This document shows positions 1 to 64,000 of a DNA stretch of 64,000 nt, piece after piece; the first letter of the stretch is position 1; every line of letters begins with the position of its first letter. The stretch is from Candidatus Saccharimonadota bacterium (lineage in GTDB: Bacteria > Patescibacteriota > Saccharimonadia > Saccharimonadales > UBA10212), in the NCBI GenBank assembly GCA_016187125.1, contig JACPKF010000001.1, positions 102,931 through 166,930 on the forward strand. The letters run 5' to 3'. A model generated the notes under the pieces. The model made no database searches. It worked only from the letters and a program-made list of their open reading frames with translations, and had not been told where the DNA came from. The position numbers and the translations under genes were made by a program.

Positions 1-2301
1 CTGGTTAAGCTAAACCAGGACTGGACCCAGGAGCGCACCGTGGGACGCAAAATCAAAGAGATCATTTTGGCGGTCGAACTTGAACGCAGCTTTACTAAGG
101 ACGAAATTCTAACTGGCTATCTCAATACCGCTCCTTATGGTAGTGTTGATTATGGTGTCCAGACAGCTGCTGCTGATTATTTTCAAAAATCGGCTAAGGA
201 CTTAACCCTAGCTGAGGCCGCCATGCTAGCCGCCATTCCAAAGTCACCAGCTATTTATTCGCCTTACAGTCCAGACTTTGACAGAGAAGCCTTCATCGGC
301 CGCCAGCACTACGTGATAGATAGCCTGCTACAGGCTCATAAAATAACTAAGGCCCAAGCCGATGAATCAAAAAAAGTAGACGTTTTGGCTGAAATTCATC
401 CTCAACAAACTAAATATGCTGGTATCCGATTCCCCTATTTCGTACTGGCAGCCAGAGATGAAATTAAGAACAAATTTGTACCTAGCGGGGGTAGTAAATC
501 GACCAAAATCGGCGGCTGGAAAGTAACAACTACTTTAGATGTAGACTTGCAGAATATCGCCGAGGAAAAAATTCGTAAGAATCTAGCCAATGTCCAGCGC
601 TACGGAGCCGATGAGCAAGCTTTAGTGGCTGAGGAGGTTAAGACTGGCCAAGTGGTAGCCTTGGTTGGCGGAGTAGACTTTAATAACCCTGATCATGGAC
701 AGCTCAACTATGCACACAGTGTTAAAATTGCTCCCGGTTCCAGCTTCAAGCCATATGACTATGCTTCACTGATAGAAAATACCACAAACAGTGGTGCTGG
801 TTCAGTCTTGTATGATATCCGACAGCCTTTGCCAGGGTATCCGTGTACCAATAAAGCTAACCCTAGAAACGGGGGTAACTGTTTAGAAGATTATGATTTC
901 AGATCACCGGGACCCTTAACTATCCGTTACGCGCTAGGTGGCTCCAGGAACATACCGGCAGTCAAGGCTATGCTGATTGCTGGCGTTGATAAGACTATCG
1001 ACTTGGCAGATTCTATGATGGCCGCTCCTGATGCTTATAATTGCTATAGCGATACCGCTTCAACCCAAAAAACTCAGTGCTACGGTGCGGCAGCCATCGG
1101 CGACGGCGCCTATTTGCACCTGGATCAGCACGTCAATGGTGTAGCTACTTTTGCGCGGATGGGACAAGCCATACCATCAACCTACATTTTAAGAATTCAG
1201 GATGCTGTCGGTAAACCAATTTATGAATGGAAGCAACCAAAAGCTACACAAGTAATCCGAGCCGAGACAGCCTATATCGTCAATAATATGGCATCCGACC
1301 CTAATGCTAGCTATTTGCCGGCTGGCTACTACAAATGGCACCGTTATAAAGGTTGGAATAACGCCGTTAAAACCGGTACTACCAACAATAGCTTTGACGG
1401 ATTAATGATGGGTTGGAACACTAAATACGCTGTAGGTAGTTGGGTTGGTTATCATACCCGCGATAAATCTCTTAGCACATTTATGGAGACTTTAACTGCT
1501 CCATTGACCCGCGATTTCATGCTAGCGGCGCTAGATAAATCTAAAGAAAAAGCCATTAATTGGGATGAGCCGGCCGGCATTCAGCACTTGCCGGGATTTA
1601 TCGTCCGAAGCCACGTCGGTATTGGTTCGGTTGAGCCCAGTCCGGCAACAGAAATCTTCCCAAGTTGGTATAGGGCTAGGGGTTCAACAACCCAGAGTTC
1701 GACTATTGATAAAGTATCTAACAAGCTAGCTACTAACTGTACTCCCCCACTAGCTAAACAAACAACGACTGATAATGGTAATTCCGATCAGTTTTCATCC
1801 GATACATTCTATGGCAGCGGTGCCGCAATCACCAACACCAGTCAAAATGATGACGTCCACAGCTGTAGCGATACCCCACCGGGAACTCCAACCGTCACCG
1901 CTAACTCTCCTAGGTGTACCGCTGGTAGTGAATGTTCGTTTACAGTAACTGTCGAACAGGGCACTCACCCTTTTAATGATCCGCAGTACGCCCAATTCCC
2001 GGGCACACTCAACTTTTTAATTGATGGCCAGAACGTCAAATCTGTCAGCATCCCGGATAGTGTCTGTAGCGGCAGCGTCTGCAGTTTGAGCATCACTTAC
2101 ACGCCAACTCCTGATCATCAAGGCAAGACATTGTCCGTGACTGCTAACGCCATCGATAGCGTACTTTTTCAATCAGCTACTTCACCGCCAATATCAGTTC
2201 CTGTCGCAGCAGCTGGTTCTGGCGATAATCCACCGGCGGACGGAACTAGCAACAGTGGCGGTAGCACACTCCCCGAGGTGGACAACAACCAGACTAATTA
2301 G
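1..2301 (+). CDS. Class A penicillin-binding protein (transglycosylase/transpeptidase), 5' end outside window
   Basis: Frame 1 is open from base 1 (LVKLNQDWTQERTVGRKIKE), so the GTG at 40 is internal. GT51 motif RKIKEIILAVELERSFTKDEILTGYLN. Transpeptidase motifs SSFK (SxxK), SRN (SxN) and KTGTT. About 200 aa Cys/Ser/Thr-rich C-terminal tail. Confidence 0.9.
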   Translation: MVKLNQDWTQERTVGRKIKEIILAVELERSFTKDEILTGYLNTAPYGSVDYGVQTAAADYFQKSAKDLTLAEAAMLAAIPKSPAIYSPYSPDFDREAFIGRQHYVIDSLLQAHKITKAQADESKKVDVLAEIHPQQTKYAGIRFPYFVLAARDEIKNKFVPSGGSKSTKIGGWKVTTTLDVDLQNIAEEKIRKNLANVQRYGADEQALVAEEVKTGQVVALVGGVDFNNPDHGQLNYAHSVKIAPGSSFKPYDYASLIENTTNSGAGSVLYDIRQPLPGYPCTNKANPRNGGNCLEDYDFRSPGPLTIRYALGGSRNIPAVKAMLIAGVDKTIDLADSMMAAPDAYNCYSDTASTQKTQCYGAAAIGDGAYLHLDQHVNGVATFARMGQAIPSTYILRIQDAVGKPIYEWKQPKATQVIRAETAYIVNNMASDPNASYLPAGYYKWHRYKGWNNAVKTGTTNNSFDGLMMGWNTKYAVGSWVGYHTRDKSLSTFMETLTAPLTRDFMLAALDKSKEKAINWDEPAGIQHLPGFIVRSHVGIGSVEPSPATEIFPSWYRARGSTTQSSTIDKVSNKLATNCTPPLAKQTTTDNGNSDQFSSDTFYGSGAAITNTSQNDDVHSCSDTPPGTPTVTANSPRCTAGSECSFTVTVEQGTHPFNDPQYAQFPGTLNFLIDGQNVKSVSIPDSVCSGSVCSLSITYTPTPDHQGKTLSVTANAIDSVLFQSATSPPISVPVAAAGSGDNPPADGTSNSGGSTLPEVDNNQTN

Positions 2302-2380
2302 GCCGAGCTAGTCTTTTTTAACCCGCTAGGCGGCAGACCCCGCAGTGAGTCCGCTTGAGGCAGATCTACTAAGAGGCTGA

Positions 2381-3787
2381 TTATCGGACCAAGAACGTGT
2401 TAAGAGCTGTCCGAACATTGGTTACTGACAGCAAATAGCTTGATTTTTCTGCCTTGAGCGAAGTGGTTCGACTACGCTCACCACCATGAGCTTGCCGAAT
2501 GGTCGAAAGGTTGCCCGCACGCACAACCGGACCAATGACTGCCTCAAAGCCGAGTTTCTTGGCTTCGGCCAGCCGTTTTTCTATGTATGGCACATGTCTG
2601 ACTTCGCCTGAGAGTCCGACCTCACCGAACACGACGGCGTTTTTTTTCAGCTGCATGGCTTTGGCCGCACTGGCAATTGCCATGCAAATAGCCAAGTCGG
2701 CGGCCGGCTCTGAAAGACGAATACCACCGACGATATTAACGTAAATATCCTTATCGGCTAATTTGAGCTTAGTCCGCCGCTCCAGGACGGCGATCAATAA
2801 GTTCACTCGATTTAAATCTATGCCGCTAGCTGTTCTTTTAGGATATCCGTAACTAGTCGGATTAACTAAGGCCTGAATCTCAACTAGCAACGGCCGGCTG
2901 CCTTCCATAGTGGCGTGGACTATTGAACCATCGCTGAGCTGCCTCTCGGCCAGCAGAGTTGCAGAAGGGTTTTTAACTGCCTCTAAGCCCTTGTCGCCCA
3001 TTTCGAAAATACCGGCTTCGGTAGTTGCGCCATATCGGTTTTTACTGGCTCTTAAAATTTTAAGCCCGCCGTAGCGGTCGCCTTCTAGTTGCAAAACTAC
3101 ATCAACCACATGCTCTAAAACTTTAGGGCCAGCGATAGAGCCTTCTTTGGTGACATGGCCAATTAAAAACAGAGCTGTATCGGTTGATTTAGCGGCCGCC
3201 GTCAGAAGCTGCGTAGAGTTGGTAATTTGGTTAACGCTGCCGGCGGCAGAGGCGATTTCATTCAGTGCCACGGCTTGAATAGAATCCACTACTGCAATGT
3301 CAAAATCTCCACTGGCAATTGTCGAGCTTATATCATTAGCAACCGTTGAAACAGCCAACTGCAGCGAACCATGATTAGCGCCTAGCCGATCGGCTCGCAG
3401 AGCTATTTGGCGGGCCGATTCTTCGCCGCTGACATAGAGCACTTTATAGGATTTAGCGGCGTTATAGGCGATTTGCAGCAGCAGTGTACTCTTACCGATC
3501 CCCGGCTGTCCGGCCAGTAAATTAACGCTGCCTGGCACTAAACCGCCCCCCAGCACTTCGTCTACGTCGCCAAGGCCAGTCGAGATCCTTGGCTGTTTAG
3601 TAGTTACGGCCTTGGCTACGGATTCAAGCTTTAATTTATGGCCACTAATCGCCGCAGTGGCCGAAGAAACCTCTATTTGTTCCTGAAGGCTGTTCCATTC
3701 CCCGCAAGCCTGGCAGCGGCCTGTCCAGCTGCCGCTGGCCACACCGCAGTTACTACAGACATATCGGATCCCTAGTTTCTTGGCCAC
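2381..3787 (-). CDS. radA: DNA repair protein RadA/Sms
   Basis: N-terminal zinc finger CSNCGVASGSWTGRCQACGEW, Walker A GQPGIGKST, RadA-type KNRYG motif, Lon-like C-terminal domain. GTG start preceded by AGGCGGG. Confidence 0.95.
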   Translation of the reverse strand: MAKKLGIRYVCSNCGVASGSWTGRCQACGEWNSLQEQIEVSSATAAISGHKLKLESVAKAVTTKQPRISTGLGDVDEVLGGGLVPGSVNLLAGQPGIGKSTLLLQIAYNAAKSYKVLYVSGEESARQIALRADRLGANHGSLQLAVSTVANDISSTIASGDFDIAVVDSIQAVALNEIASAAGSVNQITNSTQLLTAAAKSTDTALFLIGHVTKEGSIAGPKVLEHVVDVVLQLEGDRYGGLKILRASKNRYGATTEAGIFEMGDKGLEAVKNPSATLLAERQLSDGSIVHATMEGSRPLLVEIQALVNPTSYGYPKRTASGIDLNRVNLLIAVLERRTKLKLADKDIYVNIVGGIRLSEPAADLAICMAIASAAKAMQLKKNAVVFGEVGLSGEVRHVPYIEKRLAEAKKLGFEAVIGPVVRAGNLSTIRQAHGGERSRTTSLKAEKSSYLLSVTNVRTALNTFLVR

Positions 3788-3822
3788 TTACCCGCCTAAA
3801 CTTTCTTTTAATATTCGATTTC

Positions 3823-3850
3823 ATTATAGCCCGTACACATTTTTATCCAA
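3823..3850 (-). promoter_or_regulatory. Putative sigma70-type promoter of radA
   Basis: Minus strand reads TTGGAT, 16 nt, TATAAT, about 35 nt upstream of the radA GTG. Confidence 0.4.
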
Positions 3851-3898
3851 GTTTCAGTGGGTTTAGAAAGACGGGGAAAGAAAGTTTGTGTGGGTGAA

Positions 3899-4888
3899 TT
3901 AGTCGCTTTCCTTCATTGGTTTAGTGCCGAGACGGGTGTCAATTGAGTCGAACAAAGTACTTAGCTCACCGGCAACTTGGTTATATTGTTCGAGCAAACT
4001 GTTATAGTCAGCAACATCCTTCTTATAACTTCCTACTCTAAAGTTATAGTCGTCTACTTGACTATTAAAACTACTTACAGCTGTATTATATTCATCGATT
4101 TTATTGTCATTACGTAGTGAATCCAAGTGTAGCCGCTCCGATTCGATGCGAGCGGAAAAGCTTTTTAGACTACTCTCCTCATTATCTATCTTCTGCTTAA
4201 GAGTTCCGAGTTGGTTTTCGTAAGAGTGAGCCTTGGCACTGCGGCTGGTAAACTCGCTCTCATATTTTGCGGAGAACGCCGCAATTGCCGCGCGGTCTAT
4301 AAAATACTGCTTGTAGTAATTTTCGAGAGCTGACGGCAAAACGGCAATTTCCGTGCCAAACACAGAGTGCATTTCGTTCTCCACGTCATTTGGCTCGGTC
4401 TTTTTGTAATCGGCGATAGTGTCTTTAATTCGCTGGTCAACTAAACCATGTTTGTAAAAGTCCACTAACAAGGCGTCAATAGTCTGCCTCTGCTTTTTAC
4501 TAAGCCGATCATAGGCGGCGTGTAGCATTTCGTGGGCTGACGTAACTTCTTGAATGCCGCCCAAGCGCATGTCATGGACGTTGTAAATATATATTCCGGC
4601 TTGGTTTGAGTGATAGCAGCCTAAAATAATAGTTTGCTCGCCGAAAGCACACGACGAACGAAATTTTTTAATATCATCCACAAGCTGGGGATGGTTGACG
4701 TAAAAAATGTTCCTGGCTCGATCAGTCATCTTATCAGCCGTTGCCAAAGCCGAGATAGGCGCCGATGGACGATAGTCACGCAGTTGCCACCAATCATAGA
4801 TTGCTTGATGATTAATCCAAGCAACGGCCGGCAACACAATCAGAATTATAGGAATACTAAGTCCAGCGGACTTCTTAAGAAACTTCAT
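3899..4888 (-). CDS. Membrane-anchored hypothetical protein with HExxH motif and C-terminal coiled coil
   Basis: N-terminal TM helix (SAGLSIPIILIVLPAVAW). HEMLH motif with a downstream NEMHS as possible third ligand. Heptad-like C-terminal 120 aa rich in S, E, N and D. No family recognised. Confidence 0.6.
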   Translation of the reverse strand: MKFLKKSAGLSIPIILIVLPAVAWINHQAIYDWWQLRDYRPSAPISALATADKMTDRARNIFYVNHPQLVDDIKKFRSSCAFGEQTIILGCYHSNQAGIYIYNVHDMRLGGIQEVTSAHEMLHAAYDRLSKKQRQTIDALLVDFYKHGLVDQRIKDTIADYKKTEPNDVENEMHSVFGTEIAVLPSALENYYKQYFIDRAAIAAFSAKYESEFTSRSAKAHSYENQLGTLKQKIDNEESSLKSFSARIESERLHLDSLRNDNKIDEYNTAVSSFNSQVDDYNFRVGSYKKDVADYNSLLEQYNQVAGELSTLFDSIDTRLGTKPMKESD

Positions 4889-4950
4889 GCTTTAAAGTAT
4901 AGCAACACCTCCCTAATTTTTTTGAGTGTTACTTATGGCAGACTAAGCCA

Positions 4951-7449
4951 TTATTCGATGGTTGTGGCGTAAGCTAGTTTTGTCTCTTTGCCTTTCAAAG
5001 ACTTCTTGGCGCTAACGGTTACGACATCACCCTTATGGTAACTATCGTCTAAGAGACCGGCAGCGATTGCATCTTCTAGTGTTTCCTGAAGCAGACGCCG
5101 CATTGGCCGGGCACCATTATGGGCATCATAACCTTGCTCCAGAAGATGTGCTTTGGCGGCTTTGTTAACTTCTAAACCAATACCTTTTTTAACAAGACGC
5201 GAACGCAGATCATCTAGCTGCAGATCTAAAATCCTTAAGGCGTCTTTTCTGGTCAGTGCCCGAAAAACTATAACCTTATCGATGCGGTTCAGCAGCTCCG
5301 GCCGCATCATTTTCTTAAGCTCGTCTTGGACTTTGCTTTTATTATCGGCATGCAGCGCTTCAAGGCTATTTAGATCCGTTAGTTTATCAGCGCCAAAACC
5401 GAAACTGGCTTCTTTTTGAAGTTTTTCGGCGCCAATATTGCTAGTCATTATGACGATGGTATTGGTAAAGTCGATCTTACGACCCTTGGCGTCAGATAGC
5501 ACACCATCCTCCAGAATTTGCAAGAGCATATTAAAGACTTCAGGGTGGGCTTTTTCGATCTCGTCAAATAGCACAACACTATATGGTTGGCGGCGAATTT
5601 TATCGGTGAGTTGTCCGCCGTCATCATAGCCGACGTAGCCGGCCGGAGCACCAATTAGTCGAGCGACAGTGTGGTGCTCGCCGAATTCACTCATATCAAT
5701 CTTAACCAGCGTTTCTTCGCTGCCGAAGAATTCACGAGCCAGCACACGCCCCAGTTCGGTTTTACCAACACCAGTCGGGCCAAGGAATATGAATGAACCG
5801 ATGGGACGCTTTTCGCTGGAAATACCGCTGCGGCTACGCCTGACTGCACGAGCTACGGTTTCTACGGCTTCCTGCTGGCCGATAATATATTTACCAAGAT
5901 TTTTTTCTAGGTTGACCAAGTACTTTGCCTCGCTACGAACAACTTTGGTAACCGGAACACCAGTCATTCGGGCGACTGTTTCAGCAACATCCTCAACCGA
6001 GATAACTATCGGTTTGCCGGTTTTATGAGTAGTCTCAATCTGTTTTATTGCTTCAGTAATTTGGCTAGCTTGCTGTTTTTCGCGGGCCGCTTTTTCATAA
6101 TCCTCAGCGTCCACAGCATCATCTATCCTAGTGTTAACTAGCTTCAGTTCTTTTTGCATTTGCCGCAGCTCGGGCGGAGTTTTGCCTTTGTTAACTCTAA
6201 GATAGGCCGATGTTTCATCCAAAAGATCTATAGCTTTATCGGGCATAAAACGATCATTTATGTAGCGCCGGGCAAAAGCCACTGTATCGGCCAGCACCTC
6301 ATCATCGACTTTAACGCCATGAAATTCTTCATAATGCTTGCGCAATCCCTTAAGGATTGCCAGTGTCTCACTAATGGTGGTTTCTGGCACCTGCACTGGC
6401 TGGAAGCGGCGTTCTAAGGCGGCATCCTTTTCTACATAACGGGTGTAATCATCCGTAGTAGTGGCACCAATCATATGGATTTTGCCTCTAGCTAGACTCG
6501 GTTTTAGAATATTGCCGGCATCCATCGAGCCTTCGGCCGCCCCGGCACCAACAATTAGGTGTAGTTCGTCTATAAATATAATAGTGTTTTTGTCGTTTTC
6601 TAGTTCGGTTATAACTTTTTTAAGGCGGTCTTCAAACTCGCCGCGGTATTTAGTGCCGGCGATCATGCCCGCCAGATCAAGTGTCACAATCCGCCGGTCT
6701 AGCAAACTGTCAGGGACCTCTTCGTTAACGATGCGTTGGGCAATGCCCTCGACGATGGCAGTTTTACCGACCCCGGGTTCGCCAATCAAGACTGGGTTGT
6801 TTTTACTGCGCCTATTCAAAATCGTAATGACGCGTTTGATTTGGGCTTCGCGGCCGATTACCGGATCGAGTTTGCCTTGGCGGGCCAGTTCGGTAAGATC
6901 GGTACCAAAAAACTCCAGAGCCGTTTTTTTGCCGTTTTTGCCACGGCGTTTGGTGGTAGCCGAAACTCGGCCGTCTTCTTCATACTGCTGGCGGTTTAAA
7001 AACTGCTCGACTTCAGAGCTTAATCGGTCAATGTCAACGCTCATATCCCGCAGCAAAGTCGTGGCCCGAGCATTTTTCTGACTTAAAATACTGTAAAGGA
7101 CATGCTCGGTGCCACAATAGTCTTGGTTAAATTCCTGAGCGATCTCCCAAGCCATTTTAAGAGTTAGTTTAGCCGTTTCGGACAAGCCTTTGCCGCCCAT
7201 ACTAATAACCAAAGTCTTGGGGGTCAGATTAAGAGCCAGGCGAGCTCGGTCCAAATTGACACCCACACCGTCCAAAATCTTAGCGCCCATTGAACCATCT
7301 TGAGCCAACACGCCCAGCAGTAAATGCTCGGTACCGATATAAGCGCTGCCGGAGGCTCTGGCGATAGCATCGGCATGCCGCAAGCTATGCAGCGCATTGT
7401 TGGTTAAATGGCTCAAAAATTCTTGAAAGTCTGGTGATTGAGGCATCAT
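4951..7449 (-). CDS. clpC: ATP-dependent Clp protease ATP-binding subunit ClpC
   Basis: Two Clp_N repeats. Walker A motifs GEPGVGKT and GPTGVGKT. UVR-like linker (DAEDYEKAAREKQQ). ClpB/C signature throughout. Confidence 0.95.
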   Translation of the reverse strand: MMPQSPDFQEFLSHLTNNALHSLRHADAIARASGSAYIGTEHLLLGVLAQDGSMGAKILDGVGVNLDRARLALNLTPKTLVISMGGKGLSETAKLTLKMAWEIAQEFNQDYCGTEHVLYSILSQKNARATTLLRDMSVDIDRLSSEVEQFLNRQQYEEDGRVSATTKRRGKNGKKTALEFFGTDLTELARQGKLDPVIGREAQIKRVITILNRRSKNNPVLIGEPGVGKTAIVEGIAQRIVNEEVPDSLLDRRIVTLDLAGMIAGTKYRGEFEDRLKKVITELENDKNTIIFIDELHLIVGAGAAEGSMDAGNILKPSLARGKIHMIGATTTDDYTRYVEKDAALERRFQPVQVPETTISETLAILKGLRKHYEEFHGVKVDDEVLADTVAFARRYINDRFMPDKAIDLLDETSAYLRVNKGKTPPELRQMQKELKLVNTRIDDAVDAEDYEKAAREKQQASQITEAIKQIETTHKTGKPIVISVEDVAETVARMTGVPVTKVVRSEAKYLVNLEKNLGKYIIGQQEAVETVARAVRRSRSGISSEKRPIGSFIFLGPTGVGKTELGRVLAREFFGSEETLVKIDMSEFGEHHTVARLIGAPAGYVGYDDGGQLTDKIRRQPYSVVLFDEIEKAHPEVFNMLLQILEDGVLSDAKGRKIDFTNTIVIMTSNIGAEKLQKEASFGFGADKLTDLNSLEALHADNKSKVQDELKKMMRPELLNRIDKVIVFRALTRKDALRILDLQLDDLRSRLVKKGIGLEVNKAAKAHLLEQGYDAHNGARPMRRLLQETLEDAIAAGLLDDSYHKGDVVTVSAKKSLKGKETKLAYATTIE

Positions 7450-7452
7450 GGC

Positions 7453-7540
7453 GGCTTCGCCTTATGAGACAAAACCAGATGGTTTTTTCTCATCGCGCCG
7501 GGTGCGGAATAAATCCGACACTCGGGCTGCTCTTTTTCCT
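7453..7540 (+). repeat. Modular intergenic element R1, copy 1, in the clpC leader and antisense to clpC
   Basis: GCTTCGCCTTATGAGACA, hairpin (gagacaaaacc/ggttttttctc), ATCGCGCCGG, hairpin (gtgcgga ataaa tccgacac), TCGGGCTGC, then a T-rich tail. The 40-nt core is 38/40 identical to 16374-16413. Confidence 0.75.
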
Positions 7541-7620
7541 TTCTTAACAAAAAACTTAAATTTTTTAGCTGTTGGCCTAGGTGCTGTTAGCTGATAGCTA
7601 TCTGCTAACCGCTAAGAGCT

Positions 7621-7660
7621 ATTGTATCACAAGTTGGCACTCACACGTCAAGAGTGCCAA
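7621..7660 (-). promoter_or_regulatory. Putative clpC promoter overlapped by a CIRCE-like inverted repeat
   Basis: TTGGCACTC (7634-7642), N9, GAGTGCCAA (7652-7660), against the CIRCE consensus TTAGCACTC-N9-GAGTGCTAA. On the minus strand TTGACG lies in the spacer, followed by an extended -10 TGaTACAAT (7621-7626). Confidence 0.5.
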
Positions 7661-7671
7661 AAAACACCCCT

Positions 7672-7740
7672 GGTGTTTCAATTTTCAGTCTCCAATTTCC
7701 AATTTCCATTAAATTATCAATGATCCAATAAAAACAATTA
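7672..7740. repeat. AT-rich short-period repeat block related to the gat spacer
   Basis: caattttcagtctccaatttccaatttccattaaattatcaatgatccaat resembles 23620-23680 (cagttttcaattttcaataatttatcattgatcaatt). Confidence 0.5.
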
Positions 7741-7911
7741 CTCTATATCCCGGCCGCGCTTAGCTGCTGCCTCCCAGTCACCTGGAGTCGCAGTAGCGCC
7801 ATATAATTCATCTATTTCCCTAAAGTGCTTTTTTAATTTATAGAAGTGCAAATAGGCAAAAAATATCCGGGTATCTGGTGAGCCCTGATCTTATTTAATT
7901 ACTGTGCGAGT

Positions 7912-8095
7912 CCCTAGTTTTTCCGAGCATCGGAGTCAACCTGAGTAGATGTTGTTTTAAAACAGGCGGCCTTGGGTGCGAGAGCTGTCTGACGAGTAAA
8001 GTTGCTTAAGAGCAAGTTTACGAGGAGTTCTTGAGCAAGCCTGTTTTAGACAACAGATACATCTATGTTGGCGAGGCGGTCGGAAAAAATAGGGC
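7912..8095. ncRNA. Candidate structured RNA: about 185-nt extended imperfect hairpin with 6S-like architecture
   Basis: Closing stem ccctagtttttccga / tcggaaaaaataggg. Middle stem tagatgttgttttaaaacaggc / gcctgttttagacaacagatacatcta. Poorly paired central region. Terminal stem-loop gtaaagttgc-ttaaga-gcaagtttac. Starts right after the nusA stop. Confidence 0.3.
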
Positions 8096-8098
8096 GAG

Positions 8099-9295
8099 TT
8101 ATTCTCCATGTTCTTCGATGGCTTTTAGCAAGCTATCTTCCAAATCGGATTTCTTTTTCAGTTTTTGGACTACCGGTTTGCCCTCAACCTCTCCTTCGGG
8201 CTTTTGCTCGGTCTTCTGTTCAGAAGCTTCTTTAGATTCTTTAGAATGGGCGGAGCCTTTTTCGGAGTCAACATCCAACTCATAGCCCGTTAGTTTGCCG
8301 GCTAGGCGGACGTTCTGACCTGATTTACCAATCGCTATGCTCAGTTGATCTTCCGGAACGATTACGGTCGCTTTGGTAGATTTTGAATCAAGTTTGACGC
8401 TTGTAACATTGGCCGGCTTCATAGCATTGGCTACGTAGGTCGTCGGATCTTCATTCCAAACAATAATATCTATCATCTCCAGGCTGCCGATTTCATCACG
8501 CACGGCATTGATCCTGGTCCCATGACCGCCGACAAAAGTACCGACTGGATCAACTCCGGGAACAGTGCTGGCAACGGCAATCTTGCTTCTAACTCCCGCC
8601 TCCCTGGCAATATCTTTAATTTCTACAGCTCCCGAACTCATCTCTGGCACTTCGCCCCTAAACAACTGTTCAACGAATTCTTTGCAACCTCGGCTGACAA
8701 TTAGCTGAGGCCCACGGAAATTCTTTTCTACATCTTTAAGATAAAATTTAAGACGCTGTCCAGGATAGTATCTTTCGCCCTGAATTTGTTCGCTGGTAGG
8801 CATAATGCCCTGGGCTCGGCCCAATTCGACTCTTATGACGCGACCTTCAACTCGGTTAACTACGCCATTGACTAGAGTGCCGATTTTGTCTTCGTATTCG
8901 GCCAGGACAATTTCACGTTCCGCCTCTCGGAGACGCTGCAGGATCACTTGCTTGGCTGTTTGAGCGGCAACGCGGCCAAAATCCTCAACCTTTTGGACAA
9001 CCTCGATAGTTTCGCCGAGCTTGGCGTTTTTTTTCATTGCCTGGGCTTCACTAAAGTTAATTTGACTACGCTCGTCTTCCACTGTTTGAACGATTTCTTT
9101 GGTGACATAAGCTGTAACTTCGCCGGTGTTTAAGTTCATTACCACGCGGACTTCTTGCTCGCGCTCGCCGTAATCACGCCGCCAAGCAGCGGCCAAGGCC
9201 TGTTGAACTATGTCTTGCACTTGCTCTTCCGGCAGATTTTTCTCTTCGGCTATTACCCGGATTGCCTGAGCCAGTTGTTTAAAATCCATTTCCAC
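8099..9295 (-). CDS. nusA: Transcription termination/antitermination factor NusA
   Basis: NusA N-terminal domain (AIRVIAEEKNLPEEQV), S1 and two KH regions (IAIGKSGQNVRLA), charged C-terminal tail. Confidence 0.93.
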   Translation of the reverse strand: MEMDFKQLAQAIRVIAEEKNLPEEQVQDIVQQALAAAWRRDYGEREQEVRVVMNLNTGEVTAYVTKEIVQTVEDERSQINFSEAQAMKKNAKLGETIEVVQKVEDFGRVAAQTAKQVILQRLREAEREIVLAEYEDKIGTLVNGVVNRVEGRVIRVELGRAQGIMPTSEQIQGERYYPGQRLKFYLKDVEKNFRGPQLIVSRGCKEFVEQLFRGEVPEMSSGAVEIKDIAREAGVRSKIAVASTVPGVDPVGTFVGGHGTRINAVRDEIGSLEMIDIIVWNEDPTTYVANAMKPANVTSVKLDSKSTKATVIVPEDQLSIAIGKSGQNVRLAGKLTGYELDVDSEKGSAHSKESKEASEQKTEQKPEGEVEGKPVVQKLKKKSDLEDSLLKAIEEHGE

Positions 9296-9360
9296 GAGTC
9301 ACTCCATTCCATTTAGCATTTACTGATTTACCCTTCGACAAGCTCAGGGTCAATTTCGGC

Positions 9361-12057
9361 ATGCCGAAATTGAAAAATCCGACCTGCCGGCCGGACTACT
9401 ACACCTTGGAGTTTATCCTGCTTCGCTTAAAAATGCAAGTTGGTCCGGAATCCCTATCTGATAGAATAGATGGAATGACAAAGCAAGTTAGACGTCTTTA
9501 TAAATATTTCCGGCCCCAAAATTATAAATTAGAGCTCCAGCCTGATGGGGACAAGATGACCTTTTCTGGCCGGGTTGTTATCATCGGTAAGAAAACCGGC
9601 CCTCCGTCTAAACGTCTAACTTTTCATCAAAGTAACTTAAAAATATCTAGCGCCGAAATTACAAAATTTGACAAAAAAGGCTTACGAGAATTTAGTATTT
9701 CGCGAATTAACACTCACCAAAAATTCAACGAACTCCGTCTTCATACCAGCGATCTGCTGTACGGCGGTCATTACAAAATCGAGGTAAGTTTCTCGGGTAA
9801 AATAACCGATCAGATGCACGGCCTGTACCCCTGCTATTTCGCTGGGCGAAAGAAAAAAATTATTGCTACCCAGTTTGAAAGCCACCATGCCCGCGAAGTC
9901 TTTCCATGCATTGATGAACCGCAGGCTAAGGCCACTTTTGATTTATGCCTAACAACTCCCAAAGGTGAAACGGTACTGGCAAATACTCCAATCAAAGAGC
10001 AAAGAACAATGAACAATGAACAAATAACAACGTTCGAAACGACGCCCATTATGAGTTCGTACCTGCTAGCCTTTGTCTATGGCGAGCTTGTCTACAAAGA
10101 AGCCAAGACAAAAAATGGTATCGTCATCCGGTCTTACGCCACTCCCGGCAGCAAAAAATTACTGGATTTCTCAGTTGACATCGGTGCTAGATCTGTCGAT
10201 TTCTTCGAAGACTATTTTTACACACCATATCCCCTGACTAAACTGGATATGGTGGCGCTGCCGGAATTTTCTTCCGGCGCCATGGAAAACTGGGGCCTTA
10301 TAACTTACCGCGAGAGTATTTTGTTGGTAGATCCTAAAAAAACCAGTATTGAATCCAAGCAACTTACAGCTTTGGTCGTAACTCATGAAATAGCCCATAT
10401 GTGGTTCGGCAATTTAGTAACCATGGAGTGGTGGGATGACCTATGGCTCAATGAGAGCTTTGCCAACGTCATGGAATACCGAGCAGTAGATGCGCTGTTC
10501 CCAGAGTGGAGAATTTGGGAGCAGTTTATTAACACCGAAATGCATGCTGCCATGGCGCGCGATAGTCTGCCCAACGTCCAAGCCGTGCGCTGCAAGGTTA
10601 ACCACCCAGACGAAATCGGCCCGTTATTTGATCCGGCCATCGTCTATGCTAAAGGTGGCAACATCTTGAGTATGATGCGTCATATGATAGGCGAAGAAAA
10701 TTTTCGCCAGGGACTCAAAGATTATTTCCAACGCTACGAGTACAGCAATACGGTAGCCGATGATTTATGGAAAAGCTTAGGCGAGGCTTCGGCATTAGAT
10801 GTCAATAACTTTATGCATCAATGGCTCAACTTCCCAGGCTTTCCGGTGGTTGATGTTAGATACACCCCCGGCAAAAAGAGTTTCACGGCTAGTCAAAAAA
10901 GATTATCTATTGGCAAAAGCAGCAATAGCAGGGACGTTTTATGGCCAATACCCCTAGCTACTGATACTTCGACAACTACTCCGCTGCTTAGGAAAAGCTC
11001 AGAGCAGTTCGATTTTGAAACCATTCCCGAAAATCCTATTTTTAACCGCGACGGACACAGTTACTACGTGCCTCACTACCTAGATCCTCAGCACTTTAGC
11101 GTTCTTTTGCATATGGTAGCCAAAAAAAAGTTGAGTCCTATTGACCGTTTGCAACTAGTTCAAAACTACAATCTGATGGAAAGAGCCGGCATTGTAAGCA
11201 CCATCGAAAATTTGGAACTTACCGGCGCCTATAAATCCGAAGATGACGAGGCGGTATGGAGTGCTATCGCTACCACACTTGCCAGTGCCCGGCGTTTAGT
11301 TAAAGGAGACGAGGCAGCTGAAGCCAATTTAAATAATTTTGTGGCTGGATTGGTTAAAGCCCTTGTCAAAAAAGTTGGCTGGAAGGCTAGGGCCGGCGAG
11401 TCGGCGCAGAGTTTGCGCCGGCGCAACTTAATATTAACCATTGGGGCCTCTGCCGAAATGCCCGAAATACTTAAAGAAGCCAAAAAACTCTTCGCTAAGT
11501 TTAACAAGCCCGTTGATCTGCCAGCCGATACCAGAAGCGTAGTTTACTATGTGGCGGCCCGCTTTGGCCCGCCGGCCGATTTTAAAAAACTACTTAAACT
11601 TTATAAATCAATTGATAATGCTGATGAAAAAGACGAAATAGCTTCGGCGCTCTGCTCTACAAGAGATTTAAATAACCTAAAACTACTGCTTAGTATGATA
11701 ACCACTGATGATGTAAGACTGCAAAATGTAATTTCTTGGTTCATCTGGCTGCTGCGAAACTACGAAGCCCGTCCCTTAACCTGGCAATGGCTGATTGACA
11801 ACTGGGCTTGGATTGACAAATATTTTGGTACCGATAAGTATTATGACTTCTTCCCGCGATCGGCCGCTAGTACTTTCTCTACGACTCAGGAATTATCGAT
11901 GTACAAAAAATTCTTTGGACCCAAAATAGTTATTAGAGCTCTGGAACGGACGATTAAACTGGGACTGGAAGAGATGGAAGGCCGTATCGAGTGGCGAGTT
12001 AAAAATGAACAGCCAGTTAAAAAGTGGCTTACCACCTATAAATCTGCCAGAAGTTAA
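9361..12057 (+). CDS. pepN: M1-family aminopeptidase N
   Basis: GAMEN motif (SSGAMENWG) and HEIAHMWFGNLVTMEWWDDLWLNESFA (HExxH-18-E). The real start is more likely the ATG at 9475 (MTKQVRRLYKYF). Confidence 0.92.
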   Translation: MPKLKNPTCRPDYYTLEFILLRLKMQVGPESLSDRIDGMTKQVRRLYKYFRPQNYKLELQPDGDKMTFSGRVVIIGKKTGPPSKRLTFHQSNLKISSAEITKFDKKGLREFSISRINTHQKFNELRLHTSDLLYGGHYKIEVSFSGKITDQMHGLYPCYFAGRKKKIIATQFESHHAREVFPCIDEPQAKATFDLCLTTPKGETVLANTPIKEQRTMNNEQITTFETTPIMSSYLLAFVYGELVYKEAKTKNGIVIRSYATPGSKKLLDFSVDIGARSVDFFEDYFYTPYPLTKLDMVALPEFSSGAMENWGLITYRESILLVDPKKTSIESKQLTALVVTHEIAHMWFGNLVTMEWWDDLWLNESFANVMEYRAVDALFPEWRIWEQFINTEMHAAMARDSLPNVQAVRCKVNHPDEIGPLFDPAIVYAKGGNILSMMRHMIGEENFRQGLKDYFQRYEYSNTVADDLWKSLGEASALDVNNFMHQWLNFPGFPVVDVRYTPGKKSFTASQKRLSIGKSSNSRDVLWPIPLATDTSTTTPLLRKSSEQFDFETIPENPIFNRDGHSYYVPHYLDPQHFSVLLHMVAKKKLSPIDRLQLVQNYNLMERAGIVSTIENLELTGAYKSEDDEAVWSAIATTLASARRLVKGDEAAEANLNNFVAGLVKALVKKVGWKARAGESAQSLRRRNLILTIGASAEMPEILKEAKKLFAKFNKPVDLPADTRSVVYYVAARFGPPADFKKLLKLYKSIDNADEKDEIASALCSTRDLNNLKLLLSMITTDDVRLQNVISWFIWLLRNYEARPLTWQWLIDNWAWIDKYFGTDKYYDFFPRSAASTFSTTQELSMYKKFFGPKIVIRALERTIKLGLEEMEGRIEWRVKNEQPVKKWLTTYKSARS

Positions 12058-12219
12058 AAGTTCCTATCCGCTCACTCTAGGTAACTGCTCACTACCTCCA
12101 AAACGGAGGTGAAATTTAGCAGGTTGCGGTAGGGTTAAAATTCGCTCAATCTGTTACAGAAAACTCAATTTTACACTTGTCGTGTAAAATAACAGATGTC
12201 AGAAGGCAGTGAGCAGTTA

Positions 12220-12561
12220 CTACTCCAGTTCAACAAGCTCGATATTGTCGTAGTTCAGACCAGAAACTTCGGCGCCTAATATCCGGCAGTCACCACTCCA
12301 GTTATTGTTTTGGCACCAAACCCGAACGGCAAATTTTATTTGATTGAGCTTGCGAGGCGTGATGTGTTCAAGACCGCTGCCCTGCTCGGTTCCGGTTCGG
12401 TATTTTACCTCGACAAAGTAAATAATGTCGTCTTTGCGGACCACGACATCAATCTCGCAGACCTTAGTTTTCCAATTTTGGGCTAGAATTTTATAAGCGT
12501 TTTGAGCCAAATACCTTGCAACTGCAGCTTCTGCACTTTGACCAATTGCGGTAGTTTTCAT
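12220..12561 (-). CDS. yraN: YraN-family (UPF0102) endonuclease-like protein
   Basis: GQSAEAAVARYL..CEIDVVVRKDDIIYFVEVKYR pattern. Start set to the ATG at 12561 (MKTTAIGQ). The ORF-track extension to 12576 (GSNG) is encoded by the terminal repeat of the adjacent element. Confidence 0.85.
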   Translation of the reverse strand: MKTTAIGQSAEAAVARYLAQNAYKILAQNWKTKVCEIDVVVRKDDIIYFVEVKYRTGTEQGSGLEHITPRKLNQIKFAVRVWCQNNNWSGDCRILGAEVSGLNYDNIELVELE

Positions 12562-12666
12562 CCCGTTAGAACCCACTTACCTTCCAGCCCTTGGCAAACT
12601 ATTGAACACCTGTTTTTTACTTCAACGTACAAATTATTTCCGTAGGTCTTCTGGGTTCTAACGGGA
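12561..12666. mobile_element. MITE-like palindromic element, copy A (long form)
   Basis: Perfect 14-bp TIRs TCCCGTTAGAACCC (12561-12574) and GGGTTCTAACGGGA (12653-12666). Flanking direct TTCA (12557-12560 and 12667-12670). Lies exactly between the rnhB stop and the yraN start. Confidence 0.75.
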
Positions 12667-12667
12667 T

Positions 12668-13225
12668 TCATGCCGTAGTTCTCAACGGTTTAAAACTTAG
12701 ACGATGGATAGCCGCTAAAGGCCCAAAATGCTGCAAGGCTAGCTTATGCTGAGGAGTACAGTAGCCAGCGTGATTTTCGAAGCCGTAATTAGCATATTTT
12801 TTAGCCAACTCAGTCATAAAATGGTCGCGTCTGACTTTGGCATAAATCGAGGCCGCGGAGACTAGCGGCAGAAGGGCGTCGGCATCAATCAGACATTCAA
12901 AATTTTTATAAATTTTAGAAAGATAGTTTACCGGTCCATCAATAATAATTTTTTCATGACGCTTAACACCAAGATTACGCAGCGCCCGGGCAACACCTAG
13001 TTGCATGGCGCCTGTTAATCCCTGCTGATCTATTTCAGCTGCCAAAACCCAGCCTTCGCCAAACTTACATTGCCTAACCAGTAGTTTAAATAAACTTTCC
13101 CGCTGGGCGCGAGTCAACAATTTAGAATCCTTGACATTTTTGGGCAAACTACCATTCTGCCGAACGGCCGCAACCAGTAATGGTCCGGCGATACAGCCCC
13201 TACCGACTTCGTCTATCCCAATCAT
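12668..13225 (-). CDS. rnhB: Ribonuclease HII
   Basis: MIGIDEVGRGCIAGPL (DEVGRG catalytic motif) and conserved C-terminal RHS-like region. Stop is the TGA at 12668-12670. Confidence 0.93.
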   Translation of the reverse strand: MIGIDEVGRGCIAGPLLVAAVRQNGSLPKNVKDSKLLTRAQRESLFKLLVRQCKFGEGWVLAAEIDQQGLTGAMQLGVARALRNLGVKRHEKIIIDGPVNYLSKIYKNFECLIDADALLPLVSAASIYAKVRRDHFMTELAKKYANYGFENHAGYCTPQHKLALQHFGPLAAIHRLSFKPLRTTA

Positions 13226-13365
13226 ACAAATTTAGTTTATCCAGCCTTCGTAGCCGTTGCAAATCGGAACAAATACCTACCGAGTCAGTTTGTTGATAGT
13301 CACTACGCAGGGACTACCGACTAGTTACTTCGGTGAAGTAGGCCTAAATTTGTAGTCGCTAGTTG

Positions 13366-13947
13366 CTAGTCGTCAGCTTTTTTATCGGTTTCTATTTTTG
13401 TCTCTTTTTGCTCAGCGTGTTCCGCTTCAGCTTTGGCTTGGTGTTTAGCTAACGCCGCTTCGGCTTTAGCTTCTTCTTTAGCTCTTTCTTGAGCCTCTTT
13501 AGTGGCCAGCTCGTCATGCTTAGCCAGAGCTTCTTCGTGAATTTTAGCCTCTTCGGCTTCAGCTGCTTCGTCTTGGATCTTATTCACCGCTTCTTTATCA
13601 AAGTCCAGACCAGCCATACGCGTACTTTTGCCGGTTAGACCTCGAATATAAGTTAAATAATTACGTCGAACTTTGCTGCGTTTTATAATTTCGATCTTAA
13701 GAATATTTGGCGAATGAATTAGGTAAGTTTTTTCAACGCCTACACCGCTGGCAATCCGACGAACGCTAAAGCTAGCCGTTAAGCTGTTTTTCCTACTAGT
13801 CCGAATTACAAGACCTTCAAATAACTGAATTCTTTCCTTGCCGCCCTCACGGATTTTTTGATGCACGCGGACGCTATCGCCGCTCTTTAGATCAACGACA
13901 GCTTTCTTCTTATATTTCTCCTCGACTCGTTGAATAACACTAGTCAT
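13366..13947 (-). CDS. rplS: 50S ribosomal protein L19 with about 80-aa Glu/Ala/Lys-rich C-terminal extension
   Basis: The L19 core (KSGDSVRVHQKIREGGKERIQLFEGLVI ... YIRGLTGKSTR) ends near residue 112. Residues 113-193 are a low-complexity EAK tail. Confidence 0.92.
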   Translation of the reverse strand: MTSVIQRVEEKYKKKAVVDLKSGDSVRVHQKIREGGKERIQLFEGLVIRTSRKNSLTASFSVRRIASGVGVEKTYLIHSPNILKIEIIKRSKVRRNYLTYIRGLTGKSTRMAGLDFDKEAVNKIQDEAAEAEEAKIHEEALAKHDELATKEAQERAKEEAKAEAALAKHQAKAEAEHAEQKETKIETDKKADD

Positions 13948-14143
13948 AAGTCCCGTAAATTCTACAGTAAAACACCTTAGAATGCAATGTTTAGCCGACT
14001 ACGCGATAAACCCCGCACTAATTTTTGATATTCCGAAGTAGTCCGCCAGCTGGCGGATATTCAACCTCTTCTACGTTCAGGAATTAGTAAAGGGGAAACT
14101 TGTTTGATTTACCCCACAACTCTGTACACCGCAGTAGTAAGAC

Positions 14144-15751
14144 TTAGCCTACTACACGGTAAACTTCCTCTAGGGTTGTGAGCCCGTCGAAGGCCTTGAG
14201 AAGACCGTCTTGCAATATCGTCCGCATGCCTTCTTCTACGGCTTTGGCTTGCAGCATGTCGGTAGTTACTTGGTTGGGCGGCAATTTCAATATAGCCTGG
14301 ACGCCGGGAGTCATTATCAGCTGCTCGCGCAGGGCCAGTTGTCCTTGGTAGCCAAAAGGGTTTTGATCTGATGTACCCGCTTTATAAAGTGTAATTTGGT
14401 TAATATCGGGCCGCTTAATATCTGCTGGGAGAGTATCTATAACGGTTTTAAGCTGCCGCTTCAAGGCATCATCAGGTCTATATGGTTGGCGAGTTGCCTC
14501 GTCTAAACGTCGCACCAGCCGTTGAGCCATCACCAGGCGCATAGCGCTAGTAAACAGAGGATTGATGCCTACCAAGTCGAGCATCCTGGTTAGCGCGGCC
14601 GCGGCGCTAGCGGCGTGAAAGCTAGACAATACCAAATGCCCGGTCAGCGCGCTTTGCAAGGCTGTTTTGGCCGTGTCTTGATCACGAATCTCACCAACCA
14701 TAACTACATCAGGATCTAGTCGCAGAACGGCCCGCAGTTTTTCGGCAAAGTTCTTGCCCTCCAGATGACCAACAACCGGAATCTGGACAACTCCCGGCAT
14801 GTTGTATTCCACCGGATCCTCCAAAGTAACAATCTTCCGTTCCGGGCCGTTAAGCGTATTGATAAGGGAGTAAAGCGTAGTTGTTTTGCCAGAACCGGTA
14901 GGACCAACAACTAACACCATGCCTGAAGGATGCTGAATAATATCGTCCACAACCCCCAGTTCCTGCGGCGATAGACCTAAGTTTTGGAGGTTGAAAAATT
15001 CTAGTCTTAGATTGAATAAGCGCATAACGATATCCATGCCATAAATCGTTGGCACGGTTTCAACTCGTAGATTTAAAGTTACCTTTTCGCCAGTGGCCAT
15101 CTGATAAGACCTACTGATATGACCGCTTTGGGCATCATCGGCATCGGTTGAAATATTAGCGGCGCTGGCCACTACCGCAATTAAGTGATGATATTTTTCA
15201 TGAGCCATAAAGGCTACCGGATGCAGTACACCGTCGACTCTAAAACGGACCCGGACATTTTCAAGCTGGCACTCTAAATGTATGTCGCTAGCCTTAAGAC
15301 TATAGGCCTGCTTGACTAAATACGCCAAGGTGTCATCTGGACGAACTTGCTGCAGAGTTGTACTAACGGCATCAACTATTTTGGCTTGCTCGGTAGTACC
15401 GCTCTTACTCAGAGCGATGTCCCGGTAGTGTACTTTTTTTGGTGGGTCATACAGCAGCATATAGTCCCTATATCCAGCTTCAGAAATGACCGAAAAGGTG
15501 GTCTTTTGGTCGGGAAAACGGGCTTCAAGTTTTTTGATGGTCTGCTGAGCCGTGGTGGTTGTGATCCCAAAATGAATGTGGTGCTCGTCGGCAAAAATCG
15601 GAACTACCCGCAATCGATATAGTTCGGCAACATTTAAAATGCTCTTATACAGCTGTTTTTGTAGCTTGCTAGTATCTACGTAATCAAAGCCGAGCACTAC
15701 GGCTCGGCGCTGGGCCACCAGTTCCTGGTCAGCGCGGGCATCTTGTGACAT
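14144..15751 (-). CDS. pilB: Type IV pilus / type II secretion family ATPase (PilB/GspE-like)
   Basis: T2SSE N-terminal domain, Walker A GPTGSGKTTT, Asp box and Walker B (VMVGEIRD), His box. ATG at 15751 is preferred over the TTG at 15769. Confidence 0.9.
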   Translation of the reverse strand: MSQDARADQELVAQRRAVVLGFDYVDTSKLQKQLYKSILNVAELYRLRVVPIFADEHHIHFGITTTTAQQTIKKLEARFPDQKTTFSVISEAGYRDYMLLYDPPKKVHYRDIALSKSGTTEQAKIVDAVSTTLQQVRPDDTLAYLVKQAYSLKASDIHLECQLENVRVRFRVDGVLHPVAFMAHEKYHHLIAVVASAANISTDADDAQSGHISRSYQMATGEKVTLNLRVETVPTIYGMDIVMRLFNLRLEFFNLQNLGLSPQELGVVDDIIQHPSGMVLVVGPTGSGKTTTLYSLINTLNGPERKIVTLEDPVEYNMPGVVQIPVVGHLEGKNFAEKLRAVLRLDPDVVMVGEIRDQDTAKTALQSALTGHLVLSSFHAASAAAALTRMLDLVGINPLFTSAMRLVMAQRLVRRLDEATRQPYRPDDALKRQLKTVIDTLPADIKRPDINQITLYKAGTSDQNPFGYQGQLALREQLIMTPGVQAILKLPPNQVTTDMLQAKAVEEGMRTILQDGLLKAFDGLTTLEEVYRVVG

Positions 15752-15769
15752 ACCACCATTAAAGCACAA

Positions 15770-15854
15770 GCTTTAACTAGTCGGAAAGTCGTAAGTCGGT
15801 CAAGTCCTTCGAGCTTTATGGACTTTAAGCTTTACGGACTTTAGACTGAAACCT
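15770..15854. repeat. Short-period imperfect palindrome in the pilB / spoU divergent spacer
   Basis: Arms agtcggaaagtcgtaagtcggtcaagtcc and ggactttaagctttacggactttagact are about 65-70% complementary and built from 7-8-nt repeats. Confidence 0.45.
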
Positions 15855-16355
15855 ATGCAAAGCATAGTTTTGGTTGTTCATAACGTCCGCTCCGCCCACA
15901 ATGTCGGTTCTATTTTACGCAGTGCCGACGGTTTTGGTCTGGACCATGTTTATTTAACTGGCTACAGCCCATACCCTGAAACTAAAAATGATACTCGTCT
16001 GCCGCATATGGTAAAACGGGCTACGCGCCAAATTAGCAAAACGGCTCTAGGAGCCGAAAATTCAGTTAAATGGACGCACTCCGAGAATGTTTTCCAGCTG
16101 ATTAACAAACTAAAGCTGGATTTCCTGGTAATCGCCTTAGAACAAACACCTAAGGCTAAACTCTTAACAGATTTCAAAACTTCGAATAATATAGCTTTGA
16201 TTGTGGGCAGTGAAGTCGAGGGGTTGGACCGGCAAATATTAGAGATTGTGGACTTGCATCTAAAGATTCCAATGCTCGGTCAAAAAGAATCTTTCAATGT
16301 GGCGGTTGCGGCAGCCATTGCCATGCACTATTTAAGAACGGCTGGCGCCTTATAA
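15855..16355 (+). CDS. SpoU/TrmH-family RNA 2'-O-methyltransferase
   Basis: VVHNVRSAHNVGSILRSADGFG ... LIVGSEVEGL ... IPMLGQKESFNVAVAAAIAM (SPOUT motifs 1-3). Confidence 0.88.
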   Translation: MQSIVLVVHNVRSAHNVGSILRSADGFGLDHVYLTGYSPYPETKNDTRLPHMVKRATRQISKTALGAENSVKWTHSENVFQLINKLKLDFLVIALEQTPKAKLLTDFKTSNNIALIVGSEVEGLDRQILEIVDLHLKIPMLGQKESFNVAVAAAIAMHYLRTAGAL

Positions 16356-16442
16356 GACACCCCTTCGGGGTTTCCTATCGCGCCGGGTGCGGAATAAATC
16401 CGACACTCGGGCTACCTTCCCGAGGATAGACAAAACACTTAT
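16356..16442 (+). repeat. Modular intergenic element R1, copy 2, bracketed by a 12-bp direct repeat
   Basis: GACACCCCTTCGGGGT hairpin, ATCGCGCCGG, gtgcggaataaatccgacac hairpin, TCGGGCTAC. GGCGCCTTATAA occurs at 16344-16355 (including the spoU stop) and again at 16443-16454. Confidence 0.8.
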
Positions 16443-16465
16443 GGCGCCTTATAATTAAACTGGAA

Positions 16466-17434
16466 ATGACCGCCAAAATAAAAAGACCGCGCCGTTCTTC
16501 AAGCCACACTCGCCCCCACCGACCAAAGGGTCTCAGCACCAGAGTCTTTGAGAGAGTTTACTGGCCCTATTTACCCCTGATTTTAGTAATTAGTCTGCTG
16601 ACAACCTTTAGTTTCCAAAATCATGTTCTGCCCTCAGCTTTTCATAACCCTATTGCCAAAGTTTTGTCTTACGCAACTCAGATGAGCGTCAAAGACTTAC
16701 TAACGGAAACTAATGACATGCGAGCTTTAAACAACGTTAGCTCCTTAAAACTGAATCAGAACTTAAACGCTGCGGCCCAAGCCAAGGCTAACGACATGGC
16801 AAAGCGTAATTATTGGAGTCATACAACCCCGGACGGCAATCAACCCTGGATCTTTGTGGCAAATCAGAATTACTCTTACCAAAAATTGGGAGAGAACTTA
16901 GCAGCCGGCTTTGGAGATTCTAAAGCTGCAGTCAAAGGTTGGATGTCGAGCGCCGGCCATCGCCAGAATTTACTTGACCCCTTATTTTCGGAGGCTGGGT
17001 TCGGCTTTGCTAACAATCCGGATTATGCCGCCAATGGCGGTCCGATGACTATTGTCGTAGCCTTTTATGGCCGACCCACCAGTGCTCCAGTTGTCGCTAC
17101 TAAAGACAACTCAACGCTTAATCTACAATCCCAAGATAAATCTCAGCCAGTTACTAGTCTTAGCGACATTCAAGGTAGCACTACTACTAAAACCACTTCT
17201 AGAGCTCAGGTCGCCCTGGCAAACTTGCCTGTAGCCGGTGTGGCTACAACAACAGTAGTGCTGCTGGCCGCAGCCGCTTTGGGTATTTGGATTGGTCGCC
17301 ATGCTCTAGCTGTCCGCAGGGCTTTAAGAAAAGGCGAAACCTACGTTGCGACACACCCTGCAGTGGACTTCAGTTTACTGGTTATTGCCGGCTTGTCGCT
17401 GTTGTTAAGCCGAGCTGCTGGTTTTATTACCTAA
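16466..17434 (+). CDS. CAP/SCP (PR-1-like) domain protein with N- and C-terminal TM segments
   Basis: AAQAKANDMAKRNYWSHTTPDG ... GENLAAGF ... AVKGWMSSAGHRQNLL ... AGFG (YkwD-like CAP motifs). Ser/Thr linker and C-terminal hydrophobic helices. Confidence 0.8.
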   Translation: MTAKIKRPRRSSSHTRPHRPKGLSTRVFERVYWPYLPLILVISLLTTFSFQNHVLPSAFHNPIAKVLSYATQMSVKDLLTETNDMRALNNVSSLKLNQNLNAAAQAKANDMAKRNYWSHTTPDGNQPWIFVANQNYSYQKLGENLAAGFGDSKAAVKGWMSSAGHRQNLLDPLFSEAGFGFANNPDYAANGGPMTIVVAFYGRPTSAPVVATKDNSTLNLQSQDKSQPVTSLSDIQGSTTTKTTSRAQVALANLPVAGVATTTVVLLAAAALGIWIGRHALAVRRALRKGETYVATHPAVDFSLLVIAGLSLLLSRAAGFIT

Positions 17435-20400
17435 CCACTACATTGGTTGAGCCGAACACGGCTGCCAAATCCCTCAAGCTTGATTCATTCACAGCCACAG
17501 TCTGCGGTAGTTTTATGGCTTGTTTGACAGCTGCTTCACCTGTAACAACTACTACTTCGGTATCTCCACGGTGAATGTCCAGTTTTTCTTTCAATCTAAT
17601 TAATAGTGATTGATTATCACTGCTTTCGATCCGAATATAAAGCCGCTTGGCTACTTGAGCAGTTGCGTCTCGTAGGGGTCTTGGCAGTTGATTATTAGAC
17701 TGTGGGAGTTTTGACGATCCTAAAAAAGACTGTTTCTGGCCGTTACTTTTGTAAACGCTAGCCTCCTTTAGTGAGACTGGCTTTAAGTCCTCGGCAATGA
17801 CTTTAAGCTCCTCAAGACTGGCGCCGGAACGCCTATCACGTGAACTTAGTTTCCCCTGCACAATAATCACACCATCACGATTAAGTAGGCTGCCAGTCTG
17901 CGCATAAAGTTTGGGAAAGACAACTATCTCTACTTCGCCACTGGCGTCCGCAACCTTAACAAAAGCCATTTGAACGCCGCTTTTGGTAGTGATTTGGCGT
18001 ACGTCCGAAACTATGCCGCCAATAGCCACTGGCGATCCGTCCATCTCTGGTTTAAGACTCACTATCTCTAGAGTCTTCTCTGAAAGAAAATTAGCGTACG
18101 GCTCTAGCGGGTGGGCGCTTAAATATAAACCGAGCAGTTCGCGCTCCCATCTTTGCTGCTCGCTCCTACTAAAAACTACGTCCGATTTTTCTAACCTTAG
18201 GCTAGGACTAGATACCTCTGAAACCTGGCTTAAGCTAAATAGATCGACTTGCCCACTGGCAGCATCCTTTTGTAATCTGTTAGCCAGCGCCAGGATGTTA
18301 TCAACATTATTAAGCAGCAGACTGCGCTCGAAAAAACTATCAAACGCCCCAGCTTTAATCAAGCTCTCCAGAACTTTTCGGTTAACTGCCGCTACGCTGA
18401 CATGCTTACAAAATTCGTCCAATGAAGTAAATTTACCGCCGGCTTTGTCACGACCAACAATGATTTCCTCGGCTGCTCCATAACCAACATTCTTGATGGC
18501 GTCCAAGCCAAAACGAATCTGATGAGCGCTAGGAACGACAGCGAATTCATGAAAAGATTGATTGATATCCGGCGGTAATACCTCAATACCCATGTTTTTG
18601 CACTCGGCAATTTCAATCGCTAGGCGATCTATATTATCGTAATCGCTAGTCATTAAGGCCGCCATAAAAGCCTCGGGGTAGTGGGCCTTTAAGTAGGCTG
18701 TTTGGTAAGCAATCAGGCCATAACAAGCAGCATGGCTTTTATTGAAGCAGTAGGCCGCAAAATCTTCCAGCTGATTCCAGAATTTTTCCATGGCCTGGCG
18801 ATCAGCCTTGGATGTTTTAATTGCTCCCTCTATAAAGTCAGATTTTAGTTTTGTCAAAACTTCCGGATTCTTTTTGCCAATAGCTTTTCTAAGGGTGTCG
18901 GCCTGCCCGCCGCTAAAGCCGCACAAATCCTTACTAATCTGCATTACTTGCTCTTGATAAACCATTACGCCGTAAGTTTTTTCAAGCGCTGATTTCATTA
19001 TGGCGTGTGGGTATGCAATTTTTTTGAGGCCATGTTTACGGACAATAAAATCATCGATCCATTGCATTGGGCCTGGTCGGTAAAGCGCCACCATAGCCAC
19101 AATGTCTTCAAAAACTGTCGGCCTGAGTTTTTTTAAATAACGACGCATCCCCGTGGACTCCAGTTGAAAAACGCCAGTAGTTTCCCCCCTTTGCAGTAAA
19201 CTATAAGTCTTTTTATCATCCAGCGCGATCTTAGCAATATCAATATCAAGGCCATGGACCTTTTTGACGATTCGCAGAGCATTTCTAATAGTGGTTAGGT
19301 TAGACAGTCCCAAAAAATCAATTTTGAGAAGCCCCAAATCTTCTACCGGATTCATTGAATACTGCGTAGCAACAGCTCCGTTTTGAGCCATTTCCAGCGG
19401 CGCGTACTCGACAATATCGTCCGGTGCTATAACTACTCCAGCGGCGTGTACACCATGACTACGAATAGTGCCCTCAAGCTTGACGGCTAAATCAAAAACC
19501 CGAGCCGCTTGAGGATTGATTCTATTTTCCTTTTGAAGTTCCGGAACATTTTTAATATGCGAAGCCAGCGGCGTGTGGCGACCTTGAATTGGCGGTGGAA
19601 TCATCTTGGCTAAACGATCGGCTTCGGCATATGGTACTTGCAGGACTCTAGCCACGTCGCGTACCGAGTTGCGAGCCGCCATCCGCCCAAAGGTTACGAT
19701 ATTAGCTACTCGATCACGACCGTACTTCTGTACGCAATAGCTAATAACTTCATCGCGACGGGAATCCTGAATATCAATATCCATATCCGGCATACTGATA
19801 CGGTCCGGATTCAAAAAACGCTCGAACAATAGGTCATACTTTAATGGGTCAAGATCTGTAATCCGGGTGGCATAAGCCAGCAGTGATCCGGCGGTACTGC
19901 CGCGTCCGGGTCCAAAGACGATCCCCTTATCCTTACCCCAGTTTATAAAGTCGGCAGCTATCAAAAAATAACCGCTGAATCCCATTTTTTCAACAACGCC
20001 TAGTTCGAAGTCAGCTCTTTGCTTAATTTCATGGCTTAACTTTTTTTTAGATGCAGCCACAGATAAAGTCTTGGATTTTTCATAATTGACACCGCCGTAA
20101 CGCCAAGCTAAGCCTTGCCAGACCATTTTTTCAAGCAAACTTTTTTCTGTCTCGCCTCTCTGCAACGGAAATTTTGGCAACAGAATTCCACCAAGTTCAA
20201 TGTCTAATTGGCAACGGTCGGCTATGGCTTTGGTATTGGCTATTAGCTCAGGATTGGACTCCCCCCAGCGCTTAATAACATTTCTGGGATCCATGACCTG
20301 CAGTTCAAAATCCTTTAGACTAAAGCGACCTTCCTCGGATAGAAATGAGCTTGTTTGGACGCATAATAGGATTTCGTGAGCTTCTTGATCGGCGGCTTTT

Positions 20401-21074
20401 AAATAATGGGCGTCACAGGTTACGACAGCTGGAATCTTTAGCTCACCAGCTAAACGAAGTAGCTCCTTGTTGACATCTTTTTGCTCGTCCCAAGCCGTTG
20501 GATGATTAGCGTGCCCATGGTCCATCAGCTCGATGTAATAACGGTCACCAAAAATTTTCTGATACCACATGGCGATTTTTTTGGCTTGTTCGTATTGCCC
20601 CTGGCGCAATGCATCACTAACTTCACCACCCATGCAGCCAGAGAGCACTATTAAACCTTCATTGTATTCTTCCAAAAAATCATGGTCAATCCGGGGCCGG
20701 TAATAAAAACCTTCTAGACTGGCCAAACTAGACAGGCGCATCAAATTTTGGTAGCCCTTATTATTCATGCTTAGCAGGGTCAGATGGTAGTTTTGCCTAT
20801 CTTTAACTGGATCTTTGTCCGAATACTTACGCGGAGCAACATAGGCTTCCATGCCGATAAGCGGTTTTAGGCCGGCGCCCCGAGCCTCTTTATAAAATTC
20901 AATCGCGCCACTCATCAGTCCATGATCGGTAATAGCCACCGCTTCCATGCCAAGTTCTTTGACATAATTAATAAGTTCCGGCACTTTTGTCAGTCCATCG
21001 AGCAAGGAGTATTGTGTGTGAGTGTGCAAGTGCACGAAATCCGATGGTTTTAGACGTTTTTTTTGTGCTCCCAT
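17427..21074 (-). CDS. dnaE: DNA polymerase III alpha subunit
   Basis: PHP domain FVHLHTHTQYSLLDG, polymerase core (GRGSTAGSLLAYA, PDMDIDI), OB-fold region. 1215 aa. Confidence 0.96.
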   Translation of the reverse strand: MGAQKKRLKPSDFVHLHTHTQYSLLDGLTKVPELINYVKELGMEAVAITDHGLMSGAIEFYKEARGAGLKPLIGMEAYVAPRKYSDKDPVKDRQNYHLTLLSMNNKGYQNLMRLSSLASLEGFYYRPRIDHDFLEEYNEGLIVLSGCMGGEVSDALRQGQYEQAKKIAMWYQKIFGDRYYIELMDHGHANHPTAWDEQKDVNKELLRLAGELKIPAVVTCDAHYLKAADQEAHEILLCVQTSSFLSEEGRFSLKDFELQVMDPRNVIKRWGESNPELIANTKAIADRCQLDIELGGILLPKFPLQRGETEKSLLEKMVWQGLAWRYGGVNYEKSKTLSVAASKKKLSHEIKQRADFELGVVEKMGFSGYFLIAADFINWGKDKGIVFGPGRGSTAGSLLAYATRITDLDPLKYDLLFERFLNPDRISMPDMDIDIQDSRRDEVISYCVQKYGRDRVANIVTFGRMAARNSVRDVARVLQVPYAEADRLAKMIPPPIQGRHTPLASHIKNVPELQKENRINPQAARVFDLAVKLEGTIRSHGVHAAGVVIAPDDIVEYAPLEMAQNGAVATQYSMNPVEDLGLLKIDFLGLSNLTTIRNALRIVKKVHGLDIDIAKIALDDKKTYSLLQRGETTGVFQLESTGMRRYLKKLRPTVFEDIVAMVALYRPGPMQWIDDFIVRKHGLKKIAYPHAIMKSALEKTYGVMVYQEQVMQISKDLCGFSGGQADTLRKAIGKKNPEVLTKLKSDFIEGAIKTSKADRQAMEKFWNQLEDFAAYCFNKSHAACYGLIAYQTAYLKAHYPEAFMAALMTSDYDNIDRLAIEIAECKNMGIEVLPPDINQSFHEFAVVPSAHQIRFGLDAIKNVGYGAAEEIIVGRDKAGGKFTSLDEFCKHVSVAAVNRKVLESLIKAGAFDSFFERSLLLNNVDNILALANRLQKDAASGQVDLFSLSQVSEVSSPSLRLEKSDVVFSRSEQQRWERELLGLYLSAHPLEPYANFLSEKTLEIVSLKPEMDGSPVAIGGIVSDVRQITTKSGVQMAFVKVADASGEVEIVVFPKLYAQTGSLLNRDGVIIVQGKLSSRDRRSGASLEELKVIAEDLKPVSLKEASVYKSNGQKQSFLGSSKLPQSNNQLPRPLRDATAQVAKRLYIRIESSDNQSLLIRLKEKLDIHRGDTEVVVVTGEAAVKQAIKLPQTVAVNESSLRDLAAVFGSTNVVVR

Positions 21075-21128
21075 GAACTCCTATTATACGACTAGACTAT
21101 CTTCAGTCTTCATTATATAATTCACAAC

Positions 21129-21156
21129 ATTCTGATATTCTTAAGAATATCAGAAT
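21129..21156. promoter_or_regulatory. 28-bp perfect palindrome between the ytxH-like gene and dnaE
   Basis: ATTCTGATATTCTTAAGAATATCAGAAT. Its core TTCTTAAGAA is shared with the palindromes flanking the ArsR gene. Lies 55 bp upstream of the dnaE start. Confidence 0.4.
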
Positions 21157-21204
21157 AAGCAAGTAATAATAGACCTCTCTAAGATCTGAGCTTTTAGGAC
21201 TTAC

Positions 21205-21615
21205 TTAGGACTTGAAATATCTACTGAGATTTTTGGCGGCTAGCTTGGCTTGTTTGATGGCTTTACTTAGTTGCGGATCATCGGCTTCACCGGATTTTAC
21301 AGCTTTAAGTACGTGTAGGGCTTTATTTTGAGCGTCTTTAGCCCGCACCACTGTTTCGTTAAATTCAGCTCTGGCTTTAGAACCAAGCTCCAAAGTTTTG
21401 GTTTTGGCGGTTTTTATGAGCTCGCCTAGCTCGTCGCTAGCTTTTTGTAGTTGCTCCTGGGCGTCATCCTTGAGGTCCTCAGCTTTTTCGGCGATATCTT
21501 CCCGAGTTTCCTTACCACTTTTGGGCGCCGTTAATATTCCAGCTAGATAACCGCCAATTCCAGCTATAAGCGCCCCAATCGCCAGTTTTCGGCCTGTATG
21601 TTCGTCCTGTGTCAT
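21205..21615 (-). CDS. YtxH-domain membrane protein
   Basis: N-terminal TM helix followed by APKSGKETREDIAEKAEDLKDDAQEQL (YtxH-like helical repeats). Strong SD AGGAGG 8 nt upstream. Confidence 0.75.
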   Translation of the reverse strand: MTQDEHTGRKLAIGALIAGIGGYLAGILTAPKSGKETREDIAEKAEDLKDDAQEQLQKASDELGELIKTAKTKTLELGSKARAEFNETVVRAKDAQNKALHVLKAVKSGEADDPQLSKAIKQAKLAAKNLSRYFKS

Positions 21616-21747
21616 TTTACCCTCCTAAACTTTTCATTAAATTATGGTACATCTGCGTAAATAGCCTTTGCGTATTATATCTCATCATTGCCTTTTCCAT
21701 GAATGTCGACACATTAAAAAATGAAAAGTTTTGGCGGGTGAGACCCT

Positions 21748-21966
21748 CTATTTCTTTCTAGAGACTATTTTACTAATTATTCTAATAAATGGAGCAGCCG
21801 TTACGCCCCGTTTGACTGCTGTGGCGGCTGACTCAACGCTACTAGCCACTTCCTCGGCCCGCTTAAGCACTCTGATCAGATAAATCAGAGCGATGCTCAA
21901 GATTATTAAGAAAACTGCTAGCACCGAACTGACAATAATTAAAAGAGCCGAGACTGCGCTATCCAT
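21748..21966 (-). CDS. Small membrane protein (DUF948-like)
   Basis: 72 aa with one TM helix followed by an amphipathic helix. Sits next to a YtxH gene, as in the Firmicutes ytxG/ytxH pairs. Confidence 0.55.
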   Translation of the reverse strand: MDSAVSALLIIVSSVLAVFLIILSIALIYLIRVLKRAEEVASSVESAATAVKRGVTAAPFIRIISKIVSRKK

Positions 21967-22014
21967 GGTTTATATTATAAACTTGTAACTCTTTTTAGCC
22001 AACTCTAGGAATTG

Positions 22015-22152
22015 CATCGGGGAGGGCAGCCCGACAAAATGTATTCCATTTTGCCGGCGCGATGATCGGGGTCCCCATGAAATAAATTTCATGGGGTAAG
22101 GTAGGAAATTCACGATGCGAGGTGTCTTATAGGGCGGAGCGAGAGCGGAGCC
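22015..22152 (-). repeat. Modular intergenic element R1, copy 4 (variant hairpins)
   Basis: Minus strand: CCCTATAAGACACC, hairpin (ccccatgaaat ttat ttcatgggg), ATCGCGCCGG, hairpin (caaaatg gaata cattttg), TCGGGCTGCC. Begins about 3 nt after the gatB stop. Confidence 0.7.
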
Positions 22153-22154
22153 GT

Positions 22155-23603
22155 TTACAAACCAAGTTGTTTTTTAATAAGCTTTTTAGCAATTTCTGGA
22201 TTGGCTTGACCCTTGCTTTTAGCCATAACCTGACCGACTAAAAAGCCGATGGCTTTTAGCTCACCGTTTTTGACGTCTTGGGCAGGTTTGGGATTCTCGG
22301 CTATAACTTCAGCGACGATTTTCTCAATTTCAGCCTCATCAGAAACTTGCAGCCAATCTCTTATTCTGGCAATCTCATTAGGATCTCCGCCGACGACAAC
22401 AATCTCGAACACTATATTTTTAGCTGTAGTTGAGTTTATTTTGTTGTCATCTAGCATATGCGAGACCATCGTTAGAGCTTTTTCACTTAGTTTTGCGGTA
22501 TCCCAACTAATTTTTCCTAGATTAACTAGTGACTGAACATCTATTGCTAGCCAGTTTGCAATTCTTCTAGCGTCTTTTATCGAGATGTATTTATTTGCCA
22601 TTATCCTAGACATAAAACTACTAACTTGCGGGTTATCAAGAAGTGATTCAATTAGGCCCTGAGGGAGGTCTAATTTTTCAAACTTCATCCTTAAATCATT
22701 TGGTAGAGAAGGCATTTTAGTCTTAGTTTTCTTTATATAGTCATCATCGAGCTCTATAGGTGGGATGTCCGGCTCGGGCATGTAGCGATAATCCTGGGCC
22801 TCCTCTTTGCTACGCTGGGCAAGACTTTTTTGTTTGGCTTCGTCCCAACCGCGGGTTTCTTGGACAACTGGTTGGCCTTTTTTTTGTAGCTCGGTTTGAC
22901 GCTTGATTTCATAATCAACTGCCGCTTCGACGCTGCGGAAACTATTTAGATTTTTAATTTCGCTGCGTATGCCTAGCCTGTCCGGATTTTCACTAACACT
23001 GACATTAACATCAAACCGCACGTGTCCGTGGTAGAGATCTCCGTCCGTCACCCCAGCGTATTTCATGGCTAGCCAAAGCTCCCGAGCGTAAGCCTTAGCT
23101 TCGGCGGCACTATGGATATCCGGCATACTAACGATTTCCAGTAGCGGCGTTCCAGCTCGGTTAAAATCAACTAAGGAATAATCTGCACCAGCTGGATGGG
23201 TATTTTTGCCAGCGTCCTCTTCCAGATTAGCCCGCTCGATCCTAACGCATTTTTTAGTGCCATTAACTTCAATATGCAAGTGGCCACCGGCAATAATCGG
23301 CGTCTCATATTGAGTAATCTGATAACCTTTTGGCAAATCCGGATAGAAGTAGTGTTTACGTTCAAAATAACTAAACTTCTGAGGTTCAGTCCCAAGGGCA
23401 ACCGCCGCCCTGGCGCAAAGTTCGATAGCGGCTTCATTGAGTACTGGCAGAGCGCCCGGCATACCGACACAGATATGACTAATAAGTGTATTTGGCGGCG
23501 CCTGACGGGCGTCATTGTCAACAGCCGCGAATAACTTAGTTTTGGTTTTAAGCTGGACGTGAGTTTCGATACCAATCGTCGGCGTGTATTCGCTAACTCT
23601 CAT
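22155..23603 (-). CDS. gatB: Asp/Glu-tRNA amidotransferase subunit B
   Basis: GIETHVQLKT...MPGALPVLN, FDVNVS, GatB/YqeY C-terminal domain. ATG at 23603 has GGAGG 7 nt upstream, so it is preferred over 23615. Confidence 0.95.
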   Translation of the reverse strand: MRVSEYTPTIGIETHVQLKTKTKLFAAVDNDARQAPPNTLISHICVGMPGALPVLNEAAIELCARAAVALGTEPQKFSYFERKHYFYPDLPKGYQITQYETPIIAGGHLHIEVNGTKKCVRIERANLEEDAGKNTHPAGADYSLVDFNRAGTPLLEIVSMPDIHSAAEAKAYARELWLAMKYAGVTDGDLYHGHVRFDVNVSVSENPDRLGIRSEIKNLNSFRSVEAAVDYEIKRQTELQKKGQPVVQETRGWDEAKQKSLAQRSKEEAQDYRYMPEPDIPPIELDDDYIKKTKTKMPSLPNDLRMKFEKLDLPQGLIESLLDNPQVSSFMSRIMANKYISIKDARRIANWLAIDVQSLVNLGKISWDTAKLSEKALTMVSHMLDDNKINSTTAKNIVFEIVVVGGDPNEIARIRDWLQVSDEAEIEKIVAEVIAENPKPAQDVKNGELKAIGFLVGQVMAKSKGQANPEIAKKLIKKQLGL

Positions 23604-23741
23604 ACACGCCTCCAATTAACAATTTACAGTTTTCAATTTTCAATAATTTATCATTGATCAATTTACAATTTTTCGAACAATGGATAATGGAAAATGGAAA
23701 ATTAATGGTAAATGGTAAATGGTAAATGGTAAATGACTCCT
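23604..23741. repeat. AT-rich heptamer-periodic imperfect hairpin spacer inside the gat operon
   Basis: (aatggta/aatggaa) repeats, e.g. aatggataatggaaaatggaaaattaatggtaaatggtaaatggtaaatggtaaatg, face a partly complementary arm cagttttcaattttcaataatttatcattg. Confidence 0.7.
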
Positions 23742-24152
23742 TCATAGGGCTCCTAAATCCTTAAGCCCTTGCCTAATTCCGGCCAGAGCGTCCTTGGCCT
23801 CGTTTTTCTTGAGCCTGATACTGGGCTCATGCACCAAACGATTGCGCAGCTTATGGGCGTACCAAACAGCGTCATTGTTAGTCAGAGTTCGTTGAGCGGC
23901 TACTAAACGCTCACCCATAGCTCTGCCTTTGTATTTTTGTTTTTTTAGAGCCTCATCCAGTAACTTATCGGCGTCAATTACAGCCAGAATCATCCCGTCG
24001 TAGCCAGTTCTAACTCTAGTCAAAAGCTCTAACCACCGATTTTCAAAATATTTCTTATTTAGACTTCGTGGTTTTTTGCGGTTCAGACGTATCAGAACTG
24101 CCAGCACTATAACGCCCATGACGATAGCGCCAACCAAAAATAAAATGGTCAT
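23742..24152 (-). CDS. Membrane-anchored hypothetical protein with RNxxxH (HEPN-type) motif
   Basis: N-terminal TM helix (ILFLVGAIVMGVIVLAVLI), then an all-helical 100-aa domain containing AHKLRNRLVHE. Start overlaps the gatA stop (TAATG). Confidence 0.45.
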   Translation of the reverse strand: MTILFLVGAIVMGVIVLAVLIRLNRKKPRSLNKKYFENRWLELLTRVRTGYDGMILAVIDADKLLDEALKKQKYKGRAMGERLVAAQRTLTNNDAVWYAHKLRNRLVHEPSIRLKKNEAKDALAGIRQGLKDLGAL

Positions 24153-25576
24153 TAGTTTAATTCCTCAAAGGCTTTGGCAATCTCCAGAAGCTGCTTGTCA
24201 GCTCGCTGAGGAGCAATGATTTGCAGCCCGACCGGCAAGCCCTGACTTTGGCCTGCGGGAATACTGATTGCCGGATTGCCAGATACATTGGCTGCTACTA
24301 GTAATATGTCCGACAAGTACATTTGCAGAGGGTTGCCCGTTTTGGCGCCGATTTTAAAAGCCACCGTCGGCGCGGTCGGACCTAGCAGAAAATCATAAAG
24401 TTGAAAAGCTTTGGCAAACTCATTAATAATTTTGGTTCGGACCTTTTGGGCTTTTTTGTAATAGGCGTCGTAGTAACCGCTGGAAAGCACGTGAGTACCT
24501 ATCATGATACGTCGTTTAGCCTCAGTACCAAAGCCTTGCTGGCGACTCAAAAAATAACTGTCTTCCAGATTTTTGGTTTCCCTAGCCGTGTGGCCATAGC
24601 GCTGACCATCATAGCGCGCCAAGTTGCTGCTTACCTCCGCCGGGCAAACGATGTAATAGACAGCTAGCGCCAAAGACAGGCTAGGTAAGCTGACTTCGCT
24701 GATATTGGCCCCAGCCTTTTCCAATTTTTTAATAGCTTGATCTATTACTGTTCGGACGCCAGGCTCCAAGCCTTCGCCCATATATTCCTTGATAACACCA
24801 ATTTTGGCTTTTCGGATTTCGGATTTCGGATTTCGGATTTCGTATCCGTTAGAGTCTTTTTCGATGGTTGTGCTATCCATGGCATCTTTACCGGACATTA
24901 CATCCATCACAAGTGCTGCATCGGCTATATTCCGTGTCAGCGGTCCAACAACATCAGTGCTGGAGGCCATAGCCACAATACCGCTGCGACTAATTAGCCC
25001 GTAGGTTGGTTTATAGCCAACGACACCGCAAAAACTGGCTGGCAGGCGAACCGATCCTCCGGTATCCGTACCTAGCGCAAAGGGAACAATGTCAAGGGCT
25101 ACAGCTGCTGCCGAACCGCCAGAACTGCCACCCGGCACCCTGGTTTTATCATGTGGATTTTTGGTGGTAAAAAAGTCGCTGTTCTCGGTACTACTGCCAT
25201 GCGCCCAAGCATCAAGATTGGCTTTAGCGACGCAAATTGCGCCCTCTAACTCAAGTTTTTCTATGGCCGTTGCTTGATAAGGCGCTTCAAATTCTTTGAG
25301 CATATTTGAAGCGGCCGTTGTGCGGCCGCCAAATGTCAAAAAATTGTCTTTAGCAATGAACGGCACGCCAGCTAGACGACCGACCCTTTCGCCTTGTTTA
25401 ATCCTTCCATCTATTTCCTCAGCCCTTTTAAGAGCACGTTCCATAGGAACCGAAATAATTGCCGCAAAATCTTTATGCTTCTCTACTTCCTGCAGCGCCT
25501 GCTTTACATTACCCTCAGCTGATGTTTGGCCTGATTGCACACTGGCCGCAATTTCATCAATACTTGGCCAACTCAC
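24152..25576 (-). CDS. gatA: Glutamyl-tRNA(Gln) amidotransferase subunit A
   Basis: Amidase signature GGSSGGSAAAVA and catalytic Ser/Lys context (FIAKDNF, GTDTGGSVRLPASFCG). Confidence 0.96.
   Translation of the reverse strand: MSWPSIDEIAASVQSGQTSAEGNVKQALQEVEKHKDFAAIISVPMERALKRAEEIDGRIKQGERVGRLAGVPFIAKDNFLTFGGRTTAASNMLKEFEAPYQATAIEKLELEGAICVAKANLDAWAHGSSTENSDFFTTKNPHDKTRVPGGSSGGSAAAVALDIVPFALGTDTGGSVRLPASFCGVVGYKPTYGLISRSGIVAMASSTDVVGPLTRNIADAALVMDVMSGKDAMDSTTIEKDSNGYEIRNPKSEIRKAKIGVIKEYMGEGLEPGVRTVIDQAIKKLEKAGANISEVSLPSLSLALAVYYIVCPAEVSSNLARYDGQRYGHTARETKNLEDSYFLSRQQGFGTEAKRRIMIGTHVLSSGYYDAYYKKAQKVRTKIINEFAKAFQLYDFLLGPTAPTVAFKIGAKTGNPLQMYLSDILLVAANVSGNPAISIPAGQSQGLPVGLQIIAPQRADKQLLEIAKAFEELN
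24813..24840. repeat. Tandem heptanucleotide repeat (CGGATTT x4) inside gatA
   Basis: Four perfect copies plus a degenerate fifth (cgtatcc). Encodes EIRNPKSEIRKAK in a variable loop just before the conserved KIGVIKEY. Confidence 0.85.
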
Positions 25577-25863
25577 AGGACTCGCCCCACCTTAAATTGG
25601 TTTTTTTCAACTGCCGGCGCGCCTTTGAGCAGATCGGCTGGCTTGGCCTGGTAGTCCTTGGTCTTATCCTCGCGCATAACATTTTTTAAGCCAGTGACTT
25701 GATAAGTCGGTTCTAGACCTTTAGTGTCAGCTTTGTCAAGCTGCTTGACGTAATCCAAGATCTCTGCCAGCTCGGTCCGAAAGCTTTCGATTTCTGCCTC
25801 GGTTAATTTCAGCCGGCTTAAGTGCGCCAATTTAAGTACGGCGTCGCGAGTCAATTTACCCAT
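25573..25863 (-). CDS. gatC: Asp/Glu-tRNA amidotransferase subunit C
   Basis: LTRDAVLKLAHLSRLKLTEAEIESF (GatC). Start set at the ATG at 25863 (MGKLTRD). The ORF-track extension to 25884 lies in the adjacent element. Confidence 0.88.
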   Translation of the reverse strand: MGKLTRDAVLKLAHLSRLKLTEAEIESFRTELAEILDYVKQLDKADTKGLEPTYQVTGLKNVMREDKTKDYQAKPADLLKGAPAVEKNQFKVGRVL

Positions 25864-25937
25864 CCCGATAGAAGTCCAATTCACTACCAGTAAATTGGCA
25901 GGTTTTATCTTTGATAAAAAACTTACTTCTAACGGGA
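25863..25937. mobile_element. MITE-like palindromic element, copy D (short form)
   Basis: Minus strand: ATGAA|TCCCGTTAGAAGTAAG ... GGACTTCTATCGGGA|TGGG. Termini match copy C (TCCCGTTAGAGGTAAG ... GGACTTCTAGCGGGA). The terminal A is the first base of the gatC ATG. Confidence 0.65.
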
Positions 25938-26067
25938 TTCATATCCTTGCTGTAAGTATACCAGAGGCTAAAGTTTAGTCTTAACTCTTGCCCCGTACTA
26001 AATCCTGAGTGGAGTAGTCTGCAATCATTTTACGAAACTTCAAGTTTTTTGTGCTGGGGTCGGCGTA

Positions 26068-28038
26068 TTACATTTTAGATTTAATTTCACTTATCAAATC
26101 CCTCAACTCTGCTGCTTTCTCAAACTCCAAGTTGGCGGCCGCCAGGTCCATCTGGGCCGTCAAGTCGTGGATCAAGTGTTTATACTCGTCTTTGGGTATT
26201 TTTTTGAGATCCAATTTGATCCGCCGGCTAGCGGATTCTTCTTTGACAGCGCGTGGCAGCATTTCACTAACTTCACGGCTAATGCTGCGCGGCGTGATGT
26301 CATGTTTAAGATTATATTCTTCTTGAATCAGTCGGCGCCGGTTGGTCTCGTCAATTGCCCGTTGCATACTGCCGGTAACATGGTCGGCATACATAATGAC
26401 TCTCCCCTGCTTGTGGCGAGCCGCTCTACCGACAGTCTGAATTAAGGCTTGCTGGGAGCGCAAAAAACCTTCCTTGTCGGCATCCATGATAGCCACTAAA
26501 CTGACTTCCGGCAGATCAAGACCTTCGCGCAGCAAGTTAATACCCACCAACACGTCGTAAACTCCTAGTCGCAGGTCACGCAAAATGTCAGTCCGCTCCA
26601 GTGTTTCAATTTCGCTGTGAATGTAGGCTACCTTCATATTTAGTTCCTGCAGATACTCAGCCAAGTCTTCAGCCATCCGTTTGGTTAATGTTGTTACCAG
26701 CACTCTCTGGCCCCGCCCGACTGTGTCCCGAATTTCGGCAATCAAATCATCGATTTGGCCGTCTATTGGCCGGATTTCTACTTTTGGATCCACTAGCCCA
26801 GTTGGACGGATAACTTGCTGAACTGGTTCGGGGCTGCGCGATAGCTCATATTCGGCCGGCGTGGCGCTGACGTAAATCGTTTGGTTCATATGACGCTCAA
26901 ACTCCGTAAAGGTTAGCGGCCGATTATCAAGCGCGCTAGGCAAGCGAAAACCATGTTCCACCAGTACTTCCTTGCGTGCCCGGTCGCCGTTGTACATACC
27001 ACGCACCTGGGGTACGCTCATGTGCGATTCGTCGATAAACAATAGATAATCATCTGGGAAATAGTCTATCAACGTTGCTGGTTGCTCGCCTTCTTCGCGG
27101 TTGGTCAGGTAGCGACTGTAGTTTTCAATGCCCTTCACAAAGCCAGTTTGTTCTAGCATTTCCAGGTCAAACTTGACGCGCTGTTCCAGGCGCTGGGCTT
27201 CTAGCAGCTTGCCTTCCTTCTTAAAGTAGGCCAGGCGCTGCTCAGTTTCCTGGCGAATTTTGCCTAGCGCCAGCTTGAGTTTGGCTTCCGGCGTCACGTA
27301 GTGGCTGCCTGGGAATATGCTCAAGTTGGTTAAATTCTTCTCGATTTCACCAGTCAGGGGATTTATTTGGGTAATACGTTCCAGCTCGTCGCCAAAAAAT
27401 TCGATGCGGTAGGCCACTTCTTCACCGGTTGGGTAAACATCAACCACATCGCCTCTGACCCGGAAGGTGCTACGCTGAAAATCAATGTCGTTACGGCGGT
27501 ATTGGATATCGGTCAGTCGGCGTAAGAACTTATCGCGCAGCAGTCGCTCGCCCACTTTGAGTTTTATGGTCATGCCGGCGTAATCTTCCACCGAGCCAAT
27601 GCCGTAGATGCAGGAAACGCTGGCAACAATAATTACATCGCGGCGCGAAAGCAGGGCCGCTGTGGCGGAGTGGCGCAAACGCTCGATTTCTTCGTTTATG
27701 TCGCTGTCTTTTTCGATGTAGGTATCGGTGCGCGGCATGTAGGCTTCTGGCTGGTAATAATCAAAGTAGCTGACAAAATAATGCACGGCATTATCCGGGA
27801 AAAACATCTTAAATTCGTTATAAAGCTGAGCTGCTAGGGTCTTGTTGTGGCTAAGCACCAAGGTTGGTTTTTGAATGTTGGCAATAACGTTGGCCATCGT
27901 AAAAGTTTTGCCGCTGCCAGTTACGCCAAGTAGTGTTTGGTGGCTAAGCTTTTGCTGAAGACCTTTAGTCAATTGAGCAATCGCCGCTGGCTGATCGCCG
28001 GTCGGTTTATAGTCAGCCTTAAGAACAAACTTAGCCAT
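26068..28038 (-). CDS. uvrB: Excinuclease ABC subunit B
   Basis: [12 protein letters not shown] Walker A, helicase motifs (DESH), C-terminal UVR domain ([10 protein letters not shown]). Confidence 0.97.
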
Positions 28039-28070
28039 CTCCTAAATTGTAGCAATTATCAGTAACTCTT

Positions 28071-28646
28071 TTATTGAACGAGGGTGGCTGTTTTGAAAGC
28101 TTCCGTAAGTTCTGTAAATAACTTACCAGCTTCATGTTGAGCCAAACCTGCGTCTACTTTTGGATTAGTGCAAGTAGTGATACCGTTTGGTTGACTCCCC
28201 TCAATATAAAAATTATCGAATTGTTTTAATGGTGGACCCTCAGTAGGTCCGGCAGTGTTTGGTGAATACTGTCCGTCAAGTTTATCAATAGCACCGAAAT
28301 TACCAGGACTATTGGAATCTACCTTTTGGTTATAACATTGCTCGACGGCGTCACTCATAGAGGGGCTCCCTAGATAAAGGACGGTGGAAGTACCGCCCTG
28401 GTTATTTTTACGACTCTCAACTTTGTAGCTTAGGCCTTTCAAAGCATCAGGTAAGGTTATTTTTACTCCCAGTTCCTTAAAGACAAACTCGTTATCCTTT
28501 TTAGTAGCAAGTGGTGGTGTTTTAGAATGTTGGGCGTGCCAGACGTAGTAGCCGCCAAAGCTAATAACAGCTAAAATCAGAACAATCAACAGTGACTCTA
28601 CTAGCCCGAAGCCTACCGAAACTTCCCTTGCCCGCCTAAACTTCAA
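28071..28646 (-). CDS. Type IV pilin-like protein (prepilin-type N-terminus)
   Basis: Basic leader MKFRRAREVSVG, then FGLVESLLIVLILAVISF (G|F...E at +5, hydrophobic helix). TTG start. Confidence 0.7.
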   Translation of the reverse strand: MKFRRAREVSVGFGLVESLLIVLILAVISFGGYYVWHAQHSKTPPLATKKDNEFVFKELGVKITLPDALKGLSYKVESRKNNQGGTSTVLYLGSPSMSDAVEQCYNQKVDSNSPGNFGAIDKLDGQYSPNTAGPTEGPPLKQFDNFYIEGSQPNGITTCTNPKVDAGLAQHEAGKLFTELTEAFKTATLVQ

Positions 28647-28774
28647 GGGAGTTTGCGTGGGTGAAATTTTGCGGACAAGCCATTTTGGTTATGCTTTTTC
28701 ATAAACCTAGATATAGGCTTAAGCAAATAGGAACACAAGCGCTCCAAAGATTAACCTCCCCTTTCTTGTTCCGG

Positions 28775-28788
28775 TGTTCTTAAGAACA
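28775..28788. promoter_or_regulatory. Candidate operator palindrome upstream of the ArsR-family gene
   Basis: TGTTCTTAAGAACA followed by TAAGAATA. GTTCTTAAGAACAT(A/T)AGAATA recurs at 29085-29105, at the 3' end of the same gene. Confidence 0.5.
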
Positions 28789-28830
28789 TAAGAATATGTG
28801 GTAAAATTATAGATATTTAGCCTGGGAGAT

Positions 28831-29106
28831 TTGATAGTGTTAAGTTTTCGTCAGTTGGAAAAACATGTGAAGGGCTTTGCTAATCACCGCCGTATTCAAA
28901 TCATGGTATTGCTGAGCGCGGAGCCTGGACTGTCTTTGCTGGACATAGCCGAGAAACTAAAAATCAATTTTAAAACCGCAGGCGACCATACCCGGCGCCT
29001 ACATCATGCCGGTTTGATTACTAAAAAACATCGTTCAGCCGCTGTAGCTCATGAAGTCAGTCATCGAGGCAAAGTTGTTCTGAAGTTCTTAAGAACATTA
29101 GAATAG
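28831..29106 (+). CDS. ArsR/SmtB-family winged-helix transcriptional regulator
   Basis: FANHRRIQIMVLLSAEPGLSLLDIAEKLKINFKTAGDHTRRLHHAGLI (HTH_5-like). 91 aa. Confidence 0.8.
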   Translation: MIVLSFRQLEKHVKGFANHRRIQIMVLLSAEPGLSLLDIAEKLKINFKTAGDHTRRLHHAGLITKKHRSAAVAHEVSHRGKVVLKFLRTLE

Positions 29107-29133
29107 TGTGAAACTGTAGTTATTCGCCAAGTG

Positions 29134-29706
29134 CTATTCGTAAATCTTGTGGTAGGGTTTGTGGAGTTTATCGAGTAACTTGATAAGTTTGCCAACTAAT
29201 ATGTCTGGATCTTTTTCAAAAATTACAAATTCTGGATCAATATTAGGTAACGTATCTACCAGCTTAATAATTTCGTCACTGATGCCACCGGCGCCTTCTA
29301 AAAAAGCAATTGGGGTGTGGGTTTCCATAGCGATAGTAAACTCATGCAGTGTACCCAGACGGCCGCCAATACTTATTACTGCGTCAGCCGAATTAATCAG
29401 CAGGGCGTCGCGGCCAACATAGTGCAGGCCCGTATATAAAATTAGATCAAAACAACCTGTTGGCAGGCGATATTTTAGCACGTGCTCAACCTTAGTAGCC
29501 GCCGGGCTAATCCCCAAGCTAGCCGCGCCGCCGGCTTTTTTATAGGCCAGCGCGGCATATTCCGGCAGGCCAGACGTGGCACCGGTCAACAAACTATGGC
29601 CGGCTTTAGCTAGCGACTTACCGATAGCACTTGCTAACTCCTTTCCCTGCTCAACGGTCTGGCCTTTGGCGCTGCCGGATACACAAATTTGATATTTTGT
29701 GCTCAC
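29134..29706 (-). CDS. LOG / TIGR00725-family Rossmann protein (nucleotide N-ribohydrolase-like)
   Basis: ICVSGSA...LLTGATSGLPEYAA ... ISIGGRLGTLHEF (matches the LOG motif PGGxGTxxE). GTG start with GGAGG 6 nt upstream, abutting the stop of the preceding gene. Confidence 0.7.
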   Translation of the reverse strand: MSTKYQICVSGSAKGQTVEQGKELASAIGKSLAKAGHSLLTGATSGLPEYAALAYKKAGGAASLGISPAATKVEHVLKYRLPTGCFDLILYTGLHYVGRDALLINSADAVISIGGRLGTLHEFTIAMETHTPIAFLEGAGGISDEIIKLVDTLPNIDPEFVIFEKDPDILVGKLIKLLDKLHKPYHKIYE

Positions 29707-30765
29707 TTAAGCCTCCGCGTATTCAACCACCAGTTTAGTCGATAAACTAGGCTTTTTTAGTTTGGCAGTTCCGGGAGACAACTGGTTGGAAAGTTTGGAT
29801 AAAATTTCGGCGTCTGTAGATATGTAAGCCTGATAACGGCGTAAAAGCTCTTTCCACAAAGACTCTTGACCAAAATGCACCGATCTACTGCCATAATCAG
29901 CCGCTTGTAAGTGACTCAAAGCTATATCTTTGAGGTTAAGTGAAACTGCCTCGCCACCGTGTTGAGATATCAGATGCGCGGTGTTAAACCACCAATTAAG
30001 GACTGGATGTAAGTTGGCCATTACTCTTGGCTGGCTCTTTACGCCTAGGACTTCCGCGGCATCTGCTAGCAGCAGGCTTAGATTTAAAACGGAGGCTTTT
30101 TCAAGTTTTGCTGCCGGCCATAGCGCGACCGCACCAACTAACTTGCTAGCGGCGGTAAACCGAGCTGGCCCTGTCCAGAACCTTAAACGCTCATTCGACA
30201 GCTTTGCAAGATTAAGCGGTTGCATAATCCAGTTGACAGTAGTTAAACTGTTCGCCGATCTTGTCAAGGCTTTGCTCCATGTAGATGATTCTACAACTGA
30301 GGCCATTAAGTATATCTCAGATACTGCTTCCCTTTTAAGCAAAGAGTTAACCGAGCGGTAATTTAGCAGCTTCATTAATTTCTTGGGCGGAAGTGCCAGG
30401 AGCAGCTGTTTGGCGGCAGTCGGTTTTAAGGCCCACACTTCTTGGCCTTTGAATAGGTGTTTGGTTAAATCAACCGCCAAATCCATTTTACGGTCCAAGC
30501 TCATGTCTATATCCGCGCCTATAGCTCGATCTATCTGGCTAGTATCGTTTCTGAAACGAGCTAGCAGCGCGTGATAGAGTTCCTGGCTGGTTGTATCGTC
30601 AGGGTCAAGACCTAACTGAGTCATTTTTTGGCGAAGCTTCAGCCCGTTGTCAGCCACTAAACGCACATCTTCGCTGGGAAAACCAGCCAATTTTTCCAAC
30701 TCCCAGACAGCCTCGCCAATAAGTTGTTCGGGCTTGCCCAGCATGACAGATAAAGTTTTTGACAT
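29707..30765 (-). CDS. Hypothetical protein, 352 aa, no recognisable motif
   Basis: Long ORF tightly packed between the PfkB kinase (4-nt gap) and the LOG-like gene (0-nt gap). No TM segment and no catalytic motif that I can name. Confidence 0.6.
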   Translation of the reverse strand: MSKTLSVMLGKPEQLIGEAVWELEKLAGFPSEDVRLVADNGLKLRQKMTQLGLDPDDTTSQELYHALLARFRNDTSQIDRAIGADIDMSLDRKMDLAVDLTKHLFKGQEVWALKPTAAKQLLLALPPKKLMKLLNYRSVNSLLKREAVSEIYLMASVVESSTWSKALTRSANSLTTVNWIMQPLNLAKLSNERLRFWTGPARFTAASKLVGAVALWPAAKLEKASVLNLSLLLADAAEVLGVKSQPRVMANLHPVLNWWFNTAHLISQHGGEAVSLNLKDIALSHLQAADYGSRSVHFGQESLWKELLRRYQAYISTDAEILSKLSNQLSPGTAKLKKPSLSTKLVVEYAEA

Positions 30766-30769
30766 CAGG

Positions 30770-31777
30770 TTATTTTAGTCTTTCTGGATGATACCATGGC
30801 GGCGCCACTCGCAAATACTGCTCGATCTCCGCCTGAGTCAGAAGACCGGCCTGGGCGCCGACGCTCTGGACCACGCTCATAGCGTTGATCGGCGCCCAAA
30901 GTAGTGCGCCTTGTATGTCGGCCCCTTGCATAATGGCTGCCACAAAGGTTGAGGTAAAAGCATCGCCGGCGCCGGTGCGATCATAAGGTGGTTTATGGTC
31001 CGGGTAGATCGGCATTTTGTACCTGTTTTGGCCATCGCTAGCATAGGCACCGGCGTGCCCATCACTAATCATCACGATTTTAGGTCCGAGTTCATGTAGA
31101 CGATCAAACAAATCATGAATGTCATGATGATTGCCGCCCGAAATGGTTGTAGCTTCTTCCCGATTAACGGCTAATATTTCGCTGCGCTGATAGATTTTTT
31201 TCAAGCGGGTCGGGCCAGCCTTAATCTGAAAAGTCCCAGGCTGAAAGGCCAACTTTATTGGCGGATGCCGTTCTAACCAAGCCACTAGCTGGTCGTGATA
31301 TTGTTCAGTATGTTGGCTAACCGAACTAAAATAAATCCATTTAGGGATGTCAATGATGCGGAAACGCGGCCAGTGGTAGGCATACTCCTCGTGCTTGATC
31401 AAGATCGTCCGGTCTTCTTTATACCAAAGCACGTAATGATAGTTGCTTTTTTGGCCGTGGTTGATATGAACAAAACGAGTATCAACGTCGGCCTTATGCA
31501 AAGCAGCTAGAATGTCGCGGCCCCAATCATCATCGCCGACATTAGAGACTAAACCACTGTCAAAACCCAATTTGGCAAAGGCTACAGAAGCGTTGGAAGC
31601 ATTGCCGACTGCTGGAACCACTTCGGCGAAATCAAAGGGTATTTTTGTGCCAAAAGGGATCTTTAATACTAGCCCGGATGGCGTCTTTTCCACATGCTCT
31701 AACTCATCGAACAACTTAATAAAGGCATCAATTACAACGTCACCCACCGCTAGTACATCAAGCTGTTTTTGACTCAT
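30770..31777 (-). CDS. PfkB-family sugar/nucleoside kinase
   Basis: N-terminal GDVVIDAF, NASNASVAFAKLG, C-terminal DRTGAGDAFTSTFVAA (PfkB signature 2). Confidence 0.85.
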   Translation of the reverse strand: MSQKQLDVLAVGDVVIDAFIKLFDELEHVEKTPSGLVLKIPFGTKIPFDFAEVVPAVGNASNASVAFAKLGFDSGLVSNVGDDDWGRDILAALHKADVDTRFVHINHGQKSNYHYVLWYKEDRTILIKHEEYAYHWPRFRIIDIPKWIYFSSVSQHTEQYHDQLVAWLERHPPIKLAFQPGTFQIKAGPTRLKKIYQRSEILAVNREEATTISGGNHHDIHDLFDRLHELGPKIVMISDGHAGAYASDGQNRYKMPIYPDHKPPYDRTGAGDAFTSTFVAAIMQGADIQGALLWAPINAMSVVQSVGAQAGLLTQAEIEQYLRVAPPWYHPERLK

Positions 31778-31880
31778 ACTTCTTACGGCTATTTTAGCAT
31801 AAGCTCAGTAGTGAGCCCGCCTTGGGTGGATCTACTACTGAGAAAAATCTCTTTCAATCTAAAATCCTAATGGATCTTAA

Positions 31881-31988
31881 TTTTACCCCACTTTTGGTCC
31901 GAGCCTACTTCGCCGTAGTAGGCTACGATCTATTCTCCGTAGTACTACGAAGGACGAAAGGCTGAATCGGACCAAATGTGGGGTAAAA
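31881..31988 (+). repeat. Element R2 copy 1, nested in a 22-bp inverted repeat
   Basis: ttttaccccacttttggtccga (31881-31902) and tcggaccaaatgtggggtaaaa (31967-31988) flank GCCTACTTCGCCGTAGTAGGCTACGATCTATTCTCCGTAGTACTACGAAGGACGAAAGGC. That core recurs at 41941-42006. Confidence 0.75.
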
Positions 31989-32079
31989 AGATAAGTCAGT
32001 ATCATTTAGCTAGATAAAAGAAGTTGCGGCCTTCGATCGCCACTAACTACCAGGCTTTGACTACGTTCTTCCAATAGGC

Positions 32080-32991
32080 TTATGATTTAGCCTTACCGGC
32101 AGAATTGAACATATCTATTTTGCTTTCGACTACTTTTTGGACTTCGTCAATGACCTTGCCCATTAGTTTGACTACGGCATATTCAGATTTATTTTCGGCT
32201 AGTACCTTTTCTAGCGTGTTGCGATAAGCGATGCGCAGGTCGCTGTTGATGTTGACTTTGGTCACACCGATCTTAGCAGCCTCGATAAAATAATGGGCTG
32301 GCGTGCCACTACCGCCATGCAAACTTATGTTGCAATCAATCACCTGTCGAATCTGTCGGAGTAAATCTAAATCTAGCACTTTGGGGACTGGATAGAGCCC
32401 ATGCAAGTTGCCTATTTGAGCGGCAAAAGTGTCTATGGCGGTTCTATGCACAAAATCAGCCGCTTCTTCGGGCTTAGTCTCATATTTTTTGACTTCATCA
32501 TAATCAATATTTTCGGTGTGCAGGTTGGACGAACCCAAAAAGTAACGTTCTTCGGCTTCAACTAATGCGCCGGTTTGCTTGGCGGCTGCGACCACTTGTT
32601 TGGTGCCGGCAATAATTTCTTCGCGCGAGGCCTCATGTTTAGCCTGGGAAATGTCAATGTGGATACACTCAAACCCAGCCTTAATACCGGCGATAGCATT
32701 CTCCACCGTTGGGCTGTGGTCTAGATTAATGTACATTTCAATTTCATACTCAGATTTATAGTTATCAACTAGATCCCGAATATTTTCTAAACCTAGGGCA
32801 TCGACTTCTCCCTTACTGAGTTCTACCAAAACGGGTGCATTTTTAATTCGAGCCGCTCTTGCTACGGCAATTAAGGTTTCCTGATTATCGAGGTTAAAAG
32901 CGCCCAGGGCAAAATGCTCTTTGCGAGCCCGTTCAAAGCAAGCCCGGGCTTTTTTACAGTCTTCTCTAATTTGAGTTACATTACGCGGCAT
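32080..32991 (-). CDS. fba: Class II fructose-bisphosphate aldolase
   Basis: FNLDNQE, YINLDHS, ISLHGGSGT, NINSDLR motifs of class II FBA/tagatose-bisphosphate aldolases. Confidence 0.9.
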   Translation of the reverse strand: MPRNVTQIREDCKKARACFERARKEHFALGAFNLDNQETLIAVARAARIKNAPVLVELSKGEVDALGLENIRDLVDNYKSEYEIEMYINLDHSPTVENAIAGIKAGFECIHIDISQAKHEASREEIIAGTKQVVAAAKQTGALVEAEERYFLGSSNLHTENIDYDEVKKYETKPEEAADFVHRTAIDTFAAQIGNLHGLYPVPKVLDLDLLRQIRQVIDCNISLHGGSGTPAHYFIEAAKIGVTKVNINSDLRIAYRNTLEKVLAENKSEYAVVKLMGKVIDEVQKVVESKIDMFNSAGKAKS

Positions 32992-33068
32992 TAATTTTAT
33001 TGTAAACGCTTGTGCTTGCGTTTCATATCCCAGGTTGTTATTAGTAGTGTATTAATTAAGGAGAAGCA

Positions 33069-33476
33069 ATGAACTATTTAAGATTACACGAAAGAGGGAG
33101 AAGAATAGCTGGGGTCACCGCATTAGTAGCAGCTGGCGCATTAGCAATGGTTGGATATAATCACTTCGAAAAATCTGCTGCTGCATCTAGCACATCGGCT
33201 GTAGCCACACGAGGAGATGGACCGGATGAAGGGTATATTTTCCCTGTTCAAACTGAAACAACCTTCTTTCAAAATGGTACAATGGTGACCAACTATATCG
33301 GAGATCATCGGATACTCAGATCAATTTATAGCAAGTGCCAGGGCCGAGATCTGCTTGATCAAGCTTGGGGTCGCAATATTGTTAGATCAGTTAACGTCCT
33401 AGCATGTGACGACGGGATGCTAACACCTAATGATTATCCAAACAACCCATCGAACAAAAACATAATTAAGAAATAG
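33069..33476 (+). CDS. Small secreted/membrane-anchored hypothetical protein
   Basis: N-terminal basic residues plus a hydrophobic stretch (IAGVTALVAAGALAMVG). Two Cys. The only plus-strand gene in a minus-strand run. Confidence 0.5.
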   Translation: MNYLRLHERGRRIAGVTALVAAGALAMVGYNHFEKSAAASSTSAVATRGDGPDEGYIFPVQTETTFFQNGTMVTNYIGDHRILRSIYSKCQGRDLLDQAWGRNIVRSVNVLACDDGMLTPNDYPNNPSNKNIIKK

Positions 33477-33477
33477 T

Positions 33478-34458
33478 TTAGTGTTTGTGGTTGGTGTGGT
33501 CGGTTAATAATTTTTGGGCAGCTTTGGCAATCGATTCAGCGTCCAGGCCAAAATGTTTAAGTAGTTCTTCCGGCTGACCAGATTCGCCAAACCGGTCTCG
33601 CATACCTATACGCAACATCGGGGTAGGGAGCTGCTCACCTAAAAGCTCGGCAATTGCTCCGCCAAGTCCACCGTTAATTTGGGCTTCCTCGGCCGTTACT
33701 ACATGACGGGTCCGCCCTACACTTTCTAAAATAGTACTATTGTCCAGCGGTTTTAAGGTTGGTACATGAAGTACCTCAGCTTCAATTTTATCTTTAGCCA
33801 GCATATCAGCGGCGGCTAGAGCTTGGTAAGTCATAGTGCCGGTGGCGATGATTGTCACGTCAGTCCCCGGTCGGAAAATATAAGCCTTACCGATCTCAAA
33901 TGGTGTCTGCTCGGTAGTAATAATCGGCGTTGCCTCACGAGCCAAACGCATGTAATTGGGCCTCTTGTCACTAGCCATGGCTATGGTTGCCTTAGCCGCT
34001 TCCAGGCTATCGCAGGGCGCCAGAACCACCATGTTAGGTAAAGCTCTCATTAAAGCCAGGTCCTCCAGCATCTGGTGGGTAGCGCCGTCTGGCCCAACGC
34101 TAACACCGGCATGCGAGCCAATGATTTTTACCGGCCGGTCATTGATGCAAATTGTGGTGCGGATTTGTTCCCAGTTGCGCCCCGGGCTAAAAGCGGCGTA
34201 ACTGCTGACGAAGGGAATTTTGCCCATGGCCGCCAGGCCGGCGCCCATCGTCACTAAGTTTTGTTCGGCAACGCCGACCTCTATAAAACGCTCCGGAAAT
34301 TCCTGGGCGAACAAATGCATCTGGGTTGATTCAGTTAAGTCGGCGCAGGCCGCTACTACATTTTCATCTCGTTTGCCGGCTTCTAACAGACCGCGGCCAA
34401 AACCTTTGCGGATCGGCTCCAGCGCCAGCGGTGGTTTAGCCAAAAAGAGCTCAGCCAT
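33478..34458 (-). CDS. tkt: Transketolase, C-terminal (pyrimidine-binding) subunit
   Basis: FIEVGVAEQNLV, GPDGATHQ, C-terminal domain. GGAG SD upstream of the ATG at 34458. Confidence 0.93.
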   Translation of the reverse strand: MAELFLAKPPLALEPIRKGFGRGLLEAGKRDENVVAACADLTESTQMHLFAQEFPERFIEVGVAEQNLVTMGAGLAAMGKIPFVSSYAAFSPGRNWEQIRTTICINDRPVKIIGSHAGVSVGPDGATHQMLEDLALMRALPNMVVLAPCDSLEAAKATIAMASDKRPNYMRLAREATPIITTEQTPFEIGKAYIFRPGTDVTIIATGTMTYQALAAADMLAKDKIEAEVLHVPTLKPLDNSTILESVGRTRHVVTAEEAQINGGLGGAIAELLGEQLPTPMLRIGMRDRFGESGQPEELLKHFGLDAESIAKAAQKLLTDHTNHKH

Positions 34459-34554
34459 CTACGGTCTCCGCTGGCTCAGTAAAATGTAAAAAGTAAAATG
34501 TAAAATGGCTTTTGTACTGCTTGTTGCTTATTGCTTTTTGCTTATTGCCTACCA
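34459..34554. repeat. Short-period low-complexity spacer between the split transketolase genes
   Basis: gtaaaatgtaaaaagtaaaatgtaaaatgg followed by tgcttgttgcttattgctttttgcttattgcc. The 15-mer cttattgctttttgc recurs at about 58835 in the ABC-transporter spacer. Confidence 0.65.
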
Positions 34555-35412
34555 TCATTGGTGTTCGCTCCGGATCTTGCCTTGAAGAGTGCGCAGCTCG
34601 TGCAAAGCTTTTTTGGCTTCATCGTGATTGGGCGGTTTACCATGCCAGTGAAAATCATACTCCATAAAATCGACACCCTTGCCCGGTATGGTATGGGCTA
34701 GAATAACCGTTGGTTTTTCGACGATGGCTTTGGCCATAGCAGCAGCATCAATCACCGCTGCTATGTCGTTGCCGTCAATTTCCAGGACGTGCCAGCCAAA
34801 AGCCTCCCATTTATCACGTAAGTTTTCCAGCGGCATGACGCTTTCGGTGGGCCCATCTATCTGAATATTGTTTCGGTCAATTATGGCTATTAAGTTATTT
34901 AGCCGATACTTGCTGGCTAACATGGCCGCTTCCCAGCTGTTGCCTTCGTCTAACTCGCCATCGCTCATGGCCGCATAAACCCAGCGATGACTTGCCCCAT
35001 CCATCCTGAGAGCCAGTGCCATACCGCAGGCTTGGCTAAGACCACTGCCCAGCGGTCCGCTAGTTGTCTCCAGCCCGGGCAACCTTAGCCGTTCTGGGTG
35101 TCCTTGTAACCTGGAGCCTAGACGGCGCAGAGTCATTAACTCTTTCTTGGGAAAGTAGCCGGCGTGAGCCATAACCGCATATCTAACCGGTACGCAGTGG
35201 CCGTTGGATTGCACCAAAATATCGCGCTCCGGCCAGTCAGGGTTTTTGGAATCGTGCTTCAGAATCTGAAAATAAAGCGCCGTATATATATCGGCCAGAC
35301 CAAGTGGCCCAGCGGAGTGCCCACTACCGGCCTGTTCCAGCATTTTAACTATGTCTATGCGAATATCGTTCGCTTTTTGCTGTAACTCCTCAATCGTTAA
35401 ATCAGTACTCAT
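34555..35412 (-). CDS. tkt: Transketolase, N-terminal (TPP-binding) subunit
   Basis: GSGHSAGPLGLADIYTALYF and SDGELDEGNSWEA. The ATG at 35412 is preceded by AAGGAG (MSTDLTIEEL), so it is preferred over 35460. Confidence 0.93.
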   Translation of the reverse strand: MSTDLTIEELQQKANDIRIDIVKMLEQAGSGHSAGPLGLADIYTALYFQILKHDSKNPDWPERDILVQSNGHCVPVRYAVMAHAGYFPKKELMTLRRLGSRLQGHPERLRLPGLETTSGPLGSGLSQACGMALALRMDGASHRWVYAAMSDGELDEGNSWEAAMLASKYRLNNLIAIIDRNNIQIDGPTESVMPLENLRDKWEAFGWHVLEIDGNDIAAVIDAAAMAKAIVEKPTVILAHTIPGKGVDFMEYDFHWHGKPPNHDEAKKALHELRTLQGKIRSEHQ

Positions 35413-35465
35413 ACTCCTTATGACTATACTCACTTTTACTCCTCTAATCAAAACAGCCAATGTAT

Positions 35466-35479
35466 TTCACGATCGTGAA
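35466..35479. promoter_or_regulatory. Candidate operator palindrome in the tkt / PaaX-like divergent region
   Basis: TTCACGATCGTGAA. The same 14-mer is the centre of the 30-bp palindrome at 36069-36098. Confidence 0.5.
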
Positions 35480-35499
35480 CTTTTATGTAGTATTAGTGG

Positions 35500-36066
35500 A
35501 TGGGAAAATATATCTGGCCCCATCAGTTGGGAAATGCAACCACGTGGTATTTGAGAGTACTGTCAGGTAAACAGAGGCTTAGCATTGATGCTATGATGGC
35601 CGAACAAATACACGCTAAAACCCATCGGCACAACCGAATCCAAATACGACGCCAGTTAGGTTTTATGTTAAGTAAAGGTCTAGTGGAAAAAAGAGGCAGC
35701 TATCGTGCTGCCGAATATCAAATATCCTCTCGCGGTACAGCAAGGCTCGAAGAACTTACTTTATCCCAGCTGCAAGCAACATCTTCAGTTTGGGATGGAA
35801 AGTGGAGGCTAGTTTTTTTTGATATTCCGGAGGTATCGCGCTCGGCCCGCGACCAAATCAGGCGACTCCTCAAGGAACTTGGGTTTAAACAGTTGCAGCT
35901 AAGCGTGTGGGTCCACCCTTTGCCCTGCTTAGACTATTTCCAAAAAATCCAAGAAGCATATGGAATTAAAAATCATTTATTTTTGGCGCAAACTTCTGAA
36001 ATCAATATCCCTGACTCAGTTCTTGCCCACTTCCGACGAAACTACCCAAAACAAAAGATAAAATAA
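35500..36066 (+). CDS. PaaX-like winged-helix regulator with Cas2-like C-terminal domain
   Basis: wHTH region (RRQLGFMLSKGLVEKRG) and WDGKWRLVFFDIPEVSRSARDQIRRLLKELGFKQLQLSVWVHP (PaaX/Cas2-like fold signature). Confidence 0.7.
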   Translation: MGKYIWPHQLGNATTWYLRVLSGKQRLSIDAMMAEQIHAKTHRHNRIQIRRQLGFMLSKGLVEKRGSYRAAEYQISSRGTARLEELTLSQLQATSSVWDGKWRLVFFDIPEVSRSARDQIRRLLKELGFKQLQLSVWVHPLPCLDYFQKIQEAYGIKNHLFLAQTSEINIPDSVLAHFRRNYPKQKIK

Positions 36067-36068
36067 TA

Positions 36069-36098
36069 CAACCAATTTCACGATCGTGAAATTGGTTG
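36069..36098. promoter_or_regulatory. 30-bp perfect palindrome downstream of the PaaX-like gene (operator and/or bidirectional terminator)
   Basis: CAACCAATTTCACGATCGTGAAATTGGTTG, between the convergent PaaX-like and rpe genes. Confidence 0.5.
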
Positions 36099-36145
36099 GT
36101 TGTTTGTTGAAAGGCCTCAACAAACCGCCCGGCGAGCGGGGAACG

Positions 36146-36844
36146 CTAGGTCGTGTCAGTTTCTTCAGCAATTCGTTCCAGTGCATGAAAAGCCCGCTCG
36201 GGATCATCAGCGTTTTGAATAAAGCCGCCAACATTGAGTACGTCAACACCGCCACTAACAAGCTGCGCAATGTTCTGGCTGTTAATGCCACCATCCCAGC
36301 CGATTTCCAGATCATGCTTATGGTTTTTGAGAAAATCAACTTTCTTGAGCAGATCAAGATCGGCATGGCCGCCAAATTTGCCTAGGTCGCCACTAAAAAT
36401 CAAAACGTGGTCGATATGATAAAGGGCCGGCACAATAGAAGCTGGATGTGAATTTGGCAGTAGGGCGATACCGATTTTAACGTTTCTTTTGCGGCAAAGA
36501 CGGGCGATTGGGTCAAAGCGGCCGCTAGCCTCGGCGTGAATTATTAGCATATGCGGACCGTGCTCCAACAAGGCCGCGACGGCTGACTGCGGATTTTTAT
36601 ACATCAGATGGAAATCGGCTTGCAGACCCACCGGCCACCAGGTTTGCTCCGGGTTAATCGTTCGAGGCGCGGCAAAAATCCCGTCCGTTAAGTCAATCTG
36701 AATGCGATGGGCAAAAGGCGCGATTCTCTCCATTTGAGTCCTATACTGCTCATCGGTTGATGCGCCAGTTATGGTCGGACAAATAACCGGCATCTCAGCT
36801 ATTTTTATCGAGTTTTTCATGGCGGCGGATATGACGCGGCTCAT
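36146..36844 (-). CDS. rpe: Ribulose-phosphate 3-epimerase family protein
   Basis: Ribulose-phosphate-binding barrel pattern (IQIDLTDGIF, HAEA, IGIALLPNS, VLIFSGDLGKFGG, GWDGGIN, NVGGFI). The real start may be the ATG at 36793, 1 nt after the rpiB stop. Confidence 0.75.
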   Translation of the reverse strand: MSRVISAAMKNSIKIAEMPVICPTITGASTDEQYRTQMERIAPFAHRIQIDLTDGIFAAPRTINPEQTWWPVGLQADFHLMYKNPQSAVAALLEHGPHMLIIHAEASGRFDPIARLCRKRNVKIGIALLPNSHPASIVPALYHIDHVLIFSGDLGKFGGHADLDLLKKVDFLKNHKHDLEIGWDGGINSQNIAQLVSGGVDVLNVGGFIQNADDPERAFHALERIAEETDTT

Positions 36845-37289
36845 CAGAAAATGGAGTTTCCAGCCACAGTTTTATTACAGACTTCATTTCTTCTAAGGTG
36901 ACGTAAGAGGCGGCCAAACTTAACATGTTGGCGTCATTGTGCTCCCGCGTCCGGCGAACAATTTCATAAGGGTTATGGCTAACTTCGCCACTAGCATCGA
37001 CGACTCCTTTGGGAACTGCCGGACCGTAAAATACCCCGCAGCGTACTCCTTTAATCCGGTTAGCGGCCATGGCTTCGCCTTGTCCACTGCGTCCCAAAAT
37101 TATCCCAAATGGGCATTCGCCGCTGGCTACGGCCCTAGCCGCCGGAATCACAAAATCCGGATAGTCATCGGCCGGGTCCAGTGATTTGGGACCGAAATCA
37201 TGTACCTCATGGCCAAGCGACTCTAAATAACTTTTTAGCTCTTTGAGTTGCTCAAAACCGGCGTGGTCAGTAGCCAAAGCTATGTTCAT
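36795..37289 (-). CDS. rpiB: Ribose-5-phosphate isomerase B
   Basis: MNIALATDHAGFEQLKELKSYLESLGHEVHDFG and GILGRSGQGEAMAANR (RpiB/LacAB family). Confidence 0.92.
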   Translation of the reverse strand: MNIALATDHAGFEQLKELKSYLESLGHEVHDFGPKSLDPADDYPDFVIPAARAVASGECPFGIILGRSGQGEAMAANRIKGVRCGVFYGPAVPKGVVDASGEVSHNPYEIVRRTREHNDANMLSLAASYVTLEEMKSVIKLWLETPFSDEPRHIRRHEKLDKNS

Positions 37290-37326
37290 CTTTATTTGCC
37301 TATCTTATTACTTCTCCTACTATATA

Positions 37327-37531
37327 GGAAAAGACAGCCCGAGCAGCGGATTTATTCCGCCCGTTCGACCCTTTCGACAGATGCTCAGGGTCGTCCTGTC
37401 TTCGACTCCGAGGTCGCTCAGACTCGAGGAGAGGATAGTCTAAGGACAACATGTTCAGGGCGGCCTGAGCAGCAGTCGAAGGCCGTGCCGGATCAGATGA
37501 GAAAAACTCAGTTTGTCTCATAAGCGAAGCG
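37327..37531 (-). repeat. Modular intergenic element R1, copy 3, carrying an extra insert of about 130 bp
   Basis: Minus strand: GCGCTTCGCTTATGAGACA, hairpin (gagacaaact/agtttttctc), a 130-bp ttcgac/gctcag-rich segment, GCGGAATAAATCCGC, TGCTCGGGCTGTCTTTTCC. Starts at the gap stop codon. Confidence 0.7.
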
Positions 37532-38863
37532 CTAATAACGGCGATAGCCCTCCAATTTAGTACCGCTGCTGACGCTAGGCTCAGACGAGGTATTGGCGCT
37601 GGGATCTAGGGGTTTATCTTGCCTTGGCTGATCAGTAGCAGCCCCACCTATAATGTCTGGTGGAGCCAATAATTCTTCTGGCTCAGGGGCTTCGAGCAAA
37701 GGCTCATCATAAGTTACAGGTACCAGAGTTGGGGACTGAGGTGGGGCCTTTTTTGACATAGGCTGATCCTCCACTGGCTGGCCTTTAGACTCAGCTTCTT
37801 GGAGCAGCCTCCCAACGTCGGCGGTCATTTCCACTAAACGGTTGGAGTATCCCCATTCATTGTCATACCAAGCTATAACTTTGACCATATTACCGGCCGC
37901 TACTTTAGTTAAGCCAAGATCAACAATCGCCGAGTGACTGTTGCCTATAAAGTCGCTGCTAACCAACTCATCCTCTGTGACATCCAAAATTCCTTGGTAA
38001 AAAGGCTCAGCAGCGGCTTTTTTAAAAGCCTGATTGACTTCGTCAACCGTCACATCACGCTTGGTAATAACCACCAGATCAATTAGCGACACAACCGGTG
38101 TTGGTACGCGGATACTCAAGCCTTCAAATATACCTTCGACTACCGGCAGAGCTTGGGCCACTGATATTGACGCGCCAGTGGTAGTCGGCACGATGTTGCT
38201 AGCGGCGTTGCGAGCTTCGCGCAGATCTTTGGCCGGAGCATCTTGCAACCGCTGAGAGGCGGTATAGCTGTGAACCGTCGTCATCATAGCTTTCTCTACA
38301 CCAAAAGACGCTTCAATTACGGCCAAAACCGGAGCCACGCAGTTAGTCGTGCATGATCCGTTATTAATAATTTCAGCGGCGTGATCGAGCGCTTCCTCGT
38401 TAACACCTAAAACTACTGTTGCCGAACCATCGCCCTTAGCCGGAGCGCTGATAATTACCCTTTTGGCGCCGGCTGTGATGTGGGCTTTGGCTTTGGCCGG
38501 GTCGGTAAACAAGCCGGTGGATTCAATCACTACATCGACTGCCATGTCTTTCCAGGGCAGCTGGGCTGGGTCTTTTTCGGCTAGTACCCGGATTTTTTGG
38601 CCCTCGACTATCAAATTCTGCTGGTCAAAATCAACCCGGCGGGGATATTCGCCGTAGTTGCTGTCGTGTTTTAAAAGATGAGCCAGGGTCTTAGTATCGG
38701 CCAGGTCATTAACGGCCACGATTTGCAGATCGCTGCGCTCAAAAGCTATCTTGAAAGCGTTGCGGCCAATACGTCCAAAACCGTTGATGGCAATTTTGAT
38801 TTTTGCAGCGACCCCACCTTGATCCATAACAGAATTATATAACGCTTGTGTTAAGTGCGACAA
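37532..38863 (-). CDS. gap: Glyceraldehyde-3-phosphate dehydrogenase with about 90-aa Pro/Glu-rich C-terminal extension
   Basis: INGFGRIGR, SCTTNC, WYDNEWGYS. The canonical fold ends near residue 352 of 443. The real start is possibly the ATG at 38827. Confidence 0.93.
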   Translation of the reverse strand: MSHLTQALYNSVMDQGGVAAKIKIAINGFGRIGRNAFKIAFERSDLQIVAVNDLADTKTLAHLLKHDSNYGEYPRRVDFDQQNLIVEGQKIRVLAEKDPAQLPWKDMAVDVVIESTGLFTDPAKAKAHITAGAKRVIISAPAKGDGSATVVLGVNEEALDHAAEIINNGSCTTNCVAPVLAVIEASFGVEKAMMTTVHSYTASQRLQDAPAKDLREARNAASNIVPTTTGASISVAQALPVVEGIFEGLSIRVPTPVVSLIDLVVITKRDVTVDEVNQAFKKAAAEPFYQGILDVTEDELVSSDFIGNSHSAIVDLGLTKVAAGNMVKVIAWYDNEWGYSNRLVEMTADVGRLLQEAESKGQPVEDQPMSKKAPPQSPTLVPVTYDEPLLEAPEPEELLAPPDIIGGAATDQPRQDKPLDPSANTSSEPSVSSGTKLEGYRRY

Positions 38864-38886
38864 GAGATTGTGGGTTTCGTCGAGAT

Positions 38887-39489
38887 TTATTTGACTTTTT
38901 TGTCGTCTACTTCACGACCTTCGAATTCCGGTAAGTTCAGAAGTTGGTCTATGGTTTCCAAATTTTCAAAAATCCCATGGGCCTCAGCCAGATAGCCGGC
39001 TTTATTCAAAACCTGCTTTTTTACTTCTTCAAAGGCCAGCTTTTGGACCACAATCTTTTCGCCGGCGTCCAATTTTGGCTCGGTTTGCTTGTCTGCGTCC
39101 CAGGCAAGGTAGTAATAGATAAACCACTCTATTTTTTTATGCGGCTGAACAACTTTTACCAGCCGCCAATTACTGAATTCATAGCCAGTCTCCTCCAGAA
39201 TTTCGCGCCTAGCAGCGCTCACCACATCCTCGTCTGTTTTATCTACTCGGCCACCGGGAAAACTTAGGCTCAGGCCGCTATGCGGCTGCTGTTCCTTCAG
39301 CACTAAAATATCGTCACCCACTAGCGATATTACGATCACGGTATCGGGACGCTTGAGCATCTCAAAGGTGTAGCTTGAGCCGTCAAACATGGTTTGCGGC
39401 CACTGGTAAACGTCAAATATCTGGCCCTCAAAAACTTTTTTTGCCTCCTCAGGGATAAGGACAGCATTTTTTGGCACTACTTTTTTCAT
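38887..39489 (-). CDS. NUDIX hydrolase (ADP-ribose pyrophosphatase-like)
   Basis: Nudix box GGRVDKTDEDVVSAARREILEETGY. Confidence 0.85.
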   Translation of the reverse strand: MKKVVPKNAVLIPEEAKKVFEGQIFDVYQWPQTMFDGSSYTFEMLKRPDTVIVISLVGDDILVLKEQQPHSGLSLSFPGGRVDKTDEDVVSAARREILEETGYEFSNWRLVKVVQPHKKIEWFIYYYLAWDADKQTEPKLDAGEKIVVQKLAFEEVKKQVLNKAGYLAEAHGIFENLETIDQLLNLPEFEGREVDDKKVK

Positions 39490-39491
39490 CT

Positions 39492-40037
39492 CTAAGCGTT
39501 ATTGGCACGCTCTAAAGATTCGGTAATCACTTGGCGGGCTTCGCTGGCATCGCCCCACCCCTTGAACTCAACTTTTACACCCTGCCAATTATTCTTCCAG
39601 TCTTTAACATGAGTGTAAAAATGCTCGACACGCTTTTTGAAGTTGGGCTCTAGATCTTCTACGCTTTTAATATGGTCTTTGCTAATATCATCAGTTGCTA
39701 CACAAATAAGTTTTTCGTCCTCGTCTCCGTCGTCAATCATAAAAAGCACACCAATTGGGCGAGCCGACACTAAAGTACCAATCGCAATAGGTTCGTCGAT
39801 GACAAGTAATGCGTCCAGCGGATCGCCGTCTTTACAAAGAGTCTGGGGAACATAGCCATAGTCTGTTGGATAACCTAAAGTTGTAGCATTCACACGATCT
39901 AAAATTCTCCGGCCAGTTTTTTTGTCGGTTTCATATTTATTCCTACCGCCGCCTTTTTGGATTTCTATAATCAAATTCACCTGATCTGGAGCACTTTCAC
40001 CGGCAGTAACTTCTTGATATGCCACTTTTCCTCCCAA
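39492..40037 (-). CDS. ppa: Inorganic pyrophosphatase (family I)
   Basis: IEIQKGGGRNKYE, YGYVPQT, DGDPLDALLV, IDDGDEDEK. Confidence 0.93.
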   Translation of the reverse strand: MGGKVAYQEVTAGESAPDQVNLIIEIQKGGGRNKYETDKKTGRRILDRVNATTLGYPTDYGYVPQTLCKDGDPLDALLVIDEPIAIGTLVSARPIGVLFMIDDGDEDEKLICVATDDISKDHIKSVEDLEPNFKKRVEHFYTHVKDWKNNWQGVKVEFKGWGDASEARQVITESLERANNA

Positions 40038-40097
40038 CTATTTTCTAGTTACTAATTCCTAATTTATAGCCATATTGTACACTAAGAACTGGATGAA

Positions 40098-40202
40098 TCC
40101 CGTTAGACTCCACTTAACCTTTTGTTGCTGGTTAACGATTGATAAACAGTTTAGGTTTCAGTCGTCCTATAATTTCCGTGGGCGTTTTGGAGTCTAACGG
40201 GA
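40098..40202. mobile_element. MITE-like palindromic element, copy B (long form)
   Basis: TGAA|TCCCGTTAGACTCC (40098-40111) ... GGAGTCTAACGGGA (40189-40202)|TGAA. Interior ends resemble copy A (acttaacc..., ...tttccgtgggcgtttt). Confidence 0.75.
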
Positions 40203-40897
40203 TGAAGATTATCGCCCATCGTGGAGCTAGAGGCATCCTAACCGAAAACAGCTTGCCCGCTTTAAAATTCGCGGCCGATTTACCAATTGACGCGATTGAG
40301 TTTGATGTGCGCGTTAGTCAAGATAAAAAGCTTGTCATTTGTCATAACCAGAATCTAAAGAATGTTTACGGCCTTGACAAAAACATTGGCCAGCTGACGC
40401 TTGAGGAGCTACAAAAGATAAAATCGCCGTCCGGCGAAACAATTCTAACTTTGGAGCAAGTGATGGAATTTGATTTTGGCAAAACCCTGGTGCTCGACAT
40501 TAAGCAGCAGAACACTGCCGATCTAGTGCATGAAACTTTGCAATCCATCAAGGTAAAGAACGCTTGGTCGGTGACTTCGCTGTTTCCTGCCAATCTGGTT
40601 CGTTTAAAACAGCTTTACCCCAAACTGGACACCAATTTACAAACATATAAACGTCCCCTCAAGACAATCCGCAAAGCCCAAGAAATAGGAGCTACTTCGG
40701 TGACACTTGTGCTGTATTTATTAAACCCTTTGACTTACTGGTGGGCCCGGCGAGCCGGACTTAAAGTTTGGACTTACCAAAACTATTTGTCTTTCTTATT
40801 AACTTGGCGCTGGCTGGCTAGACTACTTTTTGTACTTTATCCGTCACTTACTATTGTCACTGATCGACCGGATAAAATAGCTTCGCTAAAAAAATAA
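40202..40897 (+). CDS. Glycerophosphodiester phosphodiesterase (GDPD family)
   Basis: MKIIAHRGARG..ENSLPALKFA..IEFDVRVSQDKKLVICHN. Start set to the ATG at 40202. The ORF-track start at 40139 lies inside the element. Confidence 0.85.
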   Translation: MKIIAHRGARGILTENSLPALKFAADLPIDAIEFDVRVSQDKKLVICHNQNLKNVYGLDKNIGQLTLEELQKIKSPSGETILTLEQVMEFDFGKTLVLDIKQQNTADLVHETLQSIKVKNAWSVTSLFPANLVRLKQLYPKLDTNLQTYKRPLKTIRKAQEIGATSVTLVLYLLNPLTYWWARRAGLKVWTYQNYLSFLLTWRWLARLLFVLYPSLTIVTDRPDKIASLKK

Positions 40898-40902
40898 AGT
40901 TT

Positions 40903-41904
40903 TTAGTACAGGGATGGGTGTCCAACTACTTCCGGCATTGGCCCGCGCTCCATAGCCTCTAAGTATTCACGAATCATTAAAGCGGCGGTTGCCCCCTCGC
41001 CGCTAGCACTGGCTATTTGCAGCGTGGCGCCGGAACGGACATCGCCGGCAGCAAAAACTCCGCGAACGTTGGTCATTAAATGTTCGTCAGTTTTGATAAA
41101 GCCGCGCTCATCCAGTTCTATGCCGGTGTCTGACAGAAACCCGGTGTTGGGCCTTAAGCCGACAAACACAAAAACGCCGTCCGTTGGAAATTCGACCTTG
41201 TTACCGTTTGTGGTATCTGTGCCAATGACCTTGGTTACTTTTCCGCCGGTCGGTGGATCGCCAGATGGCGGATTGCCGACAATTTCATCAGTCGAAGTAT
41301 TTAGATGAATAGTGATTTTATCCCTGCGTTTTTCTAATTCTTTGATTAAAACATCGCTAGCCTTTAGCTTACTGCGTACCAGCATATCTATATGAGTAGC
41401 AAATTTTGTTAGAAATAAACTTTCTTGAGCCGCCGAATTGCCGCCACCTACCACAACCAGTTTTTTGTCGCGATAAAATGCCCCATCGCAAGTAGCGCAA
41501 TAATGCACACCGTGGGCATAGTACTGCTCCTCGCCCGGCACGCCGATCTTTTTATATTCGCTGCCGGTGGCAATTAAAATAGCTTTAGCGTAAATGTCGC
41601 CCTCGGTAGTTGTTAGTTTTTTGAGCTGGCCTCGGTCTTCGATTGCTTGGACTTCGCCAAGCTCAATCTTGGCGCCAAAACGTTCGGCTTGCTGGCGCAT
41701 TTGTTCTGATAAATCCAGACCGGCAATGCCTTTAGCAAAACCCGGATAATTATCTACCCAGTCGGTCACAGCCGCCAAGCCGCCGATGGCGCCTTTTTCA
41801 AATAGCAAAGTTTCAATGTCTTCTCGGGAAGTATAAAGCGCTGCGGAAAGCGCCGCCGGCCCGGCGCCAATGATTACAAGATCGTGCGATTGTTTATTTT
41901 GCAT
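40903..41904 (-). CDS. trxB: Thioredoxin-disulfide reductase
   Basis: IIGAGPAALSAALY, redox-active CATCDG, VVGGGNSAAQE, FAAGDV. Confidence 0.94.
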   Translation of the reverse strand: MQNKQSHDLVIIGAGPAALSAALYTSREDIETLLFEKGAIGGLAAVTDWVDNYPGFAKGIAGLDLSEQMRQQAERFGAKIELGEVQAIEDRGQLKKLTTTEGDIYAKAILIATGSEYKKIGVPGEEQYYAHGVHYCATCDGAFYRDKKLVVVGGGNSAAQESLFLTKFATHIDMLVRSKLKASDVLIKELEKRRDKITIHLNTSTDEIVGNPPSGDPPTGGKVTKVIGTDTTNGNKVEFPTDGVFVFVGLRPNTGFLSDTGIELDERGFIKTDEHLMTNVRGVFAAGDVRSGATLQIASASGEGATAALMIREYLEAMERGPMPEVVGHPSLY

Positions 41905-41940
41905 TTACTATTTCCCAATTCACAATTATTAACCATTGTA

Positions 41941-42006
41941 GCCTACTCCGCCGTAGTAGCCTACGGCTACGATCCATTCTCCGTAGTACTACGAAGGACG
42001 AAAGGC
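41941..42006 (+). repeat. Element R2, copy 2
   Basis: GCCTACTCCGCCGTAGTAGCCTACGGCTACGATCCATTCTCCGTAGTACTACGAAGGACGAAAGGC. About 90% identical to 31903-31962 with a 6-nt indel. Confidence 0.75.
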
Positions 42007-42089
42007 CGGGCATTTACCAAGGTACTTTTTTGGAAATGCCGAAATGTAAAGTAATTCGGCTAATGGAAATTGGTAAACGACAAATTTAT

Positions 42090-42338
42090 CTAGGCTATAG
42101 CTGGAGCTAGTTTTTGGAGGTTATAGCCTATGATCACGTCCTGAGAGTCGTCTTGTTTAGTGACAATCGTAATTGGCACAGTCAGAGCGCCGCTAACTTT
42201 AAAGACTTCATCTTGGCGATCCGGGTGTTCTTCTAGATTAACCTCGTCGTAACTCAGGCCTTTGCTATGCAAATAGCGCTTGACCATAGGGCAGTAAGAG
42301 CAAGTGTTAGTAGTAAAGATAGTTATATTTTTTGGCAT
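42090..42338 (-). CDS. Glutaredoxin/NrdH-like thioredoxin-fold protein
   Basis: MPKNITIFTTNTCSYCPMVKRYL (CxxC). ATG at 42338 is preferred; the upstream part of the ORF (to 42437) is low-complexity. Confidence 0.8.
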   Translation of the reverse strand: MPKNITIFTTNTCSYCPMVKRYLHSKGLSYDEVNLEEHPDRQDEVFKVSGALTVPITIVTKQDDSQDVIIGYNLQKLAPAIA

Positions 42339-42615
42339 TCGAGGGTTCCTTTTTGTTAATTTTTCTTGATCTGGACTAATGATATATGGTGCCGGCAGTA
42401 AAAGCAATAGCACTACATATTGTGGTTTTTGCACCAAATATACACACCGCCCGCCTTCTGTCCCCGCCGTGGCGTGGCCATGCGGCGGGCTCTTGGCACG
42501 CTGCAGCGTTGCTTAGCTACGGTACGTCCTCACCGTATTGAGTATACGGCTGCGGGCGTTCCTCGCTAGCGCCTTGCATCGCACCCAAGTGTGAACATTT
42601 GGTTGCCAAAAAATT

Positions 42616-43140
42616 TTACTTTACGTCCAATAAGATGATGTCGAACACCAAGTCAGCATTAGCCGGAATGCCCGAGCCTGGCGGCGGATTAGCTCCATAA
42701 GCCAGGCTAGCCGGAATCAGCAGTCGTCTTTGGCCGTTGACCTTCATTCCTGGAACTCCGTCAGTCCAGCCTTTGATAACTTGGTTGAGTCCAAACGTGG
42801 CTGGTCGCCCGCTATCCAGCGAACTTTCGAAGATTACTCCGGTGGCTGCTACCGCGCCGGTGTACTGCACGGTTACTATCGCGCCCGGCTTAGCTTCTGC
42901 ACCAGAGCCAACTTGTATATCCGTAGCTTGTAGTGAGTCGGCATGCGCTATAGGCGTGAAGCCGCTTAATTGGGTGCCTTTTAACTGCTGCGAGGGCTGA
43001 TTGTCGGTATTAATCACGGATGAGGTCTCCTGCTTTTGATGAGTTGCTTGCCAAAAGGCTACCACGCCGATACCAAGCCCCGTTCCCGCAAACAAAAGAA
43101 CCAAAAATAACCAGCCGGCGCGCCTTAATTTATCTTTCAT
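42616..43140 (-). CDS. FKBP-type peptidyl-prolyl cis-trans isomerase, membrane-anchored
   Basis: N-terminal TM helix. VTVQYTG...FESS...FGLNQVIKGWTDGVPGMKVNGQRRLLIPASLAYG. Confidence 0.9.
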   Translation of the reverse strand: MKDKLRRAGWLFLVLLFAGTGLGIGVVAFWQATHQKQETSSVINTDNQPSQQLKGTQLSGFTPIAHADSLQATDIQVGSGAEAKPGAIVTVQYTGAVAATGVIFESSLDSGRPATFGLNQVIKGWTDGVPGMKVNGQRRLLIPASLAYGANPPPGSGIPANADLVFDIILLDVK

Positions 43141-43228
43141 CCTCGAAATATTATACTCAGAAGTAAACCTTCGTGACTACCCATTAACTGACGGGGTTTT
43201 GCCAAGCACGCCAAGATCTACTTCTGGG

Positions 43229-45757
43229 TCATACTCTTTCCGCCTTAAATTTTACTTTGGCAGCGGCCGCTACCTTATCAAGTAGCGTGTTAACTTCGGC
43301 GGTAGTTAAGGTCCTATCTGGATGAGCGATGACTACGTGCCAGGTTGTTTGTTTGAGCTTTTTATCACCCGGCTTTTGGTAAATATCCAGAGTTCGCAGC
43401 CAGTGTGTATAACCATGTCCCTTAGAAAGATCGCCAAGAGACTTTAGTATAAAATCCGTCAGTTGGCTGTAGCCAAGATTGATACTTGTCCGCAAACATA
43501 AGTCTTGCTCCACGCTTGGGAAGCGGTTCAGTGAATAGTATGTTGGTGGTTGAGTTTGCATCAACAAAGCATTTATATCGATCTCGGCTTGCGCCGTGAA
43601 GCTAGGCAATTTAAGTATTTGTTTCAGAACTTGAGTCGGTTCGCCGACAAGGCCAATAACTTCATCTTTATGGTAGATGATGGCGCTGCGTTTAGGTTCA
43701 TAAGCTTGGGCCGTCACCTTCCATTGTTTATCTAATTTACTGTCTATAGGTTCATAACGAATTTTGTAGATTCCGATCCCATGTAATAGATTCTCTAGCT
43801 GTTTCTTGGCCGCAAAATATGGCGCTCCTTCTTCTTGGTTCGAATAGTTCTTGGTTGCGACCAAAGCCAGTCTATCTAACTCCTTTGGCAGTTTTTCTTC
43901 GTCGAGAACCCCCTTTATGTGGGTCCGGCCAAGTTCAAAAAGCACAAATTTATCAAAACCTTCCTTGACGTTGGTATGAATTTTTTCCAGCAGGCTCGGT
44001 GCCAGACTCAGACGGTAATATTGTAAGTCCGGGCTCAGCGCATTTCTAATATGGTAAGCGTCCTTGGTGTTTTGGCCGGCTTTTTGGATTAGTGAACTAT
44101 CAACAAAACTATAGGTCAGGACCTCGTTGGCTCCAGCCGAAGACAGTATTTGTCTAATTTTATTTTTAAAAACTAGGCTTTGATTTAGTTTTGCCGGGCT
44201 ATGATCCCGAGTTGGCAGCTTTAGTGGCAGATGATCATAGCCGTAGAGTCGGCCGATTTCTTCGACTATATCTTCGGGAATTACAATGTCTGTTCGCCAA
44301 AATGGTGCGATGATTCGCAGAGAGTCATCACTGCCTATTTCAACTTTGAATTCGACATTTTCTAATAGTTGTTTAGTTTGAGTAGCTGAAAGATTGAGTC
44401 CAAGTCGATCATTGATAAAGCCTAGTTTTGTTTTCACCTGAGATGGTGGAGCCAATTTGCTTTTGAGGTCGTAAACACTGCGGGCCGGCAGACCACCGCT
44501 TTCGTGAATCACAAAATCTATTGCCCTGGCCAACACCCGATCGTTCTGCCATGGCGATTGGTTTTTAGTAAAGCGCGTGGCAGCATCTGTAAATAAGCCG
44601 TGGGTCATAGCTGTTTTACGCGTCGCATTCATGTCAAAATTACCGACTTCCAAAATGATATTTTTGGTATTTTCATCGACTTCCGTATCGGCCCCGCCCA
44701 TAACACCACCAAGCCCAAGAACTAGTCTGTCAGTAGCGATAACTACTTCTTGGCCGCCCAGAGTAACTTCTTTGCCGCCTAAGATTTTAAGCTTTTCGCC
44801 CCTTCGAGCCATCCGGACTGTAATCTGGGCTTTGCTAGTAGCGCTCAGAGCTTTTACTTTATCGTAATCATAGGCATGCAGCGGCTGGGCAGTCTCCAGC
44901 ATTAAATAGTTGGTGATATCAACAATGTTGTTGATGGGACGCACAGCAACGCGCGCTAGAGCGGCTTGGATACCCAAGGACGAAGGACCAACTTTGACAT
45001 TCTTGACTATCTGCATCATAAAGCGTGGTACTAACATTGGTACTTGGTTTTTTACACTCAACAGTTGGTTATCTGTTTTATGTGTGCTGATTGTTTTATC
45101 ACCTAAATACCAATTCGGGGAGCGAAAAACCATGCCCTGGATGCCCGCCAGTTCGCGGGCAATGCCAAGCATACCGAAGCAGTCCGGGCGGTGGGTGAAC
45201 ATCTTGTTTTCGATGTCGATGATGTAATCATCAAGCCCGTAGACTTCGGCGAAAGGTTGGCCCGGTTTGGCCGGTTGGTCAATTACCAAAATGCCGGTGT
45301 GATCGTCACCGAGACTCAGTTCTTTCAAACTGGCGATCATACCGTTACTGACTTTGCCACGAATTTCTCTGGCCTCCAGCACCATCGGGTCTTTATCGAT
45401 CGTGACTGGAACTGTCTGACCGGGCGGGATCCAAGCTACCATTTGGCCAGCTTTGACATTCGGAGCTCCACAGACTACCTGTACCAAACCCTTACTGTCG
45501 TGCCTAACTTTTTTTACTACACCACCGTCGTCAATCATACAGACACTTAACTTGTCGGCATTGGGGTGTTTTTCACAACTCACAACCTTAGCCACGACAA
45601 CGCCTCGATATTTTTTTCCGACATCAACAACTTCTTCAACCGCGCCCAACTGGGAGCCAATTTTTTCAACTAAAGCATCAATGCCTTTTGGCATCGGATC
45701 TGCCGAACATTGGTATTTTTTATTTATTTCACGAATCCAGTTAACCGAGACCTTCAT
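43229..45757 (-). CDS. pheT: Phenylalanine--tRNA ligase beta subunit
   Basis: tRNA-binding OB domain (HPNADKLSVC), B3/4 and B5 domains, FDX-ACB C-terminal domain. 842 aa. Confidence 0.95.
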   Translation of the reverse strand: MKVSVNWIREINKKYQCSADPMPKGIDALVEKIGSQLGAVEEVVDVGKKYRGVVVAKVVSCEKHPNADKLSVCMIDDGGVVKKVRHDSKGLVQVVCGAPNVKAGQMVAWIPPGQTVPVTIDKDPMVLEAREIRGKVSNGMIASLKELSLGDDHTGILVIDQPAKPGQPFAEVYGLDDYIIDIENKMFTHRPDCFGMLGIARELAGIQGMVFRSPNWYLGDKTISTHKTDNQLLSVKNQVPMLVPRFMMQIVKNVKVGPSSLGIQAALARVAVRPINNIVDITNYLMLETAQPLHAYDYDKVKALSATSKAQITVRMARRGEKLKILGGKEVTLGGQEVVIATDRLVLGLGGVMGGADTEVDENTKNIILEVGNFDMNATRKTAMTHGLFTDAATRFTKNQSPWQNDRVLARAIDFVIHESGGLPARSVYDLKSKLAPPSQVKTKLGFINDRLGLNLSATQTKQLLENVEFKVEIGSDDSLRIIAPFWRTDIVIPEDIVEEIGRLYGYDHLPLKLPTRDHSPAKLNQSLVFKNKIRQILSSAGANEVLTYSFVDSSLIQKAGQNTKDAYHIRNALSPDLQYYRLSLAPSLLEKIHTNVKEGFDKFVLFELGRTHIKGVLDEEKLPKELDRLALVATKNYSNQEEGAPYFAAKKQLENLLHGIGIYKIRYEPIDSKLDKQWKVTAQAYEPKRSAIIYHKDEVIGLVGEPTQVLKQILKLPSFTAQAEIDINALLMQTQPPTYYSLNRFPSVEQDLCLRTSINLGYSQLTDFILKSLGDLSKGHGYTHWLRTLDIYQKPGDKKLKQTTWHVVIAHPDRTLTTAEVNTLLDKVAAAAKVKFKAERV

Positions 45758-46197
45758 TCTTTGGTCTCCGTATCTCGTATCTGGTATAAGGTATTAGGTA
45801 TATTGTTTTTTGTTTTAGAAGATTTGATCAGTCCATTTATCAGCTTGTTCGTACGTTCAGAGAGAATAAACAGAGTTTCTGATTCTTTTTCATCTATATA
45901 TCCGAGGTCTGATGAAATTTTAAGCTGATTTTGTAGTTCTGTGAGCGAGCCTTGAGCCATAAAGTAGAATTGATTTTTGTTCTCTCGTGTTTTTCTTGAG
46001 AAGCCTTCCGCAAGATTTGAAGTAACAGAAACTGAAGATCTCCGCATCTGACTCACTAGATTATACTGTTCATTTTTAGGAAATTGCTTGGTTAGTTTGT
46101 ATACAACCAGTGCAAGCTCATGGCCAACTTGCCAGGCGATTAAATCCATAAAGGATTTTATTTTCTGGTTCTCTATACCTGATACTTTATACGTCAT
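45754..46197 (-). CDS. Four-helix-bundle protein (23S rRNA IVS protein / Avd-like family)
   Basis: IKSFMDLIAWQVGHELALVVYKLTKQFP ... SQMRRSSVSVTSNLAEGFSR ... FYFMAQGSLTELQNQL..DLGYI. Overlaps the pheS end by 11 nt and the pheT start by 4 nt. Confidence 0.85.
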   Translation of the reverse strand: MTYKVSGIENQKIKSFMDLIAWQVGHELALVVYKLTKQFPKNEQYNLVSQMRRSSVSVTSNLAEGFSRKTRENKNQFYFMAQGSLTELQNQLKISSDLGYIDEKESETLFILSERTNKLINGLIKSSKTKNNIPNTLYQIRDTETKE

Positions 46198-47263
46198 ACC
46201 ATATACCTTCTAAACTGAATTGCCTCAAGAACTTTAGGTTGCCGGAGTGAAAGTGTCTAATGTCTTCGATGCCATACTTCATCATTACCAAGCGTTCAAG
46301 TCCGCAACCCCATGCAAACCCGGTGTATACAATTGGGTCAATGCCGGCCAATTTAAGTACGTTCGGATGGATCATTCCCATACCTAACAGTTCTATCCAA
46401 CCGGTGTAACCACAGACATGGCAACCTTTCTTTTGACAGAATGGGCAGCTTAAAGCTAGCTCAAATGAGGGTTCAGTGAAAGGAAAATAGAAGGGCTGGG
46501 TCTTTATTTCAAGGTCTTGCTGGTAATATTCCTGCAAAAAAGTCTTAAAAGTAGCTAGCAGATTGCCTACATGGATGTCTTTATCGACATAGACCCCTTC
46601 AAACTGGTGGAATGTATGCTCGTGTCGAGCATCCAAATCTTCATTTCGAAAGACTCGCCCAGGCAGTAAAATCGCGATGGGCTTACCATTCTCCAGGTTG
46701 ATCTTAAACTCTTTTAGTACTCGGTTCTGCATAGTCGATGTATGAGCCGGTGCAACTAAATCTTCATCGGTTACAAAAGTATCATAATCATCCCGAGCAG
46801 GATGGTCTTTAGGAAAGTTCAGGGAAGTAAACATGTGCCAATCATCATCAAGCTCTCTTGATTCCACGGCTGTGAAGCCCATGCGATAGAAAATATCTAG
46901 TACAGTTGCTAGTTCGCTCATCAATGGATGCTGACTACCCATATCAGCCGTCAGTAATTTGGGTTTTTGTTCTGGGGGTACATTGATGTCAAAGGGCGCC
47001 GTTATATCAATTGAGCTTAAAGCTTTAGGCTTAAAGCTTTGAGCTTGGCGAACGAGCTGCTCAAGCTTACTTTTAAGTTGATTTACTTCCTTCCCAAAAG
47101 CAGCTCGTTCGCCGGCCGGCAGTGTTTTTATGCGGTCGTAAAGCGCTACCAGTTCCGGCGCTCGCAAAATTGCTCGCTTATCTTCGAGTTTTTTAAGCTT
47201 CTCACTTAGAACTTTAGCAGCCGCTTGCACCTCTTTGTCGACATACGCCATAACTGGACACAA
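46187..47263 (-). CDS. pheS: Phenylalanine--tRNA ligase alpha subunit
   Basis: Class II aaRS motifs (HPARD, FRNEDLDARHEHTFHQFEG, GFAWGCGLERL). The likely start is the ATG at 47251 (MAYVDKE). Confidence 0.95.
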   Translation of the reverse strand: MCPVMAYVDKEVQAAAKVLSEKLKKLEDKRAILRAPELVALYDRIKTLPAGERAAFGKEVNQLKSKLEQLVRQAQSFKPKALSSIDITAPFDINVPPEQKPKLLTADMGSQHPLMSELATVLDIFYRMGFTAVESRELDDDWHMFTSLNFPKDHPARDDYDTFVTDEDLVAPAHTSTMQNRVLKEFKINLENGKPIAILLPGRVFRNEDLDARHEHTFHQFEGVYVDKDIHVGNLLATFKTFLQEYYQQDLEIKTQPFYFPFTEPSFELALSCPFCQKKGCHVCGYTGWIELLGMGMIHPNVLKLAGIDPIVYTGFAWGCGLERLVMMKYGIEDIRHFHSGNLKFLRQFSLEGIWYDV

Positions 47264-47316
47264 TTATAGCAATCAACACCTCTGCTGACCACAGGAGTTG
47301 ATATACTTAAACAGTA

Positions 47317-48711
47317 ATGAATAAAGACCAGCTGTTGCTTAAGGAGGCTCAGAAAGTTTTAAAACAAAACGACCGTGGCGACTGGACGGTGCCGGCCGGC
47401 GATCTTTACCCACACCAGTGGCTTTGGGACAGTTGTTTTATTGCCATCGGGCTGCGTCATTTGGATATACAAAGGGCCCAAACAGAGCTAACTAGCCTGC
47501 TCCGCGGCCAGTGGAGCAACGGCATGCTGCCCAACATTATATTTTCAGATGGCCGCGAATTTCATCGTGACCGAGAGCTTTGGCGCAGCTATGTGAACCC
47601 TTATGCACCAGATAATGTTGCCACTAGCGGAATAACACAGCCGCCAATGCTGGCCGAGGCGGTCCTTCGAGTTGGGGAAAAACTAAAAAATCCACAACGT
47701 CGTAGCTGGTATCAAAGCGTGTTTGTTGAGCTAGTGCGTTACCATGAATGGCTTTACAATGAACGCGATCCCCACAAAGAAGGTTTAATCCTGCTTCTGC
47801 ATCCTTACGAATCGGGTTTAGACAATTCCCCTCCCTGGATAAGCGAGCTACGCAAACATAGCATGCCGTGGTGGGTGGTGGCTGTTGAACGTCTACGTCT
47901 TGACAGCTTTGTTAATTTAGTTAGACACGACACTCGCCATATACCGCCTGGGCAACGAATGAGCAATATTGAGGCTATGGCCTATTGGGCAGCTATAAGA
48001 CGACTCAGGCGCAAAGCTTATAACAGTGAGGCTCTACTGCCGCGCTCACTTTTTGCGGTACAGGACCTAGCCTTTAATTGCATTTTGATCCGAGCAAACA
48101 GCTGTCTTAAAGAGATTTCTCAAATCATCGGCCGAGAATTGCCAGCTGAATTAGTCCAAAAAATAGAGACTACCGAAAAAGCCTTGGAACAGCTTTGGGA
48201 TGATACCACTGGCCAGTACTATAGCCGTAGCTTCGTCAGCCATAAACTGATAGAAGAACCGACTGTGGCAACTTTATTACCACTCTACGCCGGGAAAATT
48301 TCTAAGGCGCGAGCCGAACATTTGGCTGGTTTACTCAAACGCCGTAAGTGGTTTGCAACCAACTGGCCGGTGCCTAGCGTTCCACTGTGTTCGTCATATT
48401 TTGATCCTATCAAATACTGGCAGGGCCCGACTTGGGTTAATACCAATTGGCTTATCATCGAGGGTTTGAAAAACTATGGCTTTGACCAAGAAGCTGCAGC
48501 CTTGCGTCAAAAGACTCTGGATTTGGTCGCTAAAAACGGGATGAATCCCGTTAGAGGTAAGAAATCAGCAATTTCTGCCGACTCGCATATAACGAACCGG
48601 ACTTCTAGCGGGATGAACGAATACTTTAACCCTATTAATGGCCACCCTGTTGGCGCTCCTAATTTCAGCTGGACCGCCGCCCTTACTATCGATCTACTTA
48701 AGCAGCCCTAA
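47317..48711 (+). CDS. GH63-family glycosidase (glucosylglycerate/mannosylglycerate hydrolase-like)
   Basis: LYPHQWLWDSCFIAIGL, GQWSNGMLPNIIF, TSGITQPPM, HPYESGLDNSPPW, YWQGPTWVNTNWL, NEYFNPINGHPVGAPNFSWTAA. From memory this closely parallels mycobacterial GgH. Confidence 0.8.
   Translation: MNKDQLLLKEAQKVLKQNDRGDWTVPAGDLYPHQWLWDSCFIAIGLRHLDIQRAQTELTSLLRGQWSNGMLPNIIFSDGREFHRDRELWRSYVNPYAPDNVATSGITQPPMLAEAVLRVGEKLKNPQRRSWYQSVFVELVRYHEWLYNERDPHKEGLILLLHPYESGLDNSPPWISELRKHSMPWWVVAVERLRLDSFVNLVRHDTRHIPPGQRMSNIEAMAYWAAIRRLRRKAYNSEALLPRSLFAVQDLAFNCILIRANSCLKEISQIIGRELPAELVQKIETTEKALEQLWDDTTGQYYSRSFVSHKLIEEPTVATLLPLYAGKISKARAEHLAGLLKRRKWFATNWPVPSVPLCSSYFDPIKYWQGPTWVNTNWLIIEGLKNYGFDQEAAALRQKTLDLVAKNGMNPVRGKKSAISADSHITNRTSSGMNEYFNPINGHPVGAPNFSWTAALTIDLLKQP
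48546..48613. mobile_element. MITE-like palindromic element, copy C (short form), in frame inside the GH63 CDS
   Basis: TGAA (48542-48545)|TCCCGTTAGAGGTAAG ... GGACTTCTAGCGGGA|TGAA (48614-48617). 68 bp plus a 4-bp duplication gives 72 bp, or 24 codons (PVRGKKSAISADSHITNRTSSGMN). Confidence 0.7.
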
Positions 48712-48728
48712 AAATACTCAATATTGCT

Positions 48729-48768
48729 TTATCCCGTTTTTTGTCCGATCGGACAAAAAACGGGATAA
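48729..48768. terminator. 40-bp perfect palindrome between the convergent GH63 and rmuC genes (bidirectional terminator candidate)
   Basis: TTATCCCGTTTTTTGTCCGA|TCGGACAAAAAACGGGATAA. Confidence 0.55.
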
Positions 48769-48794
48769 TAATGAACCAATACAACTTGGAGTTT

Positions 48795-49874
48795 TTATTC
48801 TTCGTCGAGACTGGGGCGGTCCAGCAGCATCGGTTCGACGCTGGGACTAGTGTTGGCGATTTTTACCACGTCTTTGTCTATTTTGCCCAGTTCTTTGTAG
48901 GTGGTATTAAAATGCCCGACAGTTGTGCCCAAGCTACTGCCAAGCTTTTGCATGTAACCGTTATGGGCGACCAGGTGCCGGCTTAGTTGTTCGATGTTTT
49001 TGCGAATTTTCTCGGTATCTTTATGGATGTCTATGGAGCGCAGGCCCTGGGCAATAATTTGCAACATAGCCGCCAATGTACTGGGACCGACGATGGTAAC
49101 CTTCTTATCCGCCGCCGCGTACTGGATTAAGTTGCGGCCGCTGACACCACCCAGTCCGACTTTATTAGCCAGTAAGTCGTAGTAAATGCCTTCGCTGGGA
49201 ATAAACATCAAGGCTTGGTCCAGCGTGCCCTTGCCTGGCTTAATATATTTGGCGGCCTCGTCGATGCGTTTTTTGAGGTCTTCCTTAAAAGCCCGCTCCA
49301 GCGCCGGCCGGTCTTCCGGCTTGGCTTCCACCAGCCGATTATAGTTTTCCAGGCTAAATTTGCTGTCTATGGGAAGCAGTTTGTCGTCCAGCTTAACAAC
49401 GGCATCTACCACCATCCCATCGCTCAATTTATATTGGAGCTGGAAGGCTCCCGGCGGCAAGACGTTTTTTAGAATTTGCTCGAGATAATATTCCCCCAAA
49501 ACACCCCTTTGTTTGGGATTTTGCAAGACGTTTTGCAGAGATTTTAATTCGGACGCTATATCGCCAACGTTTTTATTAGTTCTATCGAGTTCGGTCAGTT
49601 TTTGGGTGACATCGCGAATAATCTTGGCGCTTTGAGCATACTGGGCGGCCATTTGTTTGTTGCTGCTTCCTAATTGTTCTGTCAGTTTTTTCTGCAGGTT
49701 TTCATTAAGCAAAGTAACATTTTCGCTAATTTGAGTCAGGTCGGCCTTAAGCAGCAGAGCCGAATTACTATCGCCAGGTTTGAGAAGAATTTTCCAAACT
49801 ACCACTCCTAGCAAGGCCACGCATAAAATCCCCAAAATAATAATAGCCGGTAACATAATCGATTTACCTTTCAC
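48795..49874 (-). CDS. rmuC: DNA recombination protein RmuC
   Basis: N-terminal TM helix, long coiled coil, and RmuC nuclease-like domain (LPIDSKFSLENY, MFIPSEGIYY). Confidence 0.88.
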   Translation of the reverse strand: MKGKSIMLPAIIILGILCVALLGVVVWKILLKPGDSNSALLLKADLTQISENVTLLNENLQKKLTEQLGSSNKQMAAQYAQSAKIIRDVTQKLTELDRTNKNVGDIASELKSLQNVLQNPKQRGVLGEYYLEQILKNVLPPGAFQLQYKLSDGMVVDAVVKLDDKLLPIDSKFSLENYNRLVEAKPEDRPALERAFKEDLKKRIDEAAKYIKPGKGTLDQALMFIPSEGIYYDLLANKVGLGGVSGRNLIQYAAADKKVTIVGPSTLAAMLQIIAQGLRSIDIHKDTEKIRKNIEQLSRHLVAHNGYMQKLGSSLGTTVGHFNTTYKELGKIDKDVVKIANTSPSVEPMLLDRPSLDEE

Positions 49875-49887
49875 TTTAACTCATGGA

Positions 49888-49922
49888 CAAAGAAGCGGCG
49901 ATCAACCGCTTCTTTGTTTTTG
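49888..49922 (+). terminator. Stem-loop followed by a T-run
   Basis: ACAAAGAAGCGG cgatcaa CCGCTTCTTTGT TTTT. Canonical on the plus strand only, where no upstream plus-strand gene exists. Lies between the zupT end and the rmuC start. Confidence 0.4.
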
Positions 49923-50136
49923 GAGGGCTTGCCCGTTTCGATAGCTTTGGCGAAAGTACACTTTCTTGAAACAACTATGTGTCTCCTCAGCAACTTCTAC
50001 TTTGAAACAATTTTCCAAGATACCCAGACCTTGATCGCCATATAGTTTTGACGGCCAGTGACTTCATGAAATGCGGTGTACCCGTCAGGTGTACCTATCC
50101 TATTCCACTCTTGGTCCGTCTATATTATACCAAAAA

Positions 50137-50862
50137 TTACGCAAGTCTTGTGACCCCGAACATAAAAGCTGTGCCTAGGACTGTCAGCAGAATGGTCCAG
50201 CGGGATGAGCCTTTGGAGTGGGCTTGGGGCAAGATGTCGCTGGCCCCAATGTAGAGCAAAAAGCCGGCAAAAAAACCAAGGTAAAGCGCCAAAACACTTT
50301 CCGACAATGTGAATAGTAGGGTGCTGAGACCACCGAGTATTGGCATGACAGCCGCGGCCAGCAGCATTTTTTGGGCCCTGCTTGGTTTGTTTTGGTGGAA
50401 CAGCATAACGTTGGTGGTATTAAAACCGTCGGCAAAACGGTGGCCTATTACGGCTATAGCTACTGCCACACCAACAGCCGTGCTTACCTGGAAAGCAATA
50501 CCAATACTCACTCCATCCAAAAAACTATGCCCCGACAAGGCTACAGCGCCCGCTACGCCAACGTGGGGGTGCTGATGCGGACCGTACTGCGATTCATGCG
50601 AGTTATGAATCAATATCGATTTTTCTACAATATGGAAAAGCAGGAAGCCCAAAACGAGCGTTAGCATCGGCCAAGTGATATCTAAGCCGGTAGTTTGGCT
50701 GATATGAAATATTTCCGGCAATAGATCAAAAGCTACCAGTCCCAAAATTATACCGGCGGTAAAGCCGAGTGTTAGATATAGTTTGCTGCGGCTGCGAATG
50801 GCAGCCAGTCCACCTAAAAGTGCTGCCAGAGCGGCAACAACTGACAGTAGAAAAACTAGCAT
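50137..50862 (-). CDS. zupT: ZIP-family zinc transporter
   Basis: Eight predicted TM helices. His-rich loop (HNSHESQYGPHQHPH). HSFLDGVSIG and IGHRFADGF motifs. Confidence 0.85.
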   Translation of the reverse strand: MLVFLLSVVAALAALLGGLAAIRSRSKLYLTLGFTAGIILGLVAFDLLPEIFHISQTTGLDITWPMLTLVLGFLLFHIVEKSILIHNSHESQYGPHQHPHVGVAGAVALSGHSFLDGVSIGIAFQVSTAVGVAVAIAVIGHRFADGFNTTNVMLFHQNKPSRAQKMLLAAAVMPILGGLSTLLFTLSESVLALYLGFFAGFLLYIGASDILPQAHSKGSSRWTILLTVLGTAFMFGVTRLA

Positions 50863-50928
50863 AATCGTATTCTATATTTTTAAAATGCTTATTTGCAAAT
50901 TTGTCGCAGTTTTATGTAAAATTGCTGT

Positions 50929-51342
50929 ATGTACGACGATTTAGCCGCTCTACTGAAGAAAAACAACGCCAGTTTGACGCAACCACGTAAAAAGATATTT
51001 GACCTCTTACTCAATCAGGAACCCCAGACTGTGCAGGTGTTAGTCCGCCGGGCAGCTGGCGAGGTCGATCGAGCCACTGTTTATCGAGCCATAGAGCTAT
51101 TTGAACGACTCGGAATAGCCCACCGTCTTAATATCGGCTGGAAATACAAAATCGAGCTCAGTGATATTTTTGCTAAGCACCACCACCATTTTTACTGCAC
51201 CAATTGTGGCAATACTTTTAATCTGTCTCAAAACACTATGCTAGAAACCATGATTGATTCAGTCTCCTCCAAAACCGGTTTTTCGCCACGAGGTCATCAG
51301 CTAGAGGTTTATGGCCTATGCGCAAACTGCCAAAGTAGTTAA
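50929..51342 (+). CDS. Fur-family metalloregulator (Zur-like)
   Basis: wHTH (ATVYRAIELFERLGI), HHHHFYCTNCG and CANC metal sites. Divergent from the ZIP transporter. Confidence 0.85.
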   Translation: MYDDLAALLKKNNASLTQPRKKIFDLLLNQEPQTVQVLVRRAAGEVDRATVYRAIELFERLGIAHRLNIGWKYKIELSDIFAKHHHHFYCTNCGNTFNLSQNTMLETMIDSVSSKTGFSPRGHQLEVYGLCANCQSS

Positions 51343-51469
51343 TCTCTAAACACTAAATCTGAAATCCTAAACAAAAATTAAATTACAATTCTCCGAAATC
51401 CAAATTGTCTGTAATTTAAGAATTCGGGCTTGTTTAGAGTTTAGAAATTCGTGCTTAGGAATTGGGCTT
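51343..51469. repeat. Short-period imperfect palindrome between the convergent zur and MFS genes
   Basis: tctctaaacactaaatctgaaatcctaaac ... gtttagagtttagaaattcgtgcttagg, with an inner aattacaa..ttgtctgtaatt pairing. Confidence 0.45.
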
Positions 51470-52918
51470 TTAGCCCATTGACATGGCTTCCTTAGCATCG
51501 ACCTTGTGGTTTTTAACCACCAATAAGGCTACGACAAACGCTGCTAAAGCTAAGCCGATGCCAACGTGCAAACCGTTGCGATAGCCATGCACCTGGGCTG
51601 TTGCATAATCAATATGGGCCGCCGTGTGGTTCCTGACAGATGAAAAAGCTACCGCCGAAAGTATTCCAAGGCCAATGGCTCCACCGATTTGTTGGGAAGT
51701 GTTTAAAATCCCGGACGCCAGCCCAGAAAAATGTTTGGGGATCCCCGAAGTAGCCGCCAAGGTGCCGGAAACAAAAGTCAGACCCATGCCCGAGGCAGCA
51801 ATCGCCAGACCCGGAAAAACGTTATGCCAGTAGTCGCCGCCAACCTTCATGGTCAGACTAATAACCAACAAGCCGATCGACAGAACCAGCGGCCCTAAAA
51901 CCAGCGGCGGTTTATAGCCAATCTTGCCGACCAAACTAGCGACAATCCCCGAGATTGTAGCTACCAAGAAAGTCACCGGCAAAAAGGACACGCCGGATTT
52001 AACTGGTGAAAAGCCGAGAACTTGTTGGACATAGAGCGTCAGAAAGAAAAACATTGAGAACATCGTACATGAGATGACCAGAAAAGCTAGATTAGCACCC
52101 AGAACATTACGAATTTTGAAGATTTCGAGGGGCATCAGCGGTTGCCCAACGCGTTTTTCATTAAACAAGAAGGCAACTAACAACGCGACTCCGGCGGCGA
52201 CAAAACTCCAGACTTCGGTCGAACCCCAAGAAAGCACCGGCGCCTTGGATACTCCGTAGACCAAGGCCATCAGACCGCCGGTTGCCAGTATCGCCCCCGG
52301 CAAGTCCAGCTTGATTTTGTGATCTTCTTCGCCAATGTGATGCGGCAATAGACGCATGGCGGCCAAAACTACAAATAGGCCGACTGGTGCGTTGATAAAG
52401 AAGTTCCAACGCCAACTGAAGTATTGAGTCAGCACGCCGCCTATTAATAACCCAGTGGCCGCCCCGCCAGCCGCCACCGCCGCCCAGACACCCATAGCCC
52501 TGTTACGTTCTTTACCTTCTTGAAATTCAGTTAAGACGATCGACAAGGCCGCCGGCGACATAATAGCCGCTGCTAGACCCTGTACCGCCCGTGTAACAAT
52601 TAACGCAGTGTCAGATTGCGCCAAGCCGCAGGCCAGCGAAGCAAGCGAAAAAGCCGCTATCGCGCCAATAAAAATTTTGCGGCGACCGTAAAGATCGGCC
52701 GCCCGGCCGCCGAGCAATAAAAAACCGCCAAAAGTCAGAGTGTAGGCCGTGATTACCCACTGTAAGTTGTTGGCAGCAAAGTGTAGTTCGCGTGATATGG
52801 ACGGCAGCGCGACATTAACGATTGTGACGTCCAAAACTACCATAAACTGGGCCAGCGCTAGCAGGGCTAGTATCACCCATTTATTTTCGGCATGGCGCGA
52901 CAATTTTTTACTGGGCAT
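51470..52918 (-). CDS. MFS transporter, DHA2 (EmrB/QacA-like, 14-TMS) family
   Basis: 14 hydrophobic segments. Motif A-like GGRAADLYGRRK. 482 aa. Confidence 0.85.
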   Translation of the reverse strand: MPSKKLSRHAENKWVILALLALAQFMVVLDVTIVNVALPSISRELHFAANNLQWVITAYTLTFGGFLLLGGRAADLYGRRKIFIGAIAAFSLASLACGLAQSDTALIVTRAVQGLAAAIMSPAALSIVLTEFQEGKERNRAMGVWAAVAAGGAATGLLIGGVLTQYFSWRWNFFINAPVGLFVVLAAMRLLPHHIGEEDHKIKLDLPGAILATGGLMALVYGVSKAPVLSWGSTEVWSFVAAGVALLVAFLFNEKRVGQPLMPLEIFKIRNVLGANLAFLVISCTMFSMFFFLTLYVQQVLGFSPVKSGVSFLPVTFLVATISGIVASLVGKIGYKPPLVLGPLVLSIGLLVISLTMKVGGDYWHNVFPGLAIAASGMGLTFVSGTLAATSGIPKHFSGLASGILNTSQQIGGAIGLGILSAVAFSSVRNHTAAHIDYATAQVHGYRNGLHVGIGLALAAFVVALLVVKNHKVDAKEAMSMG

Positions 52919-53026
52919 TTGACCCTCCTAATTTTTTTGAATATTGTTCCCATTATAGTGAAGCCCCTGGCTTTACCAAAATCTTCCTTAGTTGCTGGCA
53001 GGTAACAGCGGTTTAAGCTAAACTCT

Positions 53027-54226
53027 ATGGTTAGAATGGGCCAGCAAAAAAAGCAGGTTTTAATTTTAGGCGGTGGTTTCGGCGGTATAAAAACCGCCCT
53101 GGAACTAGAGAGCAATGCTTCTTTTGAAGTTAGGCTACTGTCTGATCAAGATAGCTTTCGTTATTATCCTACCCTTTACCGGGCAGCTGTTGGCGGCAGT
53201 CCGCTAGCCTCGGCAATTCCTTTGAGCGAAATATTTAAGGGCAAGAGGGTCAACCTCATTAAGGACACTGTCAAGCAATTAGACCGTGATTCAAACACCG
53301 TTTTTGCTGCTTCGGGAAAAAGCTATAACTACGATGTTCTAATTGTTGCGCTTGGGGTAGTTACAAATTTTTACGGTATCAAAGGGCTCAAACACTACGC
53401 CTATGGAATCAAAACTCTGGAAGAAGCCAAAAGGCTGCATGATCACCTCCATCAACAACTCATGCAAGACTCTAAAAGTGACGTCCACTACGTAGTTATT
53501 GGTGGGGGGCCGACAGGCGTAGAACTGGCCGGCGTTTTGCCTAGCTATATAGAGCACATTCTGAAGTGTCACGGCCTGTCAGTTAAAAACTATCACGTTG
53601 ATTTAGTCGAAGCCGCCCACCGGCCATTGCCCCAGATGTCAAAGACATACTCTAAAGCCGTGGCCAGGCGTCTTCGTAGACTAGGAGTCAGACTTTATTT
53701 GGGCCAAGCTGTCGAAGCTGCCTCGGCTGATCATTTAACACTTAACGGACATGATATTAAAAGCCACACTATCGTTTGGACAGCTGGAGTTACCAGCCAT
53801 CCTTTCTTAGAAGACAATGGCTTTAGACTAGGCCATAGTGGCAAAGCGGCGGTCAATAATTTCTTACAAGCCCAAGACAATATTTACGTCATCGGCGATA
53901 ACGCTGAGACGCCGTATTCCGGGATGGCCCAAACCGCGCTCCACGACGCTAGCTATGTGGCTAGTAATTTAAAGCGTCTCACCCGAGGTAAAAAACCTAA
54001 GTCCTATGTATCCAAGAAGCCCGTCTATGTCATACCGGCGGGACCTAACTGGGCAGCCGTTGCTTGGGGCGGTATACATATATACGGTTGGCTAGGTTGG
54101 TGGTTGCGCCGGGCTGCTGATTTTATTGCTTACCACGACGTCGAACCATGGTGGCAAGCTACCGAACACTGGTTGGAATCAGTCCGAAGTCAGGAAACTT
54201 GCCCCATCTGTTCAGTTAAAAAATAA
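53027..54226 (+). CDS. ndh: Type II NADH dehydrogenase (NDH-2)
   Basis: Two dinucleotide-binding motifs (VLILGGGFGG and VVIGGGPTGVELAG) and GDNA near the C-terminus. Confidence 0.85.
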   Translation: MVRMGQQKKQVLILGGGFGGIKTALELESNASFEVRLLSDQDSFRYYPTLYRAAVGGSPLASAIPLSEIFKGKRVNLIKDTVKQLDRDSNTVFAASGKSYNYDVLIVALGVVTNFYGIKGLKHYAYGIKTLEEAKRLHDHLHQQLMQDSKSDVHYVVIGGGPTGVELAGVLPSYIEHILKCHGLSVKNYHVDLVEAAHRPLPQMSKTYSKAVARRLRRLGVRLYLGQAVEAASADHLTLNGHDIKSHTIVWTAGVTSHPFLEDNGFRLGHSGKAAVNNFLQAQDNIYVIGDNAETPYSGMAQTALHDASYVASNLKRLTRGKKPKSYVSKKPVYVIPAGPNWAAVAWGGIHIYGWLGWWLRRAADFIAYHDVEPWWQATEHWLESVRSQETCPICSVKK

Positions 54227-54234
54227 GAATTTTT

Positions 54235-55338
54235 TTAGGGAACAATTTGTTCCCACGGCAGGCCGGCTTTACCAAAATGGCCATAGGTCGCGGTTTGAAG
54301 ATAGATTGGCCGGCGCAAATCTAGCTTGGCAATGATCCCACTAACCGACAGATCTATTAGACTACTTGCAAAGTCGGCAATCGCTTTGTCGCCTTGCTTG
54401 GCTGTGCCGAAGGTATTAATATCCAGCATCACCGGTTTTTTACCGCCGATATAGTAGGCTAGTCCGACTTCGGCTTGCTCGGCCAGTCCATGGGCCACGA
54501 TGTTTTTAGCTACGAAACGAGCCGCGTAAGCGCCACTGCGATCAACTTTAGAGGCGTCTTTTCCGGAAAAGCAGCCGCCGCCCACCCGCGCATAACCGCC
54601 ATAAGTATCAACGGCGATTTTGCGTCCAGTTAAGCCGGCATCGCTGGTTGGTCCGGGCATGTGCCAAACGCCTGTGCCGTTAAGCACCAATTTATCAGGC
54701 GTAATTTGATAACCGAACTCACCCAGGACCGGCGAGACAATTTTTTTGTAAACATCATCTTTAACCTGCGTCAGTTGAACAGACTCATCGTGAGGTACGG
54801 CGATCGTTAAATGCTCAACACTTACCGGTTGGGAATTTTCATAGCCGACCACCACTTGAGCTTTACCATCCGGTCTCAGATAAGGTAGATTGCCACTTTC
54901 ACGGGCTAGGTCAAGGTTACGAGTTAGGCTGTGGCTAAGCATGATTGGTAGGGGCATTAATTGTTTTGTCTGATTGCAGGCGAAACCGAACATCAATCCT
55001 TGATCGCCTGCCCCCTCGGCATCAACCGCTAGAGCAATCTCCGGAGATTGGTCATGAATATAAACGTCAACCGGAGAAGCGTCACTGAAATTCCAAGCTG
55101 GATTGGTGTATCCCAGCCGACGGATTTGTTCACGGGCAATCCCGGGAAAATCCAGTTGAGCGTTGGTCTTAACCTCTCCAGCCAAAATCAGACGGTTGTG
55201 TGTGGCAATCGTCTCCAGCGCCAGACGCGATACAGGGTCTTGTTTTAAGGCCGCGTCCAAAATAGCGTCGCTAATTTGGTCGCAGATTTTATCTGGATGA
55301 CCGGCGCAGACTGATTCTGAGGCAAAGTAATGATTCAT
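54235..55338 (-). CDS. metK: S-adenosylmethionine synthetase
   Basis: SESVCAGHPDKICDQISDAILD, GAGDQGLMFGFA, GGGCFSGKD, GRKIAVDTYGG. Confidence 0.96.
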   Translation of the reverse strand: MNHYFASESVCAGHPDKICDQISDAILDAALKQDPVSRLALETIATHNRLILAGEVKTNAQLDFPGIAREQIRRLGYTNPAWNFSDASPVDVYIHDQSPEIALAVDAEGAGDQGLMFGFACNQTKQLMPLPIMLSHSLTRNLDLARESGNLPYLRPDGKAQVVVGYENSQPVSVEHLTIAVPHDESVQLTQVKDDVYKKIVSPVLGEFGYQITPDKLVLNGTGVWHMPGPTSDAGLTGRKIAVDTYGGYARVGGGCFSGKDASKVDRSGAYAARFVAKNIVAHGLAEQAEVGLAYYIGGKKPVMLDINTFGTAKQGDKAIADFASSLIDLSVSGIIAKLDLRRPIYLQTATYGHFGKAGLPWEQIVP

Positions 55339-55512
55339 AAATATCTTTCCTTCTGGTTGGAGTTAGCACCTTTCGAGTTAGTAGTTGGTAGTTCGCAGTT
55401 GGTAGTTTGGGTTTTTTTATCTACTAACTACAATCTACAACCTACTAAACGGGGTTGCTGAGCGGTTTCAAACGAGCCAATTCTCTCTCCGCTGCTCTTA
55501 ATATTTAATTGT
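55339..55512 (-). promoter_or_regulatory. SAM-I (S-box) class riboswitch in the metK leader, with expanded P3 and minimal P4
   Basis: Minus strand: AAAUAU UAAGAG C AGCGG AGAGAGAAUUGGCUCGUUUGAAA CCGCU CAGCAACC [P3 hairpin, about 85 nt] GAAAGGUGCUAACUCCAACCAGAAGGAAAG AUAUUU AUG. Matches the S-box core (AAGAG, GAGnGA..GGCnC..UGAAACC, GCAACC, GGUGCUAAnUCC, AAAGAU). P1 pairs AAAUAU with AUAUUU and abuts the start codon. Confidence 0.7.
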
Positions 55513-55624
55513 TAAGTCCCATTTAGTATAGCAGTTCTGGACGTGGGGTTTTTTAGAAGCCCAGGGTGCAATTTAATGTTTCACCATTGCCAACAATAGT
55601 TGTTGGCTTAGTGCAATAGAGCTA

Positions 55625-55906
55625 CTAAAAGCTGGCTAAGTCTTGATCAAGTTGAGCGGTGTCGTAATCGCTGTCAAGCACTGTTTGGTCTAGGATTTGT
55701 GCAGCTTTATCAAGATCGCTGGCTGTGCTGAGTGCTGGCGCCAATGGTACGGCCTTGATGGCCGATGCCCCAACAGAAGAACTAACAGCTTCATTTTTTT
55801 GGCCACGTTGGTAAATGTTCCAGCCAGCCAAGACTATTATAGCCAGCACTCCGGCTAAGATAACTACTACAAAAAAAGTGAAGCCTTGCTGGTTAGTCTT
55901 TTTCAT
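55625..55906 (-). CDS. Small membrane-anchored hypothetical protein
   Basis: 93 aa. N-terminal TM helix (FTFFVVVILAGVLAIIVLAGW). 4-nt overlap with the upstream gene. Confidence 0.55.
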   Translation of the reverse strand: MKKTNQQGFTFFVVVILAGVLAIIVLAGWNIYQRGQKNEAVSSSVGASAIKAVPLAPALSTASDLDKAAQILDQTVLDSDYDTAQLDQDLASF

Positions 55907-56637
55907 CTTTGACTTCCTTCTGAAGCAGTGGTGCCTTGAACTGATTTAACTCCGACAATTAAATTTTTGACGGCGCTGCGGTAATCTTTTAGAGCTGAGT
56001 TCATAGTTTTCACCTTAGCTTTAAATTCAGCAGCTACGCCTTTAGGGTTGCTGCCGTCGCACTTGAAGCTAACGCTGCTGGATATAACGGCGTCAACAGC
56101 TGCTTGGGCGACAGTTTTTTGGGCACCAACGGCCGCTACTAGAGCGTCGTAGTTAGTTAAGGTTTTGCCTTTGTTTTTATAGAAAGTTTCGGTGCGCTCG
56201 GCAATTGTGCTGAACAAATCAAGCCGCTCTTGGCCGCGCGTCGCCAGAGTCGACATATTATTGTTGATATGGCTTTCGCGTTCCTGGCAAATTTTGAGCT
56301 TATCATCTTTGAGTTTTTCTTTCTTCTGCTCAAGGTCATTTTTGGCGGCTTCGCGTTTTTTCTCAAGTTCTTGCTTGGCCGCTTCGCGTTTTTTTTCGAC
56401 CTCCTGTTTGGCGGCTTCGCGTTTTGCTTCGGCTTCTTTTTTAGCCGCCTCTTTGCTTGACTCGCTGGTGCTGAAGTTTGAACTATCAGAACTGCTATTT
56501 TCAGCCAGTGCCGGCACAGCCGCTAATATCAAAGAGCCAAAAAGGACAGCAACGGCAGTCTGAAAGGCTAACTTTAGCTTTAGTTTTGACATTGATTTTC
56601 TGTCACTCATTTTAAGCTTATGCTTATTCCAAGTCAA
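55903..56637 (-). CDS. Secreted hypothetical protein with tandem KREAAKQE repeats
   Basis: Signal/TM segment (AVAVLFGSLILAAVPALA). Three 33-bp DNA repeats at 56342-56440 encode E(A/V/L)(E/K)KKREAAK(Q/N)(E/D)(V/L). Helical C-terminal domain with two Cys. Confidence 0.6.
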   Translation of the reverse strand: MTWNKHKLKMSDRKSMSKLKLKLAFQTAVAVLFGSLILAAVPALAENSSSDSSNFSTSESSKEAAKKEAEAKREAAKQEVEKKREAAKQELEKKREAAKNDLEQKKEKLKDDKLKICQERESHINNNMSTLATRGQERLDLFSTIAERTETFYKNKGKTLTNYDALVAAVGAQKTVAQAAVDAVISSSVSFKCDGSNPKGVAAEFKAKVKTMNSALKDYRSAVKNLIVGVKSVQGTTASEGSQR

Positions 56638-56639
56638 TC

Positions 56640-58049
56640 TTAGTCATTTTTAAAAAAATCTACATCTTTCAGTTCTGGCGGCAAGAAGCCTTCCTTATGC
56701 TTAAAACCAGCTTGCATCTTGTAGTTTTCGCCGTAGCCGAGGTCTTTCATCAGTTTAGTCGGGGCATTGCGCAGATGCAGCGGTACTGGCAGATCAGGGT
56801 GCTGTTGGGCAGCTGATAAAGCTTGATTCATAGCATTAGTAACTTCCCGGGACTTGGGTGCCTTAGCAAGTACAGTGGCGCAGTGAAACAGATTGTATTG
56901 GCATTCCGGCATGCCGATCCGTTCGACTGCGGCAAAGGTGGAAACTGCCAAATTGAGCGCCGCCGGCGCCGCCAGGCCGATGTCTTCGCTGGCGAAAACT
57001 ACCATTCGCCGGGCGATAAACTTCGGGTCTTCGCCAGCTTGCAGCATGCGAGCCATATAATAAAGAGTAGCTGTGGGTTGGCCACCGCGCATCGATTTTA
57101 TAAAAGCACTGATGATGTTGTAATGATTCTCGCCGGCTTTATCGTAGCCTGGCACACGGGCTTGGGCGGCTACTTCGATAATTTTAGGAGTGATTTTGGT
57201 CTTGGTCAGTCCCGACGATCCAGTCGGGATAAGTTGCATGGCCATTTCTAAAGTATTCAGCGCGATACGACCATCACCGCTCGATAGCTCGGCTAGCAGA
57301 TCAATGCTTTCTTTGGGCAAGCGTTTGACAATCTTCTCGCCCCGAGATGCGCGATTGATAATTTCGATAATCTCAGTTTTGCTCAGTGGCTTTAAAACTA
57401 CCACCCGGCTACGGGATAGTAGTGGGTTAATAATCTCAAAGCTGGGATTTTCAGTGGTAGCGCCAATCAACGTAACCAGCCCGGATTCGACATGCGGCAA
57501 GAAAGCATCTTGTTGAGCTTTATTAAAACGATGAATTTCATCAACAAAAAGCACCGTGGCACGCGCCGTGCCGTCCGGCTTTCCGGCAGAGCCGGAAATT
57601 CTGACAGCACTTTTGGCGCGCTGCGGTGTCAGCGGCTCCAGTGCACCTTCACTGTATTCTTGATACAGCTCAGTTTGCGCTTCGCCGCTTCCTTGCACCG
57701 CATCCAAACGCGAGCCCCGTGCGTTCTTTTTTGCTCGCTCAACGACTTTAGTGACATCGGCCTTGCCGGCCGCCACCGCAGATATCTCTACAAAATCGGC
57801 TTTCATTTCTTTGGCGATAATCCGGGCCAGAGTTGTTTTGCCACTACCTGGTGGACCCCAAAAAATCAAGCTAAATGGCTTGCCAGCTTTAACTAGTTCA
57901 GTTAAGAGTTTACCCTGCCCAACCACATGGGCCTGCCCAACTACTCCGTCTAAAGTACGGGGCCGCATCCGCTCCGCTAAAGGCTGCTCAATCACCTTAC
58001 TATTATATGCCTCACTAAGCTTGGAGACGATTAAAACGGCTAACCGCAA
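56640..58049 (-). CDS. rarA: Replication-associated recombination protein RarA/MgsA (AAA+), with insertion of about 50 aa
   Basis: PLAERMRPRTLD, GPPGSGKTT, LFVDEIHRFNKAQQDAFLPHVE, GATTENPSF, MgsA C-terminal domain. The start is more likely the GTG at 57995 (downstream of the permease stop at 58015). Confidence 0.92.
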   Translation of the reverse strand: MRLAVLIVSKLSEAYNSKVIEQPLAERMRPRTLDGVVGQAHVVGQGKLLTELVKAGKPFSLIFWGPPGSGKTTLARIIAKEMKADFVEISAVAAGKADVTKVVERAKKNARGSRLDAVQGSGEAQTELYQEYSEGALEPLTPQRAKSAVRISGSAGKPDGTARATVLFVDEIHRFNKAQQDAFLPHVESGLVTLIGATTENPSFEIINPLLSRSRVVVLKPLSKTEIIEIINRASRGEKIVKRLPKESIDLLAELSSGDGRIALNTLEMAMQLIPTGSSGLTKTKITPKIIEVAAQARVPGYDKAGENHYNIISAFIKSMRGGQPTATLYYMARMLQAGEDPKFIARRMVVFASEDIGLAAPAALNLAVSTFAAVERIGMPECQYNLFHCATVLAKAPKSREVTNAMNQALSAAQQHPDLPVPLHLRNAPTKLMKDLGYGENYKMQAGFKHKEGFLPPELKDVDFFKND

Positions 58050-58761
58050 AACCTATGCAAACGGTCAAGGTCGCCGATACAACAATCAAGTCTTTGCCAA
58101 TACCGAAGTGCGATTGGGTAATCAAGCTATAACGGAGTCCATCAACGGCATAACTCAAGGGATTGACAGATGCCAGCAGTTGCAGCAAATGCGGCGCGTG
58201 CGTTAAAGGATAGAGTGCGCTAGATAGGAAAAATAGTGGAAAAATCAAAAAATTATTAATGGCCTGAAAACCTTGAAAATCCTCAACCATACTAGCCAAG
58301 CCGGCCCCAAAGCTGGTCAGCGCCAGACTCAGCATAACCATCAGCAGTAAGGCTAGCGGCAACATTGACAAGTTATCTGGTCGAAAACCGAAAAAATAAG
58401 CTATGATCAGCACGAAAAAACCCTGGAGCAGAGCGATGGTCGCGCCGCCTAGGGCGTTCCCCAATAAAATCCTCAGCCGTGAAACCGGCGCTACCAACAT
58501 CTCTTTCAAAAAGCCAAAGCGTTTATCAAATAGAATCTGCATCCCCCAAAAAACCCCCGAAAAAAGAATCGTTTGGACAATTACTCCGGGGACTAGAAAA
58601 TGCAGATAATTACCCTCGCCAGCTCTTTGGTAAACCGAGCCCAGACCATAGCCCAGCGCCAGCAAAAATAAAATCGGCTGGCCAATCGCCCCGACAATCC
58701 GCGACCGTGTTCGTATATAACGTTTCATTTGCCGCCACCAGAGTATATAAATTTCGGCCAT
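58015..58761 (-). CDS. ABC-2 type transporter permease
   Basis: Six TM segments and an ABC-2 membrane pattern. The ATG at 58761 has GGAGG 8 nt upstream, so it is preferred over 58791. Confidence 0.85.
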   Translation of the reverse strand: MAEIYILWWRQMKRYIRTRSRIVGAIGQPILFLLALGYGLGSVYQRAGEGNYLHFLVPGVIVQTILFSGVFWGMQILFDKRFGFLKEMLVAPVSRLRILLGNALGGATIALLQGFFVLIIAYFFGFRPDNLSMLPLALLLMVMLSLALTSFGAGLASMVEDFQGFQAINNFLIFPLFFLSSALYPLTHAPHLLQLLASVNPLSYAVDGLRYSLITQSHFGIGKDLIVVSATLTVCIGFAVSRFNRLQA

Positions 58762-58785
58762 CAGGCGGCCTCCGGCCGCAACAAT

Positions 58786-58888
58786 AAACAATCAGCAGAA
58801 AACAATAAACAATTGAGGCTAAAATACTTATTGCTTTTTGCCTGTCCGACGTAGCCTTGGCGAAGGCGGGCTTTTTGCTTTTTGCTCA
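58786..58888. repeat. Short-period low-complexity spacer between the ABC ATPase and permease genes
   Basis: caataaacaatcagcagaaaacaataaacaatt ... cttattgctttttgcc ... ctttttgctttttgc. Shares a 15-mer with the tkt spacer. Confidence 0.6.
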
Positions 58889-59716
58889 TTACCTGAGCCT
58901 CTGGTTTAACATAGCGCCACGTACATTAAGTCCATTATTATCCTCGCTAACCTCATCCCGCGTTCCCTCGCCAGTCAGTTTTAAGTAGGCCTGCTCTAGA
59001 TTCTTGGTGCTAGTCAGGTCAGTTAGCTGCTTGGAGGTGCCGGTGGCGATGATTTTACCGTGGTCAATAATAGCAATCCGCTGCGCCACCTGCTCGGCCT
59101 CGTCCAGGTAATGAGTTGTAAAAAAGATTGTCATCCCCTCATTCTTGCTCAACTTGCGCACATAAGCCCACAGAATATTGCGAGTCTGAGTGTCTAGTCC
59201 GAGCGTTGGCTCGTCTAAAAACAAAATTTTTGGGTGATGTAGCAGGCCACGGGCAATCTCTAGACGCCGGCGCATTCCGCCAGAGAAAGTTCTGACTAAC
59301 GAATCCCGGCGTTCCCAAAGTTCTACAAGCTCCAGTAATTGTTTAATTCTGGGTTTTTGCTCTACTTTAGGCACGCCATAAAGTACAGCGTGAAAAAGCA
59401 TATTCTCGTAAGCTGTCAGTTCTTCTTCCACCGCCGGGTCTTGGAAAACTATGCCAAAAGATTTACGAGCATAAGCTTGTTCTTTAACTACATCGTGGCC
59501 GTTTAAAAATAGCTGGCCGCTGGAGGGCCGCAGCATAGTAGTTAGCATTTTGATAGTGGTACTTTTACCAGCACCATTCGGGCCCAGGAATGCAAAAATT
59601 TCGCCTGGCTTAACCTCAAAACTAACACCGTCTACAGCTTTAATGCTACCGAATGTTTTAACAACATCCCGCGCCACTACTGCATATTTAGAGCTCATCA
59701 GTTGCGTATTATACAA
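58889..59716 (-). CDS. ABC transporter ATP-binding protein (DrrA/ABC-2 type)
   Basis: Walker A GPNGAGKST, signature FSGGMRRRL, Walker B ILFLDEPT. Confidence 0.93.
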   Translation of the reverse strand: MYNTQLMSSKYAVVARDVVKTFGSIKAVDGVSFEVKPGEIFAFLGPNGAGKSTTIKMLTTMLRPSSGQLFLNGHDVVKEQAYARKSFGIVFQDPAVEEELTAYENMLFHAVLYGVPKVEQKPRIKQLLELVELWERRDSLVRTFSGGMRRRLEIARGLLHHPKILFLDEPTLGLDTQTRNILWAYVRKLSKNEGMTIFFTTHYLDEAEQVAQRIAIIDHGKIIATGTSKQLTDLTSTKNLEQAYLKLTGEGTRDEVSEDNNGLNVRGAMLNQRLR

Positions 59717-59751
59717 GAGTGGGTCACCTCGATGCTCATCTTTTGCACTTC

Positions 59752-59988
59752 TTATCGCTTTGATTTTCGGCTTAGGCCTAATTTAACAAGCTCAATTACG
59801 AGCCATATACAGCCGAAAATAGAAATTGGCATTCCAACGAGTGCTATCAGTCCGGCACCAATATTAGCGTCGCGTTTAGCTGGGTCGGGGTTGTAGTATC
59901 CTGTTTGATTAGCCCACATGCTTGCAAAAACATATATTGCCGCACCAATAAGTATCGTAAGCATAGGTAATGTCAGCTTCTTTTTCAT
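59752..59988 (-). CDS. Small two-TM membrane protein
   Basis: 78 aa with two hydrophobic helices and a basic C-terminus. Tightly packed between zwf and the ABC ATPase gene. Confidence 0.5.
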   Translation of the reverse strand: MKKKLTLPMLTILIGAAIYVFASMWANQTGYYNPDPAKRDANIGAGLIALVGMPISIFGCIWLVIELVKLGLSRKSKR

Positions 59989-59995
59989 AGCTTAA

Positions 59996-61345
59996 TTATA
60001 CAGATCCCATAACTTGGTCTATCGTGCTGCCGGGTTTGTAGAACTTCAGATCGTCGCTACTCATACTCCAGCTATCTAAAACCGGCTGCAGTATCCGCCA
60101 GCTGGCTAAAACTTCGGCACTGCTAGCAAATAAGCTATGATTGGAGCGCATAGAATCAACAATCACCATCTCGTAGGCGTCCGGCAGTCTGCCAAAGTGC
60201 TGCTCGTAGGCAAAGCTAAGCTTCAGTTTCTGCAACTTCCGTTCATAGCCCGGTTCCTTGACCCATAGATCAATCTCGATTCCTTCCCTGGGCTGGACAC
60301 GCAGGATTAACAGATTAGATGCCGAGGCGCTAGTTTTTTTAAATTGAACTCTGATTTCCGTCAGTTTTTGATCCAAATTTTTGCCAGTCACAAGATGTAT
60401 TGGCACTCCCTCCCAACGGAAGTTGGAAGATTCCAAAGTCAATGAAACAAAAGTTTCGGTAGTCGTAGCAGGATTGTTAACTTCTTTGGTATAGCCCTCA
60501 TATTGGGCCCTATAAACCCGGCCCGGAAACTTATCAGCCGGAATCGGTTGGAGAGCCTCCAGGGCCGCCAGGCGACGTCTTGGGATTTCTTCAAAATCAA
60601 ATATATCGCTACAGGGCTCCATCAGTACCAGAGCTGCCAACTGGAGCAGATGGCTTTGCATAAAATCACGTAGCGCTCCCGTGCCTTCGTAAAATCCAAT
60701 GCGGCCTTCTATGCCTATTGCCTCTGCAGCTACTATCTCAATTTCTTCTATAAATCCGCTATTCCAAACATTCCTAAAAATGGCGTTACTGCCTAAAAAG
60801 ACAGTTATGTTTTGAGCCATTTGTTTAGCCAAATAGTGGTCAATCCTATAAACCTGGTCTTCTGAGTAATGTTTATCAATTTGATCAATAAGTTCTTTGG
60901 CCGAATTCCAGTCCGTGCCGAACGGTTTTTCTAGCAGTAGCTTAGTGTGGTCGCCATTCAGTCCAGCCTTGCCCAAATGTCTGATTATAGGTAACACGGC
61001 AGCTGGCGGAACCGCGAAATAAAAGATAATCTGTGGTGGCTGCGGGAAATCCTTGCCAAGTCCGGCCAACTTTTCTTTTAGTTGCCTATAATCCTCTGCC
61101 TCGGATAAATTCATTTTGTACAGCTCAGTCTGAGTCCTAAGGCTTTGTAAGTGAGGTCCTAAAACCTCTTCCAAATTTTTGTTTTGGCGCGATACGCCTA
61201 AAATACTCAACTTCCCGGTCAGATTAGAAGCCGAACAAATTTGAGCTAGAGCTGGCAGTAAAAAACGGTGCGACAAGTCGCCGCTTATGCCAAATACCAC
61301 TAAGATGGTTGGCGACAGACTTGCTTCTTTGCTCACGATATTCAC
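59996..61345 (-). CDS. zwf: Glucose-6-phosphate 1-dehydrogenase
   Basis: VFGISGDLSHRFLLPAL (NADP site), RIDHYLAKQMAQN (G6PD signature), EKPFG. Confidence 0.92.
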   Translation of the reverse strand: MNIVSKEASLSPTILVVFGISGDLSHRFLLPALAQICSASNLTGKLSILGVSRQNKNLEEVLGPHLQSLRTQTELYKMNLSEAEDYRQLKEKLAGLGKDFPQPPQIIFYFAVPPAAVLPIIRHLGKAGLNGDHTKLLLEKPFGTDWNSAKELIDQIDKHYSEDQVYRIDHYLAKQMAQNITVFLGSNAIFRNVWNSGFIEEIEIVAAEAIGIEGRIGFYEGTGALRDFMQSHLLQLAALVLMEPCSDIFDFEEIPRRRLAALEALQPIPADKFPGRVYRAQYEGYTKEVNNPATTTETFVSLTLESSNFRWEGVPIHLVTGKNLDQKLTEIRVQFKKTSASASNLLILRVQPREGIEIDLWVKEPGYERKLQKLKLSFAYEQHFGRLPDAYEMVIVDSMRSNHSLFASSAEVLASWRILQPVLDSWSMSSDDLKFYKPGSTIDQVMGSV

Positions 61346-61533
61346 AGTATACCCGGAAGTGAGCCTTCGAGACTATTCACTTGGCAATGAAATAGCTATC
61401 CTATGAGATGATAAGATACTCGAAAATCCACTTTCGGGTATGAAGGATTGTTATGAAAAATTTGCCCAGCACTTAGGGTCGAGCGCTTTGCAAATATCCG
61501 CTAAAGAGGATAGTCTCGGACCTAAGTGCTGGG

Positions 61534-61562
61534 TTGAACTTGAGGGGTAAAACTGCTACAAT
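61534..61562 (+). promoter_or_regulatory. Putative sigma70-type promoter of the atp operon
   Basis: TTGAAC (61534-61539), 17 nt, TACAAT (61557-61562), about 80 nt upstream of atpB. Confidence 0.4.
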
Positions 61563-61644
61563 GCAGGCCAATGTGTTGTAGGGATAGTCTAGCGACTAGC
61601 GACAGATCGCCCGCCGTTCGTATGGCTATAAGTGGGAACATGCA

Positions 61645-62457
61645 ATGCTGATGAGTGTATTTGGTCTTGGCGCTGAACCGCTGGCTCCGGAAAAACTTTT
61701 TAGTATTGGCCCCCTTCCAATCACCAACTCGATGGTGCTCGGCATCATATCAGCGGTGTTTGTGCTGGGGCTTTTCGGTCTGGCTGCCCGGGCCAGCCAG
61801 CTGTGGCCCAAACGCCGCCTGGCTTTTTATATCGAGAGCATTGTCGATCTAGTTTTTGGACTAATGGCCGAGAGCTTTGGTGACCGTAAAAAAGCAGCCC
61901 GTCATTTTCCGCTGCTAATCACGCTGTTTGTTTTTATTTTGGTCGGTAACTTAAGTGGTCTGATGCCAGGAATTCAAACTATATCGCTAAGCACCGAGGC
62001 TGGGCATACCGCCCTTTTTCGGGCTTGGACTACTGACCTAAACTCCACCTTAGCCATGGCTATTTTAAGCTTGGCGACCGTTCACATTTACGCCATCAAA
62101 GAAATTGGTTTGTTCGGTTATGTCAGACACTTTTTTTCCGGGAATCTCAAAAACCCAATCAATGTATTCATCGGCCTCAATGAACTGTTTGGCGAAGTCC
62201 TGCGACTGGTAACCCTATCACTACGATTGTTCGGAGTAATTTACGGCGGCGAGGCACTACTATTCGCGATCTCGGCGCTGGCCGGTAATTTTGGCTGGGC
62301 GGCAACATTGCCCATCATGTTTTTGGAAATTTTCTTCTCGCTTGTCCAAGCCTATTTGTTTATGATGTTAACAGCCACTTATTTAGTGATGTCAACATCA
62401 CACGGTGAAGAGTCCGAGTCTGATGCTACTAAAGCAGCAACGGCAAATAGTAGATGA
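61645..62457 (+). CDS. atpB: F0F1 ATP synthase subunit a
   Basis: LFSIGPLPITNS, conserved Arg region (LRLVTLSLRLFGVIYGGE), about 5-6 TM helices. Confidence 0.9.
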   Translation: MLMSVFGLGAEPLAPEKLFSIGPLPITNSMVLGIISAVFVLGLFGLAARASQLWPKRRLAFYIESIVDLVFGLMAESFGDRKKAARHFPLLITLFVFILVGNLSGLMPGIQTISLSTEAGHTALFRAWTTDLNSTLAMAILSLATVHIYAIKEIGLFGYVRHFFSGNLKNPINVFIGLNELFGEVLRLVTLSLRLFGVIYGGEALLFAISALAGNFGWAATLPIMFLEIFFSLVQAYLFMMLTATYLVMSTSHGEESESDATKAATANSR

Positions 62458-62493
62458 GTTTATTAATAATTGTATGCTAGTAAAGGAGCAAAT

Positions 62494-62712
62494 ATGGAAA
62501 CTCAAATCGATCCATCATTAATTAAAGGTTTAACCATTGGCCTGGGTGCTATCGGGCCGGCTATCGGCGTCGGTCTGATCGGTGCGGCAGTAGTTGGTGC
62601 TGTTGGTCGCAACCCGGAAATCCAAGGTAAAATTTTGTCAACCGCTTTCATTATGATCGGTCTGGTTGATGCCGTCTTAGCCTTTGTACTACTAATTCTA
62701 TTTACAACTTAA
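62494..62712 (+). CDS. atpE: F0F1 ATP synthase subunit c
   Basis: Two-helix hairpin, GLGAIGPAIGVGLIG, polar loop RNPE, carboxylate in GLVDAV. ATG at 62494 has AAGGAG 5 nt upstream. Confidence 0.9.
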   Translation: METQIDPSLIKGLTIGLGAIGPAIGVGLIGAAVVGAVGRNPEIQGKILSTAFIMIGLVDAVLAFVLLILFTT

Positions 62713-62723
62713 GGAGTCAGTAG

Positions 62724-63260
62724 TTGCTTAATATGCCTATACAATTTGCCCAGGCCAGTGGTTCCTCTAGTGGGATCAGTGCCTTTAACATTAACCTCAA
62801 AGGTCTAATCTTTCAACTAATCACTTTTGTGATCGTGCTGCTGATATTTAAGCGCTGGGTCTTGCCGCCCTTGCTAAAAACTCTGGAAGACCGCCGCCGA
62901 ACGCTGGAGCAAAGCCTGACACATGCTAAGCAGACGCAGGAGGCCCTGGCCCGGGCCGAGGCTAAGGCCGAAGAAATCATTACCCGGGCCCGGACTCAAG
63001 CCGATGAAGCACTAACCGAAGCCAAAAAAGTAGCTGCCAGTGTTATTGTTGATGCCGAGTCAACAGCCGCCCAGCGAGCTAGTTTAATCATCAAGGAGGC
63101 TGAAGCTCACCTGAAGCAAGAACACGCCAAATTGCATGAGGAGCTGCGTGGTGAATTGGCCGATTTGGTGGCCGATGCGACCGAAAAAATTATCCACGAA
63201 AAACTTAACCCTCAGCGCGACCGGTCTTTAATTGAGCGGGCTCTTAGGAGGTTAGTGTGA
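62724..63260 (+). CDS. atpF: F0F1 ATP synthase subunit b
   Basis: N-terminal TM helix followed by a long charged helix. TTG start 7 nt after AAGGAG. Confidence 0.85.
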   Translation: MLNMPIQFAQASGSSSGISAFNINLKGLIFQLITFVIVLLIFKRWVLPPLLKTLEDRRRTLEQSLTHAKQTQEALARAEAKAEEIITRARTQADEALTEAKKVAASVIVDAESTAAQRASLIIKEAEAHLKQEHAKLHEELRGELADLVADATEKIIHEKLNPQRDRSLIERALRRLV

Positions 63261-63649
63261 ATAAGATTTCTAGGCGAGCCTTGGCCCGTTACGCGGCTAA
63301 TGAATTACTAGCTGGTAAACCAGCCCAAACTGTTGCTAAACATTTAGCTGCGGCTATGGTTGAAGCTGGCAAGACTGACTCTGTCGAATTTTTGCTAGGT
63401 GATATTGCTGCCGAGCTGGAAGCCCGCCGGGAATTGAGCGTGGCGCTAGTCACCAGCGCTTCTGAACTAAGCCCCCAGCTGCGGGTAGCTCTTAAAAATC
63501 AAATCAAATCAGCCACACGCTCGCGATCCGTACTACTGCAGGAGCGAATTGATCAATCGGTACTAGGCGGTATCAGAGTTGAAACCCCGTCCCACGTTTG
63601 GGATCACACTGTAGACCGAAAACTAACAGATTTAAAGGAGACCTTCTAG
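63257..63649 (+). CDS. atpH: F0F1 ATP synthase subunit delta (short, 130 aa)
   Basis: Position in the operon and OSCP-like C-terminus (IDQSVLGGIRVE). GTGA overlap with atpF. Confidence 0.75.
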   Translation: MNKISRRALARYAANELLAGKPAQTVAKHLAAAMVEAGKTDSVEFLLGDIAAELEARRELSVALVTSASELSPQLRVALKNQIKSATRSRSVLLQERIDQSVLGGIRVETPSHVWDHTVDRKLTDLKETF

Positions 63650-63817
63650 AATGACTACTTCATTCCCCTTCGCCGTTGACTATTCACCATTCACAGCACA
63701 TGAGCTGTTCACCATTCACCATTCACCATTCACATTTAATCCATGGTTAATGGCTAATGGAAAATGTACGGTAAATGGTAAATGGCTAATGGAAAATGGC
63801 TCCGGAGGAGCAATCTA
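63650..63817. repeat. Heptamer-periodic imperfect hairpin spacer between atpH and atpA
   Basis: ttcaccattcaccattcaccattcaca faces atggttaatggctaatggaaaatg...ggtaaatggtaaatggctaatggaaaatgg. Shares aatggaaaatgg and ggtaaatggtaaatgg with the gat spacer. Confidence 0.7.
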
Positions 63818-64000
63818 ATGGCGCAACTAGAGAATGAAGTCAAATCACTGGCCGAAGAAGTCAAAAACGCCATTTCGCAGTTAAAGGAATCGCGGCAGGA
63901 GCGATCGGCCGGCGTGGTCACCCGTATCGGTGACGGCATAGCTTGGATCTACGGCCTACGCGATTGCGGTTACACAGAAATGGTTGAGATCGAAGGCAGT
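63818..64000 (+). CDS. atpA: F0F1 ATP synthase subunit alpha, 3' end outside window
   Basis: ATG at 63818, 8 nt after GGAGGAG. MAQLENEVKSLAEEVKNAISQLKESRQERSAGVVTRIGDGIAWIYGLRDCGYTEMVEIEGS matches the alpha N-terminal barrel (G.V..IGDGIA...GL). Open to the window end, so absent from the ORF track. Confidence 0.85.
   Translation, partial: MAQLENEVKSLAEEVKNAISQLKESRQERSAGVVTRIGDGIAWIYGLRDCGYTEMVEIEGS

Follow-up and report, generated by a model that had tools for sequence, protein, structure and literature searches.

The three closely packed genes at positions 29134-31777 of the window (the whole stretch of DNA analysed, 64,000 nt, contig JACPKF010000001.1 positions 102,931-166,930) are tentatively read as two functional units within one short operon. 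The PfkB-family kinase would act with the neighbouring aldolase gene fba, and the uncharacterised middle protein (MID) with the LOG-like protein of SLOG cluster4 (SLOG4). Most likely, the kinase would convert fructose-6-P to fructose-1,6-P2 and thereby supply the class II aldolase encoded next to it; the conversion of sedoheptulose-7-P to sedoheptulose-1,7-P2 may be a second activity. MID would most likely bind SLOG4 as a subunit that regulates it or selects its substrate.

Saccharibacteria and other CPR bacteria lack nucleotide synthesis, and their genomes are repeatedly described as being without phosphofructokinase (PFK) and transaldolase; because of these two gaps, the question at stake is how carbon flows through their central metabolism. 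The block offers, in this kinase, a strong candidate to fill the missing kinase step, as already proposed for TM7x; the possible sedoheptulose-bisphosphate bypass extends that proposal, and the pairing of MID with LOG genes is the new result of the present analysis. Since LOG enzymes free bases and ribose-5-P, their control matters where every nucleotide must be scavenged, and a dedicated MID partner, if true, would represent a new way of regulating or directing LOG chemistry.

Inspection of the sequence bore out the gene structure given in the preliminary description, namely three minus-strand genes separated by gaps of 4 nt and 0 nt. The kinase/MID junction reads TAA-CCTG-ATG. At the MID/SLOG4 junction (GGAGGCTTAA-GTG) the start of SLOG4 is coupled to the stop of MID (TAA-GTG), and a GGAGG lies inside the upstream gene. 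Automated gene callers placed the MID start 7 codons later (345 aa); the 352-aa start was preferred because it is supported by the family consensus MSKxLxxLL. The neighbouring genes that had been named, from fba and the split transketolase to rpe, rpiB, gap, Nudix and ppa, were all confirmed by Pfam and NCBIfam (Table 1).

Table 1. Features of the kinase-MID-SLOG4 locus and the adjoining metabolic genes, in window positions.
Feature	Positions	Strand	Evidence
SLOG cluster4/TIGR00725-like protein, LOG-like (190 aa)	29134-29706	minus	PF18306, 100 bits (cutoff 26.3)
MID, uncharacterised 352-aa protein	29707-30765	minus	ORF; no Pfam, NCBIfam or PADLOC match
PfkB-family kinase (335 aa)	30770-31777	minus	PF00294, 122.5 bits (cutoff 25.8)
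fba-kinase spacer, 302 nt	31778-32079	minus	hairpin and extended -10-like element
fba, class II fructose-bisphosphate aldolase	32080-32991	minus	PF01116, 212 bits
Split transketolase, both parts	33478-35460	minus	tktC and tktN
tktC	33478-34458	minus	PF02779 and PF02780
tktN	34555-35460	minus	PF00456
rpe	36146-36844	minus	PF00834, NCBIfam
rpiB	36795-37289	minus	PF02502, NCBIfam
gap	37532-38863	minus	Pfam
Nudix hydrolase	38887-39489	minus	Pfam
Inorganic pyrophosphatase (ppa)	39492-40037	minus	Pfam

The rpe and rpiB genes overlap (36795-36844), and gap, Nudix and ppa (37532-40037) form the upstream end of a conserved block. The block order, ppa-nudix-gap-rpiB-rpe-tktN-tktC-fba-kinase-MID-LOG-uvrB-gatCAB, is syntenic across environmental Saccharibacteria; its ppa-nudix-gap end has the same order in loci L089 and L091 and in Southlakia, and in L089 and L091 an IMPase/FBPase-family gene lies within the same block. 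Since the whole block is syntenic, including the unrelated uvrB and gatCAB genes, a position beside the pentose phosphate pathway (PPP) genes is in itself weak evidence of function.

The fba-kinase spacer contains a 118-nt hairpin (31876-31993), an inverted repeat with a fold z of -6.3 that occurs once in the window, and an extended -10-like element, TTATGCTAAAAT (31791-31802), which precedes the kinase ATG by 14 nt. In L091 the hairpin is not conserved and the TTATGYTAAAAT stretch is. There was no real Rfam match in the spacer; a riboswitch upstream of the operon was rejected, as no Rfam family reached its gathering score in the spacer or in 7 sources.

The association of MID with LOG genes was highly consistent. 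A LOG-superfamily gene adjoins MID in 65 of 68 loci. In 55 it is a co-directional SLOG4 gene; in 10 others a canonical LOG gene of opposite orientation is the immediate neighbour of MID, and the two such genes that were scanned matched PF03641 at 99-115 bits. When metagenomic loci were anchored on SLOG4, MID was found directly upstream in 47 of 47. The gap between the two genes has a median of 6 nt and is at most 10 nt in 33 of 61 cases, the pair is never interrupted, and coupled MID/SLOG4 stop and start codons are widespread across loci. In L081, MID and LOG form an in-frame fusion (a single observation). An apparent MID-SLOG4 fusion in L068 was discarded, as it spans a masked run of N. The adjacency and the L081 fusion support a functional tie between the LOG-like protein and the middle protein, which the preliminary description had called a candidate missing component, and the best explanation of these gene arrangements is that MID and SLOG4 would constitute a dedicated pair.

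The kinase lies upstream of MID in 67 of the 68 loci, and in this sense co-conservation of all three genes, a criterion of the preliminary description, was substantiated. Gene order is kept in related genomes, but Southlakia has no MID at this locus, where the kinase and SLOG4 genes are retained 9 nt apart; a link between kinase and SLOG4 that is independent of MID is therefore conceivable.

Profile and structure searches, which the preliminary description had proposed for the 352-aa protein, returned neither a family nor a fold relative. The best Foldseek E-value of its AF2 model (pLDDT 90.9, pTM 0.86) was 0.6 against the PDB, and likewise against BFVD. An exhaustive profile search yielded a family of 909 representatives at 50% identity, from Saccharibacteria and from unbinned metagenome sequences. 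When 45 members were examined for weak family signals at E <= 1, no family was matched by more than two of them; the weak helix-turn-helix-type matches came from single members (RTP, 5e-4; HTH_11 and GntR, approximately 0.1). No PADLOC defence model matched MID, SLOG4 or the kinase. A correspondence of MID to the flanking domains of PpnN was also rejected, since the MID profile, compared by hhalign with PpnN of E. coli, gave a probability of 0.2%. The MID family thus appears, from the profile searches and the predicted model, to be undescribed, large and without a detectable fold relative.

MID evolves fastest of all genes in the block. Its median identity to the window copy is 34%; the kinase and SLOG4 each stand at 61%, and fba, tkt and uvrB at 67-78%. 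Divergence of this degree suits an accessory function better than one at the core of catalysis. Our best guess is that MID would be a partner or regulator of LOG. Many acidic and polar residues of MID are invariant, including E24, D33, D54, E62, K114, D280 and Y311, a feature that would also fit an enzyme.

The third protein carries GGRLGTLHE, the GGxxGTxxE motif on which its assignment as a LOG/TIGR00725 protein had been based. The motif stands, but the protein is not a canonical LOG: it belongs to SLOG cluster4 by PF18306 (Table 1), has no PF03641 match at E <= 0.01, scores 36.1 bits against a cutoff of 96.35 for TIGR00730, and falls under NCBI's cutoff for TIGR00725 (70.2 bits, cutoff 106.9), a family on which our search found no literature. 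The catalytic roles of an Arg and a Glu in LOG enzymes and their PGGxGTxxE phosphate-binding motif have been described (PMC4979012). The GR99D and GGRxG(T/S)LHE122 segments, invariant among 62 SLOG4 orthologs, can be aligned gap-free with the SRK and PGGYGTLDE segments of canonical LOG, with R99 and E122 invariant and T/S119 kept; the Pro of the motif is replaced by Gly and its second Gly by an invariant Arg. The nearest PDB entries are 1rcu (TM1055), 6y01 and 2iz5, and the relatives include the Chlamydomonas Moco carrier protein, which is non-enzymatic and also keeps the Arg and Glu, so that their retention in SLOG4 is shared with a carrier. The SLOG4 homolog matches listed were close Saccharibacteria relatives only. 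The replacement of SLOG4 by canonical LOG genes in 10 loci argues for LOG-type chemistry, as had been supposed; with the retained Arg and Glu also in view, SLOG4 probably cleaves a nucleoside 5'-monophosphate to base and ribose-5-P. Ribose-5-P so released may pass into the pathway of the adjacent PPP genes.

The presence of DRTGAGDAF and the match to PF00294 confirmed the PfkB identity of the kinase. Its DRTGAGD segment, with D272 (the GAGD anion-hole/catalytic Asp motif), is invariant among kinase orthologs; more than 7900 homologs were found, and the best 120 listed are 73-80% identical. No NCBIfam equivalog reached its cutoff, and none of the models pointed to a substrate. The best model was that of ribokinase, TIGR02152 (87.1 bits, cutoff 299.65), and a second ribokinase equivalog, NF008353, gave 62.8 bits (cutoff 341); the Pfk-2/1-phosphofructokinase/tagatose-6-P kinase subfamily, TIGR03168, gave 43.9 bits (cutoff 216.4). 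In hhalign comparisons the kinase came closer to ribokinase, with a probability of 95.7% for E. coli RbsK across 252 columns, than to Pfk-2 of E. coli (17.9%, 60 columns only), and many of its orthologs are named ribokinase by JGI.

The ribose-contact residues of E. coli RbsK (1RKD), which we take to be N14, D16, K43, N46, E143 and D255, were then located in the kinase. In the hhalign alignment, K43 corresponds to the invariant Asn59, N46 to N62 and D255 to D272. The N-terminus was unaligned; matched by eye, N14 falls on the invariant Val15 and D16 on D17. No acidic residue stands in for E143 on its strand, where the iolC alignment gives YFSS for VSGT. Only the equivalents of D16, N46 and D255 are kept, and these are general to PfkB kinases. 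Neither these residues nor the scores, which lie below the equivalog cutoffs, supported membership of the ribokinase family. The structure model of the kinase (pLDDT 65, falling under 50 in the lid) could not be relied on around the lid and the substrate region and for this reason was left out of the fold search and of specificity inference. The kinase is a member of an orphan PfkB subfamily that is highly conserved in Saccharibacteria, and it is probably a sugar-phosphate kinase acting with fba.

Genomic context and published fitness data also place the kinase with fba. The two genes are neighbours in nearly all loci, with a median gap of 59 nt, and lie within 150 nt of each other in 47 of 64. 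In L081 the kinase gene is located between tktC and fba, apart from MID/LOG, and in 10 loci another gene is inserted between kinase and MID. In the published Southlakia Tn-seq data (normalised reads at T0, T1 and T2), kinase insertions fell from 815 to 344 and 46 (NE/NE/GD), a depletion like that of fba (782, 124 and 19), rpe (295, 75 and 10) and rpiB (118, 31 and 4); SLOG4 insertions were neutral (2084, 3498 and 3748; NE). As kinase insertions are deleterious and LOG insertions neutral, the main role of the kinase does not appear to run via LOG, although Southlakia has a second paralog of SLOG4, SEML1_0423, that could hide the effect of losing LOG. The TM7x ortholog, TM7x_02415, was predicted in a 2025 paper to be the missing PFK, of the pfkB type, and is induced by glucose as measured by qPCR (PMC12815258). 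Saccharibacteria have been reported to be without PFK, and transaldolase was present only in T. rhizospherense among the genomes analysed (PMC6031116). That the kinase groups with fba and apart from LOG is the best explanation of these data.

The preliminary description had proposed a linear salvage route, in which the PfkB kinase makes nucleoside monophosphates (NMPs), the LOG-like enzyme converts them to base and ribose-5-P for the PPP and glycolysis genes, and MID supplies a missing step, for example as a nucleotidase or specificity factor. Tight packing and co-conservation of the three genes, together with the retained kinase-SLOG4 adjacency in Southlakia, are compatible with this route; some PfkB members are nucleoside kinases, and MJ0406 (2c49, deposited as a sugar kinase), which we take to have nucleoside-kinase activity, is a weak match (41 bits). 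PsuK/PsuG moreover provides a known precedent for the order of kinase first and NMP glycosidase second. We nevertheless consider the route unlikely. The nucleoside-kinase model NF041164 scored 41.3 bits against a cutoff of 450, the closest solved relatives in PDB profile matches act on sugars and sugar acids, and none of the 25 PDB matches at E <= 1e-8 carries the description adenosine kinase. The Tn-seq phenotypes, the loci in which the kinase is separated from MID/LOG, and the glucose induction of the TM7x ortholog all point away from a nucleoside kinase feeding LOG. A divergent ribokinase that converts ribose to ribose-5-P and feeds rpiB, rpe and tkt, with MID and LOG as an unrelated neighbouring module, is slightly less improbable. 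It agrees with the best NCBIfam model, the RbsK alignment, the JGI names and the PPP neighbourhood, but the score is far under the equivalog cutoff, the contacts K43, N14 and E143 are not matched, and both the source of substrate for fba and the recycling of sedoheptulose-7-P without transaldolase would go unexplained.

Other alternatives concern MID and its partner. By analogy with cytokinin isopentenyltransferase-LOG, MID might modify a nucleotide from which LOG then frees the modified base as a product or signal. Among LOG substrates, modified AMPs are the best characterised (PMC4979012), and the fusion, the tight adjacency, the invariant acidic and polar residues of a fast-evolving, lineage-restricted MID, and the dispensability of LOG in laboratory co-culture would suit such a biosynthetic pair; its probability is nonetheless low, as MID has no similarity to a transferase or other enzyme fold and a constant position in central metabolism is unusual for signal biosynthesis. 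Equally improbable is a non-catalytic SLOG4 acting as ligand sensor or carrier, by analogy with the Moco carrier protein and the SLOG domains of ThsA/YpsA, with MID as its effector or regulator, possibly of the neighbouring metabolic genes. The nearest solved relatives, which include the Moco carrier and uncharacterised proteins rather than enzymes, the invariant Arg in place of the second Gly of PGG, and the weak helix-turn-helix-type matches of MID favour this reading. Against it are the invariant Arg and Glu, the fusion and the fully canonical LOG enzymes that replace SLOG4 in 10 loci, while the matches of MID are isolated and sub-threshold and no defence system was matched. Least credible, and disfavoured, is the absence of any functional link, the genes being neighbours through frozen synteny in a reduced genome. 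The conserved block does include uvrB and gatCAB, which have no function in common with the sugar genes, but MID keeps a LOG-type gene beside it even where that gene differs in type, strand or side, coupling of stop and start codons is widespread, and one fusion exists.

A more ambitious version of the preferred two-unit reading, doubtful but somewhat better placed than these alternatives, is a Saccharibacteria-specific route from nucleotides to energy. In it MID, as a new fold, would form a complex with a LOG-type nucleotidase and gate the ribose-5-P of scavenged nucleotides into a transaldolase-free PPP, where sedoheptulose-7-P would be the substrate of the orphan kinase and the phosphorylated product would go to fba for cleavage.

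Compared with known systems, the kinase side of the operon most resembles a pfkB-type PFK with a class II aldolase: a PfkB-fold kinase has fba and tkt as neighbours, the organisms belong to a group that has been reported to be without PFK and transaldolase, and the fitness profile of the kinase is like that of fba, rpe and rpiB. It differs in that the kinase falls outside the Pfk-2/1-PFK subfamily of E. coli. PFK and FBA in place of transaldolase are an established pathway (PMC7029132, PMC12203962); the enzymes of the sedoheptulose-1,7-bisphosphate bypass in Entamoeba and cellulolytic clostridia are, however, PFKs that depend on PPi or ATP and belong to the PFKA superfamily, which is unrelated. 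SLOG4 resembles the LOG/PpnN phosphoribohydrolases in its Rossmann-like SLOG fold family, its Arg, Glu and G-T/S motif, and its replacement by canonical LOG beside MID; it differs in belonging to cluster4 (PF18306) rather than PF03641 and in having GGRxG(T/S)LHE instead of PGGxGTxxE, and its partner MID has no relationship to PpnN's regulatory domains. PsuK/PsuG and isopentenyltransferase (IPT)-LOG modules, the latter also occurring as a fusion, work in two steps: an NMP is first formed by a kinase or transferase, and a glycosidase then releases base and ribose-5-P. The present genes differ from both in that MID has no PsuG or isopentenyltransferase Pfam match and that the genetic data (L081 and the Southlakia Tn-seq) separate kinase from LOG. 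The AMP phosphorylase-ribose-1,5-bisphosphate isomerase-form III RuBisCO route of archaea and CPR bacteria (cited in 10.1101/2019.12.18.881540) is built from entirely different enzymes; the 64-kb window contains none of its components, AMP phosphorylase and RuBisCO included, and neither PFK nor transaldolase was found there. The conceptual goal, conversion of the ribose of scavenged nucleotides to central carbon intermediates, is the same, and the Saccharibacteria-specific route outlined above, if true, would be functionally parallel to that archaeal pathway with different parts.

The preliminary description had reported three tightly packed genes, encoding a PfkB-family kinase, an uncharacterised 352-aa protein (here termed MID) and a LOG-type protein (here termed SLOG4), and had proposed that their products convert nucleosides to nucleoside monophosphates (NMPs) and then to ribose-5-phosphate. 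The gene structure was borne out by both the ORF listing and the junction sequences: the three ORFs lie on the minus strand, with a 4-nt gap between the kinase and MID (TAA-CCTG-ATG) and a 0-nt gap between MID and SLOG4 (GGAGGCTTAA-GTG), the Shine-Dalgarno sequence of the latter being located inside MID. The neighbouring fba, split tkt, rpe, rpiB, gap, Nudix and ppa genes were also verified. In NCBI, proteins identical to the kinase and SLOG4 of the window are recorded under Candidatus Saccharibacteria bacterium. The other window genes that were scanned were mostly housekeeping genes. Among them is a gene for glucose-6-phosphate dehydrogenase, so this organism has the entry enzyme of the oxidative pentose-phosphate branch.

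Features of the window discussed in the text, with window positions
Feature	Position	Strand	Remarks
191-aa protein between SLOG4 and uvrB	28071-28646	minus	prepilin-like N-terminus (GFGLVESLLIVLILAV)
Small ArsR/MarR-type winged-helix regulator	28831-29106	plus	
SLOG4, LOG-like, 190 aa	29134-29706	minus	PF18306, SLOG cluster4 (Pfam)
MID, 352 aa	29707-30765	minus	ORF; no Pfam match
PfkB kinase, 335 aa	30770-31777	minus	PF00294 (Pfam)
Extended -10-like element	31791-31802	minus	TTATGCTAAAAT; 14 nt upstream of kinase ATG
Near-perfect hairpin, 118 nt	31876-31993		fba-kinase spacer
PaaX central (Cas2-like) domain gene	35500-36066	plus	PF20803, 82 bits
GAPDH, 443 aa	37532-38863	minus	
23S rRNA intervening-sequence protein/bAvd-like four-helix-bundle gene	45754-46197	minus	PF05635, 118 bits
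Glucose-6-phosphate dehydrogenase	59996-61345	minus	

Homologs of MID numbered 83 in a word-indexed search and 909 representatives in an exhaustive profile search; all of those bearing informative names were from Saccharibacteria, and none contained a Pfam domain. They fell into two length classes of approximately 345 and 415 aa, the longer having an insert of approximately 70 aa. A genome scan for MID yielded 80 loci, almost all from Saccharibacteria MAGs, in which ORF calling and phmmer revealed a single conserved order, gap-rpiB-rpe-tktN-tktC-fba-kinase-MID-LOG-uvrB-gatA-gatB. Co-conservation of the three genes, which the preliminary description had put forward as a test of its own proposal, was observed: among the 68 loci with adequate flanks on both sides, the kinase was upstream of MID in 67 and a co-directional SLOG4 gene was downstream in 55. 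When SLOG4 was instead used as the anchor, in metagenomes and among close relatives only, MID was directly upstream in all 47 loci that had enough upstream sequence. These locus sets are skewed towards MID-containing and closely related genomes. Furthermore, because uvrB and gatCAB belong to the same frozen block, gene position alone is weak evidence of a common function.

Ten of the 13 loci that lacked a co-directional SLOG4 gene had a canonical LOG gene adjoining MID on the opposite strand, five downstream of MID in convergent orientation and five upstream in divergent orientation, separating MID from the kinase; the two that were scanned matched PF03641 at 99-115 bits and had all of the canonical motifs. 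A LOG-superfamily gene therefore adjoined MID in 65 of 68 loci, despite changes of subtype, strand and side. In only three related loci was there no LOG beside MID; at least two of these had an inserted gene for a CDP-alcohol phosphatidyltransferase. The MID-to-SLOG4 spacing was the tightest of the block (median 6 nt, ≤10 nt in 33/61, no interruptions), compared to medians of 78 nt, with 10 interruptions, for kinase-to-MID and 59 nt for fba-kinase. On an 808-kb Saccharibacteria contig (L081) MID and a canonical LOG were fused in an uninterrupted 658-aa ORF; this fusion was a singleton, a second candidate (L068) having been rejected as a product of masked bases. The MID and LOG-type genes form a pair. 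No fold relative of MID was found by Foldseek in two structure libraries, and no literature tying LOG-type proteins to Saccharibacteria was found. One MID homolog (P0084, 582 aa, from a 5-kb Logan contig) carried an extra N-terminal mini-copy of approximately 165 aa in which just the conserved segments of the two termini were present, a hint of how domains are arranged in this family.

The third protein had been assigned to the LOG/TIGR00725 group, an assignment that had to be revised: SLOG4 did not match PF03641, scored under the TIGR00730 and TIGR00725 cutoffs and is not a canonical LOG. Its nearest solved relatives were TM1055 (1rcu), 6y01 and the Chlamydomonas Moco carrier protein, true LOGs being more distant. 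Among the features invariant in 62 orthologs were GR99D, GGRxGxLHE122 and the family-specific TGATxGLP and SPA....EH..KYRLP. In a profile alignment with canonical LOG, R99 and E122 corresponded to the catalytic Arg and Glu and T/S119 to the phosphate-binding Thr, residues whose roles have been described (PMC4979012); the second Gly of the LOG PGG was replaced by an invariant Arg. Because the catalytic residues align and a canonical LOG replaces SLOG4 in some loci, LOG-type chemistry, the conversion of NMP to base and ribose-5-phosphate, is favoured. This activity is a prediction, since the non-enzymatic Moco carrier protein retains the same Arg and Glu. No literature on TIGR00725 was found. 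The saccharibacterium Southlakia epibionticum encodes a second SLOG cluster4 (TIGR00725) paralog, SEML1_0423, adjoining the PRTase-like SEML1_0424 (PMC10633639 supplements), both non-essential in Tn-seq (PMC10633639); this adjacency is a further tie of the SLOG4 family to nucleotide or PRPP chemistry.

The kinase had more than 7900 homologs, with 73-80% identity among the best 120 listed, and approached the cutoff of no equivalog model (ribokinase, 87 bits against a cutoff of 300; IolC, 83/300; 1-PFK, 44/216; nucleoside kinase, 41/450). Its family profile was roughly equidistant from YdjH, ribokinase, IolC, KDG kinase and fructokinase, to none of which residues 1-55 (the lid) aligned, and the structure model is unreliable in this lid. 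The hhalign probability was 95.7% with Escherichia coli RbsK and 17.9% with Pfk-2. A canonical ribokinase was nevertheless rejected, as RbsK K43 is replaced by an invariant Asn and the E143 strand reads YFSS; RbsK N14 appears to be matched by an invariant Val. Two tandem PfkB paralogs preceded MID in L023 (3426-5781) and L080 (3932-5909), those of L023 scoring 452 and 289 bits against the window kinase, and may reflect divided substrate specificity. In L081 the kinase gene is located between tktC and fba.

The role of the kinase is better informed by context and published experiments than by its sequence. In TM7x, a gene annotated as ribokinase and co-operonic with fba was predicted to encode a pfkB-type phosphofructokinase and was glucose-induced (PMC12815258). 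In Southlakia Tn-seq, insertions in the kinase gene fell from 815 to 344 to 46 (NE/NE/GD), in parallel with fba (782, 124, 19), rpe (295, 75, 10) and rpiB (118, 31, 4); those in SLOG4 rose from 2084 to 3498 to 3748 (NE/NE/NE) (PMC10633639, Table S1). The kinase phenotype is its own, since the upstream fba is beyond polar effects and polarity on SLOG4 would be harmless. A defect in the LOG-type gene could be masked by SEML1_0423. Both the resemblance of the kinase phenotype to those of fba, rpe and rpiB, with SLOG4 neutral, and the low nucleoside-kinase score argue against the nucleoside kinase of the original proposal.

Saccharibacteria were reported to lack PFK and to have transaldolase in just a single one of the analysed genomes (PMC6031116). 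Because the aldolase requires a bisphosphate substrate, PFK is reportedly absent, and fba and tkt are universal in the block, the kinase is proposed as the bisphosphate source. In the simplest reading this orphan PfkB kinase would supply fructose-1,6-bisphosphate to fba; we infer that it might also act on S7P to form sedoheptulose-1,7-bisphosphate, a reaction that with fba could substitute for transaldolase, by analogy with the PFK and fba of Entamoeba and cellulolytic clostridia (PMC7029132, PMC12203962). The nearest relatives carry an IMPase/FBPase-family gene (PF00459) between nudix and gap (L089, 965-1735; L091, 895-1620), which agrees with bisphosphate chemistry; there was none at this position in the window. 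MID and SLOG4 (or LOG) would constitute a module apart from the kinase, probably pairing a nucleotide phosphoribohydrolase with its own regulatory or substrate-selecting partner. Its ribose-5-phosphate could enter the adjacent pathway, and in this modified form the core of the salvage proposal could survive, with the kinase as a pathway enzyme downstream of ribose-5-phosphate rather than a nucleoside kinase upstream of LOG.

The 302-nt fba-kinase spacer had a predicted fold of -106.7 kcal/mol (z = -6.3 relative to shuffles). Its 118-nt hairpin had no real match in Rfam, no second copy in the window and no counterpart in the L091 spacer, and could either be a small palindromic insertion or serve as a site of termination or processing. 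Because the -10-like element was the sole spacer stretch conserved in L091 (GAGCTTATGYTAAAAT), the sequence suggests that kinase-MID-SLOG4 is transcribed from a separate promoter and that the leader is very short. The PaaX-domain gene is an opposite-strand insertion between tktN and rpe, with a matching ORF in none of 80 related loci. The ArsR/MarR-type regulator, convergent with SLOG4 and 27 nt from its stop codon, occurs in the window's species (L085-L088) and in 0/80 related loci. The window GAPDH has a Pro/Glu/Ser-rich C-terminal extension of approximately 110 aa past Gp_dh_C; GAPDH lengths in L081, L089 and L091 were 334-385 aa. The PF05635 gene overlaps the pheT start by 4 nt, and the prepilin-like protein has counterparts in a minority of related loci and in Southlakia (SEML1_0541).

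A published prediction already covers the kinase-aldolase part of this arrangement. What is new here is the uncharacterised MID family. The MID-LOG part resembles PpnN, in which a LOG core is joined to regulatory domains, and IPT-LOG, in which the partner enzyme makes the LOG substrate and is at times fused to it, although MID is homologous to neither partner.

Follow-up and report, generated by a model that had tools for sequence, protein, structure and literature searches.

How a gene for a conserved glycoside hydrolase can carry 24 additional codons next to the codon for its predicted catalytic base and still be read without interruption is the question raised by a GH63-type gene within the 64,000-nt stretch of DNA analysed here (hereafter, the window). 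The genomes of Patescibacteria are tiny and densely packed with genes, and mobile elements are considered to be scarce in them. A preliminary description of the locus had recognized in this gene an in-frame copy of a short palindromic element, and the present analysis followed up that proposal.

The interrupted gene encodes a GH63-type hydrolase

The gene and the codons for its two predicted catalytic residues are as follows.

47317-48711, + strand: CDS of a GH63/MGH1-like glycoside hydrolase of 464 aa (NCBI MBI2588737.1, from a cluster look-up), identified from the open reading frame list and Pfam and PDB matches
47821-47823, + strand: codon of Asp169, predicted general acid and equivalent of MhGgH Asp182, in the ESG(L/M)DNSP motif (PDB alignment, PMC6608630, conservation)
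48619-48621, + strand: codon of Glu435, predicted catalytic general base and equivalent of MhGgH Glu419 (PDB alignment, PMC6608630, conservation)

The CDS matched the Pfam family MGH1-like_GH (PF22422, 3.1e-86), its product matched PDB entries 2z07/4wva by phmmer (4.5e-77), and Foldseek comparison of the protein with 4wva returned a TM-score of 0.88-0.89. The (alpha/alpha)6 barrel, the MGH1-like family match and the catalytic Asp (acid) and Glu (base) support the earlier assignment of the gene to the GH63 enzymes of the mannosylglycerate/glucosylglycerate hydrolase type, these two compounds being putative substrates. In M. hassiacum GgH, Glu419 is the general base by experiment, and the E419A variant is inactive (PMC6608630). 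Glu435 aligned to this residue (with a SEQRES numbering offset of +2) in a column that was invariant across 113 sequences, in agreement with the catalytic role that the preliminary description had given to the Glu of the EY(F/Y)xP block. All family-invariant residues, including Asp169 and Glu435, were retained in the host protein, and the frame was free of frameshifts and stops.

A 68-bp palindromic element lies in frame directly before Glu435

The insertion, designated E4, and its flanks were mapped as follows.

48542-48545, unstranded: left TGAA of the target-site duplication, reading ATGAA with the preceding A over the codons of Met409 and Asn410 (sequence; single TGAA in the empty site of the closest relative, L001)
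48546-48613, unstranded: element copy E4, a non-coding palindromic element of 68 bp with ends TCCCGTTAGAGGT... and ...ACTTCTAGCGGGA (signature, hairpin fold, absence from the DNA of the closest homologue)
48614-48617, unstranded: right TGAA of the duplication, whose TG joins the A that ends the element (48613) to form a new ATG, the Met433 codon (sequence; empty site of L001)
48538-48609, + strand: codons 408-431, GMNPVRGKKSAISADSHITNRTSS, the extra 24-residue segment as placed by AlphaFold2 (pLDDT, alignment gap)

The coding frame passes through the insertion as GCT AAA AAC GGG ATG AA/T CCC GTT AGA GGT AAG ... ACT TCT AGC GGG A/TG AAC GAA TAC (slashes mark the borders of the element), and translation across this region to the end of the CDS yields ..VAKNGMNPVRGKKSAISADSHITNRTSSGMNEYFNPINGHPVGAPNFSWTAALTIDLLKQP, followed by the stop. 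As originally described, E4 and one copy of TGAA make up 72 bp, or 24 codons with zero stops. Because 68 and 4 bp add up to 72 and the frame xxT CCC GTT AGA ... TCT AGC GGG A is stop-free, the gene stays open and the element would be translated. The arms of E4 pair over 13 bp, two of these positions being G.T, and the hairpin RNA was predicted to fold at -28.6 kcal/mol (z = -4.9). The right end of E4 reads TCTAGC instead of TCTAAC, and with this substitution the copy may no longer be mobile.

Comparison with homologues placed the insertion precisely. Of 120 homologues, 119 lacked the 24 residues, as did both solved structures; the insert segment was a gap in all homologue alignments, and the YWQGP-to-SWTAA spacing was 60 residues in 119 of the 120 versus 84 in the host protein. 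The phmmer/PDB alignment split exactly at the insert (query 10-408 matching 2z07 7-390, and query 431-458 matching 2z07 389-416). The closest relative, L001, whose protein is 87% identical, presents a clean empty site, AGCGGCATGAACGAATAC, with a single TGAA. The alignments support a lineage-specific insertion of 24 residues, as had been proposed. Depending on which copy of GMN is taken as the original, 0-3 residues separate the end of the insert from Glu435, and the distance of 1-2 residues given earlier was therefore about right.

AlphaFold2 prediction of the protein with the insert returned a normal, intact GH63 fold (pTM 0.86). Within the insert region, disorder was restricted to residues 408-431 (pLDDT <50, zero secondary structure), which lie between the helix 390-405 and the strands 436-437 and 444-445, and the second GMN-E was modeled with normal confidence. 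The insert probably forms a hydrophilic disordered loop in the alpha11-alpha12 connection, directly before Glu435.

E4 belongs to a family with three other copies in the window

The preliminary description had attributed E4 to an element family present elsewhere in the window. Searching for the family signature (TCCCGTTAGA ... TCTANCGGGA within 120 nt) identified four copies in the 64 kb versus none in 100 dinucleotide-preserving shuffles, and relaxing the criteria to 2 mismatches per end recovered the same four copies and no extra one. The other three copies are listed below.

12561-12666, unstranded: element copy E1, 106 bp, at the overlap of the rnhB stop and the yraN start (empty sites in two other loci, L134 and L135; Pfam UPF0102)
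25863-25937, unstranded: element copy E2, 75 bp, which on the - strand ends with 25863, the base that supplies the A of the gatC start codon (Pfam GatC)
40098-40202, unstranded: element copy E3, 105 bp, in which base 40202 is the A of the ATG of the GDPD gene (Pfam GDPD)

E1, E2 and E3 thus sit at the starts of YraN, GatC and GDPD, respectively. The TGAA duplication was found at 12557-12560 and 12667-12670 for E1 (read on the - strand) and at 40094-40097 and 40203-40206 for E3. On the - strand a relay ORF passes through E1, starting at 12671 and ending at 12558, and the uORF of E3 (40093-40197) stops at a TAA inside the right end, 4 nt before the GDPD ATG; at E2, 12 nt separate the end of a promoter-like site from the left ATG that lies downstream of it. 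All four copies were stop-free in the frame of the upstream ATG. Their targets resemble the element's own end, with 6/6 matching positions for E4 and 5/6 each for E3 and E1, and the internal GH63 target AAC GGG ATG AAC (N-G-M-N), AACGGGATGAA, shares an identical 11-nt run with the right end of the element joined to its duplication. Such likeness was discarded as a general rule, being weakly true outside this window.

The family is dispersed over several phyla

A genome scan yielded at least 120 further loci, mostly in Patescibacteria, and also in Omnitrophota and Planctomycetota; viral contigs with the family pattern numbered only 8. The copies have common termini, TCCCGTTAGA...TCTAACGGGA, with the same 10-nt ends in several phyla and in many classes of Patescibacteria, while their interiors are unrelated between subfamilies despite the identical ends. 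They are 62-120 bp long with only short ORFs inside, and several fetched loci harbored 2-3 copies. A perfect 4-bp direct repeat flanked 89 of 140 copies (by strand, 47 TGAA, 13 TGAG and 10 TGGA), and the flanking 4-mers, among them TGAA, TGAG, TGGA, TCAA, TAAA and TGCG, varied between copies and matched within each copy. Stem positions 11-13 covaried, 89-95% of pairs being Watson-Crick and all four pair types being used. The family signature may accordingly be formulated as a conserved 10-bp terminal inverted repeat, TCCCGTTAGA / TCTAACGGGA, plus a few covarying pairs and a 4-bp duplication.

With their small size (below about 500 bp), lack of a transposase gene, terminal inverted repeats, dispersed multiple copies, and target-site duplications matched by empty sites (E4 in L001; E1 in L134 and L135), the copies have the anatomy of MITEs. 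A cognate autonomous insertion sequence was not found in 129 fetched loci (8-kb blocks, ~950 kb around 140 copies), where long end pairs were also missing and solo ends occurred only at chance level; no protein family recurred as a neighbor among the 984 ORFs of the 129 loci, and no transposase was detected among the 11 of ~55 ORFs of the window scanned against Pfam. Since neither a transposase nor a longer element with these ends was found, we infer the mechanism of mobility from anatomy only, which suggests transposition by a trans-acting enzyme. Taken together, E4 is very probably one member of a palindromic, MITE-like family of non-autonomous mobile elements, lodged in frame in the GH63 gene.

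The family is apparently undescribed. Rfam returned zero matches for any copy at the gathering or E-value threshold, literature searches by sequence motif, for MITEs at start codons and for palindromic repeats in CPR/Patescibacteria/Saccharibacteria retrieved no description of it, and a 2024 review of MITEs mentions nothing comparable.

Most copies sit on start codons and a minority lies in frame within genes

In 105 of the 140 copies, the terminal A followed by TG begins an ORF that is at least 60 codons long. At these start-codon copies, the duplicated bases are nucleotides 2-5 of the ORF, and the A at the end of the element restores the ATG. Within the right end there is a TAA 4 nt before the ATG, a TGAx duplication creates an overlapping ATGA stop/start, and many copies carry a stop-free short ORF that ends at or adjoins the ATG of the gene. 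Read in frame with the upstream ATG, the interiors of 44 of the 105 copies lacked stops, versus 18 +/- 3.6 for shuffled interiors, and a -10 box 6-7 nt upstream was 3.7-fold enriched among the start sites. Two further ideas about these sites were dropped: the element is not a general supplier of Shine-Dalgarno sequences (GGAG/GAGG in the 3' arm of 15 copies and in the 5' arm of 12), and a confinement of relay ORFs to leaderless-type sites was unsupported (10/19 vs 27/55).

Internal copies make up about 5% of the family. Besides E4, at least five copies reside in frame within ORFs, their hosts being RsmH, GatB, UvrC, PepA and a putative glycosyltransferase, assigned by eye from sequence; those in GatB and RsmH were confirmed by a matching gap versus solved structures. 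The kind of insertion seen in the GH63 gene thus recurs in other genes. Every in-ORF copy satisfies (length + 4) mod 3 = 0 and is free of stops in the host frame, the copies besides E4 all reading PVR...SNG, and the fact that all of them preserve the frame and lack stops argues that they are translated rather than skipped.

These features suggest how the GH63 gene was probably hit. The family prefers (A)TGRR targets located in the first codons of genes, where it lands after ORF nucleotide 5 and duplicates nucleotides 2-5, its terminal A rebuilding the ATG. The internal N-G-M-N stretch of the GH63 gene mimics such a start-codon target, and it is this internal site that received E4.

Relation to known repeat families

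The closest parallel is provided by the Rickettsia palindromic elements (RPEs), short non-coding palindromic repeats that occur in frame in unrelated genes and are translated as extra surface segments; they, too, are present many times in a genome and encode no transposase (PMC10969869). In-frame insertion into ORFs, seen here in E4 and at least five other genes, makes the analogy drawn in the preliminary description an apt one as regards mode of action. The two differ in host range (Patescibacteria, Omnitrophota and Planctomycetota for the present family, the host of E4 being a member of the Saccharibacteria), in length (62-120 bp versus about 150 bp), in what copies share (only the 10-bp ends, as opposed to a conserved encoded peptide) and in site (mainly start codons, as opposed to the ORF interior). 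The present family also makes a 4-bp duplication.

Bacterial MITEs (Correia/NEMIS, ERIC, RUP, BOX) share with the present family small size, terminal inverted repeats, target duplication, multiple copies, hairpin-forming transcripts and occasional intragenic in-frame copies. In contrast to them, the present family is without a known parent insertion sequence, has ends identical across phyla with interiors unrelated between subfamilies, and is strongly associated with start codons, with TAA 4 nt before the ATG and the ATGA overlap. REP/REPIN (RAYT) elements likewise have hairpin arms kept complementary by compensatory change and a mobilizing enzyme, if any, encoded elsewhere. REPs, however, are extragenic and make no target duplication, whereas the copies described here have a 4-bp duplication and clean empty sites; membership in that group was rejected on these grounds, the ends beginning with TCCC, with no GTAG/CGTC head, and the copies lying on start codons or in ORFs.

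Elements of the IS200/IS605 type have asymmetric ends and subterminal hairpins and insert 3' of a fixed tetra- or pentanucleotide with no duplication. The ends of the present family are symmetric, and its flanking 4-mer is variable between copies yet repeated on both sides, so that this class was also rejected; like the REP type, it was retained solely as a possible class of mechanism. In integron attC sites the order is 5'-RYYYAAC ... GTTRRRY-3', with extrahelical bases and a position at the 3' end of a cassette; here the GTTAGA / TCTAAC order is reversed (GTTAGA 5') and copies lie at gene starts, which excludes an attC site. Bypass elements (the T4 gene 60 gap and the 'byp' elements of Magnusiomyces mitochondria) are comparable as short hairpin inserts in coding sequence that have identical short flanks and are thought to be mobile. 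Bypass gaps, however, hold stops or break the frame, with a stop codon next to the take-off codon on its 3' side, and get skipped, whereas the in-ORF copies are frame-preserving and stop-free; the E4 insert, of 72 nt, in frame and with AAT after the ATG, was not accepted as a programmed bypass element, and nor were the other in-ORF copies.

Alternative explanations and fate of the enzyme

Three alternatives deny that the locus carries a translated mobile element at all. That the 24 residues are an ordinary lineage-specific enzyme loop is suggested by their hydrophilic, loop-like composition and nothing beyond; against the inverted-repeat ends of the family and the duplication in the DNA, the precise absence of the insert from an 87% identical relative and its absence from 119 of 120 homologues, this reading stands refuted and we give it practically no credence. 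An assembly artefact or chimera deserves a thought because the sequence comes from a metagenome-assembled genome, the Logan assemblies of three runs are interrupted at 47541 and 48739, and no independent contig spanning the insert was retrieved. A metagenome scan for the left flank, which might have revealed an independent assembly or an empty allele of this strain, gave zero matches. On either side of the insert the window has perfect matches in independent Logan contigs (42345-47541 and 48739-49963), and the break at 48739 is attributable to a 34-nt perfect palindrome at 48732-48765. The clean 4-bp duplication, the intact frame, the unique interior, arms of only 13 bp (far below assembler k-mers) and the analogous in-frame copies in independent assemblies of other organisms render an artefact most improbable. 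Equally slight is the probability that the 72 nt are cut from the message or skipped by the ribosome, by RNA excision or gene-60-style bypassing between the AUGAA repeats, leaving a mature enzyme without the insert. A stable hairpin between identical AUGAA pentamers does offer a matched 'take-off' and 'landing'; yet neither the (length + 4) mod 3 = 0 rule nor the lack of stops, both obeyed by all in-ORF copies, would be needed if they were skipped, the first AUGAA is not followed by a stop codon, and no Rfam family or ribozyme-like motif was found.

The remaining alternatives accept the insertion and concern its consequence and its origin. E4 may have killed the enzyme, in which case the gene would be a recent pseudogene, kept open only by the chance that the element is 72 bp and stop-free. 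Activity could be lost with an insert 0-3 residues away from the general base, the ORF then being open through recency, and the catalytic Glu lies in the alpha11-alpha12 connection, where the surrounding loops move in catalysis (PMC6608630). The dN/dS of 0.063 relative to the nearest relative speaks for an intact gene, but it is a mean along a long branch (dS ~1.2) and is not specific to the post-insertion period, and in the same pairwise comparison pN was 0.16 in the last 60 codons versus 0.075 for the whole gene. Conversely, all invariant residues are kept and the frame is unbroken, the duplicated GMN preserves the native residues immediately before the Glu, where AlphaFold2 confidence is normal, stop-free frames are enriched in the family, and in-frame copies occur in the essential genes gatB, rsmH and uvrC, which cannot all be dead. 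We view the pseudogene as unlikely, if well worth considering; as for activity with the insert in place, retention and loss appear about evenly balanced. As to origin, the mover might be a single-strand hairpin-recognizing enzyme encoded elsewhere (HUH/RAYT-like or otherwise structure-specific) rather than a DDE cut-and-paste transposase, the repeat being its recognition core and not the product of a staggered cut. Consistent with this are the lack of an autonomous element in ~950 kb around 140 copies, the REPIN-like maintenance of arm complementarity by compensatory changes, the identical 10-nt ends in several phyla, the 3.7-fold enrichment of starts preceded at 6-7 nt by a -10 box, a place of melted promoter DNA, and the resemblance of targets in this genome to the element's own end. 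The proposal is nonetheless a doubtful one: 4-mers that vary between copies and match within a copy indicate a true target duplication rather than an invariable tetranucleotide at which an enzyme cleaves, the ends are symmetric, in contrast to those of IS200/IS605, and the GTAG or CGTC head of REPs is missing.

Broader reading

Returning to the reading of E4 as a translated, MITE-like insertion, we tentatively suggest, with rather less than even confidence, that the family represents an undescribed superfamily of 'translation-transparent' mobile hairpins in Patescibacteria, Omnitrophota and some Planctomycetota. Such elements would home to first codons, especially those of leaderless genes, where a short ORF from the old ATG would end on the new ATG and hand the ribosome on, and the stop-free PVR...SNG frame would let short copies survive in ORFs, generating protein loops, in the GH63 enzyme beside an active site. 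If true, this would be a new survival strategy of a selfish element in compact genomes, with translation passing through the element or being relayed, and the family would be a source of new protein loops comparable to that of the Rickettsia RPEs. Start-codon copies would pose an annotation problem in the form of mis-called starts and spurious N-terminal extensions, and the start-site preference, including the -10 box enrichment, could provide a handle on leaderless expression in uncultured lineages.

The GH63 gene with E4 would in addition constitute a natural experiment, in which 24 residues were placed 0-3 positions before the general base of an enzyme whose homologues have solved structures. 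The peptide stretch PVRGKKSAISADSHITNR lies within the E4-encoded insert, and an E4-free allele of the same strain would join ...GGGATGAA to CGAATAC.

A palindromic element interrupts a GH63 gene in frame

The preliminary description of this DNA had claimed that one copy of a palindromic element, E4, lies in frame inside a GH63 gene and adjoins a conserved C-terminal motif. Re-reading of the DNA and its translation found its statements on E4, the TGAA repeats, the 72 bp and the 24 stop-free codons all to be correct; the finding is real and the interpretation placed on it is supported by the analyses below.

Sequence features of the interrupted gene
47317-48711, + strand: GH63 ORF, encoding a 464-aa protein
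48542-48545 and 48614-48617: TGAA repeats flanking E4
48546-48613: E4, 68 bp, with inverted-repeat ends TCCCGTTAGAGGT... and ...ACTTCTAGCGGGA

The junctions read GCT AAA AAC GGG ATG AA/T CCC GTT AGA GGT AAG ... ACT TCT AGC GGG A/TG AAC GAA TAC, slashes marking the ends of E4. Together with one TGAA, the 68 bp of E4 amount to 72 bp, or 24 codons, and the translation continues stop-free across the region as ...VAKNGMNPVRGKKSAISADSHITNRTSSGMNEYFNPINGHPVGAPNFSWTAALTIDLLKQP, followed by the stop codon. The E4 segment folds into a single long hairpin (-28.6 kcal/mol, z = -4.9).

The insert adjoins the predicted catalytic base

The host protein matched the Pfam family MGH1-like_GH (3.1e-86), its best solved relatives being the mannosylglycerate hydrolase (MGH) of Thermus thermophilus (2z07/4wva, 4.5e-77) and the glucosylglycerate hydrolase (GgH) of Mycolicibacterium hassiacum (5ohc and related entries). 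As judged by homology it is a GH63 enzyme of the MGH/GgH type, which bears out the identity originally assigned to it. HMMER alignments to both MGH and GgH split exactly where the insert sits (query residues 10-408 against 2z07 residues 7-390, and 431-458 against 389-416), leaving ~22-24 query residues without counterpart. In GgH, the general acid is Asp182 and the general base Glu419, and the E419A variant is inactive (PMC6608630). Upon correction of a two-residue shift in the PDB SEQRES numbering of GgH, Glu419, the E of AEYYEP, paired with Glu435 in the GMNEYFNP of the window protein, and Asp182 with Asp169; both columns were invariant in an alignment of 113 sequences. The glutamate named as catalytic in the preliminary description thus aligns with the GgH general base, and the insert, initially put 1-2 residues from the active site, is placed by alignment with its end 0-3 residues N-terminal of the predicted base Glu435, depending on which GMN copy is the original. 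In the (alpha/alpha)6 barrel of GgH, helix alpha11 of the outer layer is joined to helix alpha12 of the inner layer by a connection that contains the catalytic Glu.

The insertion is lineage-specific and the gene is intact

Homologues found by protein search numbered 5,816, and the best bear the names Candidatus Saccharibacteria or Saccharimonadales. Among the best 120, the spacing from YWQGP to SWTAA was 60 residues in 119, with no equivalent loop, versus 84 in the window protein; the remaining one has just one of these motifs. Extra length, present in a few homologues, is confined to the N-terminus. The DNA of the closest relative (P0001, 87% identical; locus L001) reads AAG AGC GGC ATG AAC GAA TAC, uninterrupted and with a single TGAA. 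Here the site is cleanly empty, and the 72 bp in the GH63 gene represent a recent insertion that duplicated 4 bp of its target. Alignment with GH63 homologues, a check proposed at the outset, places this lineage-specific 24-residue insertion next to a conserved motif with an invariant Glu.

The interrupted gene has neither stop nor frameshift, retains every invariant residue and, on a MAG contig of 397 kb, is annotated by NCBI with an intact product, MBI2588737.1. Its pairwise dN/dS against L001 (0.063, dS ~1.2) shows long-term constraint but cannot isolate the time since insertion. Structure prediction, likewise suggested initially, was run with the insert in place: AlphaFold2 (113 sequences, pTM 0.86) rendered residues 408-431 as a loop with pLDDT <50 and no secondary structure, between a helix (390-405) and short strands (436-437 and 444-445). 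The model takes the second GMN as native, looping out GMNPVRGKKSAISADSHITNRTSS, and has a TM-score of 0.88-0.89 against 4wva. Logan contigs from three runs were identical to the window over 42345-47541 and 48739-49963, breaking at a palindrome at 48732-48765; none was retrieved from these runs across the 3' half of the GH63 gene. A scan of JGI metagenomes did not find the source strain.

E4 belongs to a widespread element family

The signature TCCCGTTAGA ... TCTANCGGGA occurs four times in the window versus none in 100 shuffles, and allowing two mismatches per end revealed no further copies there.

Other element copies in the window
12561-12666: E1, 106 bp, on the start codon of the yraN/UPF0102 gene
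25863-25937: E2, 75 bp, on the start codon of gatC
40098-40202: E3, 105 bp, on the start codon of the GDPD gene

All four copies form long hairpins (z about -5) with unlike interiors, save for the related pair E1 and E3, which face opposite ways with respect to their genes. In E1, E2 and E3 the last A of the element and the next TG make up exactly the ATG of the downstream gene. E1 sits at the rnhB/yraN junction, where the window reads CATGAA/E1/TGAAAACT and relatives read ...CAG TGA AAA CT..., with a GTGA stop/start overlap. The junction in relatives is a second empty site, and it shows the target duplication to cover ORF nucleotides 2-5.

An exact-pattern scan of one genome per species yielded at least 120 loci. 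The matches listed are mostly Patescibacteria of many classes (Saccharibacteria, numerous Parcubacteria/Paceibacterota lineages, Doudna-, Kerfeld-, Levyi- and Moranbacteria), and also include at least 7 Omnitrophota, Planctomycetota with at least 3 Sedimentisphaerales on long contigs, WOR-3 and single MAGs of a few other phyla; only 8 viral contigs had the pattern. Family statistics were drawn from 140 copies of 62-120 bp. A perfect 4-bp direct repeat flanks 89 of these (strand-oriented, TGAA in 47, TGAG in 13, TGGA in 10, TCAA in 6, TAAA in 4, besides rarer types), and A precedes the left repeat in 87 of 104. In the few copies without this A (GTGAA rather than ATGAA) the right side is still ATG; the A is therefore part of the element. 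Stem positions 11-13 vary between copies, yet are Watson-Crick paired in 89-95%, with all four pair types, and nested and tandem copies occur (L036, L096). None of the copies matched an Rfam family, and no description of the family was found in the searchable literature.

A recurrent subfamily of ~116 nt, 5' AG(C/T)CGCGG(T/A)C ... G(A/T)CCGCGACCTGCT 3', was observed in many Parcubacteria and Saccharibacteria (L005, L032, L034, L040, L055, L089, L101, L119 and others). By eye, its orientation relative to the downstream gene is apparently always the same; its 3' arm has a 4-nt bulge, and several copies contain an internal mini-ORF that has an SD-ATG start and runs to the terminal TAA.

In-frame copies occur in other genes

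Scanning for copies crossed by long open frames identified at least five bona fide cases besides E4.

In-ORF copies in other genomes
L006: RsmH
L043: putative glycosyltransferase-like membrane protein (assigned by eye from sequence)
L077: GatB
L081: UvrC
L121: leucyl aminopeptidase

All are short (68-74 bp), stop-free, of a length for which (length + 4) mod 3 = 0, and in the frame of E4 (...PVR(S/N/G)...SNG(I/T)... versus PVRG...SSG in E4), the encoded segments being rich in Ser, Gly, Pro, Arg, Ala and Thr. Aligned with the solved GatB 3h0l, the L077 protein shows a 23-residue gap exactly at NPVRNSPPSGPSGARGAGEISNG, and RsmH likewise has its gap at the insert. The frame constraints on these copies argue that the inserts would be translated rather than spliced or bypassed. 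In-frame palindromic insertion into ORFs is already known from Rickettsia and, occasionally, from other miniature inverted-repeat transposable elements; new here are the element family, how widely it is spread, its preference for start codons and a design that appears compatible with translation, as well as an insertion directly adjoining a catalytic residue that was experimentally defined in GgH and is aligned here.

Copies at start codons and their compatibility with translation

In 105 of the 140 copies an ORF of 60 codons or more begins with the terminal A and the TG after it, and going upstream from the left ATG the frame meets a stop after a median of 6.5 codons; these copies thus lie at gene starts, not at internal Met codons. 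Unoccupied ATG(AA/AG/GA) sites in the same loci (n = 6,257) comprised 716 start-like, 589 intergenic-like and 4,952 inside ORFs. Random insertion with survival of non-disruptive copies only should place at most about 55% at starts; copies with an ATGRR duplication are nearly all at starts, as estimated from the listing rather than computed. A Shine-Dalgarno core precedes 8% of occupied starts versus 14% of control starts in the same genomes, and a -10-like hexamer lies 6-7 nt upstream of 19/74 versus 69/808 (odds ratio 3.7, p = 3.6e-5). Leaderless genes would be expected to show such a geometry; resting on crude gene calls and a consensus match, the result is suggestive only.

Of the 105 start-codon copies, 44 have no stop in their interior when it is read from the upstream ATG (ATG AAT CCC GTT AGA...), versus 14-30 in other frames or on the other strand and 18 +/- 3.6 (maximum 31) in shuffled interiors. 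The resulting short ORF ends at the right-end TAA (TC TAA CGGG ATG, 4 nt before the ATG of the gene) in 28 copies, at an overlapping ATGA in 12 and in an in-frame fusion in 4. Internal mini-ORFs ending at the right-end TAA and ATGA numbered 31 and 25 in sense versus 15 and 10 in antisense, and about 18.5 and 18.8 in shuffles. All window copies fit the pattern: the 37-codon ORF of E1 shares an ATGA with the rnhB stop at its beginning and another with the yraN start at its end, that of E3 ends at a TAA 4 nt before the GDPD ATG, and that of E2 ends 5-7 nt into gatC. From these statistics we infer selection for ribosomes passing through, or relayed across, the element. Early stops are present in about half of the copies, and relay status did not correlate with the -10 box.

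About 10 start-codon copies have no left duplication (L017 6890-6900, L027, L036 3296-3308, L062 4808-4812, L078 and others). Their left flank has A(A/T)AC(T/C)TG in common, often just 3' of a TATAAT-like box; in L036 this flank lies within a larger nested copy.

Target choice and mobility

Over 11 nt, the left flank of E4, AACGGGATGAA, equals the canonical right end followed by the duplication (AACGGGA + TGAA), and those of E3 (AACTGGATGAA) and E1 (TACGGCATGAA) resemble it; across other genomes, likeness of the flank to the element's own end is weak. The conserved G-M-N codons before the catalytic Glu happen to spell the preferred target, (A)TGAA after a GGGA-like sequence, and this match probably explains why so sensitive a position in GH63 was struck. 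Nested or tandem copies and neighbouring elements aside, end pairs 135-5000 bp apart did not bound a gene; solo ends occurred at chance frequency only, and no recurrent protein family was found near the copies.

The palindrome at 48732-48765 is perfect over its 34 nt (TCCCGTTTTTTGTCCGA/TCGGACAAAAAACGGGA) and lies in the space between GH63 and rmuC, which converge, 20 nt past the GH63 stop. At its edges, 7 nt on each side (TCCCGTT...AACGGGA) equal the family ends, the sole such match in the window (0.01 expected). A minimal relative of the family is one reading of it, a plain bidirectional terminator another.

Other features of the window

ARAGORN found no tRNA gene in the whole 64 kb (1-64000).

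Further features
45754-46197, - strand: 147-aa gene for a four-helix bundle (Pfam bAvd / 23S_rRNA_IVP), lying between and overlapping pheS and pheT, an arrangement identical in three Logan assemblies
55338-55507, - strand: SAM-I riboswitch-like match to the full model (positions 1-108; 39.4 bits, E = 2e-5, just below the Rfam gathering score of 44.4), directly upstream of ORF 54235-55338
7486-7528, 16371-16413 and 37331-37360: ~43-nt repeat ...GCGGAATAAATCCGACACTCGGGCT, two copies direct (95% identical) and one inverted, unrelated to the E1-E4 element
31862-32007 and 41935-42006: 42-nt repeat GGCTACGATC(T/C)ATTCTCCGTAGTACTACGAAGGACGAAAGGC, 98% identity, 10 kb apart, with inverted-repeat partners close by and a chance-level miRNA-model match overlapping one copy
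23680-23740 and 63743-63803: imperfect heptamer runs (ATGGTAA/ATGGAAA)n, 84% identical, 40 kb apart
21121-21163, 28761-28796 and 29075-29112: three intergenic copies of a palindromic motif centred on GTTCTTAAGAAC / ATTCTTAAGAAT, which may be operator sites

Follow-up and report, generated by a model that had tools for sequence, protein, structure and literature searches.

The SAM-I (S-box) riboswitch, RF00162, is recognized by a four-way junction from which the helices P1-P4 extend, P4 falling between P3 and P1. P2 is of the K-turn type, and its loop forms a pseudoknot with J3/4. The base of P3 reads GCAACC/GGUGC, J4/1 reads GAAAGAU, and the element precedes genes connected with sulfur, methionine, or SAM, such as metK. 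In the consensus, distal P3 is short, with a few pairs closed by a loop of 5-7 nt. The SAM-IV and SAM-I/IV classes (RF00634, RF01725) are without a P4 between P3 and P1 and have, on the 3' side of P1, an additional hairpin or pseudoknot in its stead. In direct-occlusion switches, the ribosome-binding site lies inside the aptamer and ligand binding itself blocks the 30S subunit; SAM-I is not among the examples of this mechanism given in a review of the subject (PMC10907184). Tandem heptamers are described from other settings. As summarised in PMC4679880, Mrazek et al. (2007) found heptamers to be the commonest long simple-sequence repeat (LSSR), proposed polymerase slippage as their source, and reported heptamer arrays to be over-represented in scattered prokaryotic genomes, mostly between genes; the same source describes the TAACTGA repeats of Beggiatoaceae, where a single heptamer dominates. 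According to its title as cited in PMC2858038, a study by Vioque (1997, Nucleic Acids Res 25:3471) places short tandemly repeated (STRR) heptamers in the RNase P RNA of heterocyst-forming cyanobacteria. Our literature search turned up nothing specific on riboswitches or heptamer hairpins in Saccharibacteria or Patescibacteria.

The locus considered here is the metK leader on the minus strand of the window, by which we mean the whole 64,000-nt stretch of DNA that was analyzed. The metK product is 100% identical to a database entry (P0002) named methionine adenosyltransferase [Candidatus Saccharibacteria bacterium] and matches Pfam PF00438, PF02772, and PF02773. The features of the leader and gene are as follows.

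55525..55533, minus strand: extended -10-like box TGCTATACT, the putative leader promoter (read from the sequence)
55507..55515, minus strand: 5' leader motif UUAACAAUU before P1, conserved in most Patescibacteria metK leaders inspected
55338..55507, minus strand: SAM-I aptamer, whole RF00162 match (cmscan, 39.4 bits, E 1.7e-7)
55500..55507, minus strand: P1 5' strand UAAAUAUU (RF00162 alignment and MFE fold)
55460..55495, minus strand: P2 (RF00162 alignment)
55477..55480, minus strand: UUGG of the P2 loop, 5' partner of the pseudoknot, pairing with CCAA at 55357-55360
55450..55459, minus strand: 5' strand of the conserved P3 base, AGCAACCCCG (RF00162 alignment)
55377..55449, minus strand: distal P3, a heptamer-periodic hairpin of 73 nt (fold and TRF), missing from the related leader L087
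55421..55449, minus strand: 5' arm of that hairpin, U-UUAGUAG GUUGUAG AUUGUAG UUAGUAG (TRF 55419-55445, period 7, 3.9 copies)
55406..55420, minus strand: hairpin loop AUAAAAAAACCCAAA (fold)
55377..55405, minus strand: 3' arm of the hairpin, CUACCAA CUGCGAA CUACCAA CUACUAA-C (TRF 55376-55407, period 7, 4.6 copies)
55365..55375, minus strand: 3' strand of the conserved P3 base, CGAAAGGUGCU (RF00162 alignment)
55357..55360, minus strand: CCAA of J3/4, 3' partner of the pseudoknot (covariation among 83 leaders)
55346..55361, minus strand: minimal P4, with a U-A closing pair, CC at 55356-55355, loop AGAA, and GG at 55350-55349 (RF00162 alignment)
55345..55352, minus strand: Shine-Dalgarno (SD)-like AAGGAAAG, its AAGGA core 9 nt before the AUG (sequence)
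55338..55345, minus strand: P1 3' strand GAUAUUUA, whose final A is the A of the AUG (alignment, fold, and sequence)
54235..55338, minus strand: metK open reading frame, methionine adenosyltransferase of 367 aa, AUG at 55338-55336

Within P2, the helix P2a (G,AGCGG/CCGCU,C) has a bulged C that is also found in relatives, and it is followed by a GA-rich K-turn region and by P2b (GAG/CUC) with its loop AAUUGG. The AAGGA core spans the P4 loop, the P4 3' strand, and J4/1. At the other end of the leader, UUAACAAUU corresponds to the invariant columns 1-7 of our leader alignment (A2), and in relatives the UUAACAA motif is likewise preceded, at a distance of 8-9 nt, by a TGnTAnAnT box. The putative promoter is assigned from this conserved extended -10-like box alone, since a consensus scan of the leader found no -35/-10 (sigma-70) pair.

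A default Rfam scan reported no match at the metK leader or elsewhere in the window, because the leader scores below the RF00162 gathering cut-off of 44.4 bits. When the 501 nt around the leader were searched by cmscan, however, RF00162 aligned over its full length (model positions 1-108) at a score 5 bits under that cut-off and with an E-value that is still ~2e-5 when scaled to the whole window; the alignment opens a 70-nt insertion in the P3 loop as well as a 4-nt P4 loop. All four helices are found in this alignment around the junction, P4 lying between P3 and P1. The conserved elements AAGAG, GAGAGA...UGAA, GCAACC, GGUGCUAA, and GAAAGAUA are all present, and the ligand-pocket and junction sequences AUnAAGAG, GCAACC...GGUGC, and GAAAGAU are aligned with high posterior probability. 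The leader is directly upstream of metK, and SAM-I or SAM-I/IV elements also precede metK in Patescibacteria relatives, the latter type in more distant ones (L001, L003, L004, and L012). SAM-IV and SAM-I/IV were rejected for the metK leader itself: within clan CL00012, RF00162 gives the best match here, the small P4 sits between J3/4 and P1, and coding sequence begins where P1 ends. A covariance model of our own (R1, built from 10 compact leaders) also found the site when the window was searched with filters off (32.9 bits, E 2e-6), but it aligned its 3' half into the insert without opening the 70-nt gap and was set aside in favor of RF00162 for the anatomy. The proposed pseudoknot could be examined across 83 distinct leaders, in which the loop NNGG and the J3/4 CCNN are 4-bp complementary in 55, compared with 15.5 after permutation (maximum 28 in 500 permutations), and UUGG/CCAA is the commonest covarying pair type. 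This covariation indicates that the UUGG/CCAA pseudoknot of the metK leader is real. A first-pass annotation of this DNA, made by a model from the letters alone, had listed the S-box core elements in order on the minus strand, had called them a SAM-I aptamer on metK, and had paired UUGG with CCAA; each of these statements is borne out, the RF00162 match being significant once P3 is allowed its insertion. Judged by homology, the leader is a genuine SAM-I riboswitch, one that would bind SAM and is presumably functional. It is an instructive variant rather than a new kind of switch: a known class with an enlarged P3.

The enlargement is confined to the distal part of P3. Here the first-pass annotation needs amending, as it had described P3 as replaced by a heptamer-periodic hairpin: the distal part is indeed such a hairpin, while the conserved base, AGCA-A-CC paired with GG-UGCU and followed by CG/CG, is retained beneath it. 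The insert consists of two 29-nt arms with four heptamers per arm, and several bases are left unpaired where it meets the conserved base. Measured from GCAAC to GGUGC, the span is 83 nt in the window leader versus 11-36 nt in 76 of the 77 other measurable leaders. Thus, the tip of the P3 stem is about five times its normal length and is made from 7-base tandem repeats. The MFE fold of the leader (-44.5 kcal/mol, z -4.3) contains P1, P2, and the extended P3, and the P3 hairpin by itself reaches -25.0 kcal/mol (z -5.8), which none of 200 shuffles equaled; roughly 27 base pairs are predicted in it, in interrupted helices.

Four other assemblies encode an identical MetK, and they are 100% identical to the window over up to 7.1 kb; three of the four hold the whole leader, and the fourth (L084) holds its last 14 nt only. 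The leader sequence is therefore not an assembly artefact, given these four identical assemblies, which are the same strain, and no variation in repeat number at P3 was seen among them. Only one strain being represented, selection on the aptamer or on the long P3 is without support from populations or covariation. The protein collection searched contained no relative with a MetK identity between 88% and 100%. Below that range, leader architecture proved to be very labile in the clade. In the relative with 88% MetK identity (L085), the leader is of another type, having a terminator and a full P4, and the one with 79% (L086) is without any leader, which means that this lineage can afford to lose the switch. 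In contrast to these, the leader of L087 (72% MetK identity) is nearly identical to that of the window: P2, J3/4, the minimal P4, and the GGAAAGAUAUUU-start are all shared, but P3 is 19 nt long. This comparison shows the P3 insertion to be lineage-specific and, together with the short P3 spans of the other leaders, supports the view that it is derived.

The form shared by the window and L087 recurs in at least 16 metagenome loci, in all of which P4 is reduced to CC-loop-GG and GGAAAGAU lies 0-4 nt from the metK start. The distance is 4 nt to the AUG in the window and 0 nt in most of the other compact leaders. These compact Patescibacteria leaders (L087, L091, L100, L109, L120-L122, L138, L150, L151, and others) further resemble the window leader in a UUAACAAYUU 5' motif and an extended -10-like box; they differ from it in a P3 span of 12-24 nt and in their RF00162 scores, which are 55-73 bits in the nine metagenome loci scanned and 44.1 bits in L087. 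A second leader with a long P3, L098 (contig Ga0172367_10013805), likewise scores below threshold, at 39.3 bits. Its P3 span of 101 nt shows that distal P3 tolerates large inserts. Its insert differs from that of the window in being a non-repetitive, AT-rich hairpin in which no period-7 array was called, its P4 is a slightly longer stem of 3 bp (CCC-GUAA-GGG), and no metK ORF starts within 250 nt of it. Since L087 scores 44.1 bits without the insert and L098 scores 39.3 bits with a 101-nt P3, the deficit of the metK leader appears to stem from insertions and deletions rather than from its core, and mostly from the 70-nt P3-loop insertion. It follows that threshold-based Rfam annotation silently misses real riboswitches with large inserts in permissive helices, as with the window leader and L098 at ~39 bits.

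The same low score could instead signal decay, in which heptamer expansion and P4 reduction would have disabled the aptamer, leaving metK constitutive and its leader a relic on the way to loss. A score below the gathering threshold, the complete loss of the leader in L086, an architecture labile enough for L085 to differ, and the absence of population data beyond one strain would all suit such a history. Nevertheless, the core is undamaged at all of its conserved positions, the 4-bp pseudoknot is complete, and the minimal P4 that would have to be a lesion recurs in at least 16 loci, the nine scanned among them scoring well above the cut-off. Moreover, the insert lies exactly at the helix tip and prolongs the helix rather than breaking it, and the equal deficit of L098 argues for an insertion penalty and not for core damage. 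We regard decay as distinctly unlikely.

We consider it probable that the locus is a SAM-I riboswitch on metK of a compact form, acting as an occlusion OFF switch, with a P3 tip grown by slippage. The putative ribosome-binding site and start codon lie within or next to the predicted ligand-stabilized fold, and no platform for alternative pairing is apparent. The compact Patescibacteria SAM-I has a 2-bp CC/GG stem as its P4, with AAGGA in the P4 loop and 3' strand, a P1 whose 3' strand ends at the start codon (in the window) or includes it (in relatives), and neither a terminator nor a sequestor hairpin as a separate element. Binding of SAM would lock P1, P4, and the pseudoknot, and the locked fold would bury the ribosome-binding site and start codon and lower metK translation; without SAM, a P1 made entirely of A-U and G-U pairs would breathe, so that the 30S subunit could load. 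From this anatomy alone, direct translational occlusion is the likely mode of metK control. That P4 is reduced to CC-AGAA-GG, that the P1 3' strand ends at the AUG with an SD-like sequence in the P4/P1 region, and that translational control would result had been noted at first pass; the same minimal design in L087 and at least 16 metagenome loci now lends weight to these points, and a scan found no terminator-like site in the metK leader. In other Saccharibacteria relatives, the SD is AGAAAGGAU and sits inside a separate hairpin. Thus, the window differs from the SAM-I consensus in a P4 of 2-3 bp and no separate expression platform as well as in its P3, and it resembles SAM-II/V, SAM-III/SMK, SAM-SAH, and some preQ1-I/II switches in having the ribosome-binding site embedded in the aptamer, although those switches are pseudoknot or three-way-junction folds. 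The P4 of the window leader contains two G-C pairs only, and AAGGA is a weak match to the canonical anti-SD.

As for the insert, the window contains 20 period-7 arrays, where dinucleotide shuffles gave 1.0 on average and at most 3 in 30, i.e. a ~20-fold excess; TRF calls both P3 arms as arrays of this period. Tandem 7-nt units are therefore present well above chance, as in LSSR and STRR arrays. Other genomes, covered over 646 kb, average 0.56 such arrays per 10 kb, and about 23 kb from the closest relatives contain none. Heptamer hairpins also fill the intra-operon spacers at 23613-23735, 34479-34548, and 58780-58886, some arrays are simple direct repeats rather than hairpins, and one perfect array, (TCCGAAA)x4.7, keeps the reading frame of the Amidase/GatA-like ORF in which it lies. 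Each locus has units of its own. Within each P3 arm they are more alike than they are to the complement of the other arm, with the first and third units of the 3' arm (V1 and V3) both reading CUACCAA. These observations point to a genome-wide slippage process and not to a mobile element, and replication slippage of 7-nt (or 14-nt) units in situ is the most likely origin of the P3 insert. The first-pass annotation was accordingly right to class the P3 hairpin with the other heptamer hairpins of the window and to call the kind genome-specific. Its further proposal, that a hairpin module had expanded within the riboswitch helix, holds for the expansion inside P3 and fails for the module as a mobile element. 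On the preferred reading, the 73-nt extension would sit at a solvent-exposed P3 tip, grown there by slippage rampant in this genome, and it would be harmless because distal P3 makes neither ligand nor tertiary contacts and because arms built of repeats remain complementary when whole units are gained or lost. The window arrays resemble the LSSR and Beggiatoaceae arrays in their excess of tandem heptamers, and differ in that they often form two opposed, hairpin-forming arms with a unit of their own at each locus.

A hairpin of this size might instead have been selected as an add-on, namely as a binding site for a protein or RNase III or as an mRNA-stability element, giving the switch a second input or a tuning by copy number akin to phase variation. 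With roughly 27 predicted base pairs, it is in principle long enough for a double-strand-specific RNase, similar hairpins occupy the three intra-operon spacers, and PMC4679880 proposes that the Beggiatoaceae repeats upstream of start codons are regulator-binding sites. The window hairpins, however, have no common sequence, and for those at 34455-34560 and 45750-45830 the antisense strand is predicted to fold better, which is inconsistent with selection on the transcribed strand. In addition, arrays occur as simple direct repeats and within an ORF, relatives with the same switch lack the hairpin, and the identical assemblies of the one strain display no copy-number variation. Thus, we give this explanation little credence. 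Transposition of a MITE- or REP-like palindrome into P3 is very improbable in our view. A discrete palindromic block does stand where relatives have a short loop, but dispersed elements of this type would be expected as several near-identical copies with conserved ends, and the P3 units are not repeated elsewhere in the 64-kb window, where only weak similarity with 3 mismatches occurs at 13352 and 42923. Neither a target-site duplication nor conserved termini are visible, the units of the other heptamer hairpins are unrelated, and an internal tandem periodicity is what slippage, not transposition, would be expected to leave. Finally, rare variants of SAM-I bind spermidine instead of SAM (PMC10853860), but it is scarcely conceivable that this leader senses another metabolite in that manner, as those variants are altered in the otherwise conserved regions that contact the ligand and are found in Firmicutes in front of polyamine genes, whereas the metK leader matches the SAM-I consensus in these regions and its gene is metK.

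In cyanobacterial RNase P RNA, the STRR heptamers reportedly sit in a variable helix. Judged from the title of that study, the likeness to the window is that genome-typical tandem heptamers have enlarged within a functional structured RNA, although the RNA and the phylum are different. In parallel with that case, heptamer slippage would here have been caught at work in a reduced Patescibacteria genome, reshaping a protein as well as a structured regulatory RNA. Two stronger readings are linked to this, which together we think unlikely, if worth entertaining: that the heptamer expansion is active, with the P3 repeats acting as a dial or site, and that the compact leaders are the first SAM-I case of direct occlusion. 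If the first were true, a very active heptamer process of some Patescibacteria would be pushing inverted-array hairpins into whatever sites tolerate them (spacers, a riboswitch helix, a gatA loop), and metK expression would be set by the number of P3 repeats, a dial that is inherited and quick to mutate, or else the repeats would be a binding or processing site. If the second were true, the compact leaders, whose SD is in P4 and whose start codon is in P1, would be the first SAM-I elements shown to use direct occlusion, and a mechanism so far credited to SAM-II, SAM-III, SAM-V, and SAM-SAH would extend to the SAM-I class. The platform-less SAM-I is the leanest SAM-I regulatory unit seen in this analysis and possibly its more valuable by-product. 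Furthermore, the window and L087 constitute a natural experiment, a closely similar compact leader with and without the 73-nt P3 extension, which permits a direct test of peripheral helix length in SAM-I folding and switching.

When the leader was folded with and without the insert by RNAfold, P1 probability and SD accessibility were unchanged, and pairing of the P3 base was slightly higher with the insert (0.63 versus 0.52), in keeping with an insert that is tolerated. The apo/holo balance is not one that can be judged in silico, since the RNAfold probability of P1 ranges from 0.94 to 0.13 depending upon the amount of coding sequence included. We also noted that UACUAAAUGGG (55521-55531) is complementary to CCCGUUUAGUA (55443-55453), and this anti-P3 pairing dominates the fold when those bases are included. 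It was set aside because its upstream partner shares bases with the presumed -10 box, so that a transcript from that promoter should not include it.

The ORF at 54235..55338 (minus strand, 367 aa) is metK; its product is 100% identical to an NCBI methionine adenosyltransferase of 'Candidatus Saccharibacteria bacterium' and has all three S-AdoMet synthetase Pfam domains. It is preceded by a 286-nt spacer in which the first-pass annotation had recognized a SAM-I riboswitch with a heptamer-periodic hairpin in place of its P3 stem, and all of the S-box core elements listed there are present on the minus strand. A default Rfam scan of the full 64-kb window (1-64000) returned no family at its gathering score and no tRNA. 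In a local scan with an E-value threshold, the Rfam SAM-I model RF00162 matched the leader full-length at 55338..55507 (minus strand) with 39.4 bits, below the gathering score of 44.4 bits, and E = 1.7e-7. In this alignment, 70 nt have to be inserted in the P3 loop, and the P4 loop has just 4 nt; the match is thus significant with P3 taken as an insertion, and the covariance-model check proposed earlier came out in favor of the riboswitch. Across up to 7.1 kb, the window is matched at 100% identity by four other assemblies, built from separate sequencing runs (three hold the whole leader, L084 only its last 14 nt), indicating that the leader is not an assembly artefact; as this identity signifies one strain, it is silent on selection. 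Judged by its sequence, the metK leader belongs to the SAM-I riboswitches, in a compact Patescibacteria type whose control is probably translational. Its elements are as follows.

55507-55500 / 55345-55338, minus strand: P1, UAAAUAUU / GAUAUUUA, the final A being the A of AUG
minus strand: J1/2, AAGAG
minus strand: P2a, G,AGCGG / CCGCU,C, one C bulged, followed by the GA-rich K-turn region
minus strand: P2b, GAG / CUC, loop AAUUGG
minus strand: P3 base, AGCA-A-CC...GG-UGCU, then CG/CG
55449-55377, minus strand: distal P3, a 73-nt hairpin
minus strand: J3/4, AACUCCAA
minus strand: P4, U-A + CC-AGAA-GG
minus strand: J4/1, AAAG
55480-55477 and 55360-55357, minus strand: pseudoknot, loop UUGG complementary to CCAA

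The reduced P4 and a P1 3' strand ending at the AUG had both been read correctly, and the suggested pseudoknot between the P2 loop and J3/4 is upheld by covariation. Among 83 distinct SAM-I leaders, loop NNGG and J3/4 CCNN have 4-bp complementarity in 55, versus 15.5 (maximum 28) in 500 permutations, the chief covarying types being UUGG/CCAA, UAGG/CCUA, CUGG/CCAG, and CCGG/CCG(U/G). The whole leader is predicted to fold into the expected shape at -44.5 kcal/mol (z = -4.3), while the isolated P3 hairpin reaches -25.0 kcal/mol (z = -5.8), a stability equaled by 0/200 shuffles. There is also an 11-nt complementarity on the minus strand between UACUAAAUGGG (55521-55531) and CCCGUUUAGUA (55443-55453). 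The former overlaps the presumed -10 box; the latter comprises the P3 base and first heptamer. This pairing dominates the predicted fold when upstream bases are transcribed; it may be due to chance or be relevant for read-through transcripts.

A MetK search places the window among Patescibacteria/Saccharibacteria, whose metK leaders carry SAM-I (L002, L005, L008, L085, L088, L089, and with lower scores L087, L009, L014, L010) or SAM-I/IV (L001, L003, L004, L012). In most of the Saccharibacteria relatives, P4 is full-sized, and a U-run and the AUG come after a further, separate hairpin, CCUUUCU...AGAAAGGAU. Its 5' arm, AUAUCCUUUC, is complementary to GAAAGAUAU of the aptamer, and the hairpin is a predicted classical terminator/sequestor with an anti-terminator. 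In the relative L087 (MetK 72% identical), P2 (GAGAAUUGGCUC) and J3/4 (CUAACUCCA) match the window, P4 is likewise minimal (CC-AAAAA-GG), and GGAAAGAUAUUU runs into the start codon as in the window. The comparison of P3 length among related leaders suggested by the first-pass annotation is instructive here: measured from GCAAC to GGUGC, the P3 span is a normal 19 nt in L087 versus 83 nt in the window. Thus, the long P3 is a lineage-specific addition to a common design. The leader of the relative L085 (MetK 88%) is of the other type and carries a ~30-nt non-heptameric P3 extension homologous to that of L088, while L086:1-320 (MetK 79%) has no leader: metK begins 4 nt past the stop of an ABC-2 membrane protein (ABC-transporter) gene, so the riboswitch was lost or never there. 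Going by these loci, the leaders of this clade are labile in their architecture. Directly 5' of P1 lies the motif UUAACAAYUU (55507-55515, minus strand), which shows little or no variation across most of the inspected metK SAM-I leaders, of compact (e.g., L087, L091, L100) and canonical type alike, with a variant in L009 and none in L014. It starts 8-9 nt past an extended -10-like box, which would place it at the extreme mRNA 5' end.

A scan of metagenome contigs for the aptamer 3' half with a small P4 yielded 110 loci. At least 16 of these (L091, L100, L109, L116, L120-L122, L138, L150, L151, L157, L160, L170, L191, L192, L196) read ...UCCGUCC-(A)AGAAA-GGAAAGAU-AUG, such that P4 is CC-(A)AGAAA-GG and the metK AUG follows GGAAAGAU immediately, inside the P1 3' strand. 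Their MetK ORFs are about 320-357 aa (two are incomplete in the retrieved locus), and the nine scanned with Rfam scored 55-73 bits as SAM-I. The gap to the metK start is 0 in these loci, 3 nt in L087, and 4 nt in the window, and together they form a compact class that has no separate expression platform. The SD-like core AAGGA consists of the P4 loop and P4 3' strand, at a distance from the start of 5 nt (compact class), 8 nt (L087), or 9 nt (window), and no terminator-like site was found in the window leader. The position of AAGGA, the AUG at the end of P1, and the recurrence of this design all support the earlier suggestion of translational control. SAM binding would stabilize P1, P4, and the pseudoknot, burying AAGGA and the start codon and lowering metK translation, while without SAM the all-A-U/G-U P1 would open for loading of the 30S subunit. 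RNAfold, which models neither ligand nor pseudoknot, predicted that the P3 insert changes neither P1 probability nor SD accessibility and slightly raises P3-base pairing (0.63 with it vs 0.52 without; 0.49 vs 0.40). P1 probability ranged from 0.94 down to 0.13 with the amount of coding sequence included, as expected for a marginal helix needing ligand. In solved SAM-I structures, the distal P3 end is directed away from the ligand pocket. In the compact class, a SAM-I aptamer seems to act by direct occlusion; the examples of this mechanism in one mechanistic review are SAM-II/V, SAM-III, SAM-SAH, and some preQ1, SAM-I not included (PMC10907184), and the translational SAM-I of Xanthomonas, which has been studied by experiment, has a separate multi-hairpin platform (PMC7270179). 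The compact form plausibly arose by deletion between the similar GAAAGAUAU (J4/1-P1) and GAAAGGAUAU (SD).

The low score of the window leader could also be read as that of a decaying switch, since L086 illustrates that the clade tolerates loss. However, core and pseudoknot are preserved, the minimal P4 recurs as a well-scoring design, and indels explain the score deficit, making decay unlikely. P3 spans 11-36 nt in every measurable scan locus except L098:7034-7221 (minus strand), a SAM-I whose 101-nt P3 is a long AT-rich hairpin in which no period-7 array was called. Its RF00162 score of 39.3 bits is likewise below the gathering threshold and about the same as that of the window, and this predicted riboswitch is an independent natural case of a P3 about 100 nt long.

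The P3 hairpin of the window has the 5' arm U-UUAGUAG GUUGUAG AUUGUAG UUAGUAG, the loop AUAAAAAAACCCAAA, and the 3' arm CUACCAA CUGCGAA CUACCAA CUACUAA-C. Both arms are period-7 arrays by TRF, with a GUAG/CUAC core paired in each unit and a mismatch or bulge about every 7 nt. The window contains 20 such period-7 arrays, whereas 30 dinucleotide shuffles averaged 1.0 (maximum 3); periods 6 and 8 (three arrays each) have no comparable excess. The period-7 rate of the window is 3.1 per 10 kb; the 646 kb taken from 80 other genomes have 0.56 per 10 kb, and none were found in about 23 kb of the closest relatives (L085-L089). Many are opposed arms whose imperfect hairpins occupy entire spacers, and the P3 hairpin is indeed of the same kind, as had been proposed. 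The array sites include the following.

23613-23735, 34479-34548, 45769-45802, 51344-51440, 58780-58886, 63708-63801: opposed-arm arrays, about four units per arm, forming imperfect spacer hairpins
7676-7708, 13353-13372, 46174-46209, 47011-47046, 61589-61603: further period-7 arrays

The unit differs by locus (CAATTTA/AATGGTA, GTAAAAT/TGCTTAT, TCTAAAC/GTTTAGA, AACAATA/GCTTTTT, TTCACCA/TAAATGG). A perfect (TCCGAAA)x4.7 array at 24810-24842 is in frame within ORF 24152-25576 (minus strand; Amidase/GatA-like, PF01425, E 1.6e-139) and encodes ..YEIRNPKSEIRKAK.., so the heptamer process reaches tolerant protein sites as well. Other arrays inside ORFs lie at 9993-10030 and 47011-47046. The metagenome scan included a second heptamer-rich contig, L185:836-1845, with six period-7 arrays of differing units in 3.7 kb, of which two lie between terminator and metK start and an inverted pair shortly precedes the SAM-I leader of the contig; another contig, L128, has five in 12 kb.

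The best fit to these observations is that distal P3 was expanded by a heptamer-slippage habit of this genome. In situ slippage as the origin of the insert is favored by the tandem 7-nt (partly 14-nt) periodicity, by units more alike within an arm than to the other arm's complement (3' arm units V1 = V3 = CUACCAA; 5' arm unit U2 close to U3), by the lack of a second copy in the window and of terminal repeats, and by a process visibly active elsewhere in the genome. Slippage gain and loss of units and template switching in quasi-palindromes are established mutational mechanisms; the latter could transfer an expansion between arms. Repeat-built arms would keep pairing after gain or loss of whole units, so the hairpin could lengthen without a fitness valley. 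Such repeats within a functional RNA have a precedent in the STRR heptamers that Vioque reportedly found in 1997 inside the RNase P RNA of heterocystous cyanobacteria. Among prokaryotic long simple-sequence repeats, heptamers are the commonest unit and polymerase slippage is the proposed cause, according to a summary of Mrazek 2007 (PMC4679880). Selection for the hairpin as a binding site for a protein or for RNase III, or for copy-number tuning, is improbable; its one point of support is that similar hairpins exist, and predicted hairpin stability does not consistently favor the transcribed strand, which points to a mutational origin in the DNA and away from selection on RNA. Still less probable is a mobile element, as the P3 units have no other occurrence within the 64-kb window and so do not form a mobile family dispersed across it. 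A changed ligand specificity like that of the known spermidine-sensing SAM-I variants (PMC10853860) is scarcely credible given the conserved core and metK context.

P3 length variation as such will not surprise a riboswitch specialist; worth recording are the repeat-driven origin proposed for the insert, the blindness of default annotation to such insert-bearing variants, and a SAM-I design without a platform. Elsewhere in the window, ORF 55903-56637 (minus strand) contains a 33-nt tandem repeat (2.5 copies, 56342-56425) encoding KREAAKQE-type repeats; neither its 244-aa product nor the neighboring 93-aa ORF has a Pfam match. Lastly, TATAAT-like boxes lie ~5-12 nt before several predicted starts (e.g., 4888, 21074, 28038, 43140, 47263, 47317), a spacing that derives from a crude longest-ORF map and suggests leaderless or very-short-leader mRNAs.
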